A DNA stretch of 64,000 bases from Isurus oxyrinchus (Eukaryota). Every line of letters begins with the position of its first letter. Positions within the stretch are counted from its first letter, which is position 1. Below the pieces are notes generated by a model. The model was not told where the DNA came from, ran no database searches, and saw only the letters and a list, made by a program, of their open reading frames with translations. Shown here one piece after another: positions 1-64,000 of the stretch. The position numbers and the translations under genes are program-made. The stretch lies in assembly GCA_026770705.1 (NCBI GenBank), contig JANJGN010000007.1, positions 96,472,001 to 96,536,000 of the forward strand, read 5' to 3'.

Positions 1-36
1 GGAGCTGAGTGACTTTGACTGACTTTTCACCGGAAC
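1..36 (-). CDS. 5' start of Ig V-domain exon of a second (paralogous) IgSF receptor gene; runs off the window
   Basis: Minus strand reads ttatctttccccatag|GTTCCGGTGAAAAGTCAGTCAAAGTCACTCAGCTCC. Phase-1 join to the leader gives (G)SGEKSVKVTQLP, a typical V-set A-strand (VTQxP). Confidence 0.75.
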
Positions 37-191
37 CTATGGGGAAAGATAACAATGATACCGTATTACAGGAGGGAAAACGCGAGGCTTAGGGGCTCAG
101 GCATTAACTGGAAAGGAGAATAAAACATGTATCACAAGAAAGTTAAATCAAAATGCGATTCATAGAGAAAGCAATGTATAATAGCAGATAC

Positions 192-246
192 CTGTGAAGA
201 TGATCCCCAGAATAGCGAGGCACTGAGTGACAACATTCGCCAGCAT
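192..246 (-). CDS. Signal-peptide (leader) exon of paralogous IgSF receptor, MLANVVTQCLAILGIIFT(G)
   Basis: 55-nt exon from ATG to CAG|GTATCT, phase 1. Same length and phase as the + gene leader, and 20/23 nt identical across the exon end and donor (CTGGGGATCA.CT.C.CAGGTAT). Confidence 0.8.
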
Positions 247-527
247 TCTGAACCAGTTGACCAGTCGGAGCGACAGACCATGAACTGGCTGATAGTTTGT
301 AAGGAGCCTGGGGAGGCGGAGAATAGAAAGCGTCACAATGAAGGCGTAAACATCCTGTCTTTGAGCTGAGAACATGTCATTTCTTTCCCTTTGGTGAGAT
401 TTGCTGAAACTGTATATCTGCCAGAAGAGGCCACAGCTCACAACTTGAGTTTTTTCTATTCAGCTGGTCCGACCTCACCCTCCTGCCTTGTGGAAAGCCT
501 GGGTGAAAAGCGTTCTGTGCATATAAT

Positions 528-615
528 TTCCCAGGAGTTCCCTGTTGGGGTGGTTCCCAGGAGTTCCCGGGTGGGCTGTTTCCCAGAAGTTCCATGTCGG
601 CAGTCTTTCGGGGAA
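528..615. promoter_or_regulatory. 26-bp-phased array of TTCCCAG(G/A)AGTTCC elements plus a TTCGGGGAA GAS site; candidate promoter/enhancer of the minus-strand gene
   Basis: Copies start at 528, 554 and 580, with TTCGGGGAA at 607. TTCCCAGAA (580) and TTCGGGGAA fit TTCN3GAA. GGGAACTCC on the minus strand is NF-kB-like. Lies about 280-370 bp upstream of the ATG at 246. Confidence 0.5.
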
Positions 616-1504
616 ACTGGGGTAATGGCTAATTTGGGCCGTTGCCAGTTTGTGCAGAGTTTGCGTTGATGGTCCGGCTAAGATAAGGCAGGAAATTGTG
701 AGAATTGCAGCAAAATGACCTTAAGTATCCTACATCATTTTAGACGACACAGGGGAAATGTTTAGAAGCGTAAAGTCGAAATTGTGGAAGAGTTGAAGCA
801 CATGACCCCTATATTTAGCGATATACGCCAGGTCTCTCGCTGGAGCATGAGACATTGTAGGAAACCCAACGACGGTGCAGCATGCTGTATGGTGATTCAT
901 GCTGTTTCTGTGTCACTTTCCAATTTGATCATTGCTAAAAGTAACCAGGTAGACTACCAATAACCATCAGGTCAAGCGTCTGTGATTGTATTACTAAAAT
1001 AATTTCAGCAATGCCGACCTTTTCATGTTTCATCCGTTACTGTGAATGTCTCTGCTGTTCCTCAGTAATCAGAGTCGAGAGCAGTTTGGGTGAAGAGTGG
1101 TTTTTCCTGCTGCAGAATTTAATGACTTGCAGATTCAAGCAACAGCGGCAGAGGCACCAAATCATTGTTTTCGCCATTGTGAAGAGGAAAGTTTACTAAA
1201 AAAAAACCTCGGGCATTTGTGCAGGAGAACAAAGAGGCGCCAGGTTCCTTGCTGCATTTATTTATCAAAGGCAAGGGCAGGAAGGGAGAAATGTTTGGGA
1301 GAGAACAACAGTGTTCAAAAGAGAAAGGAACACGGACAATAGAAGCTGTCCAGGACAGTCATTATATAAAATATCATCCGTTCCCACCAGTTGAAGTGTA
1401 GGAGGACAATAGCCTGGATTTTAATGTCGGGGAAAAAGAACGAGTCTCACAGTTCATTCGGCTTACAGTTGTCCACAGTTTTCGTGAGTTGCGCGTTACA
1501 AACG

Positions 1505-2015
1505 AACATACGAAATAGGAGCAGAAGTAGTCCATTCCGCCGATCGAGACTGCTCCGCCATTTAATAAAACCATGGCCGATCTGTTTGTGTTTCGAATTC
1601 CACATTCCCAATTACCCCCGATGACCTTTGATTCCCTTGCCTAACAGTAATCTACCTACCTCTGCCTTTAAAAATATTCAATAACCTTCATTAGCCTTCT
1701 TAATTACTTGTATCTACATGCTAACTTGTTGTGGCTCATGTACTAGGATCCCTCTGCACCTCAGAATTCTGCAGCCGTTGTCCATTTAAGAAATACTCTG
1801 CTTTCATATTCTTCCTGCCAAGGTGAACAACTTCACATTTTCCCACTTTATACTCTATCTGCCGGGTTTTTGCCCACTCACTCAATCTATCTATATCCAT
1901 CTGTATCTGATCGTATCCGCACAACATAATTTCCTCCCATCGTTGTGTCATCTGCAAACGTATCTAACATATCTTCACTCCGCTCATTTAAGTCAGTGAT
2001 ATAAACTGTATAAGG
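1505..2015 (-). mobile_element. CR1 LINE fragments (3' tail and RT C-terminus)
   Basis: ORF 1736-1957 (QIQMDIDRLSEWAKTRQIEYKVGKCEVVHLGRKN) is the CR1 RT C-terminal motif; a CR1 3' tail lies at about 1510-1690. Confidence 0.8.
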
Positions 2016-2419
2016 TGTTGCTGGAGATGCTTTAACATGTGCTGCCCTCTAATGGAGATTTGTGGTCTGTGTGAGCAGAATAAGCAAACGTGTGTCTCTT
2101 CAATCAATCTGACTGAAGTATCCTCACTGACCCAAGCTGCGCGACAATTTGACTCAGTTATGTCCGTTTTGTTTGGCTACCGCTTTACCCTTTGAGTTGT
2201 AGAATGCCACTACAACTGCAATACCCGTGCACAGTTGAGATGCAAAGCAAGTCGAAAGCCATCTTGATGCAGTGGATGTCTGCTAGGAGAATGCAGACCA
2301 GGGAGATCATGACATTCGGCAGTAGGCATCACAAACTTGCCGCCAACACTGGTATTTTGGAGCGCAACGGCCCAGCCAGCGCCCTATCTTAGGCATTATG
2401 CAGACAAACAGGCTTATAG

Positions 2420-2890
2420 CAGCATGTGGCCTTGTGGTGCAGCGGGTGATGTCCTTGGCAATAGTTCAGATCCAAGTCCCACTCCAGAACTTGATGTTCA
2501 ACGAAATGATCTAGAATATGGCCAGACTGGCCATCATCCAGCAGAATATTTCCAACAAATGCCAAGGGCATTGGGTAAAAGCAGGTGAGATTCCTGGTCA
2601 GCCACATGATGGGAAGAAAATCAAAGCCTTAACCATCATTATTGCCAGCTCCGAGTTAGAACATACATGTAAAATGCACGTTGTCATAACAAATCGGGCT
2701 CCTGGCGTGGTGTAGCAGTTGGCTCAGTTGGTTGGATGGCTGCTGTGGATCAGATTGGTCCCAGCAGTACAGGGTTCGATCCGTGCTGCCAGCTGACTTT
2801 CTGCCTTCCCCGTGATAGAGATCATGGCGTCGTGTGCTTGGTAGAGAACTGAAGAAGAAGGCAATATTTATAGGGATCATCAACTACTAA
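2420..2890 (+). mobile_element. Decayed tRNA-derived SINE remnants
   Basis: A-box/B-box-like heads (gtggtgcagcgggt...ccaagtcccactccaga; tggctcagttggt...gggttcgatcc) without a complete cloverleaf. Confidence 0.4.
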
Positions 2891-2899
2891 CTGATTAAT

Positions 2900-5800
2900 T
2901 GCTGGATGATTCTTTTCTGGCCGTTGCTACAATTCTACATGTTTCCATAATTGTTTCAAGCTTCAAGAGTCCAAATGGAGTGGCATGGCAGGTGCTTAAG
3001 TACTTAGGGCTGGGCTCAAGACTCCTGCACAACCAATTCCTCCCAGTCCTCCTCTTACGAGTAAAGAATGACTTGGAGAATGAGAAGACGCCACTGAGAG
3101 CATACTGCTAGAAACGGGAGGAGGGAGAAAATCTCTCGACAGAAGGTCATAGTTCCCCAAAGTGTTCAGGGAGTGCTTGTTTCTCTGTGAAAAACAGTGT
3201 AAGTGATATAGATGATTCACGAAGGAGTTCCCCACTGAAATGTGCCAAGTGTTGCCACCACAACTGCAAGATCAGAGGAGGGGAATTGCCACATTGGCAA
3301 TGGCTGAGGGTGGTGATAAATTTTGATGCATCTGTATCCTTCAAAGCTAGAGCTGGAGTTCTTAATAACTTTTTGCTGTACACAGTTGCATGTGTGAAGT
3401 CACTGAAGTTTTTATTTAAAGAGTGTCAATTTCATTTCAGAGGCAATCTGGCGGAGTGAGCACGAGGGTTTCCGACTTCCCTATGTCTATGCACGCACAT
3501 TGTTCAGAATTCCAGTCCCTCAACATTCAGTTCGTGCGGAACCTTAGGGAATACATCATATATATCAATGCTGGTATATTGATAGCAGTCATGATGCTTT
3601 CATTTTGTGGCAGTCTGCTGTGCCAGCTGTATTTCAGCCAGTAGGGGAAACCAAAGCATGGCTATTACCATGAACTATCTACTAGGCCATGGTTCAAGAC
3701 TCTGGTTCACAGCCCATGCACATTTTCATAACATGCATACAATGAGAACCATGCTGCGCAAGAAATGTGATAGGGTCACCACTCGTGTGCTTATGTAACA
3801 ATTCCATTGCTAGATTTATAGAGTTGCCTTGCAGTATTTAACTACGAATGACTCAATCTTCTTGGTAATATGCTGCGCAACTTTGCCATCTTGAAATGAC
3901 AGCCCTTGCCACCAATTATCAGACTAGTGGCTGACGAGCAAAATCACAGGGAGTGGAAGAAGGACGAGAAAGGAGAGCAAGAGAGGCAGCAATCTAGATA
4001 ACCATTTTCTCCCCATGCTTAACGTGAAGAACTTATTTCAATGCATTACCTATAATTTGAACCACAAATCCCCATTTATCACAGTTTCAAATTCCACATG
4101 GCGCATACTTCACTGAATGGCATATAATTCCCTTGGCCATAGCACAAACATAAAAGTCATCACAAAATACATATGTCAAACCGAATTTATAGATTAATTC
4201 ATGTCATAATGCACACAAACATAAGCCTAATCACTCTTCTGCGTTTCTCTAATGCCTGCCCTGTTAGTAACTTTGCCTGTGCTTCCAGCTTCAATGATAT
4301 CCCAATTGCTGCGCAAGGCTGGTGAAAGTTATTGATTTTGTCTGCAAGACACTGCAGATGGACGACCTTGAGCAGCTCTGAAGCTTGAAGACCCTACTTC
4401 AGATTGCTCCATCTAGGCATGGGTGCCAGAAGCCCTGGGCTAGCTGGCAGACAGGCAACAGCATGGTCACTGTCAGATTGGAAGGAACTGGAGGACGAAT
4501 GCTGCCATCCTGAAATAGAGTAGCAGGTTCTTGCTCGCTGGAGCCTGTCTCCGAGGACAATTCAATATTCCTAGTAATCTATTGGAGGAAATGTTTTTGC
4601 ACTGCTGCAATACCCTGCAAAGCCTTCCGTACTTTGATTGATGTCAGCAGTCTGACTCTGAGTCTAACCCTGAGGGTTAGCAAGCTAAGCTTGCTTGAGA
4701 ACAAAACAAAAATAAAAATACCTGGAAAAACTCAGCAGGAAGAGTCATACAGACTCGAAACGTTAACTGTGTTCCTCTCTACAGATGCTGCCAGACCTGC
4801 TGAGTTTTTCCAGGTATTTTTATTTTTGTTGCGGGTTTCCAGCATCTGCAGTTTTTTGTATTTTGCTTGAGAATAATCTCGGCGTACATGGCAGCAAATT
4901 GACATTGCATGACTTCAATCTAACCATCAGTGCAGAGGTTCTAGTGTTAGTGGAGACTGCTGATTTGTCAATGGAAGTTGTGACATCACCCAGCAAGCAA
5001 TGCATCATTTTTGGATCCATGACTATGCTGTTAGAGTTGACGCTACTTTCATGCTGGAAGGAATGAGCACCAAACTCTGCACAGCGCTGAGACAAGTTGA
5101 CACCAGAATCCTCCATGTTCCTTGACACTGATTGCATTCTACTTGGCGTCCTGGTACACCAAGCATTTCGTTGTGTATACCCACCAGCCTCCTTCTGTAG
5201 CCTGAACAATCAAAGTCTTCATTTGACTCCTCTACCGCTGATCGTGTATGTGATCTTAACATTCACTGAGCTGGTTCTTGTGCTATCCTTGCCTTCTGCC
5301 CTGGCTGTAGCCCATGCAAGCCCAGTATCTCACTGCAAGCAGATTCTGTCTCTAACCCATCCTCCAAGGCAAGCACGATGTCAATTTCCATGCTGGTGGC
5401 TGCCAGTGTGTAATCAAGCAAATGGTGCTGTGTTTTCATAATTACTATCTCATAGCTATTCCCCCATCGCATTGTCAGCTTGTATCTCCGAGGTATCTGA
5501 AAGGGAAAAGGCGCATAGACAAGGCTGTGCTGCGAGAAGGAACAGAAAGGTAAGTGTTACATGGTTACACCATCTGCAGCTTGTAAGATGGAGCAGATTG
5601 TGGGATGGGGGATGTCAGAAGGAGGGTCAGCATGATGTGCCATCATCTTCAAGACATTCAGTCCTGTACCCGATCCAGCCAGCATCATTTGCTCCACGGG
5701 CTTTACTGCATCATTCGCCCTCTTGTTAGTTCCTGGTGCCTTTGGTTTTGGACCACATTCACCTTCAAGACAAAGTGCGCCAATAAATACTGTGCAGTAT

Positions 5801-6400
5801 TGCTTAAATGATGCAGCTTGTAAAGGTTTTAAATATGGCTATGAGTCTTACAACAGTGCTAAGGGTGTGAGGATGAGGAGAAGCCTGTGCCTGGTAGGTA
5901 TAACTGCTGATTGGTAGAGACTTCTGGTGGGTGAGTGAAGTGGGCATAGTAATTGGAGAAATTACTGTGGTTAGTTTTGCAGTTGGTAGGACACGAAATT
6001 TGAAGCTGCATTCACGAACCTTAACCATTTAGGTAATGTCACCAAACTTCTCGCTGCATGAGATAGCAGGGCGCCTCTCTTCCACCCCACCTCCTCCAAC
6101 ACCTCCAGTACAACGTTGGAAAATGTGGGTGCCCGCTATCTCTCATGTCCAGCCATTCTTGTCTCTCTTCAAGATCAGTCTCAGCTCCCACTGGACTCCC
6201 AGCACCTGCTCCAGATGCGATGCATCTTCCCTCTGAAGTTAACTTAATGTCCTGCTGGTGGGTATCGATTTGGGCTCCCTGATGTGTGCTGTCAGTTAAC
6301 AGCACCATGAGATCGTACAAATCATGTAAAGGGACATGCAGCATGGAGATGGCGTGCTGCAAGCGTTATATCTGCTGAACGCTGGTTAATTACGTGTCAT
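2900..6400 (-). mobile_element. Highly decayed PIF/Harbinger transposon remnants (DDE nuclease and Myb/SANT-like pieces)
   Basis: Degenerate minus-strand peptides (CHATPFGLLK, GAHSFQHESS...CLLGD, SEKFGDIT) resemble Harbinger motifs; many frameshifts. Confidence 0.35.
4702..4862 (+). mobile_element. 161-bp hairpin mini-Penelope (3' end with inverted arm)
   Basis: aaaatacctggaaaaactcagcagg is inverted against cctgctgagtttttccaggtatttt. Flanked by 11-bp TSD ttgcttgagaa (4691-4701, 4863-4873). Confidence 0.75.
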
Positions 6401-6524
6401 AATTCCAATTGCCTTTTTTACGGCTATTTAATTTAGACCCAACAGAATCTACAAAACGAAGTATCAATTCGAATATTTAATTCCACGTAAAATCAGTTTG
6501 AGAAAATAAAATAAAAAGGATTGA

Positions 6525-9015
6525 AAGTGGGGTTCAAAACAGTCAGGTGGCATGTGCTGCGTGGTATCAAGTTCCTTGAGTGTTGTGGGAGCTGTACTCA
6601 TCCAGGCAAGTGGGGAGTATTCCAGCAAACTCCCGACTTGTGCCTTGTAGATGGTGGACAGACTCTGGGGAGTCAGGAGGTGAGATCATCACTACATTAT
6701 TCCCAGCCTTTGGCCATCTCTTGTAGTCAATGTATTGATGTGGCTGCTCCAGTTAAGTTTTTGGCCATTGGTAGCCCCAGGATATTGATGATGCAGATTC
6801 AATGATGTAATGAAGTTGAATGCCAAGAGGAGATGGTTAGATTCTCTCTTGCTCCAGATGGTCATCGCCTGGCACTTGTGTAGCACAAAAGATATTTGTT
6901 ACTTATTAGCCCAAGTGCGAATTTGTCCAGGTCATGCTTCATATGGATATGGATTGTTTCAATTTCAGAGGAGTCGCGAATAGCATTGAACATAGTGGAA
7001 TCATCCGTAAACGTCTATGCTTTTGACCTTATGATGGGAGGAAGGTCATTGATGAAGCAGCTGAAGACGCTTGAGCCTTGGACATTGCACTGGAGAACAT
7101 TGGCAGCTATGTCCTGGGACTGAGATGATTGGCCTCCAACAGCCACAACCATCTTCTTTTGTGCTAAGTATGGCTCCAACGAGAGGAGAGGCCCCCTCCC
7201 CCAACTCCCACTCTCTCTGATTCCTATTGAGTTCAATTTCCCTTGGGTTCTTGATGCCACACTCGGTCAAATGCTATCTTGATGTCAAGGGCAGTCACTC
7301 CCACTTCCCCTCTGGAATTCACCTCTTCTGTCCACATTGGGACCAAGGCTGCAATTATGTCAGGAGCTGAATGCCAGTGATGGAATTCCAAATAGGCTTT
7401 GAGTTATTACCGAGCAAGAGCCATGTGATCACACTGTATATTACACCGTCCATCACTTTGCTGATGATCAATGATGCATTTGTTCTGCATTTTGTGGAAA
7501 AAACGTAAATGGGAAATTTTTGCATATAGTGGACTGTTGTAGCTGTGCTGGATCAGCTTGGGTAGGGGCGTGGCTACTCCTGGAGCACCAGCCTTCAGTT
7601 CTGCTGTCGTAATGTTGTCAGTGCCTGTAGCTTTTGCTGTATCCATTGTCTTGTGGTGCTTCCAGGCATCACCTGGAGTGAATCAAATTGGCTGAAGACT
7701 GGTATCTGTGATGCTGGAGACCTGAGGGGAAGACCAGGTTGGATCATCCACTCAGCATTCCTGACTTCAGATGATTGCAAATGCTTCAGACTTGCTCTTT
7801 GAGTTGGCTCCCTCAACGTTGAAGATGTGGATACTTATGGAGCCCCTTCCTCTGGCTCTTTCTTTAATTGTCCACCACCATTCATGACTGGGTATGGCAT
7901 TACTGCAGAGATCTGACCTGATCTGTTGGTTGTGGGATTGCTTAGCTCTGTCTATCACTTGCTGCTTCTGCTGTTTGACGTGCATGTAGTCATGTGTTAT
8001 TACTTCACAAGGTTGACGCCTGGTGCTCATGGCATGTCGCCCTGCCCTCTTTATTGGATGGTACTTAGTGAATGAGGAATATGAAGGGCAACGAATTTAG
8101 GGATTGAGCTTGAATACCATTATGTGCACAGCGCTTCATGGATGCCCAGTCTTGAGCTGCTGTATCTGGTCTGAACCTATTGCATTTTGCATGGTGATAG
8201 TGCAACACAACACAATGAAGAGTTTCCTCAGTGGGAAGATGGGATTTTGTCTCCACAAGACTGTTTGGTGATCAATCCTTACAATAAAGTCATGGAAGGA
8301 TGCATCTGTGACAGGTAAATTGGTGAGGGCAAGGTCAAGTATGATATCCCTCTTTAAGGATCTATCAGCAGCTTCCGCAGCCCCAGGCAGATATATCCTT
8401 TAGGCCCCGGCCAGTTCAACCAGTAATAATGCTTCCGAGCCACTCTGGTGATGGGCATTCAAGTTCCTCCACACGGAGTACATTCTGTGCCCTTGCTACT
8501 CTCAATGCTTCTACCAAGTGGTATTCAACATTGAGCAGTGTTGGTTCATCAGCTAAGGGTGGGCGATAAATGGTGATCAGCAGAAGGTTTCCTCGCTCAT
8601 GTTTTATCTGATGCCGTGAAGCTTCATGGGGTCCAGTGTCAATATAGAGGACTTCCAGGGCAACTCCCTCCTGACTGCATACCACTGTGTTGCCACCTCT
8701 GGTGGGTCAGCCCCGCTAGTGGGAAAGAACAGACCCAGGGATGATGATGGTGGTGTCTGGGACATTGGCTGTAAAGTATGTTTTGATGAGTATGACTATG
8801 TCAGGCTATAGCTTGGCTAATTTGTGGGACAGTTCTCCCAATTTTGGCATATGTCCCAGTGGTTAGCAAAGAGGACATTGCAGTGTCAATGAATGCAATT
8901 GTTATTCTTGCTTCTGATACCTGGGTTGGTGCTGGGTGGTCCACTTTTGTAGTGGTTTGGTATACCTGAGTGACTTGCTGGGCCATTTCAGAAGGCAGTT
9001 ACAAGTCAACCACAT
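6525..9015 (-). mobile_element. Non-LTR retrotransposon of the CR1/L2 (Jockey) group, shark family here called LINE-B; EN and RT fragments
   Basis: Minus-strand ORFs with QKKMVVAVGGQSSQSQDIA...FSCFINDLP, KATGTDNI...APGVATPLPKL and GNLLLITIYRPP. Confidence 0.8.
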
Positions 9016-9310
9016 TCAAAAGCAATGGGTTGCATCTCAACAGCTCTGACAGCAATGTGCTCATGGAGATGTTGATTAGTGTGGTTGAGGGGGGCTGAAG
9101 ATAGCTTGGCAGGGGTATGAGTATCAGCATTTAAAACTGGAAAAGGGGAATAAGATAAAGCATAAAGGATTGCAGCTAGTGCTAGAGAAGGAAGTTATGC
9201 CATTTTAGATAGGAGTGGACTAGGAAGGACTACGAGGAATAAAAAGACATGTTTACAGTGTCTGCAGTTATGATCTCAATGGAGACTGGTAAAGCTTTTT
9301 TAGAATCCAA

Positions 9311-12300
9311 TGTCTCAGGTATTTACTAAAAGGGTGAAGCCACAAGGTAAATAGGTAAAATCAAAAGAATTTTACTGAACAGAATCAAAAATATGAATAC
9401 TGATAACGATACTCTAACTTAAATAGTCAGCTACATTAAATTTATTAAAAGTACAATGAACACAGTTACTTATACTCTAAATCAAACTTCTTATCTCAAC
9501 TCTCCTTCTACATGCATTTGACTTATATTGCCAATCACTCAGGTCAGAATTTGACGGATTAACTTCTTGGTCTAAGTAGTCATTCAAACACTCATGTAAT
9601 TACTGAGATTTCTTGGGCCTTCTACTTACTTCAGGCAATGTTTTCCCTTTAAATATCCTCCAGCTGTCTCACAGTTGTAAACACCCTTTCAAAGCACCAC
9701 TGGTGTCTTAAGCATAGCTACCTTGCATCAGAACTCTCCTGGTTCTAATGTTCTCTGGAGTCCTGTATCTATGAACTATTTCTATCGTTCTTCTCAGGTT
9801 GGCTATTACAGAAATCCAACCCATTGTTAGTAGAAACATTTTGTTTTCAAAGTTTTTTTTAAAAATTTCAGCCAGTACACACAGAATTTCAGCTGAATCC
9901 TGCTTGAAATAAATGTTCCTCTTGGCCAGCTTGTTCTAAACTAAACCCAATCTCATTGAACACAGAACAACACCTAGGGACATACTCACCCTCATAGTTA
10001 ACTTTGAATTGACCTTTTTTATTGTTTCTCTCTGAGGCAAGTTGGTCCCATGAGCATTTACTGGGAGAAAGGTGCTTTAGCTGAAATCTTTCAGAGAAAC
10101 ATAATTTTTGAAGGGGGTAATCATCCTAACATAAAACATCCTTATTTTCTCCAAAAGACCATTGGCCATCATAATGTATATAAATGGACAAAGCGTTGGC
10201 AATACGTTCAGTGAGCTACAAGCATGAAGTTGATGTTCTTCAGCTTTGACCTTCACAACACACCCTCGAACATCAGGTTTGGAACAAGAAAACTAGCACA
10301 CAGAGACCAAGGTTGCAGTTGGCTTTTAACCTGCCTTTTTGTGTATTCTTGGAAGGGGAAAGAACAAATGCCCATTTCACCAAGAAACTGTTTTCTGTCA
10401 ATTCACATCCTGTCCACAGTCTGGGATATAACGAACAGGAAATGGTTTCCACTGAGATGGTAATCAGCCTTCATTATCTCCACAACCACAAGAAATTATA
10501 GTTCAGTTTTTGAATTGCATCTGTTCCTTTGACGTGTCTCTGTCCAAAGCAGACCTTGAAAGCTTTTTAGGTGCGCCATTCTCTTCCCTGGACTAGTCAA
10601 GTCTAATTCTCATAGGGATTTTCCAGCAAGTGATCACTTTACAGTCTCTGTCAGTTTTTGTGTTTTCTTTTTTATCAAACACGTCTTACGTAAAAGTTCA
10701 ATATGTCCATAAGTAATTTGGGGCTATGATCTGTGGTCATGACACTTCCCCACACAATGAATTAAATGAGATTCATTCAACAAAGGTAGAATAAAATTAA
10801 ACATAATGTAACAAATACACACACATATTCATTCACTAAGGCTTGGTCACTGTTATCCCTTCAGTTCTAACCGAGTCTCTTTAAGTTCTGGACAGGGTAT
10901 CTGCAATCAAATTTGATTTCCCAGAAATGTGGGTGACTTTAAGATGGCATGGTTGGAGAAGCAAATTGTATCTTAACCATTTCCACAAAAGTTAACAGGT
11001 TGTAGCCAGTATAGACTGTGGTCTCTCTGTATCCATTTTGGACATATTTCTCAAAGTGTTTGAGAGCCAGTAATAAACTGAGCATTTCCTCCTCTACTGC
11101 GGAGTACCATTTTTGATGCTTGTTTACTTTTTTGGAGATTGGTCTCTCCACCTCTTAATCATCTTCCTGGAGGAGGACAGCCCCTACCCTGATGCCACTC
11201 ACATCAATGGCTACTTTAGGTGCTTGATTAAAGTATGGAGCTGCAAGCATAGAGGATGAATGATCTCAGGGATGTCGCCAGTGTGTAGCAACCATCTCAT
11301 CACTATAAACTCATACTCACAAGCCTATCACACATCCACTGGCATTTCACTCATTGCCAGCTCAGATGACATCACAACTCACTCTCTCACACATACCTTT
11401 ACATCTCTATCAATTCAACATGATGTCCGCACCGCCCCCCACCCCGCGCAACCCCCCCCCCCCCACAACAAAATAACGCAATTGGCTAAACCCACCACTA
11501 CATGTTTCATCAGGCATCAGGCTTTGAAAGCTGGCTGGGGCATTTCGCAGTCTACACGCCATGACTCAACACTGGTATAACCCATCGGGAGTTAAGGAGG
11601 AGATTTCCTTCACACAGGCAGTCAAGGGAATATGCCAGTATCCATTGAGTAGATCTATCTTTGTAATGTAGGCTGATTTACATACATTTTCAATGCCATC
11701 TTCCAGGTGGGGTATCAAGTAGGAGTCAGCTCGGGACACTGCATTAATGCTTCGGTAGTCAATGCAGAATCTTGTGAAGCCATCCGGCTTGGGCATGAGC
11801 ACAACTGGCGAGCTCCAGATGCTGTTGCTAGGCTATATTAGTTGGTGCTCTAGTTCAATGTGGGCCTCACCTACACCTCCCTCCAATTAACCCCCACTGC
11901 TATCCTTATCCTCAATGTCAGTGACATTGAGACAGACCATTACCTGCTTGTCCCCTTCTCGGCTATGATATTGCTTTATCATGTCGACATGATAAAACCT
12001 TTACTTTTTCCAGGATCTGGGGCCTCAGTTAGACAGCTTACTTCCCTGAGCTTCTTTACTACTCTGGACAGGCCAGTGAACCAAGCTTTTAAGGGTTCAC
12101 CTGTTATTGGTAGTCATGGACAACTCCAGGCACTTTCTCCTACAGCTGTTCTGTCTTCCTGACCTCAATGGGCTTCTCTGAGACCAACGCAGATACAATT
12201 ACCTTTAATCCCACGAGGTCATTGCCGAGAAGAATGTCAACCCGGTCCACAGGGAAACTGGGGACGACTCCCATGGTCACATGGTTCCCACACAAGATCG

Positions 12301-13945
12301 CACTCCAGATGCACTCAGGAGGTCGTGTACCCTCCTCAATCCCCACCAACACTTTGGCACTTATGGAACTCTCTGGTGAAAAGGTCATGCCTTTTCCCAG
12401 CAGTAGAGTTTGGCTGGCTCCTGTATCTGTCACTTTCACTACAGCCTTACTCGCCTCACCCTGGGAAAAAATGGCCAATGTGGCCACCCTTCCTTTGGAT
12501 CCAAAGTCCTTGCCACTCTCAGGGATTTGTTCAACCTCATCTGCACTCTCAGGAGTGCCTCTATAGGGATTTGCAGCCGCAGTCAGAGCCATAGTCTAGT
12601 CTGCAATGGTCTCTGACTGACCCCCATTCTCTACATGTATGTGCTTTGATTAATCCCAATGGTTTTTCCCAAAACCTCCAGCAGTTGGCCCAGACCCTAC
12701 ATTTCAGCAGTTAAAACACAGGCTTCTAGGCCTCACCTTTCATCTCAGCACAACCCTTTCTGTCCCGAAGAGGGCCCCCAGCAGTTCCCTCTATCTCATG
12801 GGTGCTCACATTCCTATCACTCTCTCCACCTCTATCCTTTCGAGTTGGTTGGGGGTGACTAGGGGAGGGTCTCTTCTGGAACAAGGGTTTGTGGATCAGC
12901 TCATAATCATCAGCCAGTATGGCAATCTGCCTGCCCCCTGTTATCCTCTGATCCTCCAGGTGTGTTCTTATTGGAAAGGGTATGGAGTTCTTAAACTCCT
13001 CAAAGAGAATTATTTCACTGAGATTTTTTTAAGTGGCTTCTGTTTTAAGTGCCTGCACATGCTGGTCAAAATCAAGTTGCTTAAGCCTTTCAAATTCCAG
13101 GTACATCTGGTCAGACCTTTTCCTGAGGGTAGGGAATTTCTGATGAGATGCCTCTGGCAATAACTGGTATGCACTTAAAACAGCCCTTTTTACTGCCTCA
13201 TAGTCAGTGACACTTTTCTCAGGCAATAGGGAGTAAATTAGATGAGTTTTCCCTGAAGGTTTACTCTGCCATAGCAGGGACAGATGTTGGACTGGCCACT
13301 TTAACTGATATGCTAACCCCACGAAAGTGATAAAGAAGGCATCTACCTCTGCTTCATCAAACTTCCAGATCAAATGAACAAACTTGATTGCCTGAGACCT
13401 TAAGTCTGAGCTGGTGGTGTCTTCAGGGGACACAATAAGCTTCCTTGCCCCTAGCTCAACTATTTTAATTTAATCCCCTTTCCTTCTCTCTGTCCTGAAA
13501 TTCACTCCCTTCTTTCCATGTCCTTTCCTGTCTTTCATCTTTCTCTTTTCCTTTCTTTTTATCATTCCTGAAATTCTAATTTCTGCTGCTCAAATTTTAA
13601 TCTTTCTCCTGCTACTCCATCCATTTCATTGACCATAATTGGCCATTGGCCACCCCTTTTAAAATTTTGGCAATATTCTAACCCTAAATCATTTAACTGT
13701 GCACAGGACAGAACTTTTAAATCCTCAAAAGTATCTTCCCCTAATTATCCCCGAAAAGCACTGGCATCAAATGTCGACATTTCTACACATTCATATTCTC
13801 TCTTTACCAGCATAACACAGTCACAAAAGTATTTTTGCTGTTTTTAGAAATTGGTTTCAAAGGAACAATTTACTTTCTCTACTCTAATCCTTTTGTTTAC
13901 TCTGTGGGAACAATTCCGGTACTGAACCCTTAATTTGTTACGACC
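9311..13945 (-). mobile_element. Decayed Gmr1-like Gypsy LTR retrotransposon (SCAN-like gag, protease, RT, RNaseH, 3' LTR)
   Basis: gag FDEAEVDAFF...KWP...DYEAVKRAVLSAYQLLPE (13029-13433); protease DTGASQTLL (12140-12592); RT PKPDGFTRFCIDYR...KIDLLNGYWHIPL (11566-11802); RNaseH YSAVEEEMLSLLLALKHFEKYV (10939-11151). PPT-like gtggggaag|TGTCA at about 10744; probable LTR about 9311-10744. Confidence 0.8.
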
Positions 13946-14494
13946 AGTCCCCGGGTGACTTCCTATAGGGCTCTGTAAGAATGCAAAATACATTATATGA
14001 AAACAAGTTAATTCTTTACTTGCTCTGAGCCAATTCATCCAAAAGGTGAATTCAAACAAATTGCTTGACAAATAGAAGAATTTAAGAGAGGAAGTGAGGA
14101 GCAAAGTTATGCTGGTAAAGAGAGAATATGAAAATAGCATGGCAGTTAACATCAAAGTGCTCCCAACAATCTTCTACCATGTAAATCTCAAGCAGCTAGG
14201 AAGAGTTGATGTGGGGCTGATGAGGGACAAAGTGGGTTATGCATGTGTAAGACAATAATATATAATGATTATGTTTCATTGGTGTTTATCGAGGAAGAGA
14301 ATGTTGCAAACTATTGGCAGAAATGAAAATGAGAAGATAATGAATGGTGTGAAAATTAATAGGTGGGATGTACTGGAAAGGTTGGCTTTGTTTCCAGTAG
14401 ACTCATCACCTGGTTCCTGATGGCTTACAGCTTAAACTGCAGGAGCAAGTTCTCCAGTCTGGCCAACTGCCAGCCCATCAGTCTACTCTCATCT

Positions 14495-14790
14495 TTCTTT
14501 CTTTATGTCATGGCATGTAGGCATTGCTGACATTTGTTGCTCATGCCTAATTGCATTTGAACTGAGTAGCTTCTCAGCCCATTTGAGAGGGCAGTTAAGA
14601 GTTAACCACATTGCTGTGGGTTTGGAGTCACATGTAGGCCAGAGCAGGTAAGGAGTGCAGATTTCCTTCCCTAAAGGACATTAGTGGACCAGATGGGTTT
14701 TTATAAACTGATGACAGTTGCCAAGGCGACCATCACTAAAACTGTTTCTATTCCAGATTTATTGATTGAATTGAATTAATTGAAAATGTT
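14495..14790 (-). mobile_element. tRNA-derived SINE sharing its 3' tail with LINE-B
   Basis: Reverse complement of the aaacccatctgg...cctttagggaaggaaatctgc...ccacagcaatg core also present at 43878-44100. Confidence 0.7.
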
Positions 14791-15399
14791 TCTATGCACA
14801 GCAAGGTCGAAAAAAAAACAGAACAAATAATTTAGATAATGGACAAAAAAAAATCAGTGGATTGATGAACCAGAACTGTTTTAAAACACCGATTATGAGC
14901 AGAATTCACTGCCCGAAAGGCGGCACAATCGACTTCAATCGTGAATTTGGAAAAGGAAACATTTGCAGAACGAAGGTGCAAAAGCAGAGCAGTGTCAATA
15001 ATTGGATAGCTTTTTTGAAAGTGCTGACACCCGCATGATGGGCCGAATGGTCTTCTCCTGTGTTGTATGATTCTCCTGAGTTCCCAGCTGTGGAGAGTGC
15101 TTTCCCTCCCCTCGTAATTCTGTGAGAGATCCAATTGAGCTTTCAGCCTATCCTACAACTACTTGCAGAACTGACGGATCTGCAGATGTGGCCGCGGGAT
15201 CCGTGGGAAGGTATCTTGGCAAACAGCTCCGACGCGGAAAATTGGTGGAAATAAATCTTATCACAGACATTTTAGGTAAACTAAAGTTTTGTCACGTTGA
15301 GAAATGACTGCGGAACCAGGACAAATTAATATCCAGAAAAAAGAGCCTGATCTGTGAGCTATTACTTAGAACCGCACTGGGCTCGGAGCAAGTAAATAA

Positions 15400-15775
15400 G
15401 TAACTTGTATTAAGATATAATGTATTTTATATTCTTACGGCGTCCCATAGTCTGTGTGGCTGAATAAGTAGGTTTGAAGTATGTCAACTGTTGTAATGTA
15501 GGGACAGCAGAAGACAATTAGATTAATGATCAACTACTTTGTGAGCTTTTTCTGTAAATGGCCAAGACATCGGTAGAACGCCATTGCTCTTCCGAGTATC
15601 TTGGACATTTTAAGTCCACGTGAAAGGGAAGACAGAGCCGCCATTTGAGCGTCTCCGCCAGTACAGCGCTCCGACAGTAATGATCTGGAGCGTCAGCCCG
15701 GATTATGTAATATCTCTGGAGGGGGACTTGAACCCCAAACCTTGTGGCACAGGCGGAAGTGTTATCAATCATCCA
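15400..15775 (-). mobile_element. DeuSINE-like (SacSINE1/AmnSINE1-type) element
   Basis: Minus strand shows a tRNA-like head (ggttcaagtccccctccagag), a Deu-domain-like core and an L2-like tail (ctacattacaacagttgacatacttcaaa). Assigned from recalled consensus. Confidence 0.6.
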
Positions 15776-16599
15776 AGTCTTAAGTGTGAAATAAATAAAT
15801 TTAGCCAGTGAGACACAGTCCTGTTATGAACCTGAGTTTGGATTGTGTCCCACATTAAGAGAGAAAGGGATTGAAGGATATACAGTTAGGGTTCGATAAA
15901 GTAAACTGGGATCAGGTTGGTGGAGAGCATTACAATCGACATTAACCAATTAAACCGTGAGGCCGACTCTTCATGTACAGCATATTCCATGTAAAAGTCA
16001 AATCTAGGCCACATTAATTGCTGGTTATCCAACATATCAAATGGAAACACCCGCTATAGTCGCGCAAACAGTATCATTTGTTTAATGGAAGCGTTGGTCG
16101 AGCAGCTAATTCGAAATGATCAAACGGATGTGTTATTCGACACATCGACAAATAGTTACCATGCAGGGTTGCGCACGCAATTCTCAGGCTTCAAGCATAT
16201 TGTACTAAGAGGTTAATTGTTAGGACACTTGCTCTTCGATAGCACACATGCCACCTTTTCTATTTATATAATTGGTTGCAATGGGACTAAGTCTATAATG
16301 ACCGGTTTAAATAGTTTGAAAAGTCAAGACTGTTCATAAGCTTGCAGCCACAGCAGATATGTAAACATAAATTCGTTTTTTAAAAATTGTGAAACAGTAT
16401 TTATTCGCCAATAGCCCCTTGTAAGCATCTATTCCGCATTTATCTTGCTAAGAGGAAACCTTGCTGTAATGCCTTTCTCGAATTATTTGTCATTTATGCT
16501 AACAGCTTACATTAATACAGCGCATTTAATATTAAAAAATGTTCCATTAGACTTCACAGGGAGGTATTCAAAATGATCTGAGGAAGACAATGAGGTGTA

Positions 16600-16990
16600 A
16601 TGTTGATTGTGGGCGCTAGTATTCAACCGAACAGTCGAGGTCAACCGTCCTTTACATATCTCTCAGGATGGAGGTGAAGACCATAGAGAGACACACGGGT
16701 GAGAGCGGCCAGCTCTTTGATTCACATCTCACTCGGTTTCCATTCCCATTGAGCTCAACATTGAGCTTCAGTCATTAAACGTTTCTTCCAGGGCGCGCTC
16801 CCACTTTATTCACTTGTTCCTCTGATCTGATTTTATTTCTTTCTCCTGCCCTTTTATTCTGATGCTGTTTAAAAGTTGCTCATTGTTTCTCTACTACTGA
16901 CGGAGTTTTATGACCAAAACGGTAACTCATTCGATATCTCGCTCGCTGTTGATGCTGGCCTTCCTGCATTTTCTGGATTTTTCTTTCTGA
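16600..16990 (+). mobile_element. Old Penelope 3' remnant just upstream of the receptor gene
   Basis: ctcaacattgagcttcag and ctgacggag...gaccaaaacggtaac...gatgctggcc resemble the Penelope ends at 58480-58980. Confidence 0.4.
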
Positions 16991-17381
16991 GATATGAGTT
17001 CACAGCATTATCGTGATTGGTCCGAGAGATGTCGCTGCCCAGTGCCCGTGAGTAACTCCCTATCTGGTTTAATCAACATTTTTAAGCGGTGGTCATTGAC
17101 CATCACGTAAAGAAGTTAAACTCCAAACTTCCTATTCCCAGAGAATATTTTCTGTCACAATTAACCTGCGCACAGGGTCTCGCTGTGACCTGGATTTGAA
17201 GGAACAGTAATAACATTCTGAGCACTTCAAGGTGACGCAGAGCGCTCAGCTCCTGGCATGCAGTTTGCATAATAGAACTCATTCATTGGCTCTGCCATTT
17301 CAGGCGGATGACTTCGGTTTACAAGCTACTGCCAGAGCTGTGTGCTTCCTCGCAATAAGCGGTGACTGTGTTTCCTTCAAC

Positions 17382-17436
17382 ATGTTTGTCGCGGATGTGC
17401 TTCAACTCATATGCGTGCTGGGGATCACCTGCGCAG
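17382..17436 (+). CDS. Exon 1: signal peptide MFVADVLQLICVLGITCA(G)
   Basis: caacATG start, hydrophobic 18 aa, CAG|GTAT donor, phase 1. Confidence 0.85.
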
Positions 17437-20400
17437 GTATTTTCTATTGTTTCTTTTCCCGCTCTCACTCTCCTCTCTCACCGTCTATTATTTTCCTCGC
17501 GCATTTCAGCTTCGTGTCTTATGTATCTTTCTGTTTTCTGCTAGTTATTATTCGAGCTCAGTTCCAAGTCTCCCAAGCTCCTAAAAGTACGAGCGCCCTC
17601 GTAGGCTCAAACGTCACCGTCTATTGCACTTTCCCTATTTTTCAAGATAACTCAGAAGTGGAAGTTTATTGGTGGAAACTTGGTGAAAGTGAATTTCTGC
17701 AAATGAGCTCCGACAATAGGAACATATTTGTCCTTTTTAAACAAGGAGGAGCCTCCTTTCATCTCCTGAATATCAGTGCCCGGGATTCCGGGGTGTATTA
17801 CTGCGGAGTCAAAACGCTGGAGAGCAGCATAGTCAATGGAACGGGCTCAACAATCAAAGTATCTGGTAAGTGATACTGGGGGAGGAAAGCAAACTCACAC
17901 ATCCGATGCTTTAAAATAATTATAGCTGCTGAATATTAGCTCAAAGATATACCAGGGCAACTGTTCAACTGCGCAGAATTCACTCTCCATTAGAAATTAT
18001 GCTACATATTCTTTCCATTGAAGTTAATTTAAGGGAAAATCGGCCATGGAATATTATGGGAGTTTAAGTTCAAAATAATTACAATAAATACTTATATTTA
18101 CCTCTCGTTGTGGAAACATCCGGTTACGTGTGATCATAACGCGTCGCTCATTCTGGACACCAGTGTTAACACAAATGCGGCAGGTTGAAAATCTGTCCCC
18201 CATTTCAAAATGAACAGATTCATCATGCCTATGATATTTTTTAATAAGTGGAATGTTTGTCTAATATCCGGACTAGCCATTAGCAGCTGATTATTATTGT
18301 TTCTTTTTAAAATACCGATATTATCCTTAGTTGCGTTGCATATGATTTGTTAAAATTGTTTTTTTTTGTTTCTTTCACACATCAAGAACATGAAGCGTAA
18401 ATTTTAAAATATTTTACAGTGCGAACTGGTCGGACAAATGTATTGTGTACTCTCTAAGTACAGATTAATGTCCTTTCCATTTTATTCTGCTCCGCTGCTG
18501 CTCTGCGTTGGCACAATAAAAGGTGAAATTAAAATAATTACAATGGTGTTAATTTATTTTGTTGATTGTTTGAAACAATGTGAATTCGCGTGGTCAAACA
18601 AAAAAACTATTTGGCCCGGCACGAAATAAAAAACGAAATAATCTTCTGTTGAAGGGTCACGAGGACTCGAAATGTCAACTGTGCTCTTCTCCGCCGATGC
18701 TGCCAGACTTGCTGAGTTTTTCCAGGTATTTCTGTTTCTGTTTTTGTTTTGAATCTTTAACATACCTTCTGTTGAACACCTAAATTTAAACTATTTACCC
18801 TCTCAAAATGTACAACTGCTCCACATTGTAAAAGCTGATACTTCTCTCCCAACACCACTAATCTGTAACCAACAACAGAAAAACAGGTGAAATTGGATAG
18901 CCTGCGATCAGCTCCTGCGACAATGCACCCGTCCCGCAATCAGACACAAATGTTCACCTAAACCCACCTGAGATTGGGCTCAATAACATCTGTAGGTAAC
19001 TATTGGATTGACAGGGATAGCTATCTCCACACATGAGGGTAACGTCTGTTGTCAGTTCCCAATCTGAAAAAAAAGCGATCCGCTCTGTAGCAAAGGCTCT
19101 GACTATTTTCACAATATTTCAAAGCTATAGAAAGTATTTCTGCGGTCACGCGTTATCTCCTTATTTGACCAAGTATTTAGAGTTTCATACAGGAACGTAT
19201 TTGCTTTTTTGCAATCCAACACGTTCACTATTTTACTGCGATAATATCTGGCTATTTTATACTCGTTAGTGTTTGCTGTTTTATGCTGTGACAGATTGAC
19301 AATATGCGGCAACATATTGGAGAATTGGTACTGGAACAAATTAGTTATTCAATTCTGAAACATATTATTTTGCAATGCATCATATTCGTTACTTTGCACT
19401 GTGGAATGTTTCTTAGTTTATAATTCAACACATTCTCTACTTAACCCAGCAATGTATTTGCTATTTTACGTGCAATATATATGTTGTTTTATAAGGCATT
19501 AAATTTACTGTTGCCTTTTGAAACATGTTTGCGATTTAAAGAAACACATTTTCATGTTTATTTTGCAACAATTTAATATTTTATATGGTTAAAGTATTTA
19601 TTATATCATCCTGTAGCATTTTTACCATTTTAGACTAACATGTTGTGCAATGCCACAAACCAGTTAGTAATTCATGTTGCACCACACTTACTGTTTCATT
19701 CTGAAACATATTTATTATTTAATACTGACAGTTCATTTTATATCATATTATAATGCTGAATATATGAGATGTATACCGTAACGTAGATGGAAAGTGTTAA
19801 CAGCTGCCTTTAAAGTGTAGGATATTTAACACGTCATATAAAACATTTGCTATTAATATTGTAACAGGTTTGTTATTTCTTCAGGTTATACAGAAGGGAA
19901 GTGTATGGAAACATTGATTATGGTTTATAAAGAAACAAAATGCCGATTTTGAAAATTGTAACAGAATTGTTCCCAATCTGTCAAAATATACTAATATGAT
20001 ATACTAGTTAAATTTGAACAGTCATTTATGACAATTCATACTGATATGATTTTATGATGTGTAGTTAAAATTCTTCGAAGGTAAACTTCACATGAACAGA
20101 ATTATCTTGTTTTTATGTAATGAGTAAAATATCGCAGTGATTATTCAATCCTATTTAAGGGCCCGAATAAAGTGAAGACAATTTGTGCGCTCAGCAACAA
20201 AATAACCCAAATTCTCGATCTTACCTGATTGTTTTTTTTTTCTTCTTACAGTTCCCCCAACTCCACTGCGGATTTTTGGCAAGGTACCTGAACCAAACTC
20301 CTCTGGTCTGAATCTTGTGTGCGAAACGGATGAGTTTTACCCGGAGGCGCTCAATCTCACTTGGTGCAAAAATGGGATTGAGATTATAACCGACATAGGG

Positions 20401-21072
20401 ACGAGCAAAACGTTGAAAATAGACGGTCTGTATGAAGTTTCCAGTTTGTTGACGGAGACACAGCCCGTCCAGAGGGGAAGTGTTTATACTTGTCAAGTGT
20501 CTCACGTCACCCTCCCGGTTCCAGCTAATGTGACCGTTGTGATTTCACAAACAATCAGAGGTAACTGGGCTTTTACACTCGAGTACAGCGTCAATGGGAA
20601 GTGAATTAGTTCAGAATTAGTTATTTAATCTGGATGTATGGTCCCTCAGCAAAAAAAGTCAATCTGATACTGCCAGCCTATGTTAGTCTGATTGTTCGGT
20701 ATTTTAACCCGGTTAACGTACTGATATTGTCCAAATAACAGATGTCGTGTCATATCTACTCTCTAATGTAGCAGGACATAACATAATTTCATAAACACTT
20801 TGAACTAAACACCTTTTTAAAAGAAACTTCAAAATCTCGCTACTGCATTGTTCGAAAGCAGAACTCGGGATCCAATGGAGTAGAGTTTATATTTAGCAGC
20901 CTGGAATAAATCTCGCGTTTCAGCTCGGCCACCCGTTAATATATCAGTCCGACTTTAATTTCTATTTGTATGTTTCCTAGTTCCTTTTAATAGATCAGTT
21001 ATGGTTGTTCGGTTTGTGACGAGCATATTGGTCCTTTTGATGTTGACAATAATCGTTGTGGATTATTTTTAG
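17382..21072 (+). CDS. Non-rearranging VJ-C1 Ig-superfamily activating receptor (NKp30/NCR3-like V, C1, Arg-containing TM); join(17382..17436,17545..17865,20252..20560,20981..21072), 258 aa
   Basis: Four exons, all GT-AG phase-1 junctions, 777 nt open to TAG. Leader, V-set, C1-set and TM motifs are all present, with 7 N-glycosylation sequons (NVT, NIS, NGT, NSS, NLT, NVT, NRS). Confidence 0.88.
17545..17865 (+). CDS. Exon 2: germline-joined VJ-type Ig domain
   Basis: Acceptor ttttctgctag|. Motifs FQVSQAP, VYCTF, VYWWK, DSGVYYC and a J-like NGTGSTIKVS. Donor G|GTAAGT. 321 nt. Confidence 0.93.
18640..18752 (+). mobile_element. Penelope 3' terminal fragment with hammerhead-like motif, in intron 2
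   Basis: ctgttgaagggtcacgaggactcgaaatgtcaact...gatgctgccagacttgctgagtttttccagg matches 58890-58985. Confidence 0.75.
20252..20560 (+). CDS. Exon 3: Ig C1-set domain
   Basis: Acceptor ttttttcttcttacag|. Motifs VPPTP...LVCETDEFYPEALNLTWCKNG...DGLYEVSSLL...YTCQVSH. Donor AG|GTAACT. 309 nt. Confidence 0.93.
20981..21072 (+). CDS. Exon 4: transmembrane segment VPFNRSVMVVRFVTSILVLLMLTIIVVDYF* (exon continues to the donor after 21085)
   Basis: Acceptor tgtttcctag|. Hydrophobic run with Arg (21010-12) and Asp (21061-63). TAG at 21070-72. AAG|GTAAGA donor at 21086. Confidence 0.85.
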
Positions 21073-21534
21073 TTCGATTTGAAAGGTAAGACATTCATTT
21101 CTTACTGATGGGCGATAGTTTAAGGACAGAGCAGAGACCGAGCAGAAGCAGTAAATGACGATTAGTTATTTCTGTGATGCTCAGAGCAGCACGTCTGCTT
21201 CTCTGGACCCAAGCACATCATTCAACATTGGACTTGAGTGGGTCTTTATGGCCTGGAAATGAGCAGACTACTTCTGGCCTAAAATGGCAATGAGGATTCG
21301 AGGGGTCCCTTTTTCTATTCGGTCGCATTGCGATTAGCCCTTTCCAAAATTAATGTGGTCTGTTTGTCATCGGAATTGGGTGATATGGCCAGAGACCCCA
21401 TAATAAGGCCCTGCCCGTCAACATCTGAAAACGGAAGTGATACTTGACTTCACTTTCTACTCTGCATATGAACTCAGATAATTACTTTTTTTTACATTAA
21501 GTTACTAACTATATATATTATGCAATTGATCAAC

Positions 21535-21980
21535 ATAGAACATATAGGAGCATAGGACTTAGCAAGCTTAGGCAATTTTGGTCATTGGGGCCGGCTCCAC
21601 CATTCAGTTAGATCATGGCTGATCTGGTTGTGGTCTCAACTCCACTTTCCCGTCTGCCCCCATAACCCTCGACTCCCTTGTCTGCCAAAAATCTATCCAC
21701 CTCAGCCTTGGATAAATTGAATGATCCAGTTTCCAGTGTTTTCTGAGGAAGTGAATTCTGTAGACTATGGACCCTCTGAAAGAAAAAAAAACTAATCTCT
21801 GATTTACTCATTTATTTCTAAACGGTATCCCCTAGTTCCAGTCTATCCCACAAGAGAAAACAACTTCCCGTTATCCACCCTATCAAATCCCCTCAGGATC
21901 TTCCGTATTTCAAGGAGATCATTCTCATTCTTCTAAACTTAAGCGGGCTAAGGCCCAACCTGTGCAACCTTTCTGAATCA
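21535..21980 (-). mobile_element. CR1 LINE 3' end in the last intron
   Basis: acatagaacat tail repeat and typical CR1 3' UTR; ORF FFFQRVHSLQNSLPQK. Confidence 0.75.
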
Positions 21981-22438
21981 GATTTAAACAGCACTTTACT
22001 GGTGGTTGAAGTATGTTAATACATTGGATTCAATTTTATATTGAGTGAGCTAATCTGTTTTGCCCGGTCATGAACATGTTATTAATAGACAACCACTTAT
22101 CTAATTGTCACACAGGGGATAGATATCCTTCTAGTATTGTTTAGCATTTTAAAATATCAAACAAAGCAAACTCTATCATCTATAGTGGCTTTATGCTTCT
22201 GATCTGTCTAAACTAACATTCAGGGTATTTGATATGCCATTTTTAGTCGCTTTGTTGTCTATTTACTGTTGTAAAACTTTACATGTTAGAAATCCGAGTC
22301 TTTCCCTCACACATGAATAACTATAATGATCCCATTCAAAATTCAGACAAAATCTTTTAGCGTCCGAGATACTCTTTCAACCAGTTGTCAGGGATTTGCA
22401 TCATGAAGTTGAAATCCTGCTGGTTTCCTATTTCTCAG

Positions 22439-22503
22439 ACACCACCGGACAGAAAATTGATCGAAGAGACCCCGACATTGGAAATGCTGCGAAGATGGTT
22501 TAG
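22439..22503 (+). pseudogene. Exon 5: probable former cytoplasmic-tail exon DTTGQKIDRRDPDIGNAAKMV*, now 3' UTR because of the upstream TAG
   Basis: Acceptor tttcctatttctcag|AC, phase compatible with the 21085 donor, hydrophilic 21 aa then TAG. ATTAAA at 22594. Confidence 0.55.
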
Positions 22504-23084
22504 GAACACATCAATGCCTGGATACCGAAAGCTCCTGGCATATTGAGTGCAACCTCTACCACCCTGTATCCTGCAATGATAATACATTTGTTGATTAAAC
22601 GTGGCAGCGAATCTCTAACAATTAGTTGACAACAGACCAAATATGAAGCGAGAAAAACTGCCCTTGAAGGAAAGCGTTTGAAAATACTTTTGCAATGTTT
22701 TGCCGAGTTGAGTTCAGTTTTGGGACGGAACAAGCGGTGGCCAAAAAAATAATTATATTTGTTAAAAGGTCAGAATTGATTAAATCTGCATAACAAAAAG
22801 TTCTAAGTGATGATCAAAGAATAATCTAGATTAAAAAATAACAGTTTTAAATGACACTCATAATCCCATCATACAGCAGTGCAACAGAGTCTTGGTGGCC
22901 CAAAGTGATGGCCTGTAAAAGTAATCCAGAAATGTGAGGTTTGTCAAAGATACAAATTGTATTGGTCTGAAGTTCGTTCTACGGATGCATTAAATTTTGG
23001 GATGCCGACTGAACTGTGGGGGTTGAATTGTTCTGTTTAGACCAAAACAGCAAAACGTTAATGAAAAAAAATCAGTGAAATTGA

Positions 23085-25885
23085 GGGCACAATCGTTCCA
23101 GAAATCAGCAAAGTCCGAAATGGGACGGGGAAAGACACGTTGGACCCGCCAGCGGCAATGGCTGATTTTTTCGCCGGATCGCTGGCCTCTGATTTTCCCG
23201 CCCCACCGTCACCTCAGGCCGTCAGTAATCCGGGAGCCATATTTATAGGCTGCCCCTACAACTACTTAGAACCCTTCAAGGGATAGGAAGCTGCTGCAAA
23301 GTCATGGCTGCCAAAGGGAGGAAACATGCTGCCCCCAGATTTAGTGCCTCAGGTGACAGTTGAATGCAGTGGAGGCCCAGGTGATGTCCTCTAGACCAGC
23401 TCCAGACAAAGACCAGCAAGCAAGGTCACCATTCCAGCATGGGAGACAGTGGCTGTGGTGGTCAGCGCCCACACTCTGCAAAAGAGGACAGCCACCCAGT
23501 GCTGTAAGAGGATGAATGATCTCCTCTGTTCTGTCAGGGTAAGTCACTCTTCTCATCACTTTAAACTAGCACACTCACAAACCCATCACATATCCACAGG
23601 GATCTCACTCACTGTCAGTTCATGGGACATCATCATTCACTCTCTCACACAAACCTTCATCTGCCCGGCAGATCATGTCCTCATACCCTCCATGGTACCA
23701 CTCACCACCCACACATGTCAGGCACCCTTCTCATCTGGCCTGGCAGGCATCTTGCTTACACTCTCTCCATCTGTCTTCATGCAGGACAAGCTGGCACACA
23801 ACAACAGGGAGAGGTCAGAGACCAGTGCAGATTTTAAAAACAGAGTTATCCAGCTGGCCAGTGATAACTGGGACTGGCCATGTGCTGGCGGTGAGGTCAA
23901 CAGTGCTCTGACAAGTGAGGATCCAGCAGTGCAACATCCATCAGACAAAAATGTTGTGATTGATATTTCCTGTTCCACTGTCCCCTGCCATGCACTAATT
24001 ATCCCCCCTTGCTTTCCCAGGCACATCTGGGAAGCAGCTGAGGGGGGTCCCTAAGCCAGGTCCTCGACTCAAGCCTGGAGAAACCTTGGAAGAGAAATCT
24101 GATGACACCCTTAATTGAAAATCCAGCACGTCCTCTGTGGGCAGCCCTTGTCCCCATGGAGCCAAACCTGCATCCTGTGTGGTCCCCGGAAGATGTCAGG
24201 GATTTGAGGCCTGTTAAGGATGAATAAGGCATGGACATCTTGCACACACCTCCATGATCCATTTGTTATGGTCACAAACCAGCTGAAAAGTGAAGGAGTT
24301 TGCAGTTTGAACTGCCTTTGCAGTTCACACACTGGACTAGTTGTTGCCAGGGAGATTTAAGAGTCATGTGGGTGCAGTCGAAGGCACACTGCACCTGTGG
24401 GAATTGGGAAATCTCAGTAAATCCCAGTGCTCTTGCTTTCTGGCTTACCTGATCTCTGTCAAAGTTGACAAAGGTGTGTGCCTTGGTAAAAAGGGCACCC
24501 ATGACCTCAAATGCCCCTCATGGACCCCTGGAAGGAGCCACTGCCATGGCAATTGAGTGTAGTGGTAAATTTAACTGCCACTGGCAGTTATGAGATCCAG
24601 TGGTGCCAAATCCTGCAGAAAGTGACATATGTGCATGGCCAGTTTCCCTGCGTGCAGAGGAAGCCATGCCACCATTTGGTCTTCAGGGATTTGCTTCTAC
24701 CTTTGGCGAACCAGTTGTCTCTGTCACATTCTTCTCCTTTTTCTCCCCTGTCTATAAGCAATCAGGCAGACAGTGAGATCACCAGAATCCACGTTCCTGA
24801 TGGAGTTCCTCAATGCAGTATCAAAGAGAGAGATGCAAGGGTCAGCAATTGTCTCCTGAGGACCACTCTTAGTCATCACCTACAGCTGCCTCTCAAGGCT
24901 TTTTAACACATGCTGGAGAGTCCAAGCCACCACATGGATGCCCAGTGTTTACTGCACATGATGGCCCACCATGCCCCCACCCAGCACCACCCCACACCAC
25001 ATGACCAAGTGGCAGCAGCTTCGGCCACTCGACTGCATCCTGAACTCTCATCTCAGATACAGGCATTTTCCTAACCTGGACTCCAATGCTTCGCGCTTTG
25101 TTTGTACATAAGGGTGACTTTTCAATGTCAACTTAAACACAATGCAAGGGGCTAGGAACTCACTCCGCTACCAGTGCTCGATGACCACCTTTCCCACAAA
25201 TGCTTGACTAGGCTGGCTCCAAGCATGTCAATTGAGTTCAAGCTAAATGCTCTCAGCTGCAGTGGAATGTTAATCTTTAACATGTTTTGCCATTAGCCCG
25301 GCCATTTCCTTCCCCCACCCTCCCCACAGACTCACGTTTGTGCCTCAAAATTCGGTTGGTGCTGCCATGACCCACCCCCAAACCCCAGCACTGTTGCCTT
25401 GCCTCGAGGCTGCCTTCTCCCCCTTCTCCCCTCTGCACTGTTGCCCTTGACCCAGCACCGCAAGCCAGCCAGGGAGAAGCCGCTGCGGAGACGTACCTGT
25501 GCCCCGCCGGAATCTGTGGATCTGCTGGGATCATGTGGGGCACTGCGTAAAGTTATGTGCACTCACGTCCGAGTTCCCCTCAAAGATGAGGTTACCATGT
25601 TCACGCCTTTTAAAGGCAGTTGTAAATCACGCTGTCGTGAAATCACACCAATATGGGGTTTAAGGTTGATGTGGGGAGATGATTCCAGCATGTGGCCCAA
25701 TAATTAGATGCAAATTTATTACAATTAAGTTCAATAGCAGGAATTGCAGCCCACCATTGATGGGGGAGGGGACAATCGCGCCTTGGATTTACATTGTCGG
25801 GAAATGCGACTAGATCCTTCTCACAAGACTCTCCAATCTCACCACCGAACACTCCCGCCACGAATGGGGAAGGAAAACCCTGGCC
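23085..25885. mobile_element. PIF/Harbinger DNA transposon, decayed: Myb/SANT-like gene (+) converging on HARBI1-like transposase (-)
   Basis: + strand MAAKGRKHAAPRF and AWETVAVVVSAHTLQKRTATQCCKRMNDL (23305-23530). Minus strand ARALGFTEISQFPQVQCAFDCTH...VNCKG (24272-24502). Terminal gggcacaat...cc and ggaaaaccctggcc. Confidence 0.75.
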
Positions 25886-26339
25886 TAAGAATAGGGAAAC
25901 CATAAATAATCTGAATGGAATGAAACCTTCCACTTGATGACAGATATAATTTACCTGGGAAAGCCTCTGGAATTATACAAGCAAACTGTAATCTCTTTGT
26001 GCCCATTATTATGCATTGCATGGTGATGTAATCCAATTACTTCTGTTGTTAGGTATGCTCCATTATAAAGGAACTGCTCTGGAAACAAAACAAATCTTAA
26101 AACTGAGAACTTGTTTTTAATTGCACCTCTCCAATGTTTTATCTGTACAATATCTACAACAGCAATTCATGAGAACTGTTTTCACTCTGATGTGGGATCT
26201 TATTATGATGACAATCAACAGTTGTAAAACTTCAGGGGTTACAAAATTCTGGAATGAATTATACCGGTTCATAAAGGAGTACATAAGAATAAAACCGTCC
26301 AGACACCCAACATCAACCTGGGTATCAGATTCAGAAATG

Positions 26340-29300
26340 GCAAAGGAATACCTGGCCAGTCGACCCTGCAAAGTTCTCTACATGAAAGCTTGTGTAATTG
26401 TGTCAATATATGACAGCTATCCTACAAACCTGGCAGCAAAAACCTGACATAGTCATACTCAGCATCATCAACCTCATCTCAGGCTTCTCCATCACTTTCC
26501 CCATGCATGTCTTATCCCTTGTAGAACAGGCGTACCACAATGGCCAGCAAGTTGGTATAGTCAGAATGCAATGGCTGGGAAGTCTTCAGCTTTGACTTCA
26601 GACTCCATGAAGTCTGATGGCTCAGGTCAAACCAGGACAAGGAGAATCCTGTTAATTATCATGACCCGCTTTCACGCAGTTGATAAATCAGCACTCCTCC
26701 ATGTTGAACATCAGTTGGAAGAACCACTGAGCATGCAATATAATCTGAATGGGGTGTTTCAATATTCATCACTGTGCTGTCCAAGTCCTTGTGGGCAAAT
26801 TTAACAGACTGGGCTTGTGGTAGGTGGTGAGGGAGCCAACAGAAGGGAAAGCCTACTTGACCTCAATCTCAACAATACACCTGTCGCAATTGCATAAAAT
26901 CCCATCTTCACACTGAAGCCATTGTTCATTGTGCTGTGGGACATGGCCACTGTGCTAAAAAAAATAAATTCAGAATATGTCCATCAGCTCAAAGCTGGGC
27001 ATGCAGGAGATGCTATAGGTAATCAGCAGCAGCAAAACTGTATTCCAACAAAATTGGCAAACAGACCTCTCTCATTACCATCAAGACAGGGGACTTTAAT
27101 GAAGAACGTAAGTGAGCATGATAGAAGCAGCACCAAGTGCAAATCACCACCACCTTCTCAATGGCAGCTGGGGATGGGAAATAAATGCTGATCCAGCCAG
27201 CAAAGCCCACACTCCATGAGTGAATAAATATATATATATATATATATATAAATGAAGTGTCAACCTGCTGAAGATAAAACAAAGGACTATGTACGTGCTG
27301 AATAGCAGAAACAGTATGTTCTGTGCAAATCCAATCGATCTCACAGCCAATATGTCACATCAAAGCTCTGCATATCTGTCACATCCACTCTTCATGCAAA
27401 CAATTATACTAACGGAAGGAGGACACACCATGAACAACCCTTTTTCCAATAATGGTGGAGCCCAGCAAGTGATGTCAGTAATGCTGAGTGGATGATTCAT
27501 CTCAACTTCCTTTTGAAGCTCCCATTATCATAAATGCGTCTTCCACCAACATGATTACCTCCAGGTAATATCAAGGATGGCTGAGCGTACTTAATGCATT
27601 AAAGGTTATGAGTCACAGCAACATGCAATAATGTGCTTTTATTTTGTACATGGTTGTGTCCCTAATGCCACAACACTGGCATCCACCCAACAGAATGGAA
27701 AATTGCCCAGGTATCTTGGCACAAAAAGCAGGGCAAATCAATTCCAATGAAGCATCACCCCATCTGTTTATTCTCAATCATCAGCAAAATAATGCAAGTT
27801 AGCATCAATAATGCCATCATCAGGTGGCACTTACCAATATCCTAATAACCAAAGCTCAGTTTGGGTTGTGCCAGGGCTGCTTGATTCCAGGCTTTAATAC
27901 AGCCTTGGTCCAAATATAGGCAAACAAGGAAAATTACAGAGTCCTTGAAGCCAGTCAAAAATTGGACTGAGTGTGACACCAAGGAGCCCTAGTAAAATAG
28001 AAATCAGTGTGGAATAATGGGAAAATCCTTCGCTCTCTGGAATCATACTTAGCACAAAATAAGATGCTTATGTTGCCGGAACCATCTTCATTTGCTTCAT
28101 AAATGACCTTCCTCCAACATAAGTACTGGGATGAATGTCTATGGTGGAGCAACCTCGAAGTGCTGAATGACCTATTCCTGCTCCTAATTTGTATGTCCTA
28201 ATTTGTATGACTGCAGGTGATTGCACAGTGTTCAGTTCCATTCAGAATTCCTCTATAAATGAAGCAGTCTGAGTCTTTATGCATCAAGACATGCATAACA
28301 TCCATGCATGGGCTGATAAGTAGCAAGTAACATTCACACCAAGTCCAAGTTAACAACAGTCTCCAACAGCAGACAGCCTCAGCACCTGGCCTTGACCTTC
28401 AGTGACATTACCATCATTGATTCTCCCATCATCAACATTCTTGGGAATCACTGTTGACCAGAAGCTGAACTAGACCAGCCATATCAATACTGTGGGTTAT
28501 AAGACCAAACCAGAAGCTGGCAATTTTGTGGTCAGTAATTCATCTCCTGATTACCAAAAGACTTTCCCTCACTTCCAAGGCAGAAGTGTGATAGGATACT
28601 AGGTTGGATGAATGCAACTCCAAAAATACACAATAAGCTCAACATCATCCAACACAAAACAGTCTGCTTAGTAAATGCCCTTCCCACCTCCACAGACATT
28701 CACTCCCACCACCACTGGCCCAAGGTGGTTGTATCCTGTACCATCTACAAATGCATTACAGCAACTCACCAAAACTTATCTGACAACTTTAAACCTCCAA
28801 CATCTACCATGTAGGAAGACAAGGGCAGCAGATGTATAGCAACAACTGTAATTCCTACTCTCAATTACACACCATTTTGATGTGGTAATATAATCACAGT
28901 TCTTCCATTGTCACTAAAATCTTGAAATTCCTTATCAAACAATACTGTGGATGTACCTTCATTGCACAGCTGGCTTTCAGCAATGCTGGTCTTGCCAGTG
29001 ACACCCACATCCCATGAATGAAACATAGAAACATAGAAAATAGGAGCAGGTGTAGGCCATTTGGCCCTTCGAGCCTGCCCCACAATTCCATATGATCATG
29101 GCTGATTCTCTATCCCAATGCCATACTCCCACTCTCTCCCCATACCCCGTGATGCCTTTAGAGTCTAGAAATCCATCTATTTTCTCCTTATATATATTCA
29201 GTGACGTGGACAAATCAGAATGTCAATCACTGCCATAGATCCCTGTCAATAGCTTGCCAATTGACATTCAATGGCATTACCATTGCTGAATCCCCCGCAG

Positions 29301-29965
29301 TCAATATACTAGGGGTTACCATCAACCAGAAACTGAACTGGACTAGCAATGTAAATACTGTGGCTACAAGGTTAGGTTAGAGGCTAGGAATTCTGCAGTG
29401 AGTAACTCTCCTCCTAGCTCCCCAAAGCCTGTCCACAAGGCACACGTCATGAGTGTGCTGGAAAATGCTCTACTTGCCTGGATGAGTGCAGCTCCAACAA
29501 CACTCAGGAAGCTTGAAACCTTCCAGGACAATGCATCTCGTTTGATTGGCACCCCTTCCACAAACATCCACTCCCTCCACCGCCGACGCACAGTGGCAGG
29601 AGTGTGTACCATCTACAAGATGTACTGCAGGAACTCACCAAGGATCCTGAGGAGGCAGCTTCCAAACCCTCAAACACTACCACCTAGAAGGAGAAGAACA
29701 TCAGATACATGAGAACACCACCGCCTGCATGTTCGCCTCCAAGTCACTTGCCATCCTGACTTGGGAATATGTTGCCATTCCTTCACTATCACTGGGTCAA
29801 TATCCTGGAACTCCCTGTCCAACAGCACTGTGAGTGTACCTACACCACATGGACTGCAGCGGTTCAGGAACGCGCTCACCACCACCTTCTAAAGGGCAAT
29901 GAGGGATGGGCAATAAATGTTGGTCTAGCTAGTGACATCTGCATCCCATAAAATGAATTTTAAAA
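26340..29965 (+). mobile_element. Cluster of LINE-B fragments with several 3' tails, a (TA)n at about 27228-27250 and a CR1 tail at about 29022-29205
   Basis: AWMSAAPTTLRKLETFQDNASRLIGTPSTNIHSLHRRRTVAGVCTIYKMYC (29398-29712); tail gggatgggcaataaatg...cacatccca. Confidence 0.8.
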
Positions 29966-30229
29966 ATATGTAACAACTGTAACATAATGAAACTTCCCAA
30001 GGTGCTTCACAGGTACATTATCAAACTAAATCACTTCAGTGCATGACTCCAATGCTATCGTGTTCCTGACCGCAACATAAGCAAATACTGAGTCAGTTAA
30101 TGGTGTGGCACAAATTCCTTTGCATCTTCCAATGTCTTTAACATTCTTCATAAGATTTGCAAATCTAAAATATTGCACATTTGGAATGCTATGCACAGTC
30201 CATATTATTATACTATTATAGAGGGATTG

Positions 30230-31075
30230 GAGAAGCTGCAAGAATGATTCACAAGGATGTTACCTGAACCAAGAAGATATACCTATCAGGAGATGCTGCC
30301 CAGACTGGGGTTCTATCTCAAGAAAAGGTGAACTGATAGAGGTCTTTAAGATATGGATAGGGTTTGCTAAAGCAGATATAGAGAAACTGTTTCCATTTGT
30401 GAGAGTTCCCAAAACTAGAGGTCATTTATACGATAGTCACTAATAAATCCAATATGAAACCAGGAGAAATTTCATTATCCAGGAAGTGGTTAGAATGTGA
30501 AATGTGCTTCTTACAAGGTCAGTAGTTGAGAGAAATAGCATAGATGGATTTAAGGCAAGCACGTGTGGGACAAAGAAACAGAAGTGTATGTTAACAAAGC
30601 GTACAGTATCCTAGGCTTTATTAATAGGGGCATAGAGTACAACAGCAAGGAGGTTATATTGAGCTTGTATAAGACACTAGTTAGACATCAGCTGGAGTAT
30701 TGTGTTCAGTTCTGGGCATCATACTTTAGGAAAGATGTGATGCATTAGAGAGAGTGCAGAAGAGGTTTACAAGAATGATTCCAGGGATTAGAAACTTGTG
30801 AAGATAGATTGGAGAAGTTGGGACTCTTTTCCTTAGAGAAAAGAAAGCCGAGAGGAGATTTGATAGAGGTATTCAAGATCATGAGGGGTCTGGACAGAGT
30901 AGGTAGGGAGAAACTGTTCCCATTGGCAGAAGGATCAGGAACTAGAAGGCACAGATTTATAAGGAGGGCACAGATTTAAGGTAATTGGTAAAAGAAGCAG
31001 AAGCAACATGAGTAAAATCTTATTCACTCAGCAATTGGTTGAAATGTGCTGTGTGAGACTGTGGTGTAGGTGTGG
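30230..31075 (+). mobile_element. CR1 LINE 3' fragments
   Basis: KAYSILGFINRGIEYNSKEVILSLYKTLVRHQLEYCVQFW. Confidence 0.8.
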
Positions 31076-32566
31076 TGGCCTAAAGACAACTATAGGGAGC
31101 CCACTCAGTATTGAAAGAGTTAATGGAGCAATTGAATTAAACGCTTGAGCCTAAGAGAAAAACACTGCAACCTTGAAGAACAATAGCATCTTGTCTGACC
31201 ACTATAGCAGGATGGGCCTTGACACATTCTATGTGTCTCTCTCTTGGGCCGAATGTAATTGAAGTTGTGATAGTCAAATTATAAACAACTGAACTTGTGG
31301 TGTAGGAATGGAATTTTACTGGACGATGGATTGGTCAGTAAATTTATGCAAATATGTGGATTGAGATGTACAAAATTTACTGATAGGTTGTAAATGCTTT
31401 TAAGCAAGTCTTTGTGTATTCTGCTTTGAGACAGTACAATAACTCTCGCTGTATTGTTGTCCCTTGTGCACAAGTAATAAATGGGGTTTCTACAACAAAA
31501 TGATGCCTCAGTGTGATGAATCTCCGACATAGGCAGGTTCAATCGAGGCATTCAAGTGGGAATTAGATGATTATCTGAAAAGAAACAATCTGCAGGGTTA
31601 TGGGTAGAAGGCATAAGAACCACGCTTGGTGAACTGCTCATTCAGGGAGATAGTGCAGACACCATGGGCTGATGGCCTCCTTCTGCGCTGTAACAATTCA
31701 GTGATTCTGTGGCAGGTTGATGATGGGATAGTGTGGCAGGTGGGGGAGTGAGGGAGTATGGTGGCAGGAAAGTTGGTGAGGGGCTAGGGTGGTCTGGGGG
31801 TCAGGGGGTAGTTGGGGATTCCATTGGGGGTTAGTCGAGTTGGGGTGTTAGTCGGGTGGTCAGTGACGGGTAGTCCAGCGAAGAATTGTGGGTAGAGGAG
31901 GCCAAATGGTATAATTACCCAGAAGTTGGAACTGGTTTTGATCCACCTAGCCTCCCCTGAATTGGAGCCCTCCAAAGCCTCTGACTCTAACCTATAGGCT
32001 CGGAGAGTTCCCAGGAAATTCGCGCATAGTCAGTGTGATTTGACTTCCGAGGGGTCCCCTCGTTCATCCTGGAGATTGGAAGTTCTGGGCCAATGTCTAA
32101 TGCTGTTAAGTTGCTATTCTTTCTTTTGCTGCTGGTGTGCAGCGGACTTCAATAGAAAAGGAGAGTGGAGAATGGACAACCAATCCTATATCGCCTGATT
32201 TACACTGTTGTGAAAAGCTGACATTACCCCACTGAGTGTGAAATTACTCTTCCCGGTATCAAAAACCCAACAGCAACAAATTGGCAGCCCGCTTTAGATT
32301 CTGTATGATATTCTTTTCCAATGCTGTCAATGAAGTTGATTGTAACTTGCTGTGCCCCACATAGAGGGAACAATAATTCCCTCAAACACTGGTTGCTGAT
32401 GTTAACCCCTCTGTTAATGCCATTTTGAAGAACTATTGCTGGGGGCCCAACATGTCTGCCTGGTTCAGATGTAGGTTCCTTTCAATTTGCAAATCAGTAT
32501 TTGAGGTTCAGGAGTGCCATTGTGTTGAACATAGACCGATCGTGAAACCAATGAAAAGGGAAACCA

Positions 32567-33244
32567 GGGGCTGAATTTTTCACTCAGTACCAAGCGTGTG
32601 CCCGCCCACTTGAGCATGAAATAACGTGTGATGATGTCGGGTGAGCGTGCCGACATCATTGTGCACTCGACCGATCTTTCGACTGGTGAGCATGCACGAG
32701 AGTTGGAAGCACGCCCACCAACAATTAAGAGGCCTATTAAGGCCATTAAAGTTGTAATTAACAAAGGCTTTTCGTTGCTTATCCAACATTATAGTTGGCT
32801 GGGAGGTGAATCGACCAGGTGGCCTTTGCATTTTTCAGGAAATCTCATTCACAGACGGGATGAGGTTTCCATTATTAAATTAAAAAATTAAAAATTATGG
32901 ACAGAATTTCCATAAGTTCAGGTGACTGATTCTGATGCATGGGAATTTTTTCCAGATTTTAAAATCTGTTTTTATTGCATTTAAATTCTTCAACTCCCTG
33001 AGGCAGCTTTCTGTCTTCAGGGAGCTTTCTTTCTGCCTTCCCGCATACCCACGCTGACTTCAGTGCTCACCCTCCTCTTGCCCCCACCCTGGCAGCGCTG
33101 AGCCTTTCAGTGTATGTTTTAGGCTGGCTGGCTGTTAATTGGCTAGCCAGCGTGAAATCACGGGGGGGTGTCAGTTGGGGGTCTGTTCCCCGCTGCTCCT
33201 GGGCCCGCCAATCGCACCTGCCCACCGAAAAAAATTCCTGCCCC
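32567..33244. mobile_element. Non-autonomous Harbinger-type MITE
   Basis: Terminal inverted repeats GGGGCTGAATTTTT and AAAAATTCCTGCCCC; no coding capacity. Confidence 0.65.
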
Positions 33245-33639
33245 TGGGGAATGTAAACCAACTATTGCTCAGCTTGAGCTACTTCTCAGATCGAATTTAA
33301 GGCAGGCAGCTGATCACAATGCCAAGTGTTTACTAATACTTTTGTGCTGTTAAAGCCAACTTGTGCTGTGAGTAAATAATGCAAATCGCAAATAATTATT
33401 TACTAATTTCTATGCTGGAAAATATCTTCAAAAATTTTTGAGGAATTACTGAAAACTCGACAGTTGCTAACTTCCATCTAAAATGTAAAAAGAGGCTATA
33501 TCTATAAAGAGGGAAAAATCAAAATACTGCAGATACTGGAAATCTGAAATTAAAAGGGAAAATGCTGGAAATACTCAGCAGGTTTCGCACCATCTGTGGA
33601 GGGAGCAACAGAATTAACTTTTCTGATAAATGTCCTTTT

Positions 33640-35165
33640 GGCTGAACTCAAATGGTAGTCTTTTTAAGCTGTTGAAGAAAATTGGCTGCCCACCTAATCT
33701 GCTCTGTGTGATCTCCTCCTTCCACAACAACATAATGGATAAGGTCAGTTATGATGAGACAATACTGGAACCTTTCGAGAACTGCATTGGGCTCAAACAG
33801 GGTGGGTTCTCACATTGCCATTCTTCGGCAAATTATCTGTTTGTCATACACCTTCATCTCGTCATCAAAAAGGGTGCCTTACTTATATACCAGAACTGAC
33901 AGAAAGCTGTTCAGCCTTGCCTGCCTGAGATCGAAGATAAAAGTGCATCAAGTCCTCATCAGAAAGGTGCTCAATACCGATGATGCCGACAATTCTAGTT
34001 CGTCCCATTCCTGAAAGGATTTTTTCCCTGAAACCATCTAATTTTCTACTGAAATCATTCACCTTCTCTGCTTCCTGCACCCTCATAAGCAGCAGTTTTC
34101 CAGGAATATTACCACTCGCCTCCTAAAAACATTCTTCCTCACAGCTCCCACTATATCTCTTGTCCGAAACTTTAAATTGCTGTCCCCTTAGTTCTTATTC
34201 ATCTCCCATTTCCCAGTCTGCATTTGACTTTCTCCCTCAGCTTCCTGAGTTAAACAAAGAACCTTCATCATTTAAGTTCTACCTGACTATAAGCATCAAG
34301 AAAACCGGGGTCATGGGAAAGAGTATCACATTGCTGCCCCTGGTTACACCTCATAATACCTCACAGGAAGTGGTGAACACATTCTGCAACCTTGGGTCCA
34401 TCTGACCTTCTGACTTTTGATGCAGAACTTCATACACACATAGGGAAAGCAGTTAATACCTTTGGCTGACAGAAAATATGCATGGGATAACATCAAGCTG
34501 ACTGTCAGAACCAACATGTTAGTTTATGAGGCCTGTGTTCTCAGCGCCTTGTTGTATGACTGTGAAATACAGACAAATTACAACTATTGAGAAAGGAAAC
34601 TCAACAACTTTCACTTTCACTATTTTTGGCACATTCTGGACACCTCAAGGAAGGACAAAATCATGAATCTGTCAATCCTCTCAAAGCCAAAGCTCCAAAG
34701 TATGTTAGCACTCATTGAACAGAGGTCACTTCGCTCGCTCAGGCACATTCATAGGATGGAAGATGATTGCCTACTTAAGGATTTTTTGTATTACAATGTA
34801 GCCGGAGTTGGATGACCAATAGGATGCCCAAAGATCCACTTCAATGAAGACATCAATGCCCTAAACATTGATTCTCACACCTGGGAGATACCAGCTGACG
34901 ATAGAGGAAAATGTCTACATCACTTCTGGACCAGCGTGCACCACGATGATCACCAGGGCACAGCGGCTTGGCAACCGGCACCAACACCAGAATCAACAAT
35001 CCATAGTATCACCTCACCACCTCTCCATGTGCAGCACTTGTGGCAGAACCTGCCTCTCAAAGGTTGGTCTTTTCAGCCTGTGCATTATATGAAGCCACTC
35101 CACCACCAATTGATTTGATTTTCTGCACATTCCTCATCGTATGCTGATGGAAGAGTGTCACCAAC
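33640..35165 (+). mobile_element. RTE (BovB-like) LINE fragment
   Basis: LFKLLKKIGCPPNLL...GLKQG, YTRTDRKLFSLACLRSK and the C-terminal CSTCGRTCLSKVGL zinc knuckle typical of RTE. Confidence 0.75.
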
Positions 35166-35174
35166 ATCCTTGCA

Positions 35175-36175
35175 TCATCAGCTAATGGGAACAACTCTTC
35201 TTTGTCTGCCTGATATAAACCAATCATAATCTTGTATACCTCTATCAGATCCCCCTTTGCCCCAAGGAGAACAACCGCACATTCTCCAGCTTAACACTGT
35301 AGAGGGAACTTAGCCCTCATTCTTGGAACCATTCTAGTAAATCCCTTCTGTCTTCCTAATTACCTGCAGTACTTCCATGCTAACCTTTTGTGATTCATGT
35401 GCAAAGAGCACCCAGATCCCTCTGGTCTGCAGCATGATGCAGTCTCTCTCCATTTAAATAATATCCTGCTTTTCTATTCTTACTGCCAAAGTGGGCATTA
35501 CACTCCATCTGCTAAATATTTGCCCAATCACTGAACCTATCTATAGCTCTTTGCAGACTCTTTGTATCCTCCTCACAATTTGCTTTCTTACCTATCTTTG
35601 TATCATCTGCAAATTTGGCTACAATATAGTTGGTCCCTTTATCCAAGAAATGAATATAGATCATAAATAGTTGAGGCCCCAGCACCAATCTCAAAGTACT
35701 TCAACACAGTTTGCCAACCTGTAAATGACCTGTTTATCCTGACTCTGTTTCCTGTTAATTTGTCAATCGTATCCATGCCAATATATCACCCCCCAACACC
35801 ATGACGCATCTTGTGCAGTAACTTTTTATGTGGCACCTTATTTGATGCCTTTTGGAAATCCAAATATGCTACATGTACTAGGTCCCCAATACCCACCCTG
35901 TTTGTCATATCCTCAAAGATCTCTAATAAATTCATCAAACATGATTTCCATTGCACAAAACTATATTGACTGTCTGATTCTATTATGATCTTTTAAGTGT
36001 CCTGCTACTACCCCACTTATCCACCTTTCAGAATCAAGGGAATTTTGGAAGATTCCAACCAATGCATTCACTATCTCTGCTGCCACTTCCCCTAAGACTC
36101 GAGGATATATTGCTATCAGGTCCAGGGGGCTCATTAATGTTTAGTTCCATTAGTTTTCCCAGTACTTTTTCTCTC
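35175..36175 (-). mobile_element. CR1 LINE fragments
   Basis: VLGPQLFMIYI...VAKFADDTKIG...LQRAIDRFSDWA. Confidence 0.8.
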
Positions 36176-36289
36176 ATACTTTTCTCACCACTCTCTGAGT
36201 AACACCATTTATCTGAATTCTCTGTTTGATTTATTATTCATTGTCTTATAATATCTTTGGTCCATGCCACTGAGTCTGACCTCAAGTCA

Positions 36290-37985
36290 TGGATTCTGTC
36301 CTTCTCCCTGTCAACTGCCTAAGGCTGAACCAGCCTATTTGTAACCTTCGTATTTTTTTGTGGCCCCGAGATTAGATTCTGATCAGATATCTGCCCCAGC
36401 ACTGAGTTTGCGTACCTCCACTTCCATAACATGACCACACTTTGCTGTTGTCCATGAATCTGCTGTTGAAATCCTTATACATGCCATTGTTACCTCTAGA
36501 TCTTACTATCCCAATGCACCCCTGGTCTTATTCATCTCAAACTGCTTCACAGGAGAGAGATCAAACAGAATTCAACATCAAACCAGTTAGGACAGATAGC
36601 CAACAGCTTGATCAAAGAGGTAGGTTTTAAGAAGCATCTTAAAGAAGGAAGGTGAAACAGAGAGGTTTAGGGAGGCTTTTCCAGAGCTTAGGGCCAAGCA
36701 GCTGAAGGCACTCTACAATGGTATAGGGATTAAAATTGGGGTGCACAGGTGGTAAGCATTGGAGGAGCTCAGAAATCCCAGAGGGTTGGAAGGTTGGAAG
36801 AATTCTGGGGGAAAGGATATGCCCATGAGGGATTTGAAAACAAAGATGAGAATTTTAAAAATGCAGTATTGACCAATCCAAAGGCAATATAGGTCAGAAA
36901 GCACAGGGGTGATGGACGGATTGAAATGGTGCAAGTTAGGATACAGGCAGCAAGTTTTAGATAAGTTTAAGTTCATGAAAAATGAAAGATGGGAGGTCGA
37001 TGAAATTTGGGGCAAGTTATGGAGATGGAAGTCTCAGTGATGCGGCAGATACCTGATAAGAAACTCAGCTCAGGATCAAATGCAACAAACAATCGAGTTG
37101 AGCATTAGACGATTCCAAAGAAAAGTCATGGACTCTGCAGTGGCTATGGGATGGAGTTTGTGGTGAGGTCCAATGGCAATTGCTTGGTCTTCCCAATAAT
37201 TAGTTGGAGGAAATTTCTGCTCATTCAGCACTTAGATGTATGACATGTTGGCTGATAATGTAGAGACAACAAAGAAGTTGAAATATGTGTAGGTAAGGTA
37301 GAGCTGTACATGTGAAAACTGATGTGTTTTTGGATGATGTTGCTGAGGCGCTGCCTGTAGATAAGAAAAAGAAAGGGCTAAGATAGTTCTTTGGGAGTCA
37401 CCATACAAGGATGGGAATAGAATCCACTCTGGCTTATTTACCGAAGATAAAGTGTGGAACCAGGCGAGTGCATTCCACCCAATTGGATGATGGAGTTGAA
37501 GCTTTGGAGGAGGATGTTGCAGCTAGCCATATTGAAGTTTGCAGACAGGTCTAAGAGGACAATGAAGAATAGCTTACCAAAGTCACAGTTACAAAGGATG
37601 TCATTTGTGTTTTCTGGGAGGGGTAGATATCTAATTGGAGTGATTCAAGCATGAAATAATTGGAAAAAATTGCAAACACTTCAGGGAGAAAAAGGGGGGT
37701 TTGAGATGGGACAGTAGTTTGCAAGGATGGTGGCAAGGGGTTTCTTTGAGGGGGGGACAATGGTAGCAAATATGAAGGGGAGGGGGACAGTACCTGAGGA
37801 GAGTGAACCACTAAAAACTGCAGCTAACATGAGGGCCAGGAAGAGAAATTGGGTGGTCAGCAGTTTAGTAGGAATAAGATCAAGGGAGCAGGAGGTGGGT
37901 CTCATGGGCTAGCTGTGTTTGAAGAGGGCATGAGACGAGGGGAAAGAAACTAGAGAACAATGCGAGCTCAGAGCTAGGGCAGAGT
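36290..37985 (-). mobile_element. L2 LINE fragments (minus copy about 36545-37985; short plus copy about 36290-36530)
   Basis: RPTSCSLDLIPTKLL...SLSSGTVP...LANYCPISN and SITPVLSDLYCL...FKILIFVFKSL are L2 RT motifs. Confidence 0.75.
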
Positions 37986-38312
37986 GAGAGCTAAACTTCA
38001 CTTCACACTTACCTATATTGAAGTGCATTTGCCTGTTAGACACCCCTTTTGAAGAGTTTTAATTTCTTCCTGCATTTTATCACAATCCTCCTCCATATTA
38101 ACCATTGTTATAATCCTAGATGATACTATTACTGGACAAGCCAGATCCTAGGGTTGAACTCAATGTGATAAATGCTAACTTTTATTTTTTGTTTGGAAAC
38201 ATGGAGAATGGCTACTGAACAGAGTCACAGGAGTCAGCTAATGAACTTTTAACAAAAGAATGAAATATTGATTAAACAGTAAAAAATTAACTATATTATA
38301 TTACTCCTTTAC

Positions 38313-38721
38313 CCTCTCACTCTCTCTCCCCCTCTCTCCTTTCCCTTCCCACTGTGTCTCTGTCTCTCTCCCCTATCCCACTGTGTCTCTGTCTCTCTCT
38401 CTCTCCTTTCCCATCCTGCCTGTCAGTCTGTCTCTCTTCCATTTCCCACTCTCTCTCTCTCTCCTTTCCAACACCCCCCCCCACTTCTCTCTCTCTCCCT
38501 TTCCTTTCCCTTCCCACTATCTTCTCAGGCTCTCTCCTTTCCCACTCTGTCTCTCTCTGTCCTTCTCTATCCCCTTTCCCCCTCTCTCTCTCCTTTCCCA
38601 CAATCTCTCTCCCACTCTCTTTTCCCACTCTGTCTGTCTGCCACTCTCTCCCACTCTCTCTCCTTTCCCACTCTGTCTCTCATTTCCCACTCTGTCTTTG
38701 CCTGTCGCTCTCTCTCTCTCT
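38313..38721. repeat. CT-rich low-complexity / compound microsatellite
   Basis: Reiterated tctctc and ctttcccactct units. Confidence 0.9.
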
Positions 38722-39024
38722 AGAGCCTGGACCCTATCCAGACAATCTGCAGGGGCTGAGCCCCAACCTGCAGGGTGCCACGGATGGACCCTGGGGGAGG
38801 TGTGGATCTGGAGGGGTGTGGTCTACCAGTGGAGCTAAGTGAGCTGCAGATAGAGCCGGTGGGGGGGAGGGAGAGGGTGCTGGGAGTCAGGGTGGGGCAG
38901 GGCAATGCTCCCTCCCCAGTTACTCACAGCTCATCATCCAATTGGCGGTGGGTGGTTTCCTTTCCCTGCTCCTGCTTTTGGATCCGAAGCCTTACTCTCT
39001 CCTCACAGCCTGAGCCTTAGCATG

Positions 39025-40735
39025 AAAAGTGGGGCCAGAGTGCAGATGAGAAGGATGATGTAGGTATAGAAATCAGGGAGGGGGACTGTGATATACTTGA
39101 ACAAATTAGCATTGAAAGGGCGGAGGTATTAGTGGTATTAGCAGGCTTAAGAGTGGATAAATCCCCAGGCCCAGATGAAATGTATCTCAGGCTGCTATGT
39201 GAGGCAAGGGAAGAGAACGCAGGGGTCTGACACCAATTTTCAAATCCTCTCTGGCCACAGGAGAGGTGCCAGAGGACTGGAGGACAGTGAATGTGGTACC
39301 ATTATTCAAGAAGACTAGCAGGGAAAAACCAGGTAATTACAGGCCAGTGAGTCTAACATCAGAGGTAGGGAAACTTTTGGAAAAATCCTGAGGGACAGGA
39401 TTAATCTCCCTCACTTGGACAGGCAGAGATTAATCAGGGATAGTCAGCATGGCTTTGTCAGGGGTTGGGGGACAAGTCTAACAAATTTCATTGAATTTTT
39501 CGAGAAGGTGACTAGTTATGTAGATGAGGGTAATGTAGTTGATGTAGTCTACATGGACATCAGTAAAGCTTTTGACAAGTTGTTGCATGGGGAAATGGTC
39601 AAGAAGGTTAGAGCCCATGGGATACAGGGCAATTTGGCAAATTGGATCCAAAATTTGCTTAGTGGCAGGAGGCAGAGGGTGATGATCGAAGGTTGTTTTT
39701 ATGATTGGAAGCATGTGACAAGTGGTATACCGCATGGATCGGTGCTGGAACCCTTGCTGTTTATAGTGTGCATGAATGATTTAGACATGAATGTAGGAGG
39801 TATGACCAGTAAGTTCGCAGATGACATAAAAATTGGTGGTGTCATAAATAGTGAGGAGGAAAGCCTTAGAAGACAGGGCAATATAGATGGGCTGGTGACA
39901 TGGGCAGAGCAGTGGCAAATGGAATTTAATCCTGAGAAGTGTGAGGTGAAGCATTTTGGGAGGACTAACACAGCAAGGGAATACGCAATGAATGGTAGGA
40001 CCCTAGGAAATACAGAGGATCAGAGGAACCTTGGTGTACGTGTCCATAGATCCCTGAAGGCAGTAGCACAGATAGATAAAGTGGTTAAGAAGGCAAATGG
40101 GATACTTGCCTTTATTAGCTGCAGCATGGAATACAAGAGCAGGAAGATTATGTCAGAGCTATATAAAATGCTAGTTATGCCACAGCTGGAGTACTGTGTG
40201 CAGTTCTGGTTGCCACACTATAGGAAGGATGTGATTGCACTGGAGAGGGTGCAGAGGAGATTCAAAGGATGTTACCTGGGCTGGAGCGTTTCAGCTATGA
40301 AGAGAGACTGGATTGGCTAGGGCTGTTTTCCTTTGAGCAGAGAAGGCTGAGGGGGGACCTGATAGAGGTATAAAAAATTATGAGGGGCAAAGGTAGGGTA
40401 GATAGGAATAAATTTTTCCCCTTAGTGGAGGTGTCAATAACCAGGCAGCATGAATTTAAGGTAAGGGGCCAGAAGTTTGGAGCGGATTTGAGGAAACAAT
40501 TTTTTCACCCAGAGGATGATTGGAATCTGGGACTGGCTGCATGAGGGGGTGGTAGAGGCAGGAACCCTCACAACGTTAAGAAGTATTTAGATGAGCACTT
40601 GAAACGCCATTGCTTACAGGGCTACGGGCCAAGTGCTGGAGAATGGGATTAGAATAGATAGGTGTGTAATGGCTGGCATGGACATGAAGGGCTGAAGGGC
40701 CTGTTTCTGTGCTGTATAACTCTTTGATTCTATGA
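39025..40735 (+). mobile_element. CR1 LINE, 5'-truncated, with 301-aa RT ORF remnant
   Basis: SQHGFVRG...VDVVYMDISKAFDK...SGIPHGSVLEPLLF...KFADDIKIG...LEYCVQFW; CR1 3' tail at about 40700-40735. Confidence 0.92.
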
Positions 40736-41614
40736 CATAAAACCGAAAATGGTGACACAAATCAAGAAAAAGTTCTAAAGCAAAAATGATTTTAGGCAGG
40801 GCAACTTAATGTGAGGACTCAGTGTATCCATACCATAAAACAGCCATACAAACACCGGTAAAAGTGCAAACAAGATTTACAAAGATGCTCCAGATCTGAA
40901 AAAGTACATCTATTGGGATGGGTTGAAGAGGTTAAGAATTTATTCTTTAGAAAAGTGAATGAAGACTTAGAGCAGACCTGATAGAGGTCTTTCAATATAT
41001 GATTGGGTTGGGCAGGATGATGCCTGGATATTGTTTCCACTTGTGAGCGAGTGCAAAACTAGATGAATACCAGATAGTAGCAAATCAATTCAATTGGGAA
41101 ATAAGGAAAAATGTCTTTAGTCAGAGTGGTTAGAACATGGCACTCAGCATCACAGGAAGTGGTTGAGGCAAAGAACAGGATGCTTTCAAAAATAAACTAG
41201 GTGAGTACATGTGGGCTGAGGGACCTGTGGGATAGGGGATGCTGAAAGGTGGAGTGAGAGAGCCTTATTTGGAACATAAACACCAGCAAAGACTAGTTGA
41301 GCTGATGGCCTGTTATTCTGCTGTACATTCTGTGTGATCCTCTGTAAATACTTGAAAGGGAAGAAAGTTGCAGAGATATGGAAAAATAGCAGTGGAGTCA
41401 GGCTAATTGAATAGCTCTTTCAAAGAGCCAGCACAGGCATGATGAGCAGAACATTCTATGCTTCATTTGGCTGAAATAGCTTCTAATACCAATGAGAATG
41501 AAATATAAAATTAAAACAGAAAGTATTGGAAAAACTCAGCAGGTCTGGCTGCATCTGTGTAGAGAGAAACAGAGTTAACATTTTGAGTCCAAAATGACAC
41601 TTCTTTGAAACTCT

Positions 41615-42175
41615 CAAAATCTATCCTTGAATATACTCAATGACTGAACATCCACAATCCTCTGGGATAGAGAATTCCAAAGATTCACAAATTTCTGAGT
41701 GAAGACATTTTTCCTCATCTCTCCTTTAACTCTTCATTTTTCAAAGAAATAAAGGTGATGGAATCCTTATCTTGAGACTGTGCCCCCAAGTTTTAGATTC
41801 CACAGTCAGGGGAACCATCCTCTCAGTGTCCACCCTGTCAAACTCCTTCAGAATCTTGTATGTTTCAATTAGATTATCTCTCATTCTTCTAAACTCCAGA
41901 GTATAGACCCAATGTACAAAGCCTTTCATCATAGGACAACCGTCTAATCCCAGAAACCAATTAGTAAACCTTTTCAGCACCTCCTCCAGGGTAGTATATA
42001 CTTCCTTAGGTGTGGAGACCGAAACTGCACACAATATTCCAGCTATGGTTGCATCAAAGTCCCATACAATTGCAATAAGACTTTTATACTTCTGTGCACA
42101 ATCCCCTTGCACTAAAAGCCAAAATGCCATTTGCCTTCCGAAGTGCCTGCTGTATCTGCCAACTTTCTGTATTCT
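41615..42175 (-). mobile_element. CR1 LINE 3' fragment
   Basis: TLEFRRMRDNLIETYKILKEFDRVD. Confidence 0.75.
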
Positions 42176-42969
42176 TTGTTTGAGTCACTGTGAATATCAA
42201 TTTTTACAGCAGGAATGACAAAGGCACATCCTGCTCAGTCAACACTGCAAAATCCTCCTCCCTAACCTCTGGGGGCTTGTCCCAAAATTGGCAGAACTGT
42301 CCCACAAGCTATTCCAGCAACAAATTGACAGTGTCATACTCACCGAATCATACCTTTCAGCCAATGCCCTAGACACATTTGGTCGCCATGCCTATGTATG
42401 CCCTGTTCCACTGGTAGGACAGACTGAACAGAGGTGGTGGCACAGCAGTAAACAGTTGGGAGATAGTGGCTCTGGGAGTCCTCAACATTCATACCATCAG
42501 AGTCTCATGGCATCACATCAAACATGAGCAAGGAAGCTTCCTGCTGTTTACCATTTACTGCTCTCCCTCAGCTAATGAATCATAAGAACAAAGGAACAGG
42601 AGTCAGCCATTCAGCCCATTGAGCCTGTTCCACCATTCAATTAGATCATGGTTGATCATCATCTATCTCAATGCCACTTTCCCACACTATCTCCATATTC
42701 CTTGATGTCATTAATCTCCAGAGCTACACTGATTTCTGTCTTGAACATGCTCAATGATTGAGCTTCCACAGCCCTCTGGGGTAGAGAATTCCAAAGAATA
42801 AATTGCTCCTCCTCTCAGCCTTAAATGACCTTTCCTTTTCCTGAGATTATGTCCCCTAGTTCTAGACTCCTATCTACATCTACACTGTCATGCCCTGTAA
42901 GAATTTTATAAGTTTCAATGAGATCATTCTTTGAAACTCTAAGGAATACAGGTCCAGCTCCCTCAATCT

Positions 42970-44100
42970 GGGTAATGATGTGAACTGGTAGTCCAGAGGC
43001 TTAGGCTAATACTTTGGGGCATGGGGTCAAATCCCAACATGGCAGCTGTTGTAATTTGTATTCAGTGAAAAGAAAAATTCTAGCATAGAAAGCTAGCTAG
43101 TCTCAGTAATGGTAATGATGAAATTATCATTTGTTGTGACATGACACTAGGAAGTTCTGAGGAACAAAGGGACCTTAGCATGTGTCCATAGATTTCTGAA
43201 GGTGGAGGGGTATGTCAGTGGGGTGGTGAAAAAGGCATTTGCTGCACTTGCCTTTATCGATCGAGGCATAGATTACAAAGGTAAGGAGCTCATGTTGGAG
43301 TTGTATAGAACCTTGGTGAGGCCACAGCTGGAATAGTGTGTGCAGTTCTGGGCGCCACATTATAGGAAGGATGTGATTGCACTGGAGGGGCTGCAGAGGA
43401 GATTCACCAGGATGTTGCCTGGGATGAAACATTTAAGTTACGAAGAGAGGTTGGATAGACTTGTGTTGTTTTCGTTGGAGCAGAGAAGACGGAGGGGTGA
43501 CCTGATTGAGGTGTACAAGATAATGAGGGACATGGGCAGGGTGGATAGGGAGCAGCTGTTCCCCTTAGTTGAAGGGTCAGTCATGAGGGAACATAATTTC
43601 AAGGTGAGGGGCAGGAGGTTTAGGGGAATATGTGGAAAATCTTTTTTATCAAGAGGGTGGTGATGGTCTACGCTGTCTGGGAGGGTGGTGGAGGTGGGTT
43701 GCCTCACATCCTTTAAAAAGTACCTGGATGAGCACATGGCACGTCATCATATTCAAGGCTATGGGCCAATTGCTGATAAATGGGATTAGGTAGGTAGGTC
43801 ACGTGTTTCTCATATGTTAGTGCAGACTCGATGGGCTGAAGGGCCTCTTCTGCACTGTGTGATTCTGTGATTGTTGTAAAAACCCATCTGGTTCCTAAAT
43901 GCCCTTTAGGGAAGGAAATCTGCCATCCTTACTTGGTCTGGCCTGCACATGACTCTAGACCCACAGCAATGTTGTTGACTCTTAAATGGCCTCAGAAATG
44001 GCCTATCAAGCCACACAGTTGAAGAGCAATTAGAGATGGGCAACAAATGCTGGACTTGCCAGCGATGCCTACATCCCATGTAGGAATGAAGAAAAAAAAA
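42970..44100 (+). mobile_element. tRNA-derived SINE split by a young CR1
   Basis: Head 42970-43137 (ggggtcaaatccca), body resumes at 43871-44100 and ends in poly(A). Confidence 0.75.
43138..43870 (+). mobile_element. Young 5'-truncated CR1 with 7-bp TSD
   Basis: ttgttgt at 43131-37 and 43871-77; [15 protein letters not shown]...LIEVYKIM; gattctgtga tail. Confidence 0.85.
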
Positions 44101-47100
44101 TTCTCCTCATAAGACAATCCCACCATCCCAGGGATTAGTCTGGTGAACCACCTCATTGCATTCCCTCTTTGGCAAGTATATCCTTCCTTAGATAAGGAGA
44201 CCAACACTGCACACAATACTCAAGTTGCTGTCTCACCAAGGCTCTATACAATTGCACCAAGACATCTTTACTTCTGTACTCAAATCCCCTTGCAATGAAG
44301 GCCAACATACTGTTTGCCTTCCTTAGTGATTGTTGGACATACATGCTAGGTTTTAGTGACTCATGAACAAGGACACCCAGGTCTCTTTGGCCACCCACGC
44401 TTCCCAACCTCTCACCATTTAAGAAATACTCTGACTTGCTTTTTCAACCAAAGTGAATAACTTCACATTTATTCACATTATATTCCATCTGCTATGTTCT
44501 TGGCCATTCATTTAGCCAAACCTAGTCTGCCTAAAGCCTCCTTGCATCCTCCTCACAACTTACATCCCCATCTGGCTTTGTGTCATCAGCAAATTTGGAA
44601 ATATTGCAATTTGTCCCCACATACATTTATATAGAGTGTGAACCTAGCACTGATTCTTGCGATACCCCACTAGTGATAGCATGTCACTCTGAGAATGATC
44701 CATTTATTCTTACTCATTGCTTTCTGTCTGTTCACAAACTCTCAATCCATACTAGTATATTACTTCAATTCCAGGTGCTCTAATTTTATTTCCTAACCTC
44801 CTGTGTGGAACCTTATCAATAGCCTTCTGAAAATCCAAATACACCACATCCATTGGTTCTCCTTTATCTAAGTTAAAAGTAATATCCTCAAAAACTCCAG
44901 CATATAGGATATAAGGATAATGTGGGAAAGAGAGATAATGGATGCATTGGTGGATATCTTTCAAAATTCTACAGATTCTGGAAAGATTCCTGTGGACTGG
45001 AAGGTAGAAAACCTTCAGTGGATGATCAGCCGTGATCACACTGAATGGTGGAGCAGGCCCAATGGGCTGAATGGCCTATTCCTTCTCTTGTGTTGCTTGG
45101 TTTGTGAAACATGATTTCCCTTTCATAAATCCATGTTGACTCTGCCCAATTTTACCATTATTCTCTAAGTGTCCAGTTACCATATCCTTTGTAATAGATT
45201 TTAATATTTTCCACACAACTGGCGTCAAACTAACAGATCTGTAGTTTTCAGTTTTATCTCTCCCTCCCTTCTTTAATAGTGGGGTTACATTTTCTACCTC
45301 CCAGTCCACAGGAACCTTTCCAGAATGTATAGAATTTTGAAAGATATCCACCAATGCATCCATTATCTCTCTAGCCACTTCCTTCAACACTCTGAGATGA
45401 AGCTGATCTGATACAGGGAATTTATCAGAATTCAATCCAGTTAACTTTTCAAATACTACCTTACTTGAAGTACTTACTCAAATACTTACTAATATTAATT
45501 TCTTTCAGTTCCTCAGTTTCCCAAGTCTTTGTTTACCTAGTAGATCTGGGAGATTTTCTGTATCTTCTTCCATGAAGACAGACACAAAGGCCGGGATTTG
45601 GCAACCCAGCAAAACTCCATTGATTTTTGGCAGGAATTTCCAGTCCCAGCCACAGTAATTGTTTAGTTCCTCCACTATTTCCCTGTTCTCCATTATAGAT
45701 TCTCCTGTCTCCACATGTAATGGACCTACATTTGTCCTAGATAATATTTTCCTTTTTGCACATTGAAAGAAGTTTTTACAGTTTGCCTTTATGTTTCTCA
45801 CTAGCTTCCATTCATATTCCCTTTTTCCTTTTTTCATTAGTTTCTTGCTCAATATTCCTCCATGTTGAACAATTTGGAAGAAGCACTGAGTTTGGTTAGG
45901 ACGTAGCATCTACTTTGGTTCACGGATTTCAATGTTCATCACCAAGAGAGGCTCTATAGAAGCACTACTGATTGAGCTGACCGAGTCCTCAAGGACAGAT
46001 GTGCCAGAATGGACTTGTGGTAAGAGAACCAACAGGAGGGAAAAAAAACATCTTGACTTCATCTTCACAAATCGACCTGGTGCAAATGCATCTGTTGATG
46101 ACAGAATTGGTAGGATTTCACATAAAATTGATGAGGTCGAAGCTCTGCCGTCCTGCCACCTCCAGTCTTGAATCGTGGGGCACAACTGGCAGGAGGAGAA
46201 GGCTACACAAATATACCCATCCTCAGTGATGGGGATGTAAAGCACATTGGTGCAAAAGGCAAAGCTGAAGTATTTAGAACCATTTTCAGACAGAGTGCCA
46301 AATGATCCATCTCAGCTGCTTCTGGAGGTCCTCAGCATCATGGGTGCTAATCATCAGCCAGTTTGATTTATTCCACATGATATCAAGAAATGATTGAAGG
46401 CACTGGATACTGCAAAGGCTATGGGCCCTGACAACATTCTGACAATAGTACTGAAGGCTTGTGCTCCAGAACATGCTGCGCCCCTAACCAAGCTGTTCCA
46501 GTACAGTTAGAACACTGGCATCTACCTGACAATGCGGAAGATTGCCCTGGTATGTCCTGTCCACAAAATGCAGGACAATTCCAACTTGGTCAATTACTGC
46601 TAGATTAGTCTACTCCGATCATCAGCAAAATGATTGAAGGGTTCGTCAACAGTGCTATCAAACAGCACTCAGCAATAATCTGCTCAGCTCTTGACCTCAT
46701 TACTTTGTCCAAACATGGCCAGATGAGCATAACTCAAGAGGTGAGGTGAGAGTGACTGCCCCAGATATCAAAGCTCCATTTGACGTACTGCGGCATCAGA
46801 GAGTCCTAGCAAAATTGGAGTCAATGGGAAAACTCTTCACTAGTTTGAGTGATACCTAGTACAAGAGAAGATGGTTGTGGTTGCTGGAGGTCAATCATCT
46901 CAGTCCCAGGATATCACTGCAGAAGTTCCTCAGGGTAGTGTTCTCAGCCCAACCATCTTCAGCTGTTTCATCAATGACTTTCCTTCCATCATCAGGTTAA
47001 AAGTGGGGATATTTGCTGATGATTGCCCAATGTTCAGTGCCATTCATAATTGCTCAGATATTGAAGCACCACGTGTCCGTATGCAGCAAGACCTGGACAG

Positions 47101-48900
47101 GAAGCAGGCCTGGGCTGATAAGTGGCAAATAACATTTGTATCACACAATTGCCAGGCAATGACCATCTCCAACAATGGAGAATGTGACCATCTCCAACAT
47201 TGGAGAATGTAACCATCTCCCCTTCATTTTCAATGGCATTACCATCACTAAATCCCCTACTATCAAAATCCTGGGGTTACAATTGACCAGGAACTGAACT
47301 GGACCAGCCATATAAATACTGCGGCTACATGAACAGGTTAGAAGCTGGGAATTCTGTGATGCGTAACTCACCTCCTGACTCCCCAAAAGCATGTCCATCA
47401 TCTACAAGGCATAAATCAAGAGTGTGAATGAAATACTCTGCTTTTGCCTGGATGACTGCAACTCCAACAACACTTAAGAAGCTTGACACCATCTAGGTCA
47501 AAGCAGCATGCTTGGTTGGCACCCCATCCATCACCTTCAACATTCACTTTCTCCACCACCGACACACAGTGGCAGCAGTGTGTACCATCTACAAGATGCA
47601 CTGCAACAACTCACAAAGGCTCCTTTGACAGCACCTTCCAAACACCCAATCTCTGCCACCTAGAAGGACAAGAGCAGCAGGTACATGGGAAAACCACCAT
47701 CTGCAAGTTCCCCTCCACGCCACACGCCATCCTGACTTGGAAGTATATCACCGTTCCTTCAGGGTCGCTGGATGAAAATCCTGGGACTCCCTCCCTAACA
47801 GCACTGTGAGTGTACCTAAACCACATGGACTGCAGCGGTTCTACAAGGCAGCTCACCACCATCTTTTCAAGGGAAATTAGGGATTGGCAATAAATACTGG
47901 CATGGCCAGAGACACCCACATCCCATGGAAGAATTTTTAAAAAGCACCTGACCTTCAAACTCTGTTTGGACTGTCTATTAAATGTATTAACATTTAACAG
48001 TAGCACAGTTCATTTACTTAATTTCCAATGAGACATTTGTTATGGTGACCGCTCACCCACAGGGGAAGAATCAGAATGGGGTTCAGCCTTGTACATCTGT
48101 CCTTCACAACCCAGCAGCCATATCAAGGACACTGCTATCAGAGGCCTGAGACCTGGTTCCCCTCATTTCTTCTGCCCTGGGAAACCTTTATGGATGTAAA
48201 ATACAAGCTACCATTTTCTTCTGAAAAATGTAAGTTCAAAAGCACTGGCTGGTTACACCACAGTCCAAAGAACTTAGTTGTAAATTTGGATTTAACTAAT
48301 GTTCACATTAACAAAGCAAAAATGGTGAACATTTTTCTTCAACTTTACAACAGGAATTTAAAGATTATTTATAAAATGAAAGCAAAAACTGCGGATCCTG
48401 GAACTGTTAAGGAGAATTAGGCTTGAAACATTAAACCTGTTTCTCTTTCCACAGATGTTGCCAGACAACCGGAGGAGTTTTTTCCAGCACTTTCTGCTTT
48501 TATTTATAGAGAGGTCCATTTTCCTCTGTGTCAGTGAATAGAAAGGAAATCCACCCTCTATTTTACAGACAACAACTTTGTCATTAAATTTTGGCAAATT
48601 TGGGGATACATAATGAACTTTACTAGGGTTTAGAGGGTTAATCTGAGGCCAGTTTATACTTTGCTTTTTAAGTAAACAATTTTGAACTTCCATTAGTCTT
48701 CACAGACTGGTCAGTGCACACACAAAGTTCTGACCCCATGATGACCAGCAATGCTACTTATACAGAGATCACACTGAACTGGAACATTGCATATACTGGA
48801 CAAAAAACAACTTCCATGGATAGAGCCAGTTAAAAACTGGATAAAGCTAGGAGAGAGAACAGCAATTTCACTTTTTTTCTGCAAAACCAGCATTGATCAT

Positions 48901-51900
48901 TGTAGTAATTATGCTTTTGTTAAATGTTGGACTGTACCTTTAAGAATAGGCATGTAATGTAAGATCACATGATCTGTATAAACCAATGTGTTAGCAGTGT
49001 AGAGATAGAGATGGAGTCGAAAGCACATGTTAGTTGCTGCTGGCTGTATTGTAAATAAACCTAATGCTTCCATTTAGAAAGGTACCTGCAGATCAACTCC
49101 ACTACAAATGGGCGACTCAACCATGCTATAACAAACTGGTGATGAGAATAAACTAGGATAAATCAAGATAAATCAGAATCAGTACTGTACCTCGTCCAGC
49201 GAATGTGATCATTTAAAATAACAGAAGATATACTCACCCAAAATGCCACACAATTTGGTAGAATCAATCCCTTGAGTCAGCCATTTGTCTCAGTATATAT
49301 ATAGTTCTATATACTGAGAAAAGGCAAGCAAACCTCTGGGGTTCTTGTGAGAGCAAAACCTACAGTTTGATTCAAAGTTTGATGGCACCCAGTCCCCCAG
49401 ATTCAAAGGATTTTGGAGAATTGGTGGACCTCATGAAGGAACATTTTCAACCCAAGCCCTCAGTCATGATGCAGAGGTTCCAGTTTAATTCATGAAATAG
49501 AGCCCCAGGTGAGACAATTGCCAGCTATATGGAAAATTTGAAGAAACTAATGGAACATTGTGAGTTCAGTGAGACTCCAAACGACATGCTCAGAAATCAT
49601 TGTGTGTGGTGTGAAAAAAGACACTATTCAGAGAAGATTGCTGGCTGGAGTGAATCTGGATTTTAAGGAGGCATTAGAAATAGTGCTGGCCATGGAAAGT
49701 GCTGTAAAGATTCACAAGCAATACAAGGGGCCCAAAATGGCGCAGTACCAAATATCGGGTGGGAACAGTCAGCTGCAAATGGCACGAAAAACTCCACCGT
49801 GAAGCGGGAAACAGCATCCCCCCCACCACTAACCAAAAGAAAGAAAAAAAGATTTAGCAGCTAAATCGAAGAACAACTTTAATCGATATGGAAACAATGT
49901 CTTCTAGTGGCTGGCAGTTTAAGAAAATAGAAGGTTACTTTTGTCACAGAAATATACATATAATGAGATAGCGCAAAGAGAGATTTAAACTGGCTTGCAA
50001 ACAACAGAAGAAGCCCAATGAAATCTACAGCGTAGAAGAGCCTGAAGCAACACATTCTGACATCTATTCATTGTTTAACATGAAAGCTGGGAAGACAGCC
50101 AACATTTGTTATAGTACAAGTGAGTAGTAAACCAGTAAAAATGGAAGTAGACATGGGAGCTTCCAGTACTGTAATTGCAGAACAAAACTTCAGATATTTA
50201 AATAATGGGAAACATCAATTAAATTTAGAAAAAAACATCTGCCAAGCTGAAAATGTACACAGGCAAAGAAATCCAAGTAAAAGGTATCAGCAGAGTAACT
50301 GCCCATTATAGAAACCAATCGGCACAGCTATCAGTGATGGTAGTGAGATGCAGAGGACCAAGCCTTCTAGGGTGAATCTGATTAAGGGAAATCAACCTGG
50401 ATTAGCCAGTGAGATTTCAAAAGGAAGCTGGAAGATTTCACTTCTTGAAAAAGGAACAAGGCAAAGTATAGCAGAAAGAGCCCGGAGATTTCAAGGACCA
50501 CAACAGGATGAAAAAGAAGTGTATAAGGATTCAATAACCTGACGAAATGCAGTCTATCTCAAACAAAAACATGGAAGAGCAGCAGAAGAAGCTCAAGGAA
50601 ACCCTGCTGAATGACAGAGGTCAAGGCAAAGTGAGTAGCCTTTGCAAGGAAAAGGAAAACCTGTTAAAAAAAACCTTCACACACAACATGATTCCCTCAG
50701 GTCAAAGTTTGTGCCTCTGGAACAATACGAAGAGAAACAGAAAGAATTCAGCACCTCTCTGAACAAACTGAAGAACCAGTTGGTAGAGAAGACACAACAA
50801 TGTTCAATTTTCCAGGAGGCAGCCAACAAATACAACAAAGAGACAGAAGGGCTGAAGAATTTGGCTAAATGAAGCCAAAGAGGCTTTGAAAACAAACATC
50901 GGAGACCTTTCCAAGAGGCAAGCAGATAATGAAGTTTTGAAGACTCATCTACTGAACAAGTTGAGATTTCACCTGAGAGAACTCTGGCCAGCAGTGAAGT
51001 CAAAATGAAGAACAAGACCAAACTCTGCAATAGAAAGAAGACAAAAGGGAAGAAAGTTCTGAAAAGACAACAAAATAGTGGCTAGTAGCACCTATAAACA
51101 CACAAAGGAGGCAATAAACAAATTACCGAACTGTGCCTGCTTCGATATTATTCCAGTCCCAATGGTTTGCTGGATGATGATGCTGAAGAGAAAATCAGAG
51201 AGGTACAAGTTACTTCCAAAGCCTTCTCAGGAAAGAATACTAAATGCTATATAGACAAATATGAAGAAGTTAACAGGGGACTTGTTGGAGACCAAGCATG
51301 CACGCTTTCTTTTCCACTACAAAATGACCCCCCACATGACAACAGGAGCAACACCTGCAGAATTGTTGATGAGACGCCATCTTAGGACAAGGCTGAGCCT
51401 ACTATTTCCAAATTTGGAGGGGAAGGTGGATAAGAGTCAAGGAAATCAAAAAGCTACACATGACTTGCATAGTCGTGAAAGACAATTTACTGTCGGAGAA
51501 GCAGTATATATAAAGAATTTCGTGGAGGACCAAAGTGTTTACTGAGTAAAGTAAGTTCAGTGACCAGACCATTATCATACCATGTGGAAGTGGAAGGCTG
51601 GATCACCCGTAAGCATGTGGACCATTTAAGAAAAAGAGATACCACAAGATATGGTTCCACCTGTAAACATTACTGAACCAGCGTTTCCTGTTGAAGGTGC
51701 TCAACCAAGGACTGACATGTCTGATGTCTCTTTCAGAGTGGAAGGCAGTAAACTGCAAATGCCCACTGAGGTACCTGAGGTTCATGCAGTTCCAGAGAAT
51801 GTGGTTCCTGGAAAAGAACCTGAAGTCATGGAGCTGCGACATTCCACACGGATCAGGAAACCATCTGAAAGACTGAACTTGTAAATTTCATGACCTGTGT

Positions 51901-52225
51901 AAATATTATAATGTCATGAGATAAATATACTTGTAAATACAGTATGTACAGCAAAGTTAAAGGGGAGGAGTGTAGTAATTACGGTTTTGTCAATGTCAGA
52001 CTGTATCTTTACAAATAGTCTTGTGATGTAAGATCACATGATCTGTGTAAACCAATGTGTTAGCAGCGCAGGCTACCGCCACTGTCAGTGTAGAGAGAGA
52101 GGTGGAGTTGAAAGCACATGTGTAGTTGCTGCTGGCTGTACTGTAAATAAACCTAATGTTTCCACTTAGAAAGTTATCTGCAGATCAACACTATTACAAA
52201 TAGGCAGCAAAGCCACACTACAACT
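48901..52225 (+). mobile_element. Gypsy LTR retrotransposon with both LTRs, non-autonomous (RT/RNaseH absent)
   Basis: LTRs 48901-49133 and 51971-52225 (TGTAGTAATT...). PBS-like tggtgatgag at 49137. PPT aaaggggaggag. TSD atcat/gtcat. gag QPKPSVMMQRFQF...IQRRLLA, protease MEVDMGAS, integrase C-terminus RFLFHYKMTPHMTTGATPAELLM. Confidence 0.9.
50430..51000 (+). pseudogene. UACA: Captured host coiled-coil coding fragment resembling UACA
   Basis: MQSISNKNM...ETLLNDRGQGKVSSLCKE and KKNLHTQHDSLRSKFVPLEQYEEKQKEFSTSLNKLKNQLVEKTQQCS...ETEGLK align by eye to the recalled UACA coiled coil (KKELDTIQECIKVKYAPIVSFEECERKF...LKDQLSEQTQKYS). Frameshifted. Confidence 0.6.
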
Positions 52226-52499
52226 GTCATCAAATTAAATTTATTTTAATATCTAAATCACATGCAAAAATAGTTGAAGACAGCATTCGTATCAAAATTT
52301 AACACATTCCTGTGAAAATGTTACTTTACAACAACATCAACTTACATTTATACAGTGCCTTCAATGTAAAAAAAAAAATCCAAAAATGCTTCATCCAACA
52401 AAAATGGGCACCAAGGCAGAAACAGAGATAAAGATGGGATGATGCAAAGTTTGGTCAATGAGGTGGATTTTAAAAGGGAGAAAGAGGTTGAGAGGTTTA

Positions 52500-53060
52500 C
52501 AGCTTTACAATGTAGAATCACAAAATGTTTACAGCACAGAAAGAGACCATTTGGCTCATCATGTCTGTGCCAGCAACTCAGCTTCATAGCCCTGCTGTTT
52601 TTCTTCTCAGGTGTTTATCCAATTTCCTTTTGAAAGCCCCAAATAAATCAGCCTCCTCAAAGATCACAGGCAGTGAACTCCAGATTCTTACAACTTATTA
52701 CATTAAAAAGTTTTCTTCATATTGCCTTTGGTTCTTTTGCCAATCACTGTAACTCATTGTCCTCTGGGTCTCAAGGCATTTGCCAATAGATACAGTTCCT
52801 CTTTATCTACCCTGTCAAGATCCCTCATGATTTTGAAAACCTCTATCAAATATCCTCTCAGCGTCCTCTTCTGTAAGGAGAACAACCCCAGCTTTTCCAA
52901 ACTATCCATGCAACTAAAGTTTGCGCCCTTTGAAGTATTCTCGTGAAGCTTTTCTGCATCCTTTCTAAAGGTTTCACATCCTCCCTAAAGTCTTGTGCTT
53001 GAAGTTTGACACACTTTTCCATTTGAAGCCAAACCAGGATTTTGGATAGGTTTATCATAT
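52500..53060 (-). mobile_element. CR1 LINE 3' fragment
   Basis: FREDVKPLERMQKSFTR; CR1 3' UTR. Confidence 0.7.
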
Positions 53061-53145
53061 GTTTTCCACATGTGTTTTAAAAGTTTTGCTCAAAACTCTG
53101 TTGCCTGGAATTTCCAGCCTGCTTGTCAAGCATTCCCAACAGCAA

Positions 53146-53951
53146 TAAAAACAAAGAAACTGCGGATGCTGGAAATCCAAAACAAAAACAGAATTACCTG
53201 GAAAAACTCAGCAGGTCTGGCAGCATCGGCGGAGAAGAAAAGAGTTGACGTTTCGAGTCCTCATGACCCTTCGACAGAACTTGAGTTCGAGTCCAAGAAA
53301 GAGTTGAAATTTAAGCTGGTTTAAGGTGTGTGTGTGTGGGGGTGGGGGGCTGGGGGGGCGTGGCGGAGAGAGAGAGAGAGAGAGAGAGAAGTGGAGGGGG
53401 GTGTGGTTGTAGGGACAAACAAGCAGTGATAGAAGCAGATCATCAAAAGATGTCAACAACAACAGAACAAAAGAACACATAGGTGTCAAAGTTGGTGATA
53501 TTATCTAAATGAATGTGCTAATTAAGAATGGATGGTAGGGCACTCAAGGTATAGCTATAGTGGGGGTGGGGAGAGCATAAAAGATTTTAAGATATTTAAA
53601 AATAATGGAAATCGGTGGGAAAAGAAAAATCTATATAATTTATTGGAAAAAAAAGGAAGGGGGAAACAGAAAGGGGGTGGGGATGGGGGAGGGAGCTCAC
53701 GATCTAAAGTTGTTGAATTCAATATTCAGTCCGGAAGGCTGTAAAGTGCCTAGTCGGAAGATGAGGTGTTGTTCCTCCAGTTTGCGTTGGGCTTCACTGG
53801 AACAATGCAGCAAGCCAAGGACAGAGAGTGGGCAAGAGAGCAGGGTGGAGTGTTAAAATGGCCAGCGACAGGGAGGTTTGGGTCATTCTTGCGGACAGAC
53901 CGCAGGTGTTCTGCAAAGCGGTTGCCCAGTTTACGTTTGGTCTCTCCAATG
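53146..53951 (-). mobile_element. Penelope-like element, 3' portion (GIY-YIG C-terminus plus terminal repeat)
   Basis: IGETKRKLGNRFAEHLRSVRKND; 11-bp TSD cccaacagcaa (53135-45, 53952-62). Confidence 0.88.
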
Positions 53952-53962
53952 CCCAACAGCAA

Positions 53963-54297
53963 ACTCACCAAGGCTCCTTCGACAGCAGCTTCCAAACCCA
54001 CCACCACTCCCACCCAGAAGGAGAAGGGCAGCAGGTACATGGGAACACCACCACCTGGAAGTTCCCCTCCAAGCCAGTCAGCACCCTGGCTTGGAAATAT
54101 ATCATTGTTCCTTCACTGTCGCTGGATCAAAATCCTGGAACTCCCTTCCTAACAGCACTGTGGGTGTACCTACACCACATGGGCTTCAGTAGTTTAAGAA
54201 GGCAGCTCACAACCACCTTTTCAAGGACAATTAGGGATGGACAATAAATGCAGACCCAGCCAGCGAAACCCGCACCCCATAAATGAATTTGAAAAAA
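53963..54297 (+). mobile_element. LINE-B 3' end
   Basis: NSPRLLRQQLPNP...SWNSLPNS and the family tail. Confidence 0.75.
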
Positions 54298-54494
54298 TGG
54301 TGCACACACACAGAATAAATGACCATATCTACTTTGGGCCTTTTAACTCCCTTAACATCCTTCCATAATAGGCCTCAATCAATTCAGAAATTATTTAACA
54401 TTAAGATGGTAAATATTAACACTTTCTTCAAATCTCTTATTAAGCGTATAGGCAAGCTCAATATATTATTTTCCCAACATAATATGCTTTCAAT

Positions 54495-56755
54495 GAATCA
54501 CAGAATCAGAGAATCACAGAATCACACAGTGCAGAAAAGGCTCTTTGGCCCATTGAGTCTGCATTGACATGTGAGAAACACCTGACCTACCTACCTAATC
54601 CTATTTACCAGCACTTGGCCCATAGCCTTGAATGTTATGACGTGCCAATTGCTCATCCAGGTACTTTTTAAAGGATGTGAGGCAACCCACCTCCACCACC
54701 CTCCCAGGTAGGGCATTCCAGACTGTCATCACCCTCTGGGTAAAAAGGTTTTCTTCACATTCCCCCCTAAACCTCCTGCCCCTCGCCTTGAAATTTTGTT
54801 CCCTCACGACTTACCCTTCAACTAAGGGGAACATCTGCTCCCTATCCACCCTGTCCATGTCCCTCATAATCATGTACAGCTCAATCAGGTCGCCCCTCAC
54901 TCTTCTCTGCTCCAACGAAAACAAGCCAAGCCTATCCAACCTCTCTTCGTAACTTAAATGTTTCATTCCAGGCAACATCCTGGTGAATCTCATCTGCACC
55001 CTCTCCAGTGCAATCACATCCTTCCTGTAATGTGGCGTCCAAAACTGCACACAGTACTGCAGCATGGGTCCTCACCAAGGTTCGATAGAACTCCAACATG
55101 ACCTCCCTACTTTTGTGATCTATGCCTCGATTGATAAAGGTAAGAGTCCAAAATGCCTTTTTCACCACCCACTAACATGCCCCTCCACCTTCAGAGATAT
55201 GGATACACACACCAAGGTCCCTTTGTTCCTCAGAACGTCCTAGTGTCATGTCACTCATTGTAATACTTCCTTATCAAATTACTCCTTCAAAAGTGTATCA
55301 CCTCACACTTTTCAGGGTTAAATGCTATCTGCCACTTATCTGCCCATTTGACCATCCCGTCTATATCTTCCTGTAGCCCAAGACACTCAACCTCACTGTT
55401 AGCCACCTGGTCAATCCTTGTGTCATCTGCAAATTTACAAATCCAACCCCCAACATAGTCATCTATGTCGTTTATATAAATGATGAATAACAGCGGACCC
55501 AGCACAGTTCTCTGTGGTACGTCACTGGGCACGGGCTTCCAGTCACTAAAGCAGCCTTCTGTCATCACCCTCTGTCTCCTACAACTAAGCCAATTTTGAA
55601 TCCACCTTACAAATTACCTCATATCCCATGTGCATTTGCCTTCTTTATAAGTTTCCCATGTGCGACCTTGTCAAAGGCTTTGCTGAAATCCATATAAACT
55701 ACATCAACTATACTACCCTTATCTACACAACTGGTCACCTCCTCAAAAAATTCAATCAAATTTGTTAGGTATGACCTCCCTCTGACAAAGCCACGTTGAC
55801 TATCCCTGATTAAACCTTGCCTCTCCAAGGGAGAAAGAAACTCTCCTTCAGAATTTTCTCCAATAGTCTCCCTACCACTTGCATGAGACTCACTGACCTG
55901 TAGCTCCCTGGCTTATCTCTGCAACCCTTCATAAATAGCAGAACCACATTAGCTGTTCTCCAGTCCTCTGGCACCTCCCTCCAGAGGACTTAAAAATTTG
56001 GGTCAGAGTGCCTGTGATCTCCTCCCTTGCCTGCCTCAGCAGTCTGGGACACAAATCATCTGGACCTGGAGATTTGTCCACTTTTAAGCCTGCCAACACC
56101 TCCAATACCTTGTCACTCCCTATATCAATTTGCTCAGGAACCTCGCAGTCCCTCTCCCTGAGTTCCATGCCTTCATCCTCATTCTCTTGGGTGAAGATGG
56201 ATGTGAAGCATTCTTTCAACCCTTTCTACCGATGTCATCTGGCTCCATCCATAGATTGCCTCCTTGGTCCCTAATGGGCCGTACTCTTTCCCTGGTTATG
56301 CTCTTCCCATTGATATACTTATAGAACATCTTGGGATTTTCCATACTTTTACCAGCCAGAACTTTCTCATATCCCCTCTTTGCTCTCCTAATTGCTTTCT
56401 TAAGCTTCACCCTGCACTTGCTGTACTCCACTATTGCCTCTGCTGATTTGGTCCCCTTGTACCTGCTAGAAGCCTCTCTTTTCCGTCTCATCGTATCCTG
56501 AATATCTCTGGTCATCCATGGTTCTCTGGGCTTCTTACTCCTTCCTATCACCCTAGAGGGAATATGTTGAGCCTGTACCCTTCCCATTTCATTTTTGAAC
56601 ACCTCCCCCCACAACTGCACTTCTGTAGATTTCTCCACAAGTAGTTGTTCCCAGTCTACCTTGGCCAGATTCTGCCTTATTTTACTAAAATCTGCTCTCC
56701 CCAAGCCAAAACATTTTTTTCCAACTTGTCTATTCTTTTGTCCATAACAAACTTA
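54495..56755 (-). mobile_element. Young CR1 LINE (about 2.3 kb, part of ORF2)
   Basis: (aatcacag)n tail at 54496-54526; RADFSKIR, KSPGPDDLCPRLL, SQRGFVRGRS, KFADDTR. Same subfamily as 43138-43870. Confidence 0.9.
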
Positions 56756-56892
56756 AAATTCATCATTGAATTAGATACTTGGACTAAACAATTAAAAACT
56801 TTGCCTTTCTGGGCCCCCTGGTGATGCTAAACTGAGACACCCCTCCCCTACACTCCAGCATACTCCTGTAATCAGACAGCTTTACTAATGGA

Positions 56893-58988
56893 TAAAAACA
56901 AAAAACTGCGGATGCTGGAAATCCAGAACAAAAACAGAATTACCTGGAAAAACTCAGCCGGTCTGGCAGCATTGGCAGAGAAGAAAAGAGTTGACGTTTC
57001 GAGTCCTCATGACCATTCAGCAGAACTGGGGGTGAATCCAAGGAGAGGGGAGAAATATAAGCTGCTTTAAGGTGGGGAGGGGGGGTTGAGTGTGGGAGAG
57101 AAGAGGAGGGGGGTGTGGTTGTAGGGACAAGCAAGCAGTGATAGGAGCAGATAATCAAAAGATGTCACAGACAAAAGAACAATAGAACACATAGGTGTTA
57201 AAGTTGGTGATATTATCTAAACAAATGTGCTAATTAAGAATGGATGGTAGGGCATTCAAGGTATAGCTCTTGTGGGGATGGGGGTCATAAAAGATTTAAA
57301 AATAATGGAAATCGGTGGGAAAAGAACTATCTATATAAATTATTGGAAAAACAAAAGGAAGGGGGAAGAAACAGGAAGGGGGTGGGGATGGAGGAGGGAG
57401 GTCAAGATCTAAAGTTGTTGAATTCAATATTCAGTCCGGAAGGCTGTAAAGTGCCTAGTCGGAAGATGAGATGCTGTTCCCCCAGTTTGCGTTGGGCTTC
57501 ACTGGAACAATGCAGCAAGCCAAGGACAGACATGTGGGCAAGAGAGCAGGGTGGAGTGTTAAAATGACAATCGACAGGGAGGTTTGGGTCATTTTTGTGG
57601 ACAGACGGCAGGTGTTCTGCAAAGCGGTCGCCCAGTTTACGTTTGGTCTCTCCAATGTAGAGGAGACCACATTGGGAGCAAGGAATGCAGTAGACTAAGT
57701 TGGGGGAAATGCAAGTGAAATACATCTGTTCTGATGATACTACCTTCGAAAACAGTTCCTCTGACATGTCCTCCTTCTTCCTTAACTGAGGTTTTCCACC
57801 CACGGTGGTTGACAGGGCCCTCAACTGTGTCCGGCCCATCTCCCGCGCATCCTCCCTCATGCCTTCTCCTCCCTCCCAGAAACATGATAGGGTCCCCCTT
57901 GTCCTCACTTATCACCCCACCAGCCTCCGCTTTCAAAGGATCATCCTCCGCCATTTCCACCAACTCCAGCATGATGCCACCACCAAACACGTCTTCCCTT
58001 CACTCCCCCGGCGGCTTTCCGTAGGGATCGTTCCCTCCAGGACACCCTGGTCCATTCCTCCATCACCCCCTACTCCTCAACATCCACCTATGGCACCTCC
58101 CAATGCTCACGCAAAAGATGCAACACCTGCCCCTTCACTTCCTCTCTCCTCACTGTCCAAGGGCCCAAACACTCCTTTCAAGTGAAGCAGCATTTCACTT
58201 GCATTTCCCCCAACTTAGTCCACTGCATTCGTTGCTCCCAATGCGGTCTCCTCTACATTGGAGAGACCAAACGTAAACTGGGCAACCGCTTTATAGAACA
58301 CCTGCGGTCTGTCCGCAAGAATGACCCAAACCTTCCTGTCGCTTGCCATTTTAACACTCCACCCTGCTCTCTTGCCCACATGTCTGTCCTTGGCTTGCTG
58401 CATTGTTCCAGTGAAGCCCAACGCAAACTGGAGGAACAACACCTCATCTTCCGACTAGGCACTTTATAGCCTTCCGGACTGAATATTGAATTCAACAACT
58501 TTAGATCTTGACCTCCCTCCTCCAACCCCACCCCCTTTCTGTTTCTTCCCACTTCCTTTTGTTTTTTCCAATAATTTATATAGATTTTTCTTTTCTCACC
58601 GATTTCCATTATTTTTAAATATTTTATGCCCTCCCACCCCCACTAGAGCTATACCTTGAATGCTCTACCATCCATTCTTAATTAGCACATTTGTTTAGAT
58701 AATATCACCAACTTCAACACCTTTGTGTTCTTTTGTTCTTTTGTCTGTGACATCTTTTGATTATCTGCTCCTATCACTGCTTGCTTGTCCCTACAACCAC
58801 CCCCCTCCACTACTCTCCCACGACTCAACCCCACCCCCTCCACCTTAAACCAGCTTATATTTCACCCCTCTCCTTGGATTCACCCAGTTCTGCTGAAGGG
58901 TCATGAGGACTCGAAATGTCAACTCTTTTCTTCTCCGCCTATGCTGCCAGACCTGCTGAGTTTTTCCATGTAATTCTGTTTTTGTTTT
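56893..58988. mobile_element. Inverted-repeat (hairpin) Penelope-like retroelement with GIY-YIG endonuclease remnant
   Basis: Minus arm 56893-57721 and plus arm 57722-58988. HFTCISPNLVHCIRCSQCGLLYIGETKRKL...EHL. 15-bp TSD agctttactaatgga (56878-92, 58989-59003). Confidence 0.92.
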
Positions 58989-59034
58989 AGCTTTACTAAT
59001 GGAGCTGCTCCCAACCCTGGGGTTCCCAGACCCT

Positions 59035-59230
59035 CTGCACTGCTTCCAAACCTTCCCCAGTTCCTCCAGAGCCCCCTCAGAGACTCCAGAACCTCCCCAG
59101 TTCCTCCTTACCATCTCCAGTGCCCCCAGAGCCTCCCCAGTGACTCCAAACCCTTCCCAGTGACTCCAAACCCTCCCTAATGACTCCACATCTTTCTAAT
59201 CACCTCAGACTCTCCCCAGTCTCTCCAGTG
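59035..59230. repeat. Degenerate minisatellite, about 20-bp unit (ccctccccagtgactccaaa-like)
   Basis: Repeated cccagtgactccaaaccc / ccccagttcctcc units. Confidence 0.7.
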
Positions 59231-60414
59231 TCATGGGTCAGGAATCACACTGTATGTGTCACACTTGCTTTAATGTCATATTCAAGAAATGTAGACATTT
59301 AGAAATCAAAAGCTTATCTGACCAATCAGAATAATTAACTACTCTACACAGGAACAAATTAGCTACTCCCAGATAAACAGGGTAATTATTATCCATGCAA
59401 TAATTTAAACATTTGCAAAATATATATTCTGATTTTCCCAGAGGAATTCTGCAATGAGGCCTTATATTTACCATGAGACTGAGGCTGGAGCTTTGCTCAG
59501 AGGACACTGTCAGCACTCTAGTGTGCTGATTTTCTAGCTGCCTTGTGCATACTCCAGATATCCTGCTGACTCCTGTAGACATCACCGAAATGGTACCAAA
59601 TACATCAGACACGCGAAGAGATGAGAGAAACTGGGTTTTTCTTCACAGCAGAGAATGCTAAGGGGAGACTTGATAAAAGTGATCAAAATATTGAAGGGTT
59701 TTGAAAGAGTAAATAAGGTAAAACTATTTTCATCAGCAGAAGGGTTGCTTTAACATATTTGACAAAAGAATCCGAGGCAACACATGGAAACAATTTTAAA
59801 AATCTATCCAGTTGTTGTGATTGGGAACGCATTGTCTCAAGGGGTAGTGGAACCAGATTCAATAATAAATTTATAGGGAATTGGATAAACATTGGAAAGG
59901 GAAATTTGCTTGGCCATGGGAAAAGAGCAGGGATGTGGGACTGCTTTGATAATCCTTTGAATCATCTAGTACAGGCACAATGGGCCAAATGCTCTCCTTC
60001 TATGTTGTATGATTCTATATTTCATGATTGACTATCTTTAGTGATTTTCCATCCATCACTTACATCAAGTGCTTCCTGACCTCCCACCAATGTCCCTGCT
60101 TTCTCGTCCAATCGCATGCCCATTCCAAGTACATGCCAGCTTGCCCATATGTCTGTGAAGAGTGCTTTCTGCCCCCATCCTCCCACCAACTCACCCATCA
60201 TTGAACCATAGAACCCATGCACTGACCAATCACATCTCTCTTTGCCACCACACAGCTCCTAACATCACTGCTTTGTTCATTGGTTTATGTAAAGCCTCAT
60301 CAGGGTTTGATGCCAAATTGACAACCCACTCCCATAAATGCATTTTCTTTCCTCATCGCACTTTCTAGCTTGAATTCCAATGAATGTTTCTGTCTTAAAG
60401 CTCATGATATATAA

Positions 60415-61075
60415 TAGTGCAGCAAGCAATTGGGAAAACAGGTGTTGACTTTCATTGCAAGGGAACTGAAGTACAGGAATAAAGAAGGCTTGCTACAATT
60501 GGACAGGGCTTGGTGAGACCACACCTGGAATACTGTGTGTAATTTTGTTATCCGTTCTTAAGGAAGGATATACTTGTCATGTAAGCTGTATAGTGAAGAT
60601 TCACTAGGTTGGCTCCTGGGATGAAAGGGTTGTCCTATGATGAGAGGCTGAGTAAATTGGGACGATATTCTGTGAAGTTTTGAAGAATGAGAGGTGATCT
60701 CAATGAAACATACAAGATTTTGAAGGAGTTTAACAGAGTAGATGGACACTGTGAAGGTTGTTACTCCTGGCTAGGGAATCTGGGGCATGGAGTCACAGCC
60801 TTAGGATAAGAACGATGATTTAAGACTGAGATGAGGAGAACTTTCTTCAATCAAAGGGTTGTGGATCCTAAGAATTCTCTACCCCAGAGGGTTGTGGATG
60901 CTCCACCACTGAATATGTTTAAGGCAGTGATAACCAGATTTTTGGTCTCTCAGGGAACCAATGGATATAGGGAGCGGGTGGAAAGTGGAGTTGAAGACAA
61001 AGATCACTATCATCACCTGAATGGTAGAACAGATTCAACGGGCAGCATGACCTTCTCCTGCTCCTAATCCTTATG
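60415..61075 (+). mobile_element. CR1 LINE 3' fragment
   Basis: RRTFFNQRVVDPKNSLPQRVV; CR1 tail. Confidence 0.75.
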
Positions 61076-61429
61076 CAATGATGCTTCCATTACTGTACAG
61101 TCTTTGTAAACCTCTTCACTGCTTTCTTTCAACAACACCTTATTGCTGTCTTCCAATGGAGATTAAAAACCTGATTCTCCCCAGCTGCTAATGACAGGAT
61201 ATAACATTTAACACTGAGCCAACGACCCATTTATATCACACCCACACTGCCTGGGGTTGCTACTGGGCCTGGACCATGTCCTGCACCCATTCCCATGAAA
61301 ATAAGGCAGGAAGGAGGCATTCCTGGCTCTTTAGTCCATTACCCCATCCTTGTTTTATTTTCTGTCACGATTCCTGTTTAATCTGAATGGAAATCTCACT
61401 GTTCAACCATTTCAGTTCATTTCAGAGTA

Positions 61430-63840
61430 ATTCACAGAATCATAGAGTTGTTACAACACAGAGGGTGGCCATTCAGCCCATCATGTCTATGCAGCTCTCT
61501 GAAGGAGCAATACACCTAGTGCCACTCCCCGCCTTCTCCCCATAGTCCTGCACATTCTTCCTTTTCAGATGATGATCCAGTTCCCTCTTGAATGCTTTGA
61601 CTGAACCTGCTTCTACCCCACTCACGAGCAATGCATTCCTGATCTTAACACAAGAACACAAGCTTTAAGAAGCAGTAGACCACACGGCTCATCAAGGCAG
61701 CGCGCCATTCAACACGATCATGGCTGATCTTGGGCTTCAACTCCATTTTCCCACCAGCTCTCTATAACCCTTAATTTCCCAAGAGACCAAGAAGCCTATC
61801 TATCCAGCCTTAAATGTATTCAACAATGGAGCAACCAAAACCCTCTGGGGTTGAGAATTCCGAAGATTCACAATCATTTGAGTGAAGTAATTTCTTCTCT
61901 TCTCAGTCCTAAATGATCGGCCCCTTATCCTGAGACTGTGCCCCTGTGATTTAGATTCCCCAACAAGTCCCTGTCAAACATCTTCAAACACCAATTACTG
62001 TTTACTGCATGAAAAAGTATTTATTCATGTTTCTTTTGTCTTTTTTGCTAAGTATCTTAAATCTGTTCCCCCTTGTTCTAGATATTTCCACTGATGGGAA
62101 CAGTTTCTCCCTAACTTCTCTGTTCAGACCCCACATGATTTTGAGTAGCTCTATCAAATCTCCTCTCAACCTTCTCTTCTCCAAGGAGAACAATCCCAAA
62201 TTCTCCAATCTACCTATGTAACTGAAGTTCCTCATTGCTGGAACCATTCACGTGAATCTTTGCTAAACCATCTCCAATGCCTTCACATCTTTCCTAAAGT
62301 GTGAAGATCAGGACTAAAGGCAATACTCCAGCTGAGACCTAATCAATGTTCTGCACAAGTTCAAAAAAACTTCCTTGCTTTTGTACTTTATGCCCCTATT
62401 AGTAAATCCTAGGATACTGCATGTTTATTAACTGCTCCGTCCTGCCACCCTCAATTACTTATGCACATATACACCCAGGTTCTTCTGCTCCCGCACCCCT
62501 TTTAGAATTGTGCCCTTTATTTTATACTGTCTCTCGGCGTACTTCCTACCAAACTGAATCTCTTCTCAAGTCTCTGCATTCAATTTCATCTGTCAATTGT
62601 CCACCAATTTTATCTACCTATTATGTCCTTTTGAAGCTCCAGACTATCCTCCTCACAGTTAACAATGCTTCCAAGTTTTGTATCATCTGCAAATTTTGTA
62701 ATTATGCCTTGATACATATAGGCAATTAATATATATCAGGAAAAGCAATGGCCCCAACATTGACCCCAAGGGAACTCCACTACAAACCTTCCTCCAGTCT
62801 AAAAAACATCCATTAACAACTATTCTCTGTCTCCTGTCACTCAACCAATTTCATATCCGTGTTGCTCCTGTCCTTTTTATTCCATGAGTGCTAACTTTGC
62901 TCACCAGTCTGTTACAAGGCACTTTATCAAAAGCCTTTGGTAGTCCATGTACAATTCATCAACCATTATGCTCATTAGCTTTTTTTTAATTCATTCACAG
63001 GATGTGGGCTTCGCTGGCTTGGCCAGCATTTATTACCCATCCCTAGTCGCCCTTGAGAAGGTAGTGGTGAGCTGTCTTCTTGAACCACTGCAGGTACACC
63101 CACAGTTAGGAAGGGAGTCCCAGGATTTTGACTGAGTGATAGTGAAGGAACGGCGATATATTTCCAAGACAAGATGGTAAGTGACTTGGACGGGAACTTC
63201 CAGGTGGTGGTGTTCCCATCTACCTGCTGCCCTTATCCTTTTAGGTGGTAGTGGTCGTGGGTTTGGAAGGTGCTGTCTAAGGAGCCTTGGTGAATTCATG
63301 CAGTGCCTCTGTTATCTCTGTTCTCAACAAAAAGTGCCAGCAAGTTAGTTAAACACAATTTTCCTTTAACAAATCCATACTAGCTTTCCTTTATTAACCT
63401 ATATTTTTTTCTTGTTCTTTCATGGGAGCGGCCATTGCTGGCTAGATCAACATTTATTGCCCATCCCTAATTGCCCTATAGAAGATGGTGGTGAGCCACC
63501 TTCTTGAGCTGCTGTTGGGTAGGTACACTCAGTGCTGTTAGGTCAGTCAAGGTATTTGCCCAAATGACTATTAATTTTGTCTGTAATTATTGTTTCTAGA
63601 AGCTTTCCCACCATCAAAGTTACACTGACCGGCCGATAGCTGCTGGACTTATATTTTTGATGAAAGGTGTAAGTAACATTTGCCATTCTCCAGTCCTCGG
63701 CACCATCCCTGAATCTAAGCAAGCCTGGAAAATTATGGCAAGTGCCTTCGAAATTTCCACCCTTACTTCCCTCAGTATCCTTGGATGCATTTCATCCAGT
63801 TCTAGTGCCTTATCAACTTTAAGTACAGACAGCATATCAA
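61430..63840 (-). mobile_element. Nested CR1 fragments with a LINE-B 3' end inserted at about 62980-63305
   Basis: [33 protein letters not shown] and NSPRLLRQHLPNP. Confidence 0.75.
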
Positions 63841-64000
63841 CATCCTGGAGTTACCATTGACCAGAAAATGAACTGGACTAGCCATGTAAATACTGTGGCT
63901 ACAAGAGCAGGTCAGAGGCTAGGAATCCTGTGGCAAGTAATAGCTCGCCTCCTGACTCCCCAGTGCTTGTCCAGCATCTGCAAGACACAAGTCAGGACTG

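What the first reader, a model, noticed from the sequence alone, without database searches (positions are those of the whole stretch)
1..17436. Head-to-head paralog at the window edge, suggesting a receptor cluster
Seen: a minus-strand 55-nt leader (246-192) with the same length, phase and 3' sequence as the + gene leader. A 155-nt intron follows, then a V exon start (KSVKVTQLP) at 36-1. The ORF track hides this. The two ATGs are about 17.1 kb apart, divergent, and separated mostly by transposons. Inference: a multigene VJ(-C1) family, possibly paired activating/inhibitory receptors as in KIR, LILR and NITR clusters.
Basis: partly seen in the sequence, partly recalled or inferred. Interest (0 to 1): 0.8.

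Follow-up and report, generated by a model that had tools for sequence, protein, structure and literature searches.

The report
Second shark VJ-C1 receptor gene start
The left edge of the window holds the true first exon and first 36 bases of a second, oppositely oriented shark immune-receptor gene; it is an old, distant cousin of its neighbour rather than its matched partner, in a gene family this scan has met many times.

Summary
On the minus strand there is a 55-nt phase-1 leader exon (246-192), a 155-nt GT..AG intron, and the first 36 nt of a V exon (36-1). Its ATG lies 17,136 bases from the + gene's ATG, and the two genes point away from each other.

Both pieces match, in register, the N-termini of annotated shark and ray proteins of one clade ("C") of the cartilaginous-fish SIRP-like germline VJ-C1 family. 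The leader matches at residues 1-18 (11-14 of 18 identical) and the V start at residues 20-30 (7-9 of 11).

The + gene belongs to a different, deeply separated clade ("A"). Its V domain is about 80% identical to clade A and about 34% to clade C. The two genes are therefore old paralogs in one multigene family, not recent copies and not a matched pair.

- **+ gene:** it has an activating-type membrane span (R-x16-D, then a stop).
- **Clade C:** full-length members carry uncharged spans and ITIM/ITSM tails.
- **Minus gene:** its body lies outside the window and could not be read.
- **Whole family:** the activating span recurs in at least five clades beside inhibitory relatives. Activating/inhibitory pairing is real at family level, within clades.

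No RNA support was found. This scan has already reported the family, including head-to-head pairs, on other DNA of this genome. This is a new member of a known kind.

The parts
192..246 (-). Exon 1 (signal-peptide leader, 55 nt, phase 1) of the minus-strand clade-C VJ-C1 gene; ATG at 246-244
   Evidence: Read. tblastn gives 9 hits, best E 8e-4. 11-14 of 18 residues are identical to residues 1-18 of P0015, P0016, P0033, P0035, P0036, P0039 and P0042. No differences in a closely related species.
37..191 (-). Intron 1 of the minus gene (155 nt, GT at 191-190, pyrimidine tract, AG at 38-37)
   Evidence: Read. Homologous proteins have exactly one residue between the leader match and the V-start match, as the split codon predicts. 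Three of the 16-17 differences from the related species fall here.
1..36 (-). First 36 nt of the VJ exon of the minus gene (G|SGEKSVKVTQL plus 1 base); the rest lies left of the window
   Evidence: Read. 7-9 of 11 residues are identical to residues 20-30 of clade-C proteins, against 5 of 11 or fewer for most proteins outside clade C; the exception is chimaera P0020 at 7 of 11.
247..17381 (.). 17.1-kb spacer between the two divergent genes; holds no further family exon
   Evidence: tblastn with the window's own V and C1 exons, and then with all 52 family proteins, finds no other family exon. A tail HMM finds nothing. No long internal repeats.
10942..13433 (-). Decayed LTR-retroelement coding remnants (gag-like ORF, protease with a DTGA motif, RT, RNase H in that order on the minus strand)
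   Evidence: Pfam RT_RNaseH 33.3 bits and RVT_1 26.7 bits (below its cut-off). ORF list and translations.
7033..7465 (-). LINE-type reverse-transcriptase fragments, repeated elsewhere in the window; a similar piece lies at 1775-1909
   Evidence: Matches to the transposon-derived false N-terminus of gene model P0022. Segments within 6562-7652 match one to three other places in the window.
17382..17436 (+). Leader exon (55 nt, phase 1) of the + strand clade-A gene
   Evidence: Read. Aligns with the leader of P0022.
17545..17865 (+). Germline-joined VJ exon of the + gene (J motif NGTGSTIKVS in the same exon)
   Evidence: Pfam V-set E 4.5e-9. 82% identical by BLASTP to P0001; 81% to both P0001 and P0022 by blastp. 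Clade A has 99% SH-aLRT support.
20252..20560 (+). C1-set exon of the + gene
   Evidence: Pfam C1-set E 3.1e-11. Matches Ig constant domains and SIRP d2/d3 in the PDB. 69-72% identical to P0022 and P0001.
20981..21085 (+). Membrane-span exon of the + gene: VPFNRSVMVVRFVTSILVLLMLTIIVVDYF, then TAG at 21070-21072 (activating-type R-x16-D)
   Evidence: Read. tblastn to the spans of P0022 and P0025. The same motif is found in P0022, P0025, P0074, P0087 and P0098.

Best explanation
Window 246-192 and 36-1 (minus strand) are exon 1 and the start of the VJ exon of a second gene of the cartilaginous-fish SIRP-like, non-rearranging VJ-C1 receptor family. The rest of that gene lies left of the window. 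It belongs to clade C, an old lineage shared by sharks and rays. The + gene 17.1 kb away belongs to clade A. The pair is therefore two long-separated paralogs lying back to back in a large birth-and-death gene cluster. It is not a recent duplicate pair and not a matched activating/inhibitory couple.

Shown: the exon structure, the clade of each gene, and the activating-type span (Arg, 16 residues, Asp, then stop) of the + gene.

Inferred from clade-C relatives: the minus gene encodes V-C1, an uncharged membrane span and a tail with ITIM (LTYAAV-like) and ITSM-like (TEYAQL) motifs. Such a tail would recruit SH2 phosphatases after tyrosine phosphorylation.

Inferred by analogy with SIRP-beta and other Arg/Lys-span receptors: the + gene signals through an ITAM adaptor that carries an acidic residue in its own span.

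From the family tree, the + gene's natural inhibitory counterpart would be a clade-A gene with a tail, like P0001, P0002 or P0003. No such gene lies in this window.
For: - Sequence read directly.
- Leader and V start match clade C in register: residues 1-18, one split-codon residue, residues 20-30. Scores exceed all 100 shuffles and exceed nearly every protein outside clade C; chimaera P0020 equals clade C at the V start (tblastn).
- In the V tree, the + gene lies in clade A (99% SH-aLRT). In the 43-row tree clade C is separate (98%); in the 90-row tree its support is 90-94%.
- The + V exon is 75-80% identical to clade A and 29-39% to clade C.
- Nine of 18 clade-C proteins have a canonical ITIM plus a TxYxx[LIV] motif, and none has the Arg/acidic span.
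- The activating span R-x16-[DE]-[HY] occurs in six sequences, needing 6 changes of span type on the V tree, in at least five clades.
- No ITIM tail exon and no second V or C1 exon lies anywhere in the 64 kb.
- In a species about 2.3% diverged, the 700 bases are collinear with no indels. None of the 16 differences shared by both contigs falls in the 95 exon or splice positions.
Against: - Only 91 coding bases of the minus gene are visible. Its V body, C1, membrane span and tail were not read, so intactness and an inhibitory tail are inference.
- No RNA contig covers 1-700 in the two small putative RNA runs available.
- Zero differences in the exons is not significant (p about 0.09).
- Earlier reports of this scan say many copies of this family in this genome are dead.
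- Several clade-C database models are truncated or lack motifs.
Confidence: 0.75

Rival explanations
1. Matched paired receptors. The two neighbours are functional counterparts, one activating and one inhibitory, that see the same ligand, as in KIR, LILR or SIRP-alpha/beta.
For: The + gene has an Arg-bearing span and no tail. Clade-C relatives of the minus gene have ITIM/ITSM tails. An unchecked first-stage note places an ITIM/ITSM tail 11-14.6 kb left of the window.
Against: Paired receptors share near-identical ectodomains. Here the visible parts differ: leader 6 of 18, V start 2 of 11. The clades are about 34% identical in V and are separated by well-supported branches. Within the family, activating forms sit next to inhibitory forms of their own clade.
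Confidence: 0.08
2. Dead 5' fragment. The leader and V start are the remains of a clade-C gene whose body is decayed, truncated or lost.
For: Earlier follow-up reports of this scan describe most copies in other clusters of this genome as dead (not checked here). No RNA contigs were found. Several clade-C models in other sharks are truncated.
Against: The ATG has an A at -3, and the frame, GT donor, pyrimidine tract and AG acceptor are all intact. A related species shows no change in these positions. A first-stage note reports a tail with tyrosine motifs at the expected distance (unchecked).
Confidence: 0.2
3. Two-chain receptor. The clade-A chain (+) and the clade-C chain (-) are co-expressed from a divergent locus and pair into one heterodimer, as antigen-receptor chains do.
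For: The two genes are head-to-head, and the scan has noted other head-to-head pairs of two VJ-C1 subfamilies in this genome (unchecked). Both chains have the VJ-C1 build of antigen-receptor chains.
Against: The ATGs are 17.1 kb apart with retroelement debris between them, so there is no compact shared promoter. No membrane-proximal cysteine lies in the + gene's short stalk. No expression or pairing data exist. In Heptranchias the clade-A gene's accession number lies two away from that of a clade-B gene. That is a weak hint against a fixed A-C pairing.
Confidence: 0.05
4. Chance open frame with chance splice signals.
For: Only 91 coding bases are visible. Signal peptides are compositionally alike.
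Against: Two separate pieces match one clade at the right residue numbers and with the right one-residue spacing, above all shuffles. The tblastn E-value is 8e-4.
Confidence: 0.01

Closest known systems
SIRP family (SIRP-alpha, -beta, -gamma; PTPNS1/SHPS-1)
   Same: A V domain followed by a C1-set domain on a type I membrane protein. Paired forms exist: an ITIM tail that recruits SHP-1/2, against a short-tailed form with a basic span residue that binds an ITAM adaptor (PMC12975943). Bat and bird SIRPs were the only non-cartilaginous-fish proteins among the 20 short profile hits I named, at E about 1e-40. SIRP d2/d3 is among the best solved matches to the C1 exon. NCBI names many family members 'tyrosine-protein phosphatase non-receptor type substrate 1-like'.
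   Different: SIRPs have two C1 domains; here there is one. The tail motifs and the R-x16-[DE]-[HY] span are the family's own. SIRP-beta uses a Lys with DAP12 (from general knowledge). No ligand is known, and there is no evidence for CD47.
[quoted passage not shown] 2019, J Immunol 202:1992, cited in PMC10751288)
   Same: By title and citation: non-rearranging IgSF genes with a VJ-type V, found as two genes in chicken. From my memory, unverified: V-C-TM-tail proteins from a tightly linked gene pair. Earlier reports of this scan call the shark family 'probably PRARP'.
   Different: Not tested. Neither the paper nor any PRARP sequence could be obtained, and none of the 20 hits I named carries that label.
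UrIg / UrIg2 (non-rearranging shark antigen-receptor-like genes; PMC12227049)
   Same: Cartilaginous-fish genes with a germline-joined V followed by a C1 domain.
   Different: UrIg2 is a long multi-domain molecule (V-C1-C2-C3 and on to C9) that forms disulfide-linked homodimers. The genes here are V-C1-TM only. That paper does not mention ITIM, SIRP or PRARP.
KIR, LILR and NITR paired-receptor clusters
   Same: Multigene birth-and-death clusters that mix ITIM-tailed forms with charged-span, short-tailed forms.
   Different: KIR and LILR ectodomains are not V plus C1-set, and NITRs are teleost V or V/I-type receptors (general knowledge). Here the second domain is C1-set. The two neighbours in this window do not share an ectodomain type closely.
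Ig light chains and TCR chains
   Same: VJ-C1 build, with the J-like motif G-x-G-T/S-x-L/I-x-V. NCBI's automatic names include 'immunoglobulin lambda-1 light chain-like'.
   Different: V and J are one uninterrupted exon in the germline, so no rearrangement is needed. The genes have their own membrane span and signalling tail.

Membership tests
Cartilaginous-fish SIRP-like germline VJ-C1 receptor family (no agreed name) | Short phase-1 leader exon encoding a family-type signal peptide, followed by a split codon and the V exon | tested here: met
   Both genes have 55-nt phase-1 leaders. The minus leader matches residues 1-18 of clade-C proteins, 11-14 of 18.
Cartilaginous-fish SIRP-like germline VJ-C1 receptor family (no agreed name) | V-set domain with the family landmarks Q..P, G.N.T..C, WW, D.G.Y.C and the J motif NG.GS.L.V in the same exon | tested here: inconclusive
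   The + gene has all of them. The minus gene shows only the first 11 residues (SGEKSVKVTQL), which fit clade C. The rest is outside the window.
Cartilaginous-fish SIRP-like germline VJ-C1 receptor family (no agreed name) | One C1-set domain starting PPTPL, with FYP, W and Y.C.VSH | tested here: inconclusive
   Met for the + gene. Not visible for the minus gene.
Cartilaginous-fish SIRP-like germline VJ-C1 receptor family (no agreed name) | Either an uncharged span plus an ITIM/ITSM-type tail, or the R-x16-[DE]-[HY] span with a very short tail | tested here: inconclusive
   The + gene has the second type. The minus gene cannot be read here; 9 of 18 clade-C relatives have the first type and none has the second.
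SIRP (alpha/beta/gamma) | Ectodomain of one V-set and two C1-set domains (PMC12975943) | tested here: not met
   The + gene has one C1 exon only, and there is no other C1 in the window. Family proteins of about 330 aa have one C1.
SIRP (alpha/beta/gamma) | Sequence kinship to SIRP V and C1 domains | tested here: met
   The family profile hits bat and bird SIRPs at E about 1e-40. The C1 exon hits SIRP-alpha and -gamma structures at E 8e-14 to 5e-13. This shows relatedness, not orthology.
SIRP (alpha/beta/gamma) | Binding of CD47 | not testable with these tools
   Needs a binding assay.
PRARP | Orthology to chicken PRARPA/PRARPB sequences | not testable with these tools
   The paper and its sequences are not held. 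There is only a citation in PMC10751288.
Rearranging antigen receptors (Ig, TCR) | Separate V and J segments flanked by recombination signals | tested here: not met
   The V framework and the J motif are contiguous in exon 17545-17865.
Matched activating/inhibitory receptor pair (KIR, LILR, SIRP-alpha/beta type) | The two partners share a closely similar ligand-binding ectodomain | tested here: not met
   As far as visible: leader 6 of 18, V start 2 of 11. Clade A against clade C is 29-39% identical in V.

The most novel reading that the evidence does not exclude
The back-to-back clade-A chain (Arg/Asp span, no tail) and clade-C chain (ITIM/ITSM tail) are the two chains of one non-rearranging heterodimeric receptor. 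That would be a living example of a two-chain VJ-C1 receptor of the kind that may have preceded rearranging antigen receptors.
Probability: 0.05. Interest if true: 0.75.

Novelty: new member of a known kind. Interest (0 to 1): 0.33.

Why it matters
The result adds one more locus to a large, little-studied shark family of ready-joined antibody-like receptors.

Two points go beyond a mere count. First, neighbours in these clusters can belong to lineages that split before sharks and rays did, so adjacency alone is not evidence of functional pairing. Second, the activating-type membrane span (Arg, 16 residues, Asp/Glu, His/Tyr) is conserved from chimaera to sharks and to P0087, which sits in the ray clade, and it occurs in several clades beside inhibitory relatives. 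That suggests an activating/inhibitory receptor system with V-C1 ectodomains is as old as the cartilaginous fishes.

I found no paper in the held library that describes this family.

Tried and rejected
I could not read the genomic neighbourhood of the Heptranchias or Heterodontus orthologs, nor fetch DNA left of the window.
- **RNA check.** The only putative RNA runs of the source species are small and hold no contig on 1-700. This says nothing either way.
- **Related-species test.** Zero of the 16 shared differences fall in exon or splice positions; p is about 0.09, not significant.
- **PRARP and UrIg papers.** Fu et al. 2019 and the 2023 UrIg paper are not held. The UrIg2 paper does not deal with this family. 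Word searches for PRARP mostly returned unrelated uses of the acronym.
- **Big profile search**. Its top 150 are filled with cartilaginous-fish members and giant Ig-repeat proteins. The 20 short hits I named gave only SIRPs as outside relatives, so the link to bony-vertebrate families stays open.
- **Accession-number adjacency as a stand-in for synteny**. The neighbour of Heterodontus P0022 by number is P0170, a V-less C1-TM-ITIM model that is not clearly clade C. I give this no weight.
- **A 14-base exact match** between minus-strand 803-790 and the + leader. The context shows no leader-like frame, so it is chance.
- **Protein atlas** gave only generic SIRP-like and V-C1 clusters.
- **My first automatic span/tail labels** misfiled some proteins, so I redid them with a stricter rule.
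- **Weak resemblance after the C1 exon.** The read-through (20561-20637) weakly resembles the stalk of inhibitory P0001. It is too weak to interpret.
- **Joined models.** I left out the joined spliced model throughout. Searches were exon by exon. One search used the contiguous, unspliced in-frame window stretch 17232-17870 only to set the length range, with words and scoring restricted to the V exon.


Full report
**What is in the sequence**

Reading the minus strand of bases 1-600 shows the following:
- an ATG at 246-244 with an A at -3;
- an open 55-nt exon to base 192 (MLANVVTQCLAILGIIFT plus one base);
- GT at 191-190, a pyrimidine-rich tract and AG at 38-37, giving an intron of 155 nt;
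- then 36 bases that read, after the split codon (Gly), SGEKSVKVTQL plus one further base.

The + gene's leader (17382-17436) is also 55 nt and phase 1. The two ATGs are 17,136 bases apart and divergent.

The leaders share 31 of 55 bases. The similarity is concentrated in a block of 26 of 31 bases across the 3' end and donor site. No third copy of that block exists in the window, even allowing three mismatches. The only caveats are that the last residue quoted (P) rests on one base, and that 'mostly transposons' is only partly demonstrable.

**Is it a real gene start?**

The window belongs to a cartilaginous fish. The + gene's V exon is 82% identical by BLASTP to a Heptranchias perlo protein, and 76-77% identical to Scyliorhinus torazame and Mustelus asterias proteins. 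Searches with two of the hits brought in about 50 family proteins from sharks, rays and a chimaera.

Several of them begin almost exactly like the minus-strand feature. Examples are the Heterodontus proteins P0015/P0016 (MLASVVLQCLSVLGIIFTACGETSVKVNQYP), P0033, P0035 and P0036/P0042 (MLANNVLQYLSILGIIFTGYSETSVKVTQLP), Scyliorhinus canicula P0039 and Mobula P0040.

I compared the two exon pieces separately. The leader matches residues 1-18 of these proteins with 11-14 of 18 identities. The V start matches residues 20-30 with 7-9 of 11. Exactly one residue lies between the two matches, which is what the split codon predicts.

The best scores were 72 for the leader and 39 for the V start. These exceed the best of 100 shuffles taken over all proteins (41 and 33). 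Most proteins outside clade C reach at most 9 of 18 and 5 of 11; the exception is chimaera P0020, with 7 of 11 at the V start. tblastn of the family against the whole window hits 246-193 nine times (best E 8e-4). I take the exon structure as established by homology.

**RNA and a related species**

The run search found the source sample and many DNA runs of a second, closely related organism. It found only four small runs guessed to be RNA, and none of those holds the stretch. Laying two of them gave nothing, which is no evidence of silence.

Contigs of the related organism cover 1-700 in one piece with 16-17 substitutions and no indels. None of the substitutions falls in the 91 exon bases or the four splice-site bases. 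That fits constraint but is not significant (p about 0.09).

**What family, and how are the two genes related?**

The + gene has four exons:
- a leader;
- a V-set exon carrying its own J motif (NGTGSTIKVS);
- a C1-set exon;
- a membrane-span exon.

The family alignment shows the invariant landmarks: Cys, WW, D.G.Y.C, NG.G, PPTPL, FYP and Y.C.VSH. It also shows a conserved tail (…NKLTYAAL…STEYAQL…).

A V-domain tree places the + gene's V exon, with 99% SH-aLRT support, in a clade with P0001, P0002, P0003 and P0022. I call this clade A. The proteins that match the minus gene form a separate clade, which I call C. Clade C has 98% support in the 43-row tree, where it contains both sharks and rays and lies on the other side of the tree's main split. 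In the 90-row tree its support is 90-94%.

The + V exon is 75-80% identical to clade A and 29-39% to clade C. The two neighbours are therefore paralogs within one family, but old ones. Their split predates the shark-ray divergence. The + gene's own leader is only 6 of 18 identical to the minus leader.

**Activating and inhibitory forms**

The + gene's span exon reads VPFNRSVMVVRFVTSILVLLMLTIIVVDYF and then TAG. This gives an Arg and, 17 positions later, an Asp.

The same R-x16-[DE]-[HY] span with a very short tail occurs in:
- Heterodontus P0022 (clade A);
- Callorhinchus P0025;
- Carcharodon P0074;
- Chiloscyllium punctatum P0098;
- P0087, which groups with the ray clade.

On the V tree these six rows need six changes of span type. 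They lie in at least five clades, each beside ITIM-tailed relatives. The other clade-A proteins (P0001-P0003) have uncharged spans and long tails with tyrosine motifs.

The stop after the span is thus the normal end of an activating-type form, not a recent amputation of an inhibitory tail. A tail HMM finds no family tail exon anywhere in the 64 kb (best E 2.4).

Clade C shows the opposite picture. Nine of 18 proteins have a canonical ITIM plus a TxYxx[LIV] motif, and none has the Arg/acidic span. By homology the minus gene is predicted to be inhibitory. A first-stage note of this scan places a tail with ITIM/ITSM motifs 11-14.6 kb left of the window.

Paired activating/inhibitory receptors such as SIRP-alpha/beta share homologous extracellular domains (PMC12975943). 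That pattern exists in this family, but within clades. The natural partner of the + gene would be a clade-A gene with a tail, and none lies in this window. The two neighbours here have different ectodomain lineages, so they are better described as adjacent members of a large cluster.

A two-chain heterodimer reading cannot be excluded, but nothing here supports it. The starts are 17 kb apart. Between them lie retroelement remnants (RNase H, RT, a protease with DTGA, and a gag-like ORF at about 10.9-13.4 kb on the minus strand) and LINE-type RT pieces.

**Comparison with known families**

With the family profile, 239 library proteins reach E<=1e-30. Of the 20 short hits I named, 18 are cartilaginous-fish proteins carrying contradictory automatic names: SIRP-like, lambda light chain-like, tapasin-related, NCR3LG1-like, MHC class II beta-like. 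The other two are true SIRPs of a bat and of corvid birds, at E about 1e-40.

SIRP d2/d3 is among the best solved matches to the C1 exon, after immunoglobulin constant domains. The family is thus SIRP-like, but it fails the SIRP definition of two C1 domains.

PRARP is a chicken-described family of non-rearranging VJ genes, cited in PMC10751288. Earlier reports of this scan suggest the shark family belongs to it. I could not test that, because neither the paper nor the sequences are available. UrIg and UrIg2 are much longer multi-domain molecules. I found no paper in the held library that describes this shark family.

**Method notes**

I did not search, align or fold any joined spliced model. 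Every search used single exons or database proteins. One search used the contiguous unspliced in-frame stretch 17232-17870 only to set the length range, with scoring confined to the V exon.

**Verdict**

The feature is the genuine 5' end of a clade-C VJ-C1 receptor gene lying back to back with an activating-type clade-A gene. The scan has already reported this family, including head-to-head pairs, on other DNA of the same genome. This is therefore one more member of a known kind. Its modest added value is the clade assignment and the evidence for an old, recurrent activating span.

Noticed in passing
window 20981-21072 and proteins P0022, P0025, P0074, P0087, P0098: The activating-type span R-x16-[DE]-[HY] (for example RFILSVLVLLLLTIIIMDH) keeps its spacing from a chimaera through several sharks to P0087, which sits in the ray clade. 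It occurs in at least five V-domain clades, which suggests an old shared exon.
   Followed up: partly
window 17322-17381: The stretch just upstream of the + gene's ATG translates in frame to a sequence similar to the false N-terminal extension of Heterodontus model P0022 (…ARAVCFLAISGDCVSFNM against …ARALYFLPASGKRPLLNM). The 5' UTR therefore seems conserved between distant sharks. The N-terminus of P0022 is a transposon-plus-UTR annotation artefact.
   Followed up: partly
window 20354-20368: The + gene's C1 domain has Cys where the family has a near-invariant Tyr (LTWCKNG against TWYK[ND]G). P0070 shares this, so there may be an unpaired cysteine.
   Followed up: no
window 10942-13433 (minus strand): A decayed LTR-retroelement coding region with gag-like, protease (DTGA), RT and RNase H parts in order. 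No flanking long repeats were found within 1-17500.
   Followed up: partly
window 20561-20637: Read-through after the C1 donor (…GNWAFTLEYSVNGK*ISSELVI*SGC) weakly resembles the stalk of inhibitory clade-A protein P0001 (FTVQFSKLGDNNTSKHLLISGC). It may be a relic of an inhibitory-type stalk, or chance.
   Followed up: no
window 1-700: Many public runs of a second organism hold this stretch at about 97.7% identity with no indels, so a closely related species is well sampled. Its contigs run 105-248 bases past the window's left end, but their letters were not shown.
   Followed up: partly
proteins P0009, P0014, P0022, P0043, P0048 (public gene models): Several public models of this family carry transposon-derived or otherwise spurious N-terminal extensions. 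These cause false matches to LINE fragments all over the window.
   Followed up: partly

Follow-up and report, generated by a model that had tools for sequence, protein, structure and literature searches.

The stretch analysed here, a window of 64,000 nt from Isurus oxyrinchus (contig JANJGN010000007.1; positions numbered from its first letter), holds an apparently intact gene of four exons for a shark cell-surface immune receptor (Table 1). All exon junctions were in phase 1 and all splice sites were canonical GT/AG. A preliminary description had read leader, V, C1 and transmembrane (TM) exons, all in phase 1, from the letters alone, and each of these elements was recovered in its place. The predicted protein has 258 residues (18+1+106+1+102+1+29) and retains both Cys pairs and both core Trp residues. 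Pfam, run on each exon singly, identified the V exon as V-set (4.5e-9, 36.9 bits; cut-off 26) and the C1 exon as C1-set (5.6e-13, 49.5 bits; cut-off 21). The exons were also searched singly and not as a joined protein, and the length-limited search used the open frame 17232-17870, of which the V part alone was scored. Antigen-receptor V genes have a short leader intron and carry the last leader residues on the V exon, a layout termed ‘split leader’ in PMC12227049. The shark gene, with its own short leader intron and the last leader residues on its V exon, shows the same split leader.

Table 1. Features of the receptor locus and of its neighbour in the window.
Feature	Positions	Strand	Details
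Leader exon of head-to-head family paralogue	192-246	-	17.1 kb upstream; remainder of the paralogue outside the window
Leader exon	17382-17436	+	55 nt; ATG, 18 codons + 1 nt; donor CAG/gtattt, phase 1
Leader intron	17437-17544	+	108 bp; split-leader layout
V(J) exon	17545-17865	+	321 nt; codons 17547-17864; acceptor ...ctgctag/, donor CTG/gtaagt
J-like G strand NGTGSTIKV	17835-17861	+	Inside the V exon; N-G-T doubles as glycosylation sequon
C1-set exon	20252-20560	+	309 nt; codons 20254-20559; 20-nt pyrimidine tract before the acceptor; donor GAG/gtaact
Stalk/TM exon, activating type	20981-21072	+	92 nt; TAG at 21070-21072
Frame past TAG (FDLKG) into good donor AAG/gtaaga	21073-21092	+	Stranded exon end or 3'-UTR splice site

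J-like strand and rearrangement signals

The YYC of the V domain is encoded at 17796-17804, and the J-like motif follows downstream in the same V exon, so the G strand is indeed already present there, as first described. Because this J strand belongs to the germline V exon, no rearrangement is involved. An exact scan of the whole window for the heptamers CACAGTG/CACTGTG gave 16 occurrences against 10.8 expected by chance, and none of them was in or beside the V exon. The lack of a heptamer in that exon, which had been claimed before, was thus confirmed at a window count of chance level. The sole heptamer within the gene (19397-19403) was located in the middle of the V-C1 intron, without a nonamer and without an adjoining coding J. 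With the J-like strand inside the V exon and no adjoining recombination signal, this cartilaginous-fish gene is of a non-rearranging VJ + C1 + TM type, in agreement with the original reading.

The further claim that the receptor is built like a TCR or Ig light chain was not borne out with respect to chain pairing. There was no Cys between the C1 domain and the protein end, hence no membrane-proximal interchain Cys. Asn, in the N-G-T sequon, occupies the position of the J Phe/Trp of FGXG and is invariant across the family to which the gene belongs.

The V(J)-C1-TM family and its membrane ends

At least 64 proteins from about 20 chondrichthyan species (sharks, rays and a chimaera) matched the profile of the family alignment A1 with E below 1e-46. 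An exhaustive HMMER search with the V exon gave 323 matches at ≤ 1e-3, 91 of them at ≤ 1e-10, and the V-only or V-C1 matches whose source was looked up were chondrichthyan in ten cases out of ten. The nearest non-chondrichthyan protein was the SIRP-like P0064 of a lungfish (2.8e-36 against the A1 profile), and the ESM Atlas matches were generic V-set clusters alone. The gene belongs to a large family that is restricted to sharks, rays and chimaeras and in which many members share one contig per species. NCBI names for the family are inconsistent (SIRP-alpha-like, tapasin-related-like, NCR3LG1-like, Ig lambda-like, CD276); ‘SIRP-alpha-like’ is the commonest, and about 10 members are called ‘NCR3 ligand 1-like’. 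No description of a V(J)-C1-TM family was found in the literature searched, which excluded several key papers; within that scope, and with no consistent name in use, the family is as poorly described as had been supposed. The earlier interpretation held in part. The non-rearranging VJ-C1 organisation stands, but the gene is not a singular relic, as it belongs to a multigene family that is already in public annotations.

The motifs WWKLG, GVYYCG and NG.G and the C1 motifs were invariant in A1, as were the columns for N, G, G and V of NGTGSTIKV, and the V exon in the window carries all family V motifs (WWKLG, GVYYCG, NG.G....V). A single C1-set domain with the family motifs FYP...W.K and Y.C.VSH follows directly after V; the family Tyr in C1 W-Y-K is Cys in this gene, as in two ray members. 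Identity to family members was 81-30% for V and 72-40% for C1, with P0001 at 81% and 72%, respectively. The closest full match was horn-shark P0014, which has a closely similar leader, V and C1 identities of 81% and 69%, and the same TM type. Trees placed the gene in a five-member clade (SH-aLRT 99 for V and 94 for C1) with P0014 and with sevengill, catshark and smooth-hound proteins that have ITIM/ITSM tails. By TM and tail, the window gene and P0014 are of the activating type within this orthogroup, and the three other counterparts are of the inhibitory type. The preliminary description would have been refuted by one-to-one orthology with a gene already characterised. No such orthology emerged; the close counterpart P0014 is itself uncharacterised.

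Family 3' ends were of two kinds. In one, the TM is plain and a long ITIM/ITSM tail follows; in the other, the tail is short and the TM has a conserved Arg, with Asp/Glu 17 residues further on. Thirty-odd members carried ITIM/ITSM motifs, and about 10, spread over different V clades, had the Arg-type TM. The latter forms a conserved TM class, with Arg in the outer third and 17 residues before Asp/Glu-His/Tyr. In the window gene the Arg codon (21010-21012) and the Asp codon (21061-21063) are spaced by 17 residues, and its TM aligned with nine Arg-type members (P0004, P0005, P0014, P0020, P0024, P0028, P0063, P0116, and P0157). Paired receptors are characterised by alternative charged-TM and ITIM/ITSM ends. 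We prefer a paired-family reading, SIRP-like and with this gene as an activating member, which the preliminary description did not contain. On balance, the product of the gene is probably a type-I membrane glycoprotein belonging to the chondrichthyan V(J)-C1-TM receptors, of the activating type within its orthogroup.

The Arg-type, short-tailed TM makes signalling via an ITAM adaptor the most likely mode predicted from the sequence, as in SIRP-beta and NKp30. The V domain would act alone, without a partner V domain, in binding a ligand on a cell surface or a pathogen, and the C1 domain would serve as a spacer. The TM Arg would recruit an ITAM adaptor whose TM contains an acidic residue (FcR-gamma, CD3-zeta or DAP12 type), resulting in cell activation, and relatives with near-identical ectodomains would recruit SHP-type phosphatases through ITIM/ITSM. 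Overall, the members would make up a paired system of activating and inhibitory receptors, comparable in operation to SIRP-alpha/SIRP-beta or to activating/inhibitory NKp30-type receptors.

Within the window, tblastn with the C1 exon and nine family proteins detected no second C1 exon (best E 0.032, chance level), and tblastn with the four exons and nine family proteins detected neither a second V exon nor an ITIM-type TM/tail exon downstream. A weak match at 23283-23339 was dismissed, as no hydrophobic stretch precedes it. No relic of an ITIM/ITSM tail was recognisable in the three-frame translation of 20540-23100. The rest of the window is packed with retroelement debris and contains no anchor genes. 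A scan for phase-1 leader exons showed the 18-codon hydrophobic leader of the upstream paralogue (donor CAG/gtatct), which resembles the leaders of P0027 and P0046. As this head-to-head neighbour has a leader of another subfamily, no inhibitory twin with the same V domain is shown in the Isurus genome.

Transcription, integrity and alternative readings

There was a hint of transcription of the gene. A contig of 216 nt from run X10, which is RNA only by guess, the runs being putatively RNA, covers 17543-17745; its match breaks off at the acceptor of the V exon, beyond which it has 13 letters that differ from the intron. X10 showed no depth on introns except for one repeat and one bin. The C1 and TM exons had no read or contig in the putative RNA runs, and no splice junction was demonstrated there. 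An X10 joint from 18725 to 19443 was dismissed because one side had 24 letters and its start was in a genome-wide repeat.

The TAG immediately follows ..DYF; the corresponding residue in relatives is Lys or Leu, with 3-20 residues after it, and the protein of the window gene therefore lacks any basic stop-transfer residue. This loss may impair membrane anchoring and may be a possible first step of decay. At the position equivalent to FDLKG behind the TAG, the relative P0028 reads ..KVKG and a further tail. We consider it rather unlikely that the gene is a young pseudogene, that is, a decaying activating-type copy which is no longer useful after a nonsense codon behind the TM removed its cytoplasmic anchor. 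Such a copy would fit a TAG at the codon that encodes Lys or Leu within a longer frame in nine relatives, and also the frame and good splice donor that persist behind the TAG. It would also fit the long C1 terminal branch (0.26 vs a median of 0.12), the missing contigs for the C1 and TM exons in the putative RNA runs, and a window otherwise full of retroelement debris. However, the four exons are open, with canonical splice sites and the Cys pairs and core Trp residues kept, and among the differences listed for the second haplotype (run X2), none introduced a stop into the leader or the V exon. Activating relatives have motif-free tails of 3 to about 20 residues, and little signalling would therefore be lost with the tail. 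Extremely unlikely, in our view, is a germline-joined copy of a rearranging Ig light-chain or TCR gene, although such copies are common in shark Ig clusters. The best solved match of the A1 profile was a lambda light chain aligned end to end (V plus C), and several family members are named ‘Ig lambda-1 light chain-like’ by NCBI. Against this, the heptamer scan gave no RSS remnants, the interchain Cys is absent, Asn stands in place of the J Phe/Trp, and a TM Arg exon or an ITIM tail is found instead of a secreted C terminus. In the V tree, rooted on Ig kappa and two other outgroups, Ig kappa also lay outside the family, and the family reaches the chimaera with the J-like strand within the V domain in every member examined.

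NKp30 has a VJ-type V exon and a TM that carries Arg, and the gene shares both, as would be seen if it belonged to a shark NCR3 (NKp30) family, as an NKp30 with an extra C1 domain. The concept of that family reportedly comes from Kinlein et al. 2021. C1-skipped, V-only isoforms in the V(J)-C1-TM family resemble NKp30, and C. milii P0214 is named ‘NCR3-like’ by NCBI. Nevertheless, we regard NCR3 membership as improbable. The V domain had been described as NKp30-like, but NKp30 was absent from the best 60 solved chains both for the V exon alone and for the V-only family profile; the best single V domains among the solved chains were TCR-alpha V, PD-L1 V, CD79b and V-NAR (~1e-10). White-shark and catshark family members are located on contigs of 193.5 and 198.8 Mb, whereas the curated white-shark NCR3 genes lie beside AIF1/PRRC2A in the MHC of chr19 (101.9-102.3 Mb; last listed chr19 gene at 115.6 Mb) and the MHC of the catshark maps to chr37. 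The usual NCBI family names (NCR3 ligand 1-like, Ig lambda-1 light chain-like, tapasin-related, substrate 1-like) were missing from the examined parts of the MHC chromosome gene lists. The family is off the MHC chromosome in white shark and catshark, which for the Isurus gene is evidence from other species, and the MHC synteny that had been suggested as a check fails in both. A B7-H6/B7-type ligand, in place of a receptor, is highly unlikely as well. The modelled P0001 ectodomain best matched B7-H6 4zso_E (Z 15.7, 187 residues aligned, 26% identity, rmsd 4.5), and the ‘NCR3 ligand 1-like’ names point the same way, but Rst, ICOS-L and HLA class II chains scored within 1 Z unit of B7-H6. The P0001 model was built from 9 sequences with low confidence (pLDDT 63, pTM 0.47), so the relative orientation of its V and C1 domains is unreliable, and the fold search would mainly indicate a V plus C1 pair. 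B7-family V domains are not known to have the G-x-G J bulge, which is invariant in the shark family, and the alternative charged-TM and ITIM/ITSM ends point to paired receptors.

Models for the origin of antigen receptors presuppose a VJ-C1 precursor that did not rearrange (PMC10751288, PMC12227049, and PMC2785349). Shark evidence for such a precursor has so far consisted of UrIg, UrIg2, and NCR3. Read as paired receptors, the V(J)-C1 family adds members in all three chondrichthyan lineages, off the MHC and with paired ends, and its inclusion in trees could change which lineage is closest to Ig/TCR. The family is a candidate NK- or myeloid-type paired receptor system for cartilaginous fishes, a group in which such systems are little known. 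The gain from the window gene itself is modest: one further member, with a close horn-shark counterpart and barely documented expression. A bolder proposal, which we think unlikely to hold, is that the family is a direct, non-MHC-linked survivor of the VJ-C1 gene type that gave rise to rearranging antigen receptors and perhaps, independently, to SIRPs. It would then be a third non-rearranging lineage beside UrIg/UrIg2 and NCR3, in which orthogroup members would have swapped between inhibitory and activating forms by exchange of 3' TM/tail exons.

Comparison with known receptor systems

Compared with NKp30/NCR3, the shark gene shares the germline VJ exon, the TM Arg and a very short tail, and activating function is predicted for it. 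V-only splice forms of the family look NKp30-like, one of them labelled NCR3-like, but these are isoforms or variants in other species only, and the shark gene has an intact C1 exon. Its family is not on the MHC chromosome in the two sharks compared, and its V shows no detectably greater similarity to NKp30 than to V domains of other kinds. B7-H6 (NCR3LG1) has a two-domain V plus C1-like ectodomain, as in the shark family. Unlike B7-H6 and other B7 proteins, the shark family has an invariant J-like G-x-G strand and paired charged-TM and ITIM ends.

UrIg and UrIg2 resemble the shark gene in being non-rearranging elasmobranch genes with a single-exon VJ, a split leader and C1-type domains next, as given in PMC12227049. 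UrIg2 (9dmx) matched the A1 profile at 1.2e-24. Both genes are single-copy and encode several C domains (nine in nurse-shark UrIg2), with UrIg in the MHC and UrIg2 beside the IgH/TCR-alpha-delta complex (PMC12227049). The shark family differs in its one C1, its multigene cluster elsewhere in the genome and its ITIM or charged-TM ends. UrIg2 differs also in that its N-terminal domains form disulfide-linked homodimers.

Of the best 60 solved chains for the C1 exon, all were Ig chains except SIRP-alpha (2wng, 8.1e-14) and SIRP-gamma (4i2x, 5.2e-13); with the V exon and with the V-only profile, SIRP was absent from the best 60. The A1 profile matched SIRP-alpha at 2.8e-25, and Ig chains, SIRP-alpha and UrIg2 were all within 1e-24 to 1e-26. 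The lungfish SIRP reached 143 bits as a 2V+2C1 protein vs 64 bits for Ig kappa (V+C1). As the lungfish protein scores no better per V-C1 unit than Ig kappa, SIRP orthology is not shown. The shark gene has one C1 exon between V and TM, whereas SIRP has two C1 domains (V-C1-C1). Its TM Arg is in the outer third, with a distal Asp/Glu, and SIRP-beta instead has a central Lys that couples to DAP12; the shark family tail carries an ITIM plus an ITSM, compared with the four-tyrosine tail of SIRP-alpha. In SIRPs, a non-rearranging N-terminal V precedes a linear array of true C1-set domains (PMC2785349), and the shark gene likewise has an N-terminal non-rearranging V and then C1-set. The likeness extends to a paired family with ITIM-tailed inhibitory members and short-tailed members with a basic TM residue, and the nearest match of the shark family outside the chondrichthyans is itself a SIRP-like protein of lungfish.

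Exon structure and non-rearranging layout

The four-exon V(J)-C1-TM receptor gene at 17382-21072 (the window gene) was re-found on the forward strand at exactly the positions given in the preliminary description, with phase 1 at every exon junction and exon parts totalling 258 residues. The Pfam scan was performed on the exons singly, and both the V-set and the C1-set scores exceeded the curated cut-offs. The leader intron is 108 bp long and the final leader residues are encoded on the V exon. This split-leader layout is canonical for antigen-receptor genes (PMC12227049).

Exons of the window gene and other features of the window (the slash marks the exon end)
Feature	Position	Strand	Remarks
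Leader exon	17382-17436	+	donor CAG/gtattt
V exon	17545-17865	+	donor CTG/gtaagt; Pfam V-set 4.5e-9
C1 exon	20252-20560	+	acceptor behind long pyrimidine tract; Pfam C1-set 5.6e-13
Stalk/TM exon	20981-21072	+	terminates in TAG
Family-type leader exon of a paralogue	246-192	-	18 hydrophobic codons, phase 1, donor CAG/gtatct
LINE-type reverse-transcriptase ORF fragments	39415-40320, 43340-43663, 45076-45435, 55287-55568, 56216-56704	both	
Low-complexity stretch	38317-38842		long Ser/Leu/Pro or Glu/Arg/Gly ORFs, on the two strands

Positions 17835-17861 of the V exon encode the J-like G-x-G motif NGTGSTIKV on the G strand. The exact-heptamer scan of the window gave 16 RSS heptamers against 10.8 expected, which is chance frequency, and none of them was in or beside the V exon. 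The sole heptamer inside the gene was mid-intron, with no J-like sequence beside it. With the G strand inside the V exon and no heptamer near it, the non-rearranging VJ-C1 layout proposed earlier was confirmed.

In the C strand of the C1 domain (20317-20325 region), the Tyr of W-Y-K, invariant in the alignment of nine family proteins (A1), is replaced by Cys, giving W-C-K and a third, unpaired Cys in this domain. Two ray members, P0031 and P0034, also showed W-C-K. In the V-C1 intron, the short element at 18644-18750 reached a summed depth of 10^4 to 10^6 in all runs, whether DNA or putative RNA; it is a SINE-like, genome-wide repeat. Outside the gene, the window is mostly retroelement and transposon debris.

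The chondrichthyan family and its range

The window gene belongs to a chondrichthyan-specific, uncurated family. A search with the V portion of open frame 17232-17870 retrieved shark proteins of 336-338 aa with 76-81% V identity and further proteins at 42-49% identity, all of them V-set plus C1-set. The A1 profile was built from nine of these. Uniqueness of the gene was not supported: at E below 1e-46, the A1 search returned 64 members of the family, drawn from about 20 species (sharks, rays and the chimaera Callorhinchus). A species usually has many of them on a single contig. NCBI names them 'tyrosine-protein phosphatase non-receptor type substrate 1-like' (that is, SIRP-alpha-like), 'tapasin-related protein-like', 'NCR3 ligand 1-like', 'Ig lambda-1 light chain-like', 'CD276 homolog' or 'class II beta chain-like'. 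Names so inconsistent indicate automatic annotation without curation. In the literature that could be searched, no description of the chondrichthyan V(J)-C1-TM family was found.

The exhaustive HMMER search with the V exon against 1.84 billion representatives gave 323 matches at or below 1e-3, 91 of them at or below 1e-10. All ten V-only or V-C1 matches whose source was looked up (family HMMs and name look-ups) were chondrichthyan. The V-only proteins scoring at family level were 'isoform X2/X4' products from the same chromosomes, without C1. Such annotated C1-less isoforms or variants (P0079, P0080, P0088, P0089, P0090, P0143, P0158, P0214) occur in catshark, horn shark, rays and chimaera and resemble NKp30-type receptors; one carries the NCBI name NCR3-like.

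Of the proteins from outside the chondrichthyans, P0064, a lungfish SIRP-like V-V-C1-C1 protein, came nearest to the whole A1 profile (2.8e-36). For the V exon, the best non-chondrichthyan matches were multi-V proteins of reptiles (turtle and squamate), at about 28% identity per domain. These proteins (P0073, P0075, P0076, P0083, P0125, P0173) have 3-6 tandem V domains and uninformative names (pIgR-like, titin-like, NCAM2), and may represent an unexplored reptile receptor family.

The closest counterpart was the horn-shark protein P0014, which matched the window gene throughout, apart from a spurious N-terminal extension of its own. The leaders were very similar, the V and C1 identities were 81% and 69%, and the same unusual TM was present. 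In maximum-likelihood trees, the V and C1 exons each fell in the same five-member clade (SH-aLRT 99 and 94, respectively), consisting of the window gene, P0014, sevengill P0001, cloudy-catshark P0002 and smooth-hound P0003.

Signalling ends and functional status

Two 3' ends were observed in the family. One type combines a plain TM with a tail of 80-190 residues that bears ITIM (L/V-x-Y-A-x-L) and ITSM (T-E-Y-A-x-L/I) motifs. In the other, the TM has a conserved Arg that precedes Asp/Glu-His/Tyr by 17 residues, and the tail is short (3-20 residues) and free of motifs; this type was present in about ten proteins spread over different V clades. The window gene is of the Arg type, with the Arg codon at 21010-21012 and the Asp codon at 21061-21063. 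The five-member clade contains two Arg-type and three ITIM-type members, so that ectodomains of about 80% identity are joined to opposite signalling ends, the hallmark of paired receptors. From what is established for NKp30, NKp46, Fc-alpha-RI and SIRP-beta, activation of the cell would proceed through recruitment, by the TM Arg, of an ITAM adaptor whose TM carries an acidic residue; the ITIM/ITSM relatives would inhibit the cell.

The leader exon of the paralogue stands head to head with the window gene, 17.1 kb upstream, which places the window gene in a cluster. This leader resembles the subfamily of the retrieved proteins P0027 and P0046, not the window gene's own clade, and hence is not part of the window gene's inhibitory twin.

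In the V-V dimers formed by Ig and TCR chains, the J-motif Phe/Trp takes part in the packing. At this position, the family (A1) has an invariant Asn within an N-G-T glycosylation sequon, and no cysteine was found between C1 and the C terminus of the window gene product. Given these two sequence features, the V domain probably functions without a pairing partner.

The TAG at 21070-21072 stands in place of a Lys or Leu in nine relatives. Behind it the frame continues as FDLKG to the strong donor AAG/gtaaga (21070-21092), comparable with ..KVKG before the last exon of the retrieved protein P0028. The tail of the window gene is therefore cut to nothing, and the stop might be taken as the mark of a young pseudogene. 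The loss of the tail takes away the basic anchor residues but no known signalling motif. No AATAAA was found within 3 kb downstream, so that splicing of the transcript to a 3' exon further downstream is probably retained. We consider a young pseudogene unlikely and a functional activating receptor moderately probable.

Five DNA runs contain the locus, and each shares only 0.54 of its 31-letter words (17300-21200), which in the DNA run X2 corresponds to about 1.5-2% differences from the window, in exons and introns alike. The listed differences of X2 include L9P and I15L in the leader and replacements at codons 88 and 90 in the CDR3-like loop of V, versus two silent changes; X2 is a divergent haplotype or population. 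In X10, guessed to be an RNA run, a 216-nt contig matched 17543-17745 at about 99% identity. The match ended at the V-exon acceptor, and 13 more letters did not fit the intron. Intron depth in X10 was absent except for the repeat and one bin, and nothing was observed over the C1 or TM exon. The contig fits a spliced leader-V transcript, as thin evidence.

Comparison with known receptor families

The preliminary description had called the V domain NKp30-like. No specific support for this likeness was obtained: NKp30 was not among the best 60 solved chains for either the V exon or the V-only family profile A2. The single V domains leading these matches were TCR-alpha V, PD-L1 V, CD79b and V-NAR. 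The true NCR3 genes of sharks are linked to the MHC; in white shark they neighbour AIF1/PRRC2A, near 102 Mb on chr19. The gene list of this chromosome ends at 115.6 Mb, and the catshark MHC is on chr37. Family members of white shark and catshark were on contigs of 193.5 and 198.8 Mb, respectively; the MHC synteny suggested for checking was thus not found in these two species, whose members lie off the MHC chromosome.

For the model of sevengill P0001, B7-H6 was the best structural match (Z 15.7, 26% identity), but confidence in this model is low (pLDDT 63, pTM 0.47), and several V-C pairs of unrelated proteins score within 1 Z unit of B7-H6. To the full A1 profile, Ig chains, SIRP-alpha (2.8e-25) and UrIg2 (1.2e-24) were about equally distant. 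UrIg and UrIg2 have in common with the window gene a VJ exon and C1 domains, but they have several C domains, and their loci are in the MHC or next to the Ig/TCR complex (PMC12227049).

In function and architecture, the nearest analogue of the window gene is SIRP; the window gene is an analogue and not a demonstrated member. SIRP proteins have a V followed by true C1 domains and form a paired family (PMC2785349), and apart from SIRP-alpha and SIRP-gamma, the best 60 solved matches of the C1 exon were all Ig chains. The window gene has one C1 domain compared with two in SIRP, and the basic TM residue is Arg, whereas SIRP has a central Lys. By analogy, we infer that the window gene would function as a paired activating receptor in the manner of SIRP or NKp30.

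Follow-up and report, generated by a model that had tools for sequence, protein, structure and literature searches.

The transmembrane (TM) exon at 20981..21072 of the window (the whole 64-kb stretch of Isurus oxyrinchus DNA analyzed here) is probably the anchor of an apparently intact VJ-C1 receptor that belongs to the activating arm of a shark family and whose membrane arginine would dock an ITAM adaptor. The gene belongs to a conserved class of Arg-TM genes interspersed among inhibitory relatives. From this position, and from the kind and depth of the charged residue, we infer adaptor binding, the probable type of adaptor and an activating function.

Structure of the VJ-C1 gene

The window gene is a germline-joined VJ-C1 type I receptor, apparently intact, with leader, V, C1 and TM exons joined in phase 1. 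The following parts were delimited:

17382..17436, + strand: leader exon, with ATG at 17382, 18 codons (MFVADVLQLICVLGITCA) plus 1 base, and donor GCGCAG/gtat; phase 1, fitting the V exon.
17545..17865, + strand: VJ-type V exon, with Cys...WW...DSGVYYC followed by the built-in J-like NGTGSTIKVS; acceptor gctag/, donor ATCTG/gtaagt, both ends in phase 1.
20252..20560, + strand: C1-set exon, containing LVCETDEFYPEALNLTW and, further on, YTCQVSH; acceptor cttacag/, donor TCAGAG/gtaac, phase 1.
20981..21072, + strand: coding part of the TM exon, with a stalk bearing an NRS glycosylation sequon, the TM segment VMVVRFVTSILVLLMLTIIVV, DYF and TAG (21070-21072).
21073..21085, + strand: remainder of the TM exon after the stop, TTCGATTTGAAAG, ending in an intact donor GAAAG/gtaag; read from the sequence, without RNA support.
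22439..22503, + strand: putative last exon, with acceptor ctcag/, which would read DTTGQKIDRRDPDIGNAAKMV if the TAG were absent, with a stop at 22501-22503.

The V exon matches the Pfam V-set (4.5e-09, 36.9 bits, cut-off 26) and the C1 exon the Pfam C1-set (5.6e-13, 49.5 bits, cut-off 21). By HMMER, the V exon is 82% identical to the Arg-TM protein P0001 (Heterodontus francisci, XP_067905015.1) and 76% identical to P0002, which has an ITIM tail; for the C1 exon, the identity to P0001 is 71%. The J motif (GxG), present as NGTGSTIKVS, lies in the same exon as V, and a single C1-set domain occupies the exon after it, with phase-1 introns. No stop interrupts the leader, V or C1 exon, and the canonical Ig residues and splice sites are all intact. 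A single contig of 216 letters, from run X10 (taken to be RNA by guess), covers 17543-17745 at the V exon and fits the leader-to-V splice; no contig of the same run was placed on the C1 and TM exons. Downstream of the TM exon, the earliest poly(A) signal is an ATTAAA at 22594. The putative last exon showed no similarity to the tails of the relatives by tblastn, and no RNA lies on it. A second copy of the gene within the 64-kb window was rejected, as tblastn found none. Searches, alignments and trees were all made on single exons and not on the spliced protein.

The TM exon and its class in sharks

Read in phase 1, with the frame starting at 20983, the TM exon encodes (V)PFNRSVMVVRFVTSILVLLMLTIIVVDYF and then the TAG; its acceptor is tcctag/, with the AG at 20979-20980, and the other two frames contain stops or are not hydrophobic. 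The preliminary description had quoted the 22-mer VVRFVTSILVLLMLTIIVVDYF, corresponding to 21004-21069, and had seen in it an arginine followed 17 residues later by an acidic residue, as in receptors coupled to FcR-gamma or CD3-zeta. This geometry is borne out, with a spacing of exactly 17:

21010..21012, + strand: TM arginine (CGG), fifth residue of the 21-residue hydrophobic span VMVVRFVTSILVLLMLTIIVV; this column has Arg in 13 of 14 rows of the TM alignment (A2).
21061..21063, + strand: TM aspartate (GAT), 17 residues past the arginine at the inner end of the helix; A2 has an acid (D/E) here in 10 rows out of 14, Asn in 2 and Val in 2.

On its outer side the arginine is flanked by VMVV, all hydrophobic, and two residues remain after the aspartate, without ITIM or ITAM. 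The absence of both motifs, also pointed out in the preliminary description, is true but trivial since the frame stops three codons past the aspartate. There is no Lys or Arg on the inner side, the TAG occupying the place of the relatives' first basic residue (DHLK, DHFK, DYAK).

As a control for chance, we considered all 18-residue stop-free segments in the six frames of the 64 kb (n=53,903). R at position 1 together with D/E at position 18 was found in 253 of them, and only one of these 253 has a hydrophobic 16-residue core (mean Kyte-Doolittle of at least 2.0). This single case is the TM exon, with a core mean of 3.0. The exon is homologous to TM regions of other sharks, as found by tblastn against the window with P0001 (5.6e-4), P0158 (0.003) and P0157 (0.071).

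The Arg-TM class comprises 13 predicted genes from 9 shark species, with both Galeomorphii and Squalomorphii represented, and our literature searches found no published description of it. Members such as P0001, P0158 (Mustelus asterias), P0005 (Carcharodon carcharias, XP_041048274.1) and P0105 (Scyliorhinus canicula, XP_038662025.1) share with the window gene the VJ + C1 ectodomain and a gapless TM made of Arg, a 16-residue core and D/E. In these relatives the acid is followed by His and a short tyrosine-poor tail, whereas the window gene ends in D-Y-F. Calling this combination unusual was thus an overstatement: it is already predicted in 9 species, and TCR chains, too, are V-C1 molecules with basic residues in the TM (PMC13107469). 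In public records the relatives are named automatically and inconsistently (tapasin-related, NCR3LG1-like, lambda light chain-like, SIRP-like).

Two alignments describe the class, one of 8 full-length relatives (A1) and the TM alignment A2, with one row per gene (n=14, 13 relatives plus the window gene). In A1, the Arg, Leu at +3, Ile at +15 and His at +18 are invariant (8/8). No gap interrupts A2 from Arg to +18 in any of the 14 rows, and His at +18 is present in 12. Considering only the 13 relatives, Arg is kept in 12, D/E at +17 in 9 and His at +18 in 12. Loss of the arginine among orthologs and paralogs had been named beforehand as a refutation of the receptor-type reading, and the residue passed this test. 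On the other hand, the acidic part of the signature holds for the majority of relatives without being strict, with Asn in two and Val in two others, and the neighboring His is better kept. The window gene itself departs from the class by having Thr instead of Leu at +3, Tyr instead of His at +18, and a stalk about 7 residues shorter than that of its relatives (A2).

A census was made of 97 fetched proteins with V and C1. A TM is present in 77 of them and missing in 20; by anchor and tail, 16 sequences belong to the Arg-TM class (13 genes, 9 species), 34 have ITIM-like tails and 27 have a TM without tyrosine motif. ITAMs were found in none of the 16 Arg-TM sequences, and only 2 of the 34 ITIM-tailed members have any charge in the TM core. 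Beyond the His, the tails of the relatives extend from 4 residues (P0161 and P0162) through 6 (P0158, P0159 and P0164) up to 49. Other searches with class members were less informative. Residues 222-271 of P0005, used as a homolog query, retrieved only 2 proteins among 4 candidates; its TM part gave no usable feature match in the protein atlas and, by structure, generic helices only. NCBIfam returned 0 families for 3 relatives, which is expected since this library is bacterial.

Pairing with inhibitory relatives and alternative readings

The V and C1 trees agree in placing the window gene with P0001, which has the Arg TM, and P0002, which has an ITIM tail (support 100 and 98). The closest relatives of the P0001 ectodomain are ITIM-tailed, namely P0172 (82%), P0002 and P0173 (69% each). 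Over well-supported branches, the Arg-TM label changes at least 6 times in the V tree or at least 5 times in the C1 tree. There are at least 5 well-supported places where Arg-TM genes stand among relatives with ITIM tails, which is a paired activating/inhibitory pattern; in other members of the window gene's family, the anchor is uncharged and the tail bears ITIMs. The arginine alone is insufficient as proof of an activating role, since a top Arg is likewise found in the TM of P0002, which is ITIM-tailed.

In the reading that we prefer, the arginine would lie about one helical turn beneath the outer membrane surface and would most likely dock on the aspartate pair of a dimeric ITAM adaptor, permitting surface expression and activating signaling by a protein predicted to have no signaling tail of its own. 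The acid at +17 would mark the inner end of a helix of fixed length, a usual and not obligatory trait in the class, and may contact basic juxtamembrane residues of the adaptor. The partner pointed to is of the zeta/FcR-gamma type rather than DAP12, because the residue is Arg and not Lys and is placed near the top of the helix. According to PMC13107469, CD89, NKp30, NKp46 and TCR-alpha have an Arg near the TM top for gamma/zeta, and the DxxxT modules have a central Lys. Similarly, KIR2DL4 and macaque KIR with Arg at TM position 4 bind FcR-gamma, and Lys at position 9 binds DAP12, as described in PMC8102735.

The alternative that survives best, although we regard it as unlikely, is recent inactivation of the window gene as part of a birth-and-death family; the TAG, the loss of His and Leu and the short stalk would then be the first traces of decay, and the gene would make no functional receptor. 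In favor of it, the TAG coincides with the first basic residue in the tails of the relatives, the window gene has Thr for a Leu invariant in all 8 relatives of A1 and Tyr for the His kept by 12 of the 13 other rows of A2, and C1 and TM exons have no RNA contig. However, leader, V and C1 have uninterrupted frames with their canonical residues and splice sites preserved, and the X10 contig is consistent with the leader-to-V splice. Natural tails in the class are as short as 4 or 6 residues past the His, so a TAG three codons earlier stays within the range of the family, and P0160 has D-Y at the same place. A related possibility, that the window gene once had an inhibitory tail later amputated, was rejected: remnants of ITIM or tail exons were sought downstream by tblastn against the whole window with the last 130 residues of every fetched protein shorter than 520 aa, and nothing was hit except the TM exon and weak matches due to chance. 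The best match outside the TM exon (37855-37950, E 0.017) contains stops and has no TM before it.

An activating receptor that pairs with DAP12, DAP10 or a shark-specific adaptor instead of zeta/FcR-gamma seems quite unlikely to us. The basic-acidic docking principle is common to all these adaptors (PMC1440944, PMC13107469), NKG2D pairs an Arg with DAP10 (PMC13107469), and some relatives are automatically named 'signal-regulatory protein beta-1-like'. Receptors with DAP12-type partners, though, use a central Lys and the NKG2D Arg is mid-membrane (PMC13107469, PMC8102735), while that of the window gene is the fifth residue of the span. Literature searches for FCER1G and TYROBP in shark returned only unrelated matches.

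NKp46, GPVI, FcaRI and LILRA have R-x16-E TMs that pair with FcR-gamma, and NKp30 likewise uses a TM Arg. In the first four, the Arg is near the TM top and the acid about 17 residues on. The window TM has this same geometry, including the Arg near the top expected of the 'TM1' of LRC, KIR-like and Xenopus FcR-like (XFL) receptors, and TM1 is old enough to be present in Xenopus FcR-like genes (PMC2413239). Its homology by descent to the LRC/KIR-like type is nevertheless very unlikely. The FcR-gamma-binding TM of these receptors is defined, in the account of PMC2413239, by NxxR at its N-terminal end, but the window gene has MVVR and, of the 13 relatives, P0058 alone has N there (NIFR). The TM exon alone gave 0 matches against solved structures (phmmer), and the A2 profile gave 6, all chance serpin fragments (E 0.1 to 0.24), with no receptor and no TCR chain among them. 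From the proposal of a VJ-C1 ectodomain wired to an LRC-type activating TM, an activating-type TM on VJ + C1 is therefore retained, and the LRC membership is dropped, the Ig domains also being V and C1 and not of LRC type.

Least probable of all is that the Arg binds no adaptor and is a snorkeling residue of the membrane boundary in a tail-less decoy or non-signaling ligand presenter: it could sit near the interface because the strictly hydrophobic Arg-Asp core has only 16 residues, and in P0002 a top Arg coexists with an ITIM tail, but VMVV lies ahead of the residue, 12 of 13 relatives keep it while the columns around it vary, and uncharged anchors are the rule in ITIM-tailed members.

Both the pairing of inhibitory with activating receptors and the docking of a buried basic residue on ITAM adaptors have a central place in the biology of mammalian NK, myeloid and T cells. 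The paired design itself is familiar, and here it is observed in sharks, in a non-rearranging family shaped like light chains and TCR chains, where a conserved Arg-anchored class occurs in both major lineages and was re-paired with inhibitory relatives at least 5 times. This spread and repeated re-pairing place the design early in jawed vertebrates. Concrete shark genes are now at hand for adaptor-binding tests. The window copy is one example of the class, and a slightly odd one.

Comparison with known receptor systems

CD89, NKp46, NKp30, KIR2DL4, the activating KIR of macaques and the Xenopus XFL TM1 resemble the window gene, in the sources cited above, in placing an Arg high in the helix and in having little or no signaling tail. 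Like the shark class, FcR-gamma/zeta-coupled receptors are described there as having inhibitory relatives that form pairs with them, and the activating forms of macaque KIR arose when recombination joined a TM exon to a different ectodomain (PMC8102735). The window gene differs from them by having no NxxR and a V + C1 ectodomain rather than an LRC-type one, and its association with FcR-gamma would be a predicted trait.

With the SIRP family, the window gene shares a V with a J-like motif followed by C1 and a paired design, inhibitory in SIRP-alpha and activating in SIRP-beta, and many of its relatives are automatically named SIRP-like. SIRP-beta has a Lys in its TM and DAP12 as partner. SIRP has V plus two C1, whereas in the window gene the V and TM exons are separated by a single C1 exon. 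SIRP-alpha (2wng) matches the family profile with 1.1e-23, antibody chains and UrIg2 scoring better.

UrIg/UrIg2 and PRARP, described as non-rearranging VJ-C1 genes, also combine a germline-joined VJ exon with C1, and UrIg2 (9dmx) is the second-best solved match to the family profile (5.3e-29). We rejected identity with UrIg/UrIg2 because of the domain number, since the window gene has one C1 and UrIg2 has nine C1-type domains (PMC12227049).

TCR alpha/delta share with the window gene the V-J-C1 order, an Arg in the upper TM, which in the TCR docks zeta-zeta, and an almost absent cytoplasmic tail (PMC13107469). Unlike TCR chains, the window gene has no V exon split for RAG-type rearrangement (V and J are in one exon) and lacks both the stalk Cys that would bind a partner by disulfide and the central TM Lys for CD3. 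The motif R-x-V-L-G is carried, among HMMER matches, by a frog protein named NKp30 and by turtle V-set proteins, and several shark members have the same or a close form (RLVLG, RFVLG, or RSILG, RLILG and RFILG with Ile for Val). The turtle proteins are acidic at +17; in the frog protein this position is Gln, with Glu next to it at +18. We raise, as a tentative and rather speculative proposal, that the Arg TM docks zeta-zeta/FcR-gamma in the manner of TCR-alpha/delta, and that the exon encoding R-x-V/I-L-G...acid is an ancient module that sharks repeatedly recombined onto inhibitory receptors. If so, this TM exon would be common to sharks, frog NKp30-like and turtle V-set proteins, with recombination having made the activating partners, and the signaling half of the TCR would have pre-existed, at the base of jawed vertebrates, on antigen-receptor-like chains that never rearranged.

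Gene structure and the membrane-anchor exon

The coding part of a plus-strand gene ends with the transmembrane (TM) exon. The gene's split codons fit, since the junctions are all AG/GT and phase 1. No second copy of this gene was found in the window by tblastn with three exon translations.

Features of the receptor gene and its surroundings (window positions)
17382-17436, plus: leader exon
17545-17865, plus: V exon with a built-in J-like NGTGSTIKVS (Pfam V-set, 4.5e-09, above the curated cut-off)
20252-20560, plus: C1 exon (Pfam C1-set, 5.6e-13, above the curated cut-off)
20981-21072, plus: TM exon, to the stop codon
21010-21012, plus: TM Arg codon, from the translation of the exon
21061-21063, plus: TM Asp codon, seventeen residues from the Arg
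22439-22503, plus: possible small last exon, a candidate only
22594: ATTAAA, first poly(A) signal downstream of the TM exon
11566-11802, minus: reverse-transcriptase-like piece (ORF)
12140-12592, minus: aspartic-protease-like piece with DTGA (ORF)
13029-13433, minus: gag-like piece (ORF)

The TM exon is preceded by a good acceptor (ttgtatgtttcctag) and, in the frame from 20983, encodes PFNRSVMVVRFVTSILVLLMLTIIVVDYF, followed by a TAG at 21070-21072; it extends 13 bases past the TAG, up to an intact donor, GAAAG/gtaag (21085/21086). Pfam gave no match in this exon, as expected of a membrane anchor. As a chance control, 53,903 stop-free stretches of 18 residues were collected from the six frames of the whole window: 253 begin with Arg and end in Asp or Glu, and a single one of these, the TM exon, has a hydrophobic core.

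A highly repeated interspersed element is present twice, in the V-C1 intron (18539-18892) and downstream of the TM exon (21548-21901). The summed contig depth over the two copies reaches about 1.8 million, in all four sequencing runs considered, and many contig joints connect 18725-18752 with 21597-21657. The minus-strand ORFs at 10939-13433 are of the kind that LTR retrotransposons carry.

Three DNA runs from two studies (X1-X3) cover the gene stretch end to end. All three depart from the window at one shared set of positions, about 1.5% of the total (roughly 80 in 17300-22600), and represent a haplotype or population other than the assembled one. Individual differences were examined up to position 19276, with the V exon within this range and the C1 and TM exons beyond it. 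The V exon holds six of them: two are silent, and three alter the protein (Ile to Leu, Val to Ile, Thr to Ile). Two of them are also present in a contig from X10, a run presumed to be RNA. This X10 contig lies on the V exon, and none lies on the C1 or TM exons. It has 216 letters, of which 203 align to 17543-17745, beginning two bases upstream of the V exon; those bases are AG, as are the last two of the leader, and 13 letters remain unaligned on the upstream side. If X10 is RNA as presumed, this layout would look like a leader-to-V splice.

Shark relatives and the Arg anchor

Searches were run exon by exon. The V exon retrieved 323 proteins by HMMER at E <= 0.001, 5 of them at E <= 1e-30, the first being P0001 (Heterodontus francisci, XP_067905015.1, 82% identity) and the second P0002 (Mustelus asterias, XP_078066431.1, 76%). 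The names that relatives were given automatically disagree with one another (tapasin-related, NCR3 ligand-like, lambda light chain-like, SIRP-alpha-like, SIRP-beta-like), and no description of the family was found in the literature searched; in public data it is known solely as automatic predictions. Against solved structures, the family profile matched antibody chains first (8.7e-33), then UrIg2 (5.3e-29) and, lower, SIRP-alpha (1.1e-23). The ectodomain is thus of a generic, antigen-receptor-like V-C1 kind.

The census comprised all 97 fetched proteins with both V and C1. An anchor follows C1 in 77, while 20 have none. ITIM-like tails occur in 34 of the 77, only 2 of which carry any charge in the anchor core, and 27 census proteins are anchored but lack a tyrosine motif, some being truncated gene models. 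An Arg anchor like that of the window gene was found in 16 sequences, corresponding to 13 genes after collapsing isoforms, from nine species spanning Galeomorphii and Squalomorphii: H. francisci, Carcharodon carcharias, Cetorhinus maximus, M. asterias, Scyliorhinus canicula, S. torazame, Chiloscyllium plagiosum, C. punctatum and Heptranchias perlo.

In the anchor alignment (14 rows, one per gene, window gene included) there are no gaps between the Arg and position +18. The Arg, on whose conservation the preliminary description had staked its reading, is present in 13 rows, with Gln in the relative P0160. The acid at +17, claimed as part of the signature, is usual in the class (D/E in 10 rows) and not fixed, being Asn in two Heptranchias genes and Val in two Scyliorhinus genes; its position follows from the fixed length of the helix. 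His at +18 is found in 12 rows, with Tyr in the window gene and P0160. Arg, Leu+3, Ile+15 and His+18 are invariant in the eight full-length members. The tails past the His have 4 to 49 residues and are unconserved, and no ITAM was found in the 16 sequences. Putative V-x-Y-x-x-L matches were observed in the short tails of two members, VRYVQL immediately after the helix in P0105 (S. canicula) and VGYDAL at the C-terminus in P0086 (C. punctatum).

It is unlikely that the window copy is decaying. In this gene Thr replaces Leu+3, which is otherwise invariant, Tyr replaces His+18, and the stalk is about seven residues shorter than that of its relatives. Its TAG falls at the place of the first basic residue in these relatives (DHLK, DHFK, DYAK), leaving no Lys or Arg on the inner side of the anchor. 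However, four-residue tails occur naturally in the class (P0161 ends in VHFKRS and P0162 in VHFKRC), and the other exons of the window gene are all intact.

The public model of P0001 begins with about 150 residues without relation to the family. Past the TAG, the window DNA encodes FER in another frame, with a stop one codon on, and FER also occurs within the P0001 tail; this 3' tail may read through a splice donor, and is probably a gene-model artefact.

A paired receptor design with a predicted activating arm

The V exon and the C1 exon were each given a tree of 53 rows (IQ-TREE in quick-search mode, with SH-aLRT branch support), made from the window gene and 52 census proteins, 13 with the Arg anchor, 22 ITIM-tailed and 17 others, excluding isoforms, anchor-less models and later-fetched proteins. 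The window gene groups with P0001, which has the Arg anchor, and P0002, which has an ITIM tail, with support of 100 (V) and 98 (C1). Over well-supported branches, the Arg-anchor label requires at least 6 changes in the V tree or at least 5 in the C1 tree. The proteins nearest to the P0001 ectodomain are ITIM-tailed: P0172 of Heptranchias (82%), P0002 (69%) and P0173 of S. torazame (69%).

Ectodomains that are alike but carry opposite anchors and tails make up the paired-receptor design, in which we place the window gene as a predicted new member of the activating arm. The DNA downstream of the TM exon yielded no trace of a former inhibitory tail. Since the Arg anchors are alike across lineages, these members likely arose by exon exchange or ectodomain conversion, as described for macaque activating KIR (PMC8102735). 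The division between the two arms is not a sharp one, since P0002 combines an ITIM tail with an Arg at the anchor top (IYRS, the context of one Arg-anchor subgroup); both are also reported together in human KIR2DL4 (PMC8102735).

Possible adaptor docking and comparison with LRC-type receptors

According to a 2026 review (PMC13107469), CD89 binds the FcR-gamma dimer via an Arg near the TM top, the same docking with zeta or gamma is assumed for NKp30 and NKp46, the upper Arg of TCR-alpha binds zeta-zeta, and DxxxT modules (DAP12, CD3) use a central Lys. In PMC8102735, FcR-gamma is paired with an Arg at TM position 4 and DAP12 with a Lys at position 9. The window Arg is the fifth residue of VMVVRFVTSILVLLMLTIIVV, which fits the Arg-near-top rule and for this reason suggests docking onto a zeta/gamma-type adaptor, an analogy whose chances we judge roughly even. 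The alternatives would be DAP12 or DAP10 as the adaptor, or no adaptor at all. The +17 acid might, as a guess, contact basic juxtamembrane residues of the adaptor.

The preliminary description had assigned the anchor to the LRC type. Its TM peptide, coordinates and 17-residue spacing were all right on re-reading the sequence and the Arg proved conserved, but the assignment itself is not supported. NxxR is described as the defining mark of FcR-gamma-binding anchors in LRC, KIR-like and Xenopus FcR-like receptors (PMC2413239), whereas the window gene has MVVR at this place, and Asn occurs there in only 1 of its 13 relatives. Among solved structures, no receptor anchor matched the TM exon or the class profile. 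Other HMMER matches share the anchor geometry: turtle V-set proteins have R-x-V-L-G at the Arg and Glu at +17, and in a frog protein named NKp30 the same start is followed by Gln at +17 and then Glu at +18. The catfish Ig-superfamily protein P0056 has an acid at +18 without the R-x-V-L-G start. The shared geometry hints at an old anchor type, with common descent unproven. By analogy of geometry, the window receptor would work like the LRC-type receptors, which it resembles in anchor geometry and from which it differs by the absence of NxxR.

Follow-up and report, generated by a model that had tools for sequence, protein, structure and literature searches.

How does a fragment of a host coiled-coil gene come to lie in an LTR element, in the place where a reverse transcriptase would be expected, and how does such an element spread? 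This question is raised by positions 48901-52225 of the DNA analysed here (the window, 64,000 nucleotides of Isurus oxyrinchus), which hold an LTR element with a Ty3/Gypsy gag, protease and integrase tail, and without reverse transcriptase (RT) or RNaseH.

Layout of the element and identity of its insert

The element, referred to here as the window copy of family A, and its flanks are composed of the following features:

48896..48900, no strand: left target-site duplication ATCAT (flank comparison; 5-bp duplications in other copies too)
48901..49133, + strand: 5' LTR, TG...CA, without 22 bases found in the 3' LTR (LTR alignment)
49137..49146, + strand: primer-binding-site-like TGG tract (same position in most family A copies)
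49243..50095, + strand: gag, broken, Ty3/Gypsy, ends approximate (Gypsy polyprotein matches at 49304-49865)
50096..50417, + strand: aspartic protease, broken (Gypsy polyprotein and family comparison)
50418..50507, + strand: junction zone, weakly like both the R protease-RT linker and upstream UACA; switch point blurred
50508..50859, + strand: UACA piece 1, host L030 2695-3047, about aa 909-1026, 71% DNA identity (host exon alignment)
50851..50957, + strand: UACA piece 2, host L030 3489-3595, about aa 1173-1209, 68% (joined to piece 1 via a 9-bp repeat)
50958..51070, + strand: segment Y, common to families A, B and C (cross-family alignment)
51071..51250, + strand: segment Z, found in A copies (family A alignment)
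51251..51884, + strand: integrase core end and C-terminal tail, broken (Gypsy polyprotein match)
51959..51970, + strand: polypurine tract (sequence)
51971..52225, + strand: 3' LTR (LTR alignment)
52226..52230, no strand: right target-site duplication GTCAT (flank comparison)

The two LTRs are the same at 199 of 232 aligned bases (86%, K2P 0.16), with the 3' LTR terminating in CT and not CA. The TGG-starting tract is found directly past the 5' LTR, at 49137, and the purine tract of 51959-51970 precedes the 3' LTR. The flanking ATCAT and GTCAT match at four of five bases, just as a preliminary description of this DNA had reported. That description also called the two blocks, LTR to protease and integrase to LTR, intact; this is correct for the layout, but every reading frame is disrupted by stops and frameshifts, and the window copy is a dead, decayed member of its family.

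The same description saw no RT or RNaseH between protease and integrase, and the comparison with P0029, a public Ty3/Gypsy polyprotein with the Pfam order protease-RT-RNaseH-integrase, agrees with it. P0029 aligns to the window solely at 49313-50402 and 51231-51637, and its residues 378-1097 (RT, RNaseH and most of the integrase) have no counterpart anywhere in the window element. The gag-protease frame of a sister copy, used as a query, retrieved 17 proteins at 28-36%, mostly full Ty3/Gypsy polyproteins. The gag, protease and integrase of family A are homologous to elements ordered protease-RT-RNaseH-integrase, and it is by this homology that the family, which has no RT, is assigned to Ty3/Gypsy.

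Behind the protease, window positions 50508-50957 are two pieces of the large exon of UACA, which at the DNA level are about 70% identical to the host copy of the gene. This gene is located on contig C25, where a single 2.7-kb exon codes for residues 408-1315, its product being 98.8% identical to white-shark UACA and 94.9% identical to basking-shark UACA. The two pieces are joined by a 9-bp repeat (50851-50859) that is present at both host positions, with 450 nt deleted between them. UACA had been placed at 50430-51170 from the letters alone; profile, HMMER and DNA comparisons all support the identity, and reduce the extent to about 50508-50957. A profile built from seven open stretches of family A copies found three proteins among 7990 scored candidates, all of them shark UACA (E 9e-35 to 1e-26). 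The HMMER search of the whole library gave eight proteins, namely two named UACA (ray and bony fish), three short shark cassette gene models and three unnamed; UACA was expected to rank above RAI14 and ANKRD24, and neither of these two is named among the eight. A 77-aa frame of the window copy itself reaches 60% identity with UACA across 60 aa.

Searches with the insert against Pfam returned coiled-coil families only, below threshold, and the PDB matches were weak. A generic coiled coil, as a candidate for the insert, was dismissed by the specific UACA matches together with the DNA identity. Ninein was searched for in the window copy and not detected. Since the UACA piece lies within one exon, it gives by itself no proof of capture from RNA.

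Family A and its sister family R

When the insert was used as a genome query, all 39 other scored places covered at least 672 of its 741 bases, at 84-87%; the 3737 first-look candidates of this query are candidates and not a copy number. The same protease and integrase ends border the insert in all 20 copies fetched, so that the genome-wide copies with common protease/UACA and UACA/integrase junctions anticipated by the preliminary description do exist, and a later independent insertion at the window locus, the other candidate considered for the insert, was dismissed on this basis. Both LTRs were located in 17 of 20 copies fetched with their flanks, and in those 17, allowing the ends to shift by 2, the target duplications match at five of five bases in 2 copies, at four in 5, at three in 7, and at fewer in 3. 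Family A copies are 80-85% alike.

Family A is therefore, by its many dispersed copies with a common internal structure and their own target duplications, a non-autonomous LTR family. RT, RNaseH and most of the integrase are absent, as had been proposed for the window element: a YxDD-type RT motif occurs in none of 20 A copies, compared with 8 of 16 copies of family R described below, and the RT, RNaseH and full integrase expected of an autonomous element were not found in family A. Two A copies on contig C19 (L010 and L015) are nearly identical in the cassette, probably by segmental duplication. In contigs of three runs, presumed to be RNA, the family A matches are mostly below 90% identity, and uninformative on the window copy; the contigs of two runs diverge from the window at 50434, a hint of relatives with another segment behind the protease.

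Family R was reached by screening 20 RT loci and then 16 loci of one of the closest families, 36 RT loci in total. All 16 R loci contain RT-range sequence and match the A LTR (median 74%) and the A protease (74%), and the gag and the integrase tail match those of A in 12 (76%) and 13 (72%) of the 16, respectively. None of the 16 matches A's insert: the homology between R and A breaks off near 50417 and is found again from near 51255. Having the same LTR age, R is a contemporary sister of A, and judging from these matches would be the likely source of A's RT and integrase. A closer RT-bearing parent of A was not found among the 36 RT loci, R being about 74% alike to A versus the 80-85% between A copies. 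The RT query itself gave 32909 first-look candidates, this Gypsy lineage being very abundant in the genome.

Families B and C and the route of the cassette

The part of UACA that is absent from A, used as a query, found the host exon plus 155 further matches, 16 of which were fetched and define family B. These elements, of 3.0-4.6 kb, hold UACA sequence from exon bases 2050-3600, mostly at 75-86% and with common deletions, and have a TGG tract, a purine tract and LTRs of their own, unlike those of A; the 5-bp duplication is perfect in two of five copies. No match was found between B and the gag, protease or integrase tail of A, and when a profile built on 16 Gypsy polyproteins was compared with the B/C backbone, the best domain had an E of 0.6. 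The class of this backbone is established no further than LTR element, with short stretches that we take to resemble another Gypsy clade.

The cargo of B continues behind UACA with Y (about 95 bases), then about 270 bases of ninein, and then TPR. Ninein is a centrosome protein, and TPR a nuclear-basket protein. The ninein piece, with 74-81% DNA identity to a host exon on contig C19, lies within that single exon. TPR, whose host locus is on contig C16, was recognized by Pfam PF25481, over cut-off in four frames, and by PF07926, also over cut-off. At least five TPR exon pieces follow each other in host order without introns in all nine B loci tested; six introns are removed, with AG/GT ends at six exon-exon joins, whereas two joins farther along lie mid-exon. 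Because these TPR exons are intron-less, the RNA route, capture from spliced RNA, is shown in B. A short match is present at the ninein-TPR fusion point, and B frames run through both UACA-Y-ninein and ninein-TPR. The B/C subfamilies differ by common cargo deletions of 282, 426, 102, 210, 450 and 126 nt, plus a skip from UACA to ninein.

Two further observations concern these elements. One B copy (L039, G000:C21 near 104.07 Mb) is rearranged, with the UACA end and Y followed by an earlier UACA position, in two occurrences about 10 kb apart. Just upstream of UACA, B and C have a coiled-coil-like stretch (L044:3107-3400 and its equivalents) that is possibly further cargo, and which gave no match to the UACA, ninein and TPR host loci.

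Subfamily C was found via a basking-shark gene model (P0005) that combines A's deletion with B-like residues, in a search with 12037 candidates and 150 scored matches. In all of its top 20 loci the UACA pieces abut at A's junction and the LTR or internal sequence of B is matched; Y is present in 18, a short ninein piece in 9, and the last TPR pieces in 18. None of the 20 matches A's LTR, gag-protease or integrase tail, nor P0029. A and C have in common the 450-nt UACA deletion, the 3' end and the following approximately 110 bases (Y), and the window aligns with C through the deletion junction, to about 51070. Y leads into ninein in B and C, and in A copies ends as a lysine/arginine-rich tail and a stop. 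In the search for its source, the own genome returned 149 repeat-like matches and no evident host exon, and the UACA, ninein and TPR loci gave no match, with 40 kb covered at the first of these. Segment Z and positions 50418-50507 had no significant match to the host loci, B or the RT-bearing loci, and against C their scores were barely above those of shuffles.

A tree of 51 sequences over 456 bases (the host, 20 A, 10 B and 20 C) places the A clade (100%, stem 0.21) nested with 19 C copies (100%), and these within B. The branch common to A and C is longer than the one common to A and B in 99.5% of bootstraps, with low support (51-57%) for any particular C branch as the sister of A. Identity to host UACA decreases from 82% in B to 80% in C and 71% in A. 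The median K2P of LTR pairs, the dating suggested in the preliminary description, is 0.19 in B (9 loci, chosen because they had pairs), 0.19 in C (11 of 20 loci), 0.125 in A (13 of 20) and 0.12 in R (10 of 16). Host identity, tree and LTR age are all in accord with the order host, B, C, A.

The preliminary description was right to suppose that UACA pieces may have spread through the genome, where A, B and C matches are found throughout; the direct transduction of host mRNA by this element, which it also proposed, was not supported. A capture of UACA by A itself, straight from a host transcript and with no part played by B or C, would require the deletion, the 3' end and the foreign segment Y each to have arisen on two occasions; Y, as mentioned above, was not found in the surroundings of the host gene. 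Such an origin would agree with the lack of detectable ninein or TPR in family A and with the nearly equal distance of single A copies to host and C (71.3% vs 71.6%), but because two breakpoints and a non-UACA stretch are common to A and C, and A nests inside C at 100% support, we regard a direct capture as very improbable.

What these data favour, with a probability of around 0.8, is that A is a Ty3/Gypsy family whose UACA cassette came by a template switch from an older LTR family, and which was likely copied in trans by R. The likely donor, going by the common breakpoints and the tree, would be C. Another route would be the reverse one, where C or B obtained the cassette from A, or one at the DNA level, with the cassette moving between integrated copies through ectopic recombination or gene conversion. 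Integrated repeats commonly recombine, and the 5' junction of A's cassette, at which no clear microhomology is seen, would suit such a route; the 9-bp match belongs to the UACA deletion. Reversal is opposed by the closer identity of B and C to the host, by the larger part of the exon that they keep, and by their older LTR pairs. As for the passage from C to A through DNA, a cassette of about 0.6 kb in place of pol fits template switching as set out in the available text of PMC5131818. Taken together, we consider these reverse and DNA routes improbable. The long stem of A in the cassette (0.21), the blurred 5' switch point and the lack of a source match for Y and Z indicate that intermediates may be missing.

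The mechanism favoured here, a template switch from C into a Gypsy element, would have started with one template switch after another onto host mRNAs that had been co-packaged, which gave B its UACA-ninein-TPR cargo. These switches may have been guided where purine-rich sequences encoding coiled coils match over short stretches, which would explain that the cargo is all coiled coil and in frame. Subfamily C would then have undergone the 450-nt UACA deletion at the 9-bp repeat, a deletion that is directly observed, and a switch between C RNA and Gypsy RNA would have placed the cassette behind the protease. A then spread widely, with the 5-bp target duplications seen in its copies, presumably using the RT and integrase of its sister R. 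For the most part, the cargo was probably carried along as a passenger, with a benefit being possible.

Selection on the cargo, age and known systems

Several features of the cargo could be read as signs of selection. In several A copies protease, UACA and Y form one stop-free frame of 234-298 aa, and one other copy has gag and protease in a single frame of 282 aa; in most of the A copies listed, the frame ends at the same place, after the lysine/arginine-rich tail. For each of the eight junction classes present in at least two copies, the most frequent offset preserves the frame. The dN/dS of the A stem is 0.39 (CI 0.21-0.77) versus 0.63 between copies, a difference that is not significant, being above zero in 7.8% of bootstraps; for C, copies were chosen by protein score, which lowers its dN/dS. 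Finally, the gag and protease of A are as near to outgroup polyproteins as those of R.

According to the alternative built on these features, the history would be the same, but the coiled-coil cargo would have been selected, as a Gag-protease-coiled-coil with a basic tail in A and a UACA-ninein-TPR fusion in B, aiding assembly or nuclear entry, or shielding from small-RNA silencing. However, among exact repeats 6-10 bases long within the host exon, 62-91% fall in frame per junction, so that microhomology alone, at about 0.75 in frame per junction, yields eight of eight by chance at about 0.1. The drop in dN/dS is not significant either, and the relative-rate test for relaxed selection of A vs R, which gave no difference in any region, does not discriminate, because the truncated integrase tail is conserved likewise. 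Moreover, the subfamilies freely lose different parts, and A has no detectable ninein or TPR. The evidence for purifying selection on the cargo is suggestive, and a function of the cargo, like the selected version of this history, seems to us possible and doubtful. A more far-reaching proposal, that shark LTR elements built an in-frame UACA/ninein/TPR coiled-coil accessory gene under selection, traded between unrelated families as a replication aid (a Gag-protease-fused scaffold, a nuclear-entry aid or a silencing shield), appears unlikely. Most likely, the cargo is a passenger, and its composition a reflection of short matches among purine-rich coiled-coil mRNAs. Being all coiled coil and in frame, it lets selection be tested directly against microhomology bias.

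The chimeras are not restricted to this species. Basking-shark gene models include an A-type (P0004) and a C-type cassette (P0005), and P0009, from the catshark Scyliorhinus torazame, has the UACA-Y-ninein join; the presence of the chimera in basking shark and catshark means that, barring horizontal movement, it is older than the divergence of the two shark orders. This divergence dates to about 170-190 million years ago. At a finer scale, the C copy L102 (G000:C3:164877156-164877686) encodes a protein 90% identical to basking-shark LOC144678955, compared with 60-74% for the other scored copies and 86% for L103, a near duplicate 33 kb from L102. By this identity, L102 and LOC144678955 would likely be an orthologous insertion older than the split of these two sharks; their divergence would be about 5% in DNA if neutral, with A LTR pairs about 2.5 times as different, a comparison that comes from one locus only.

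Shark proteins described as uncharacterized or hypothetical, such as basking-shark LOC144682709 and LOC144678955 and catshark scyTo_0001063, are retrotransposon cassettes. Shark genomes carry many decayed UACA, ninein and TPR fragments annotated as genes, which could yield small RNAs against the three host genes. A separate basking-shark gene model, P0042, joins a kinesin motor domain to a sequence that has 47% identity with a portion of the gag-protease of A.

Transducing retroviruses with v-onc genes have host sequence in place of pol, fused behind gag, and depend on a helper. In comparison, the shark element has no env, its cargo shows no evidence of action on the cell, and its spread in the germ line was long. 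Gene capture by LTR elements is known, and the new part is that the cargo passed between families and was then amplified this widely. A plant parallel is maize Bs1, in the available part of its description (PMC13317346) an LTR element in which segments taken from three host genes form a chimeric reading frame; those come from three unrelated enzymes/transporters, whereas here three long coiled-coil genes of a vertebrate are involved, with many subfamilies, and part of the cargo moved to a second LTR backbone. In animals, the sections consulted of Tan et al. 2016 (PMC5131818) describe LTR capture guided by microsimilarity, including the mouse four-gene 'Super' retrocopy. Those retrocopies resemble the shark chimeras in having pieces of host mRNA in LTR elements, microsimilarity at the joins, several parents, and cargo in sense and in frame, but as described there they are few young loci per genome, and the shark chimeras are old, widely amplified families, one of which passed its cargo on. 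Chong et al. 2014 (PMC4299795), within the portion at hand, report the crocodilian CrocERV29 (KIT-ligand) and CrocERV31 (nectin3), with 6-9 copies. They are likewise LTR elements of vertebrates that took up host mRNA and then went on to replicate, with a capture that predates species splits and, for nectin3, the replacement of a viral gene; however, according to the same portion they are ERVs with one gene each and whole ORFs under significant purifying selection, in contrast to the Gypsy element, gene fragments, hundreds of scored matches and non-significant selection found here.

In the literature, no report was found of shark retrotransposons that captured UACA, ninein or TPR, and the families may already be catalogued (Repbase, Dfam). 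They represent a vertebrate case where serial gene capture can be traced stepwise, from host to B, C and A, with many dated copies, and indicate that captured host sequence can move between LTR families.

Elsewhere in the window, positions 11515-11823 (- strand) hold the remnant of another, RT-like sequence, with 34% identity to residues 460-564 of P0029, and 39337-40317 (+ strand) a stop-free frame of 327 codons, presumably a LINE RT fragment. The region of the element is itself flanked by a 300-base direct repeat (47608-47907 and 53962-54261), 83% alike.
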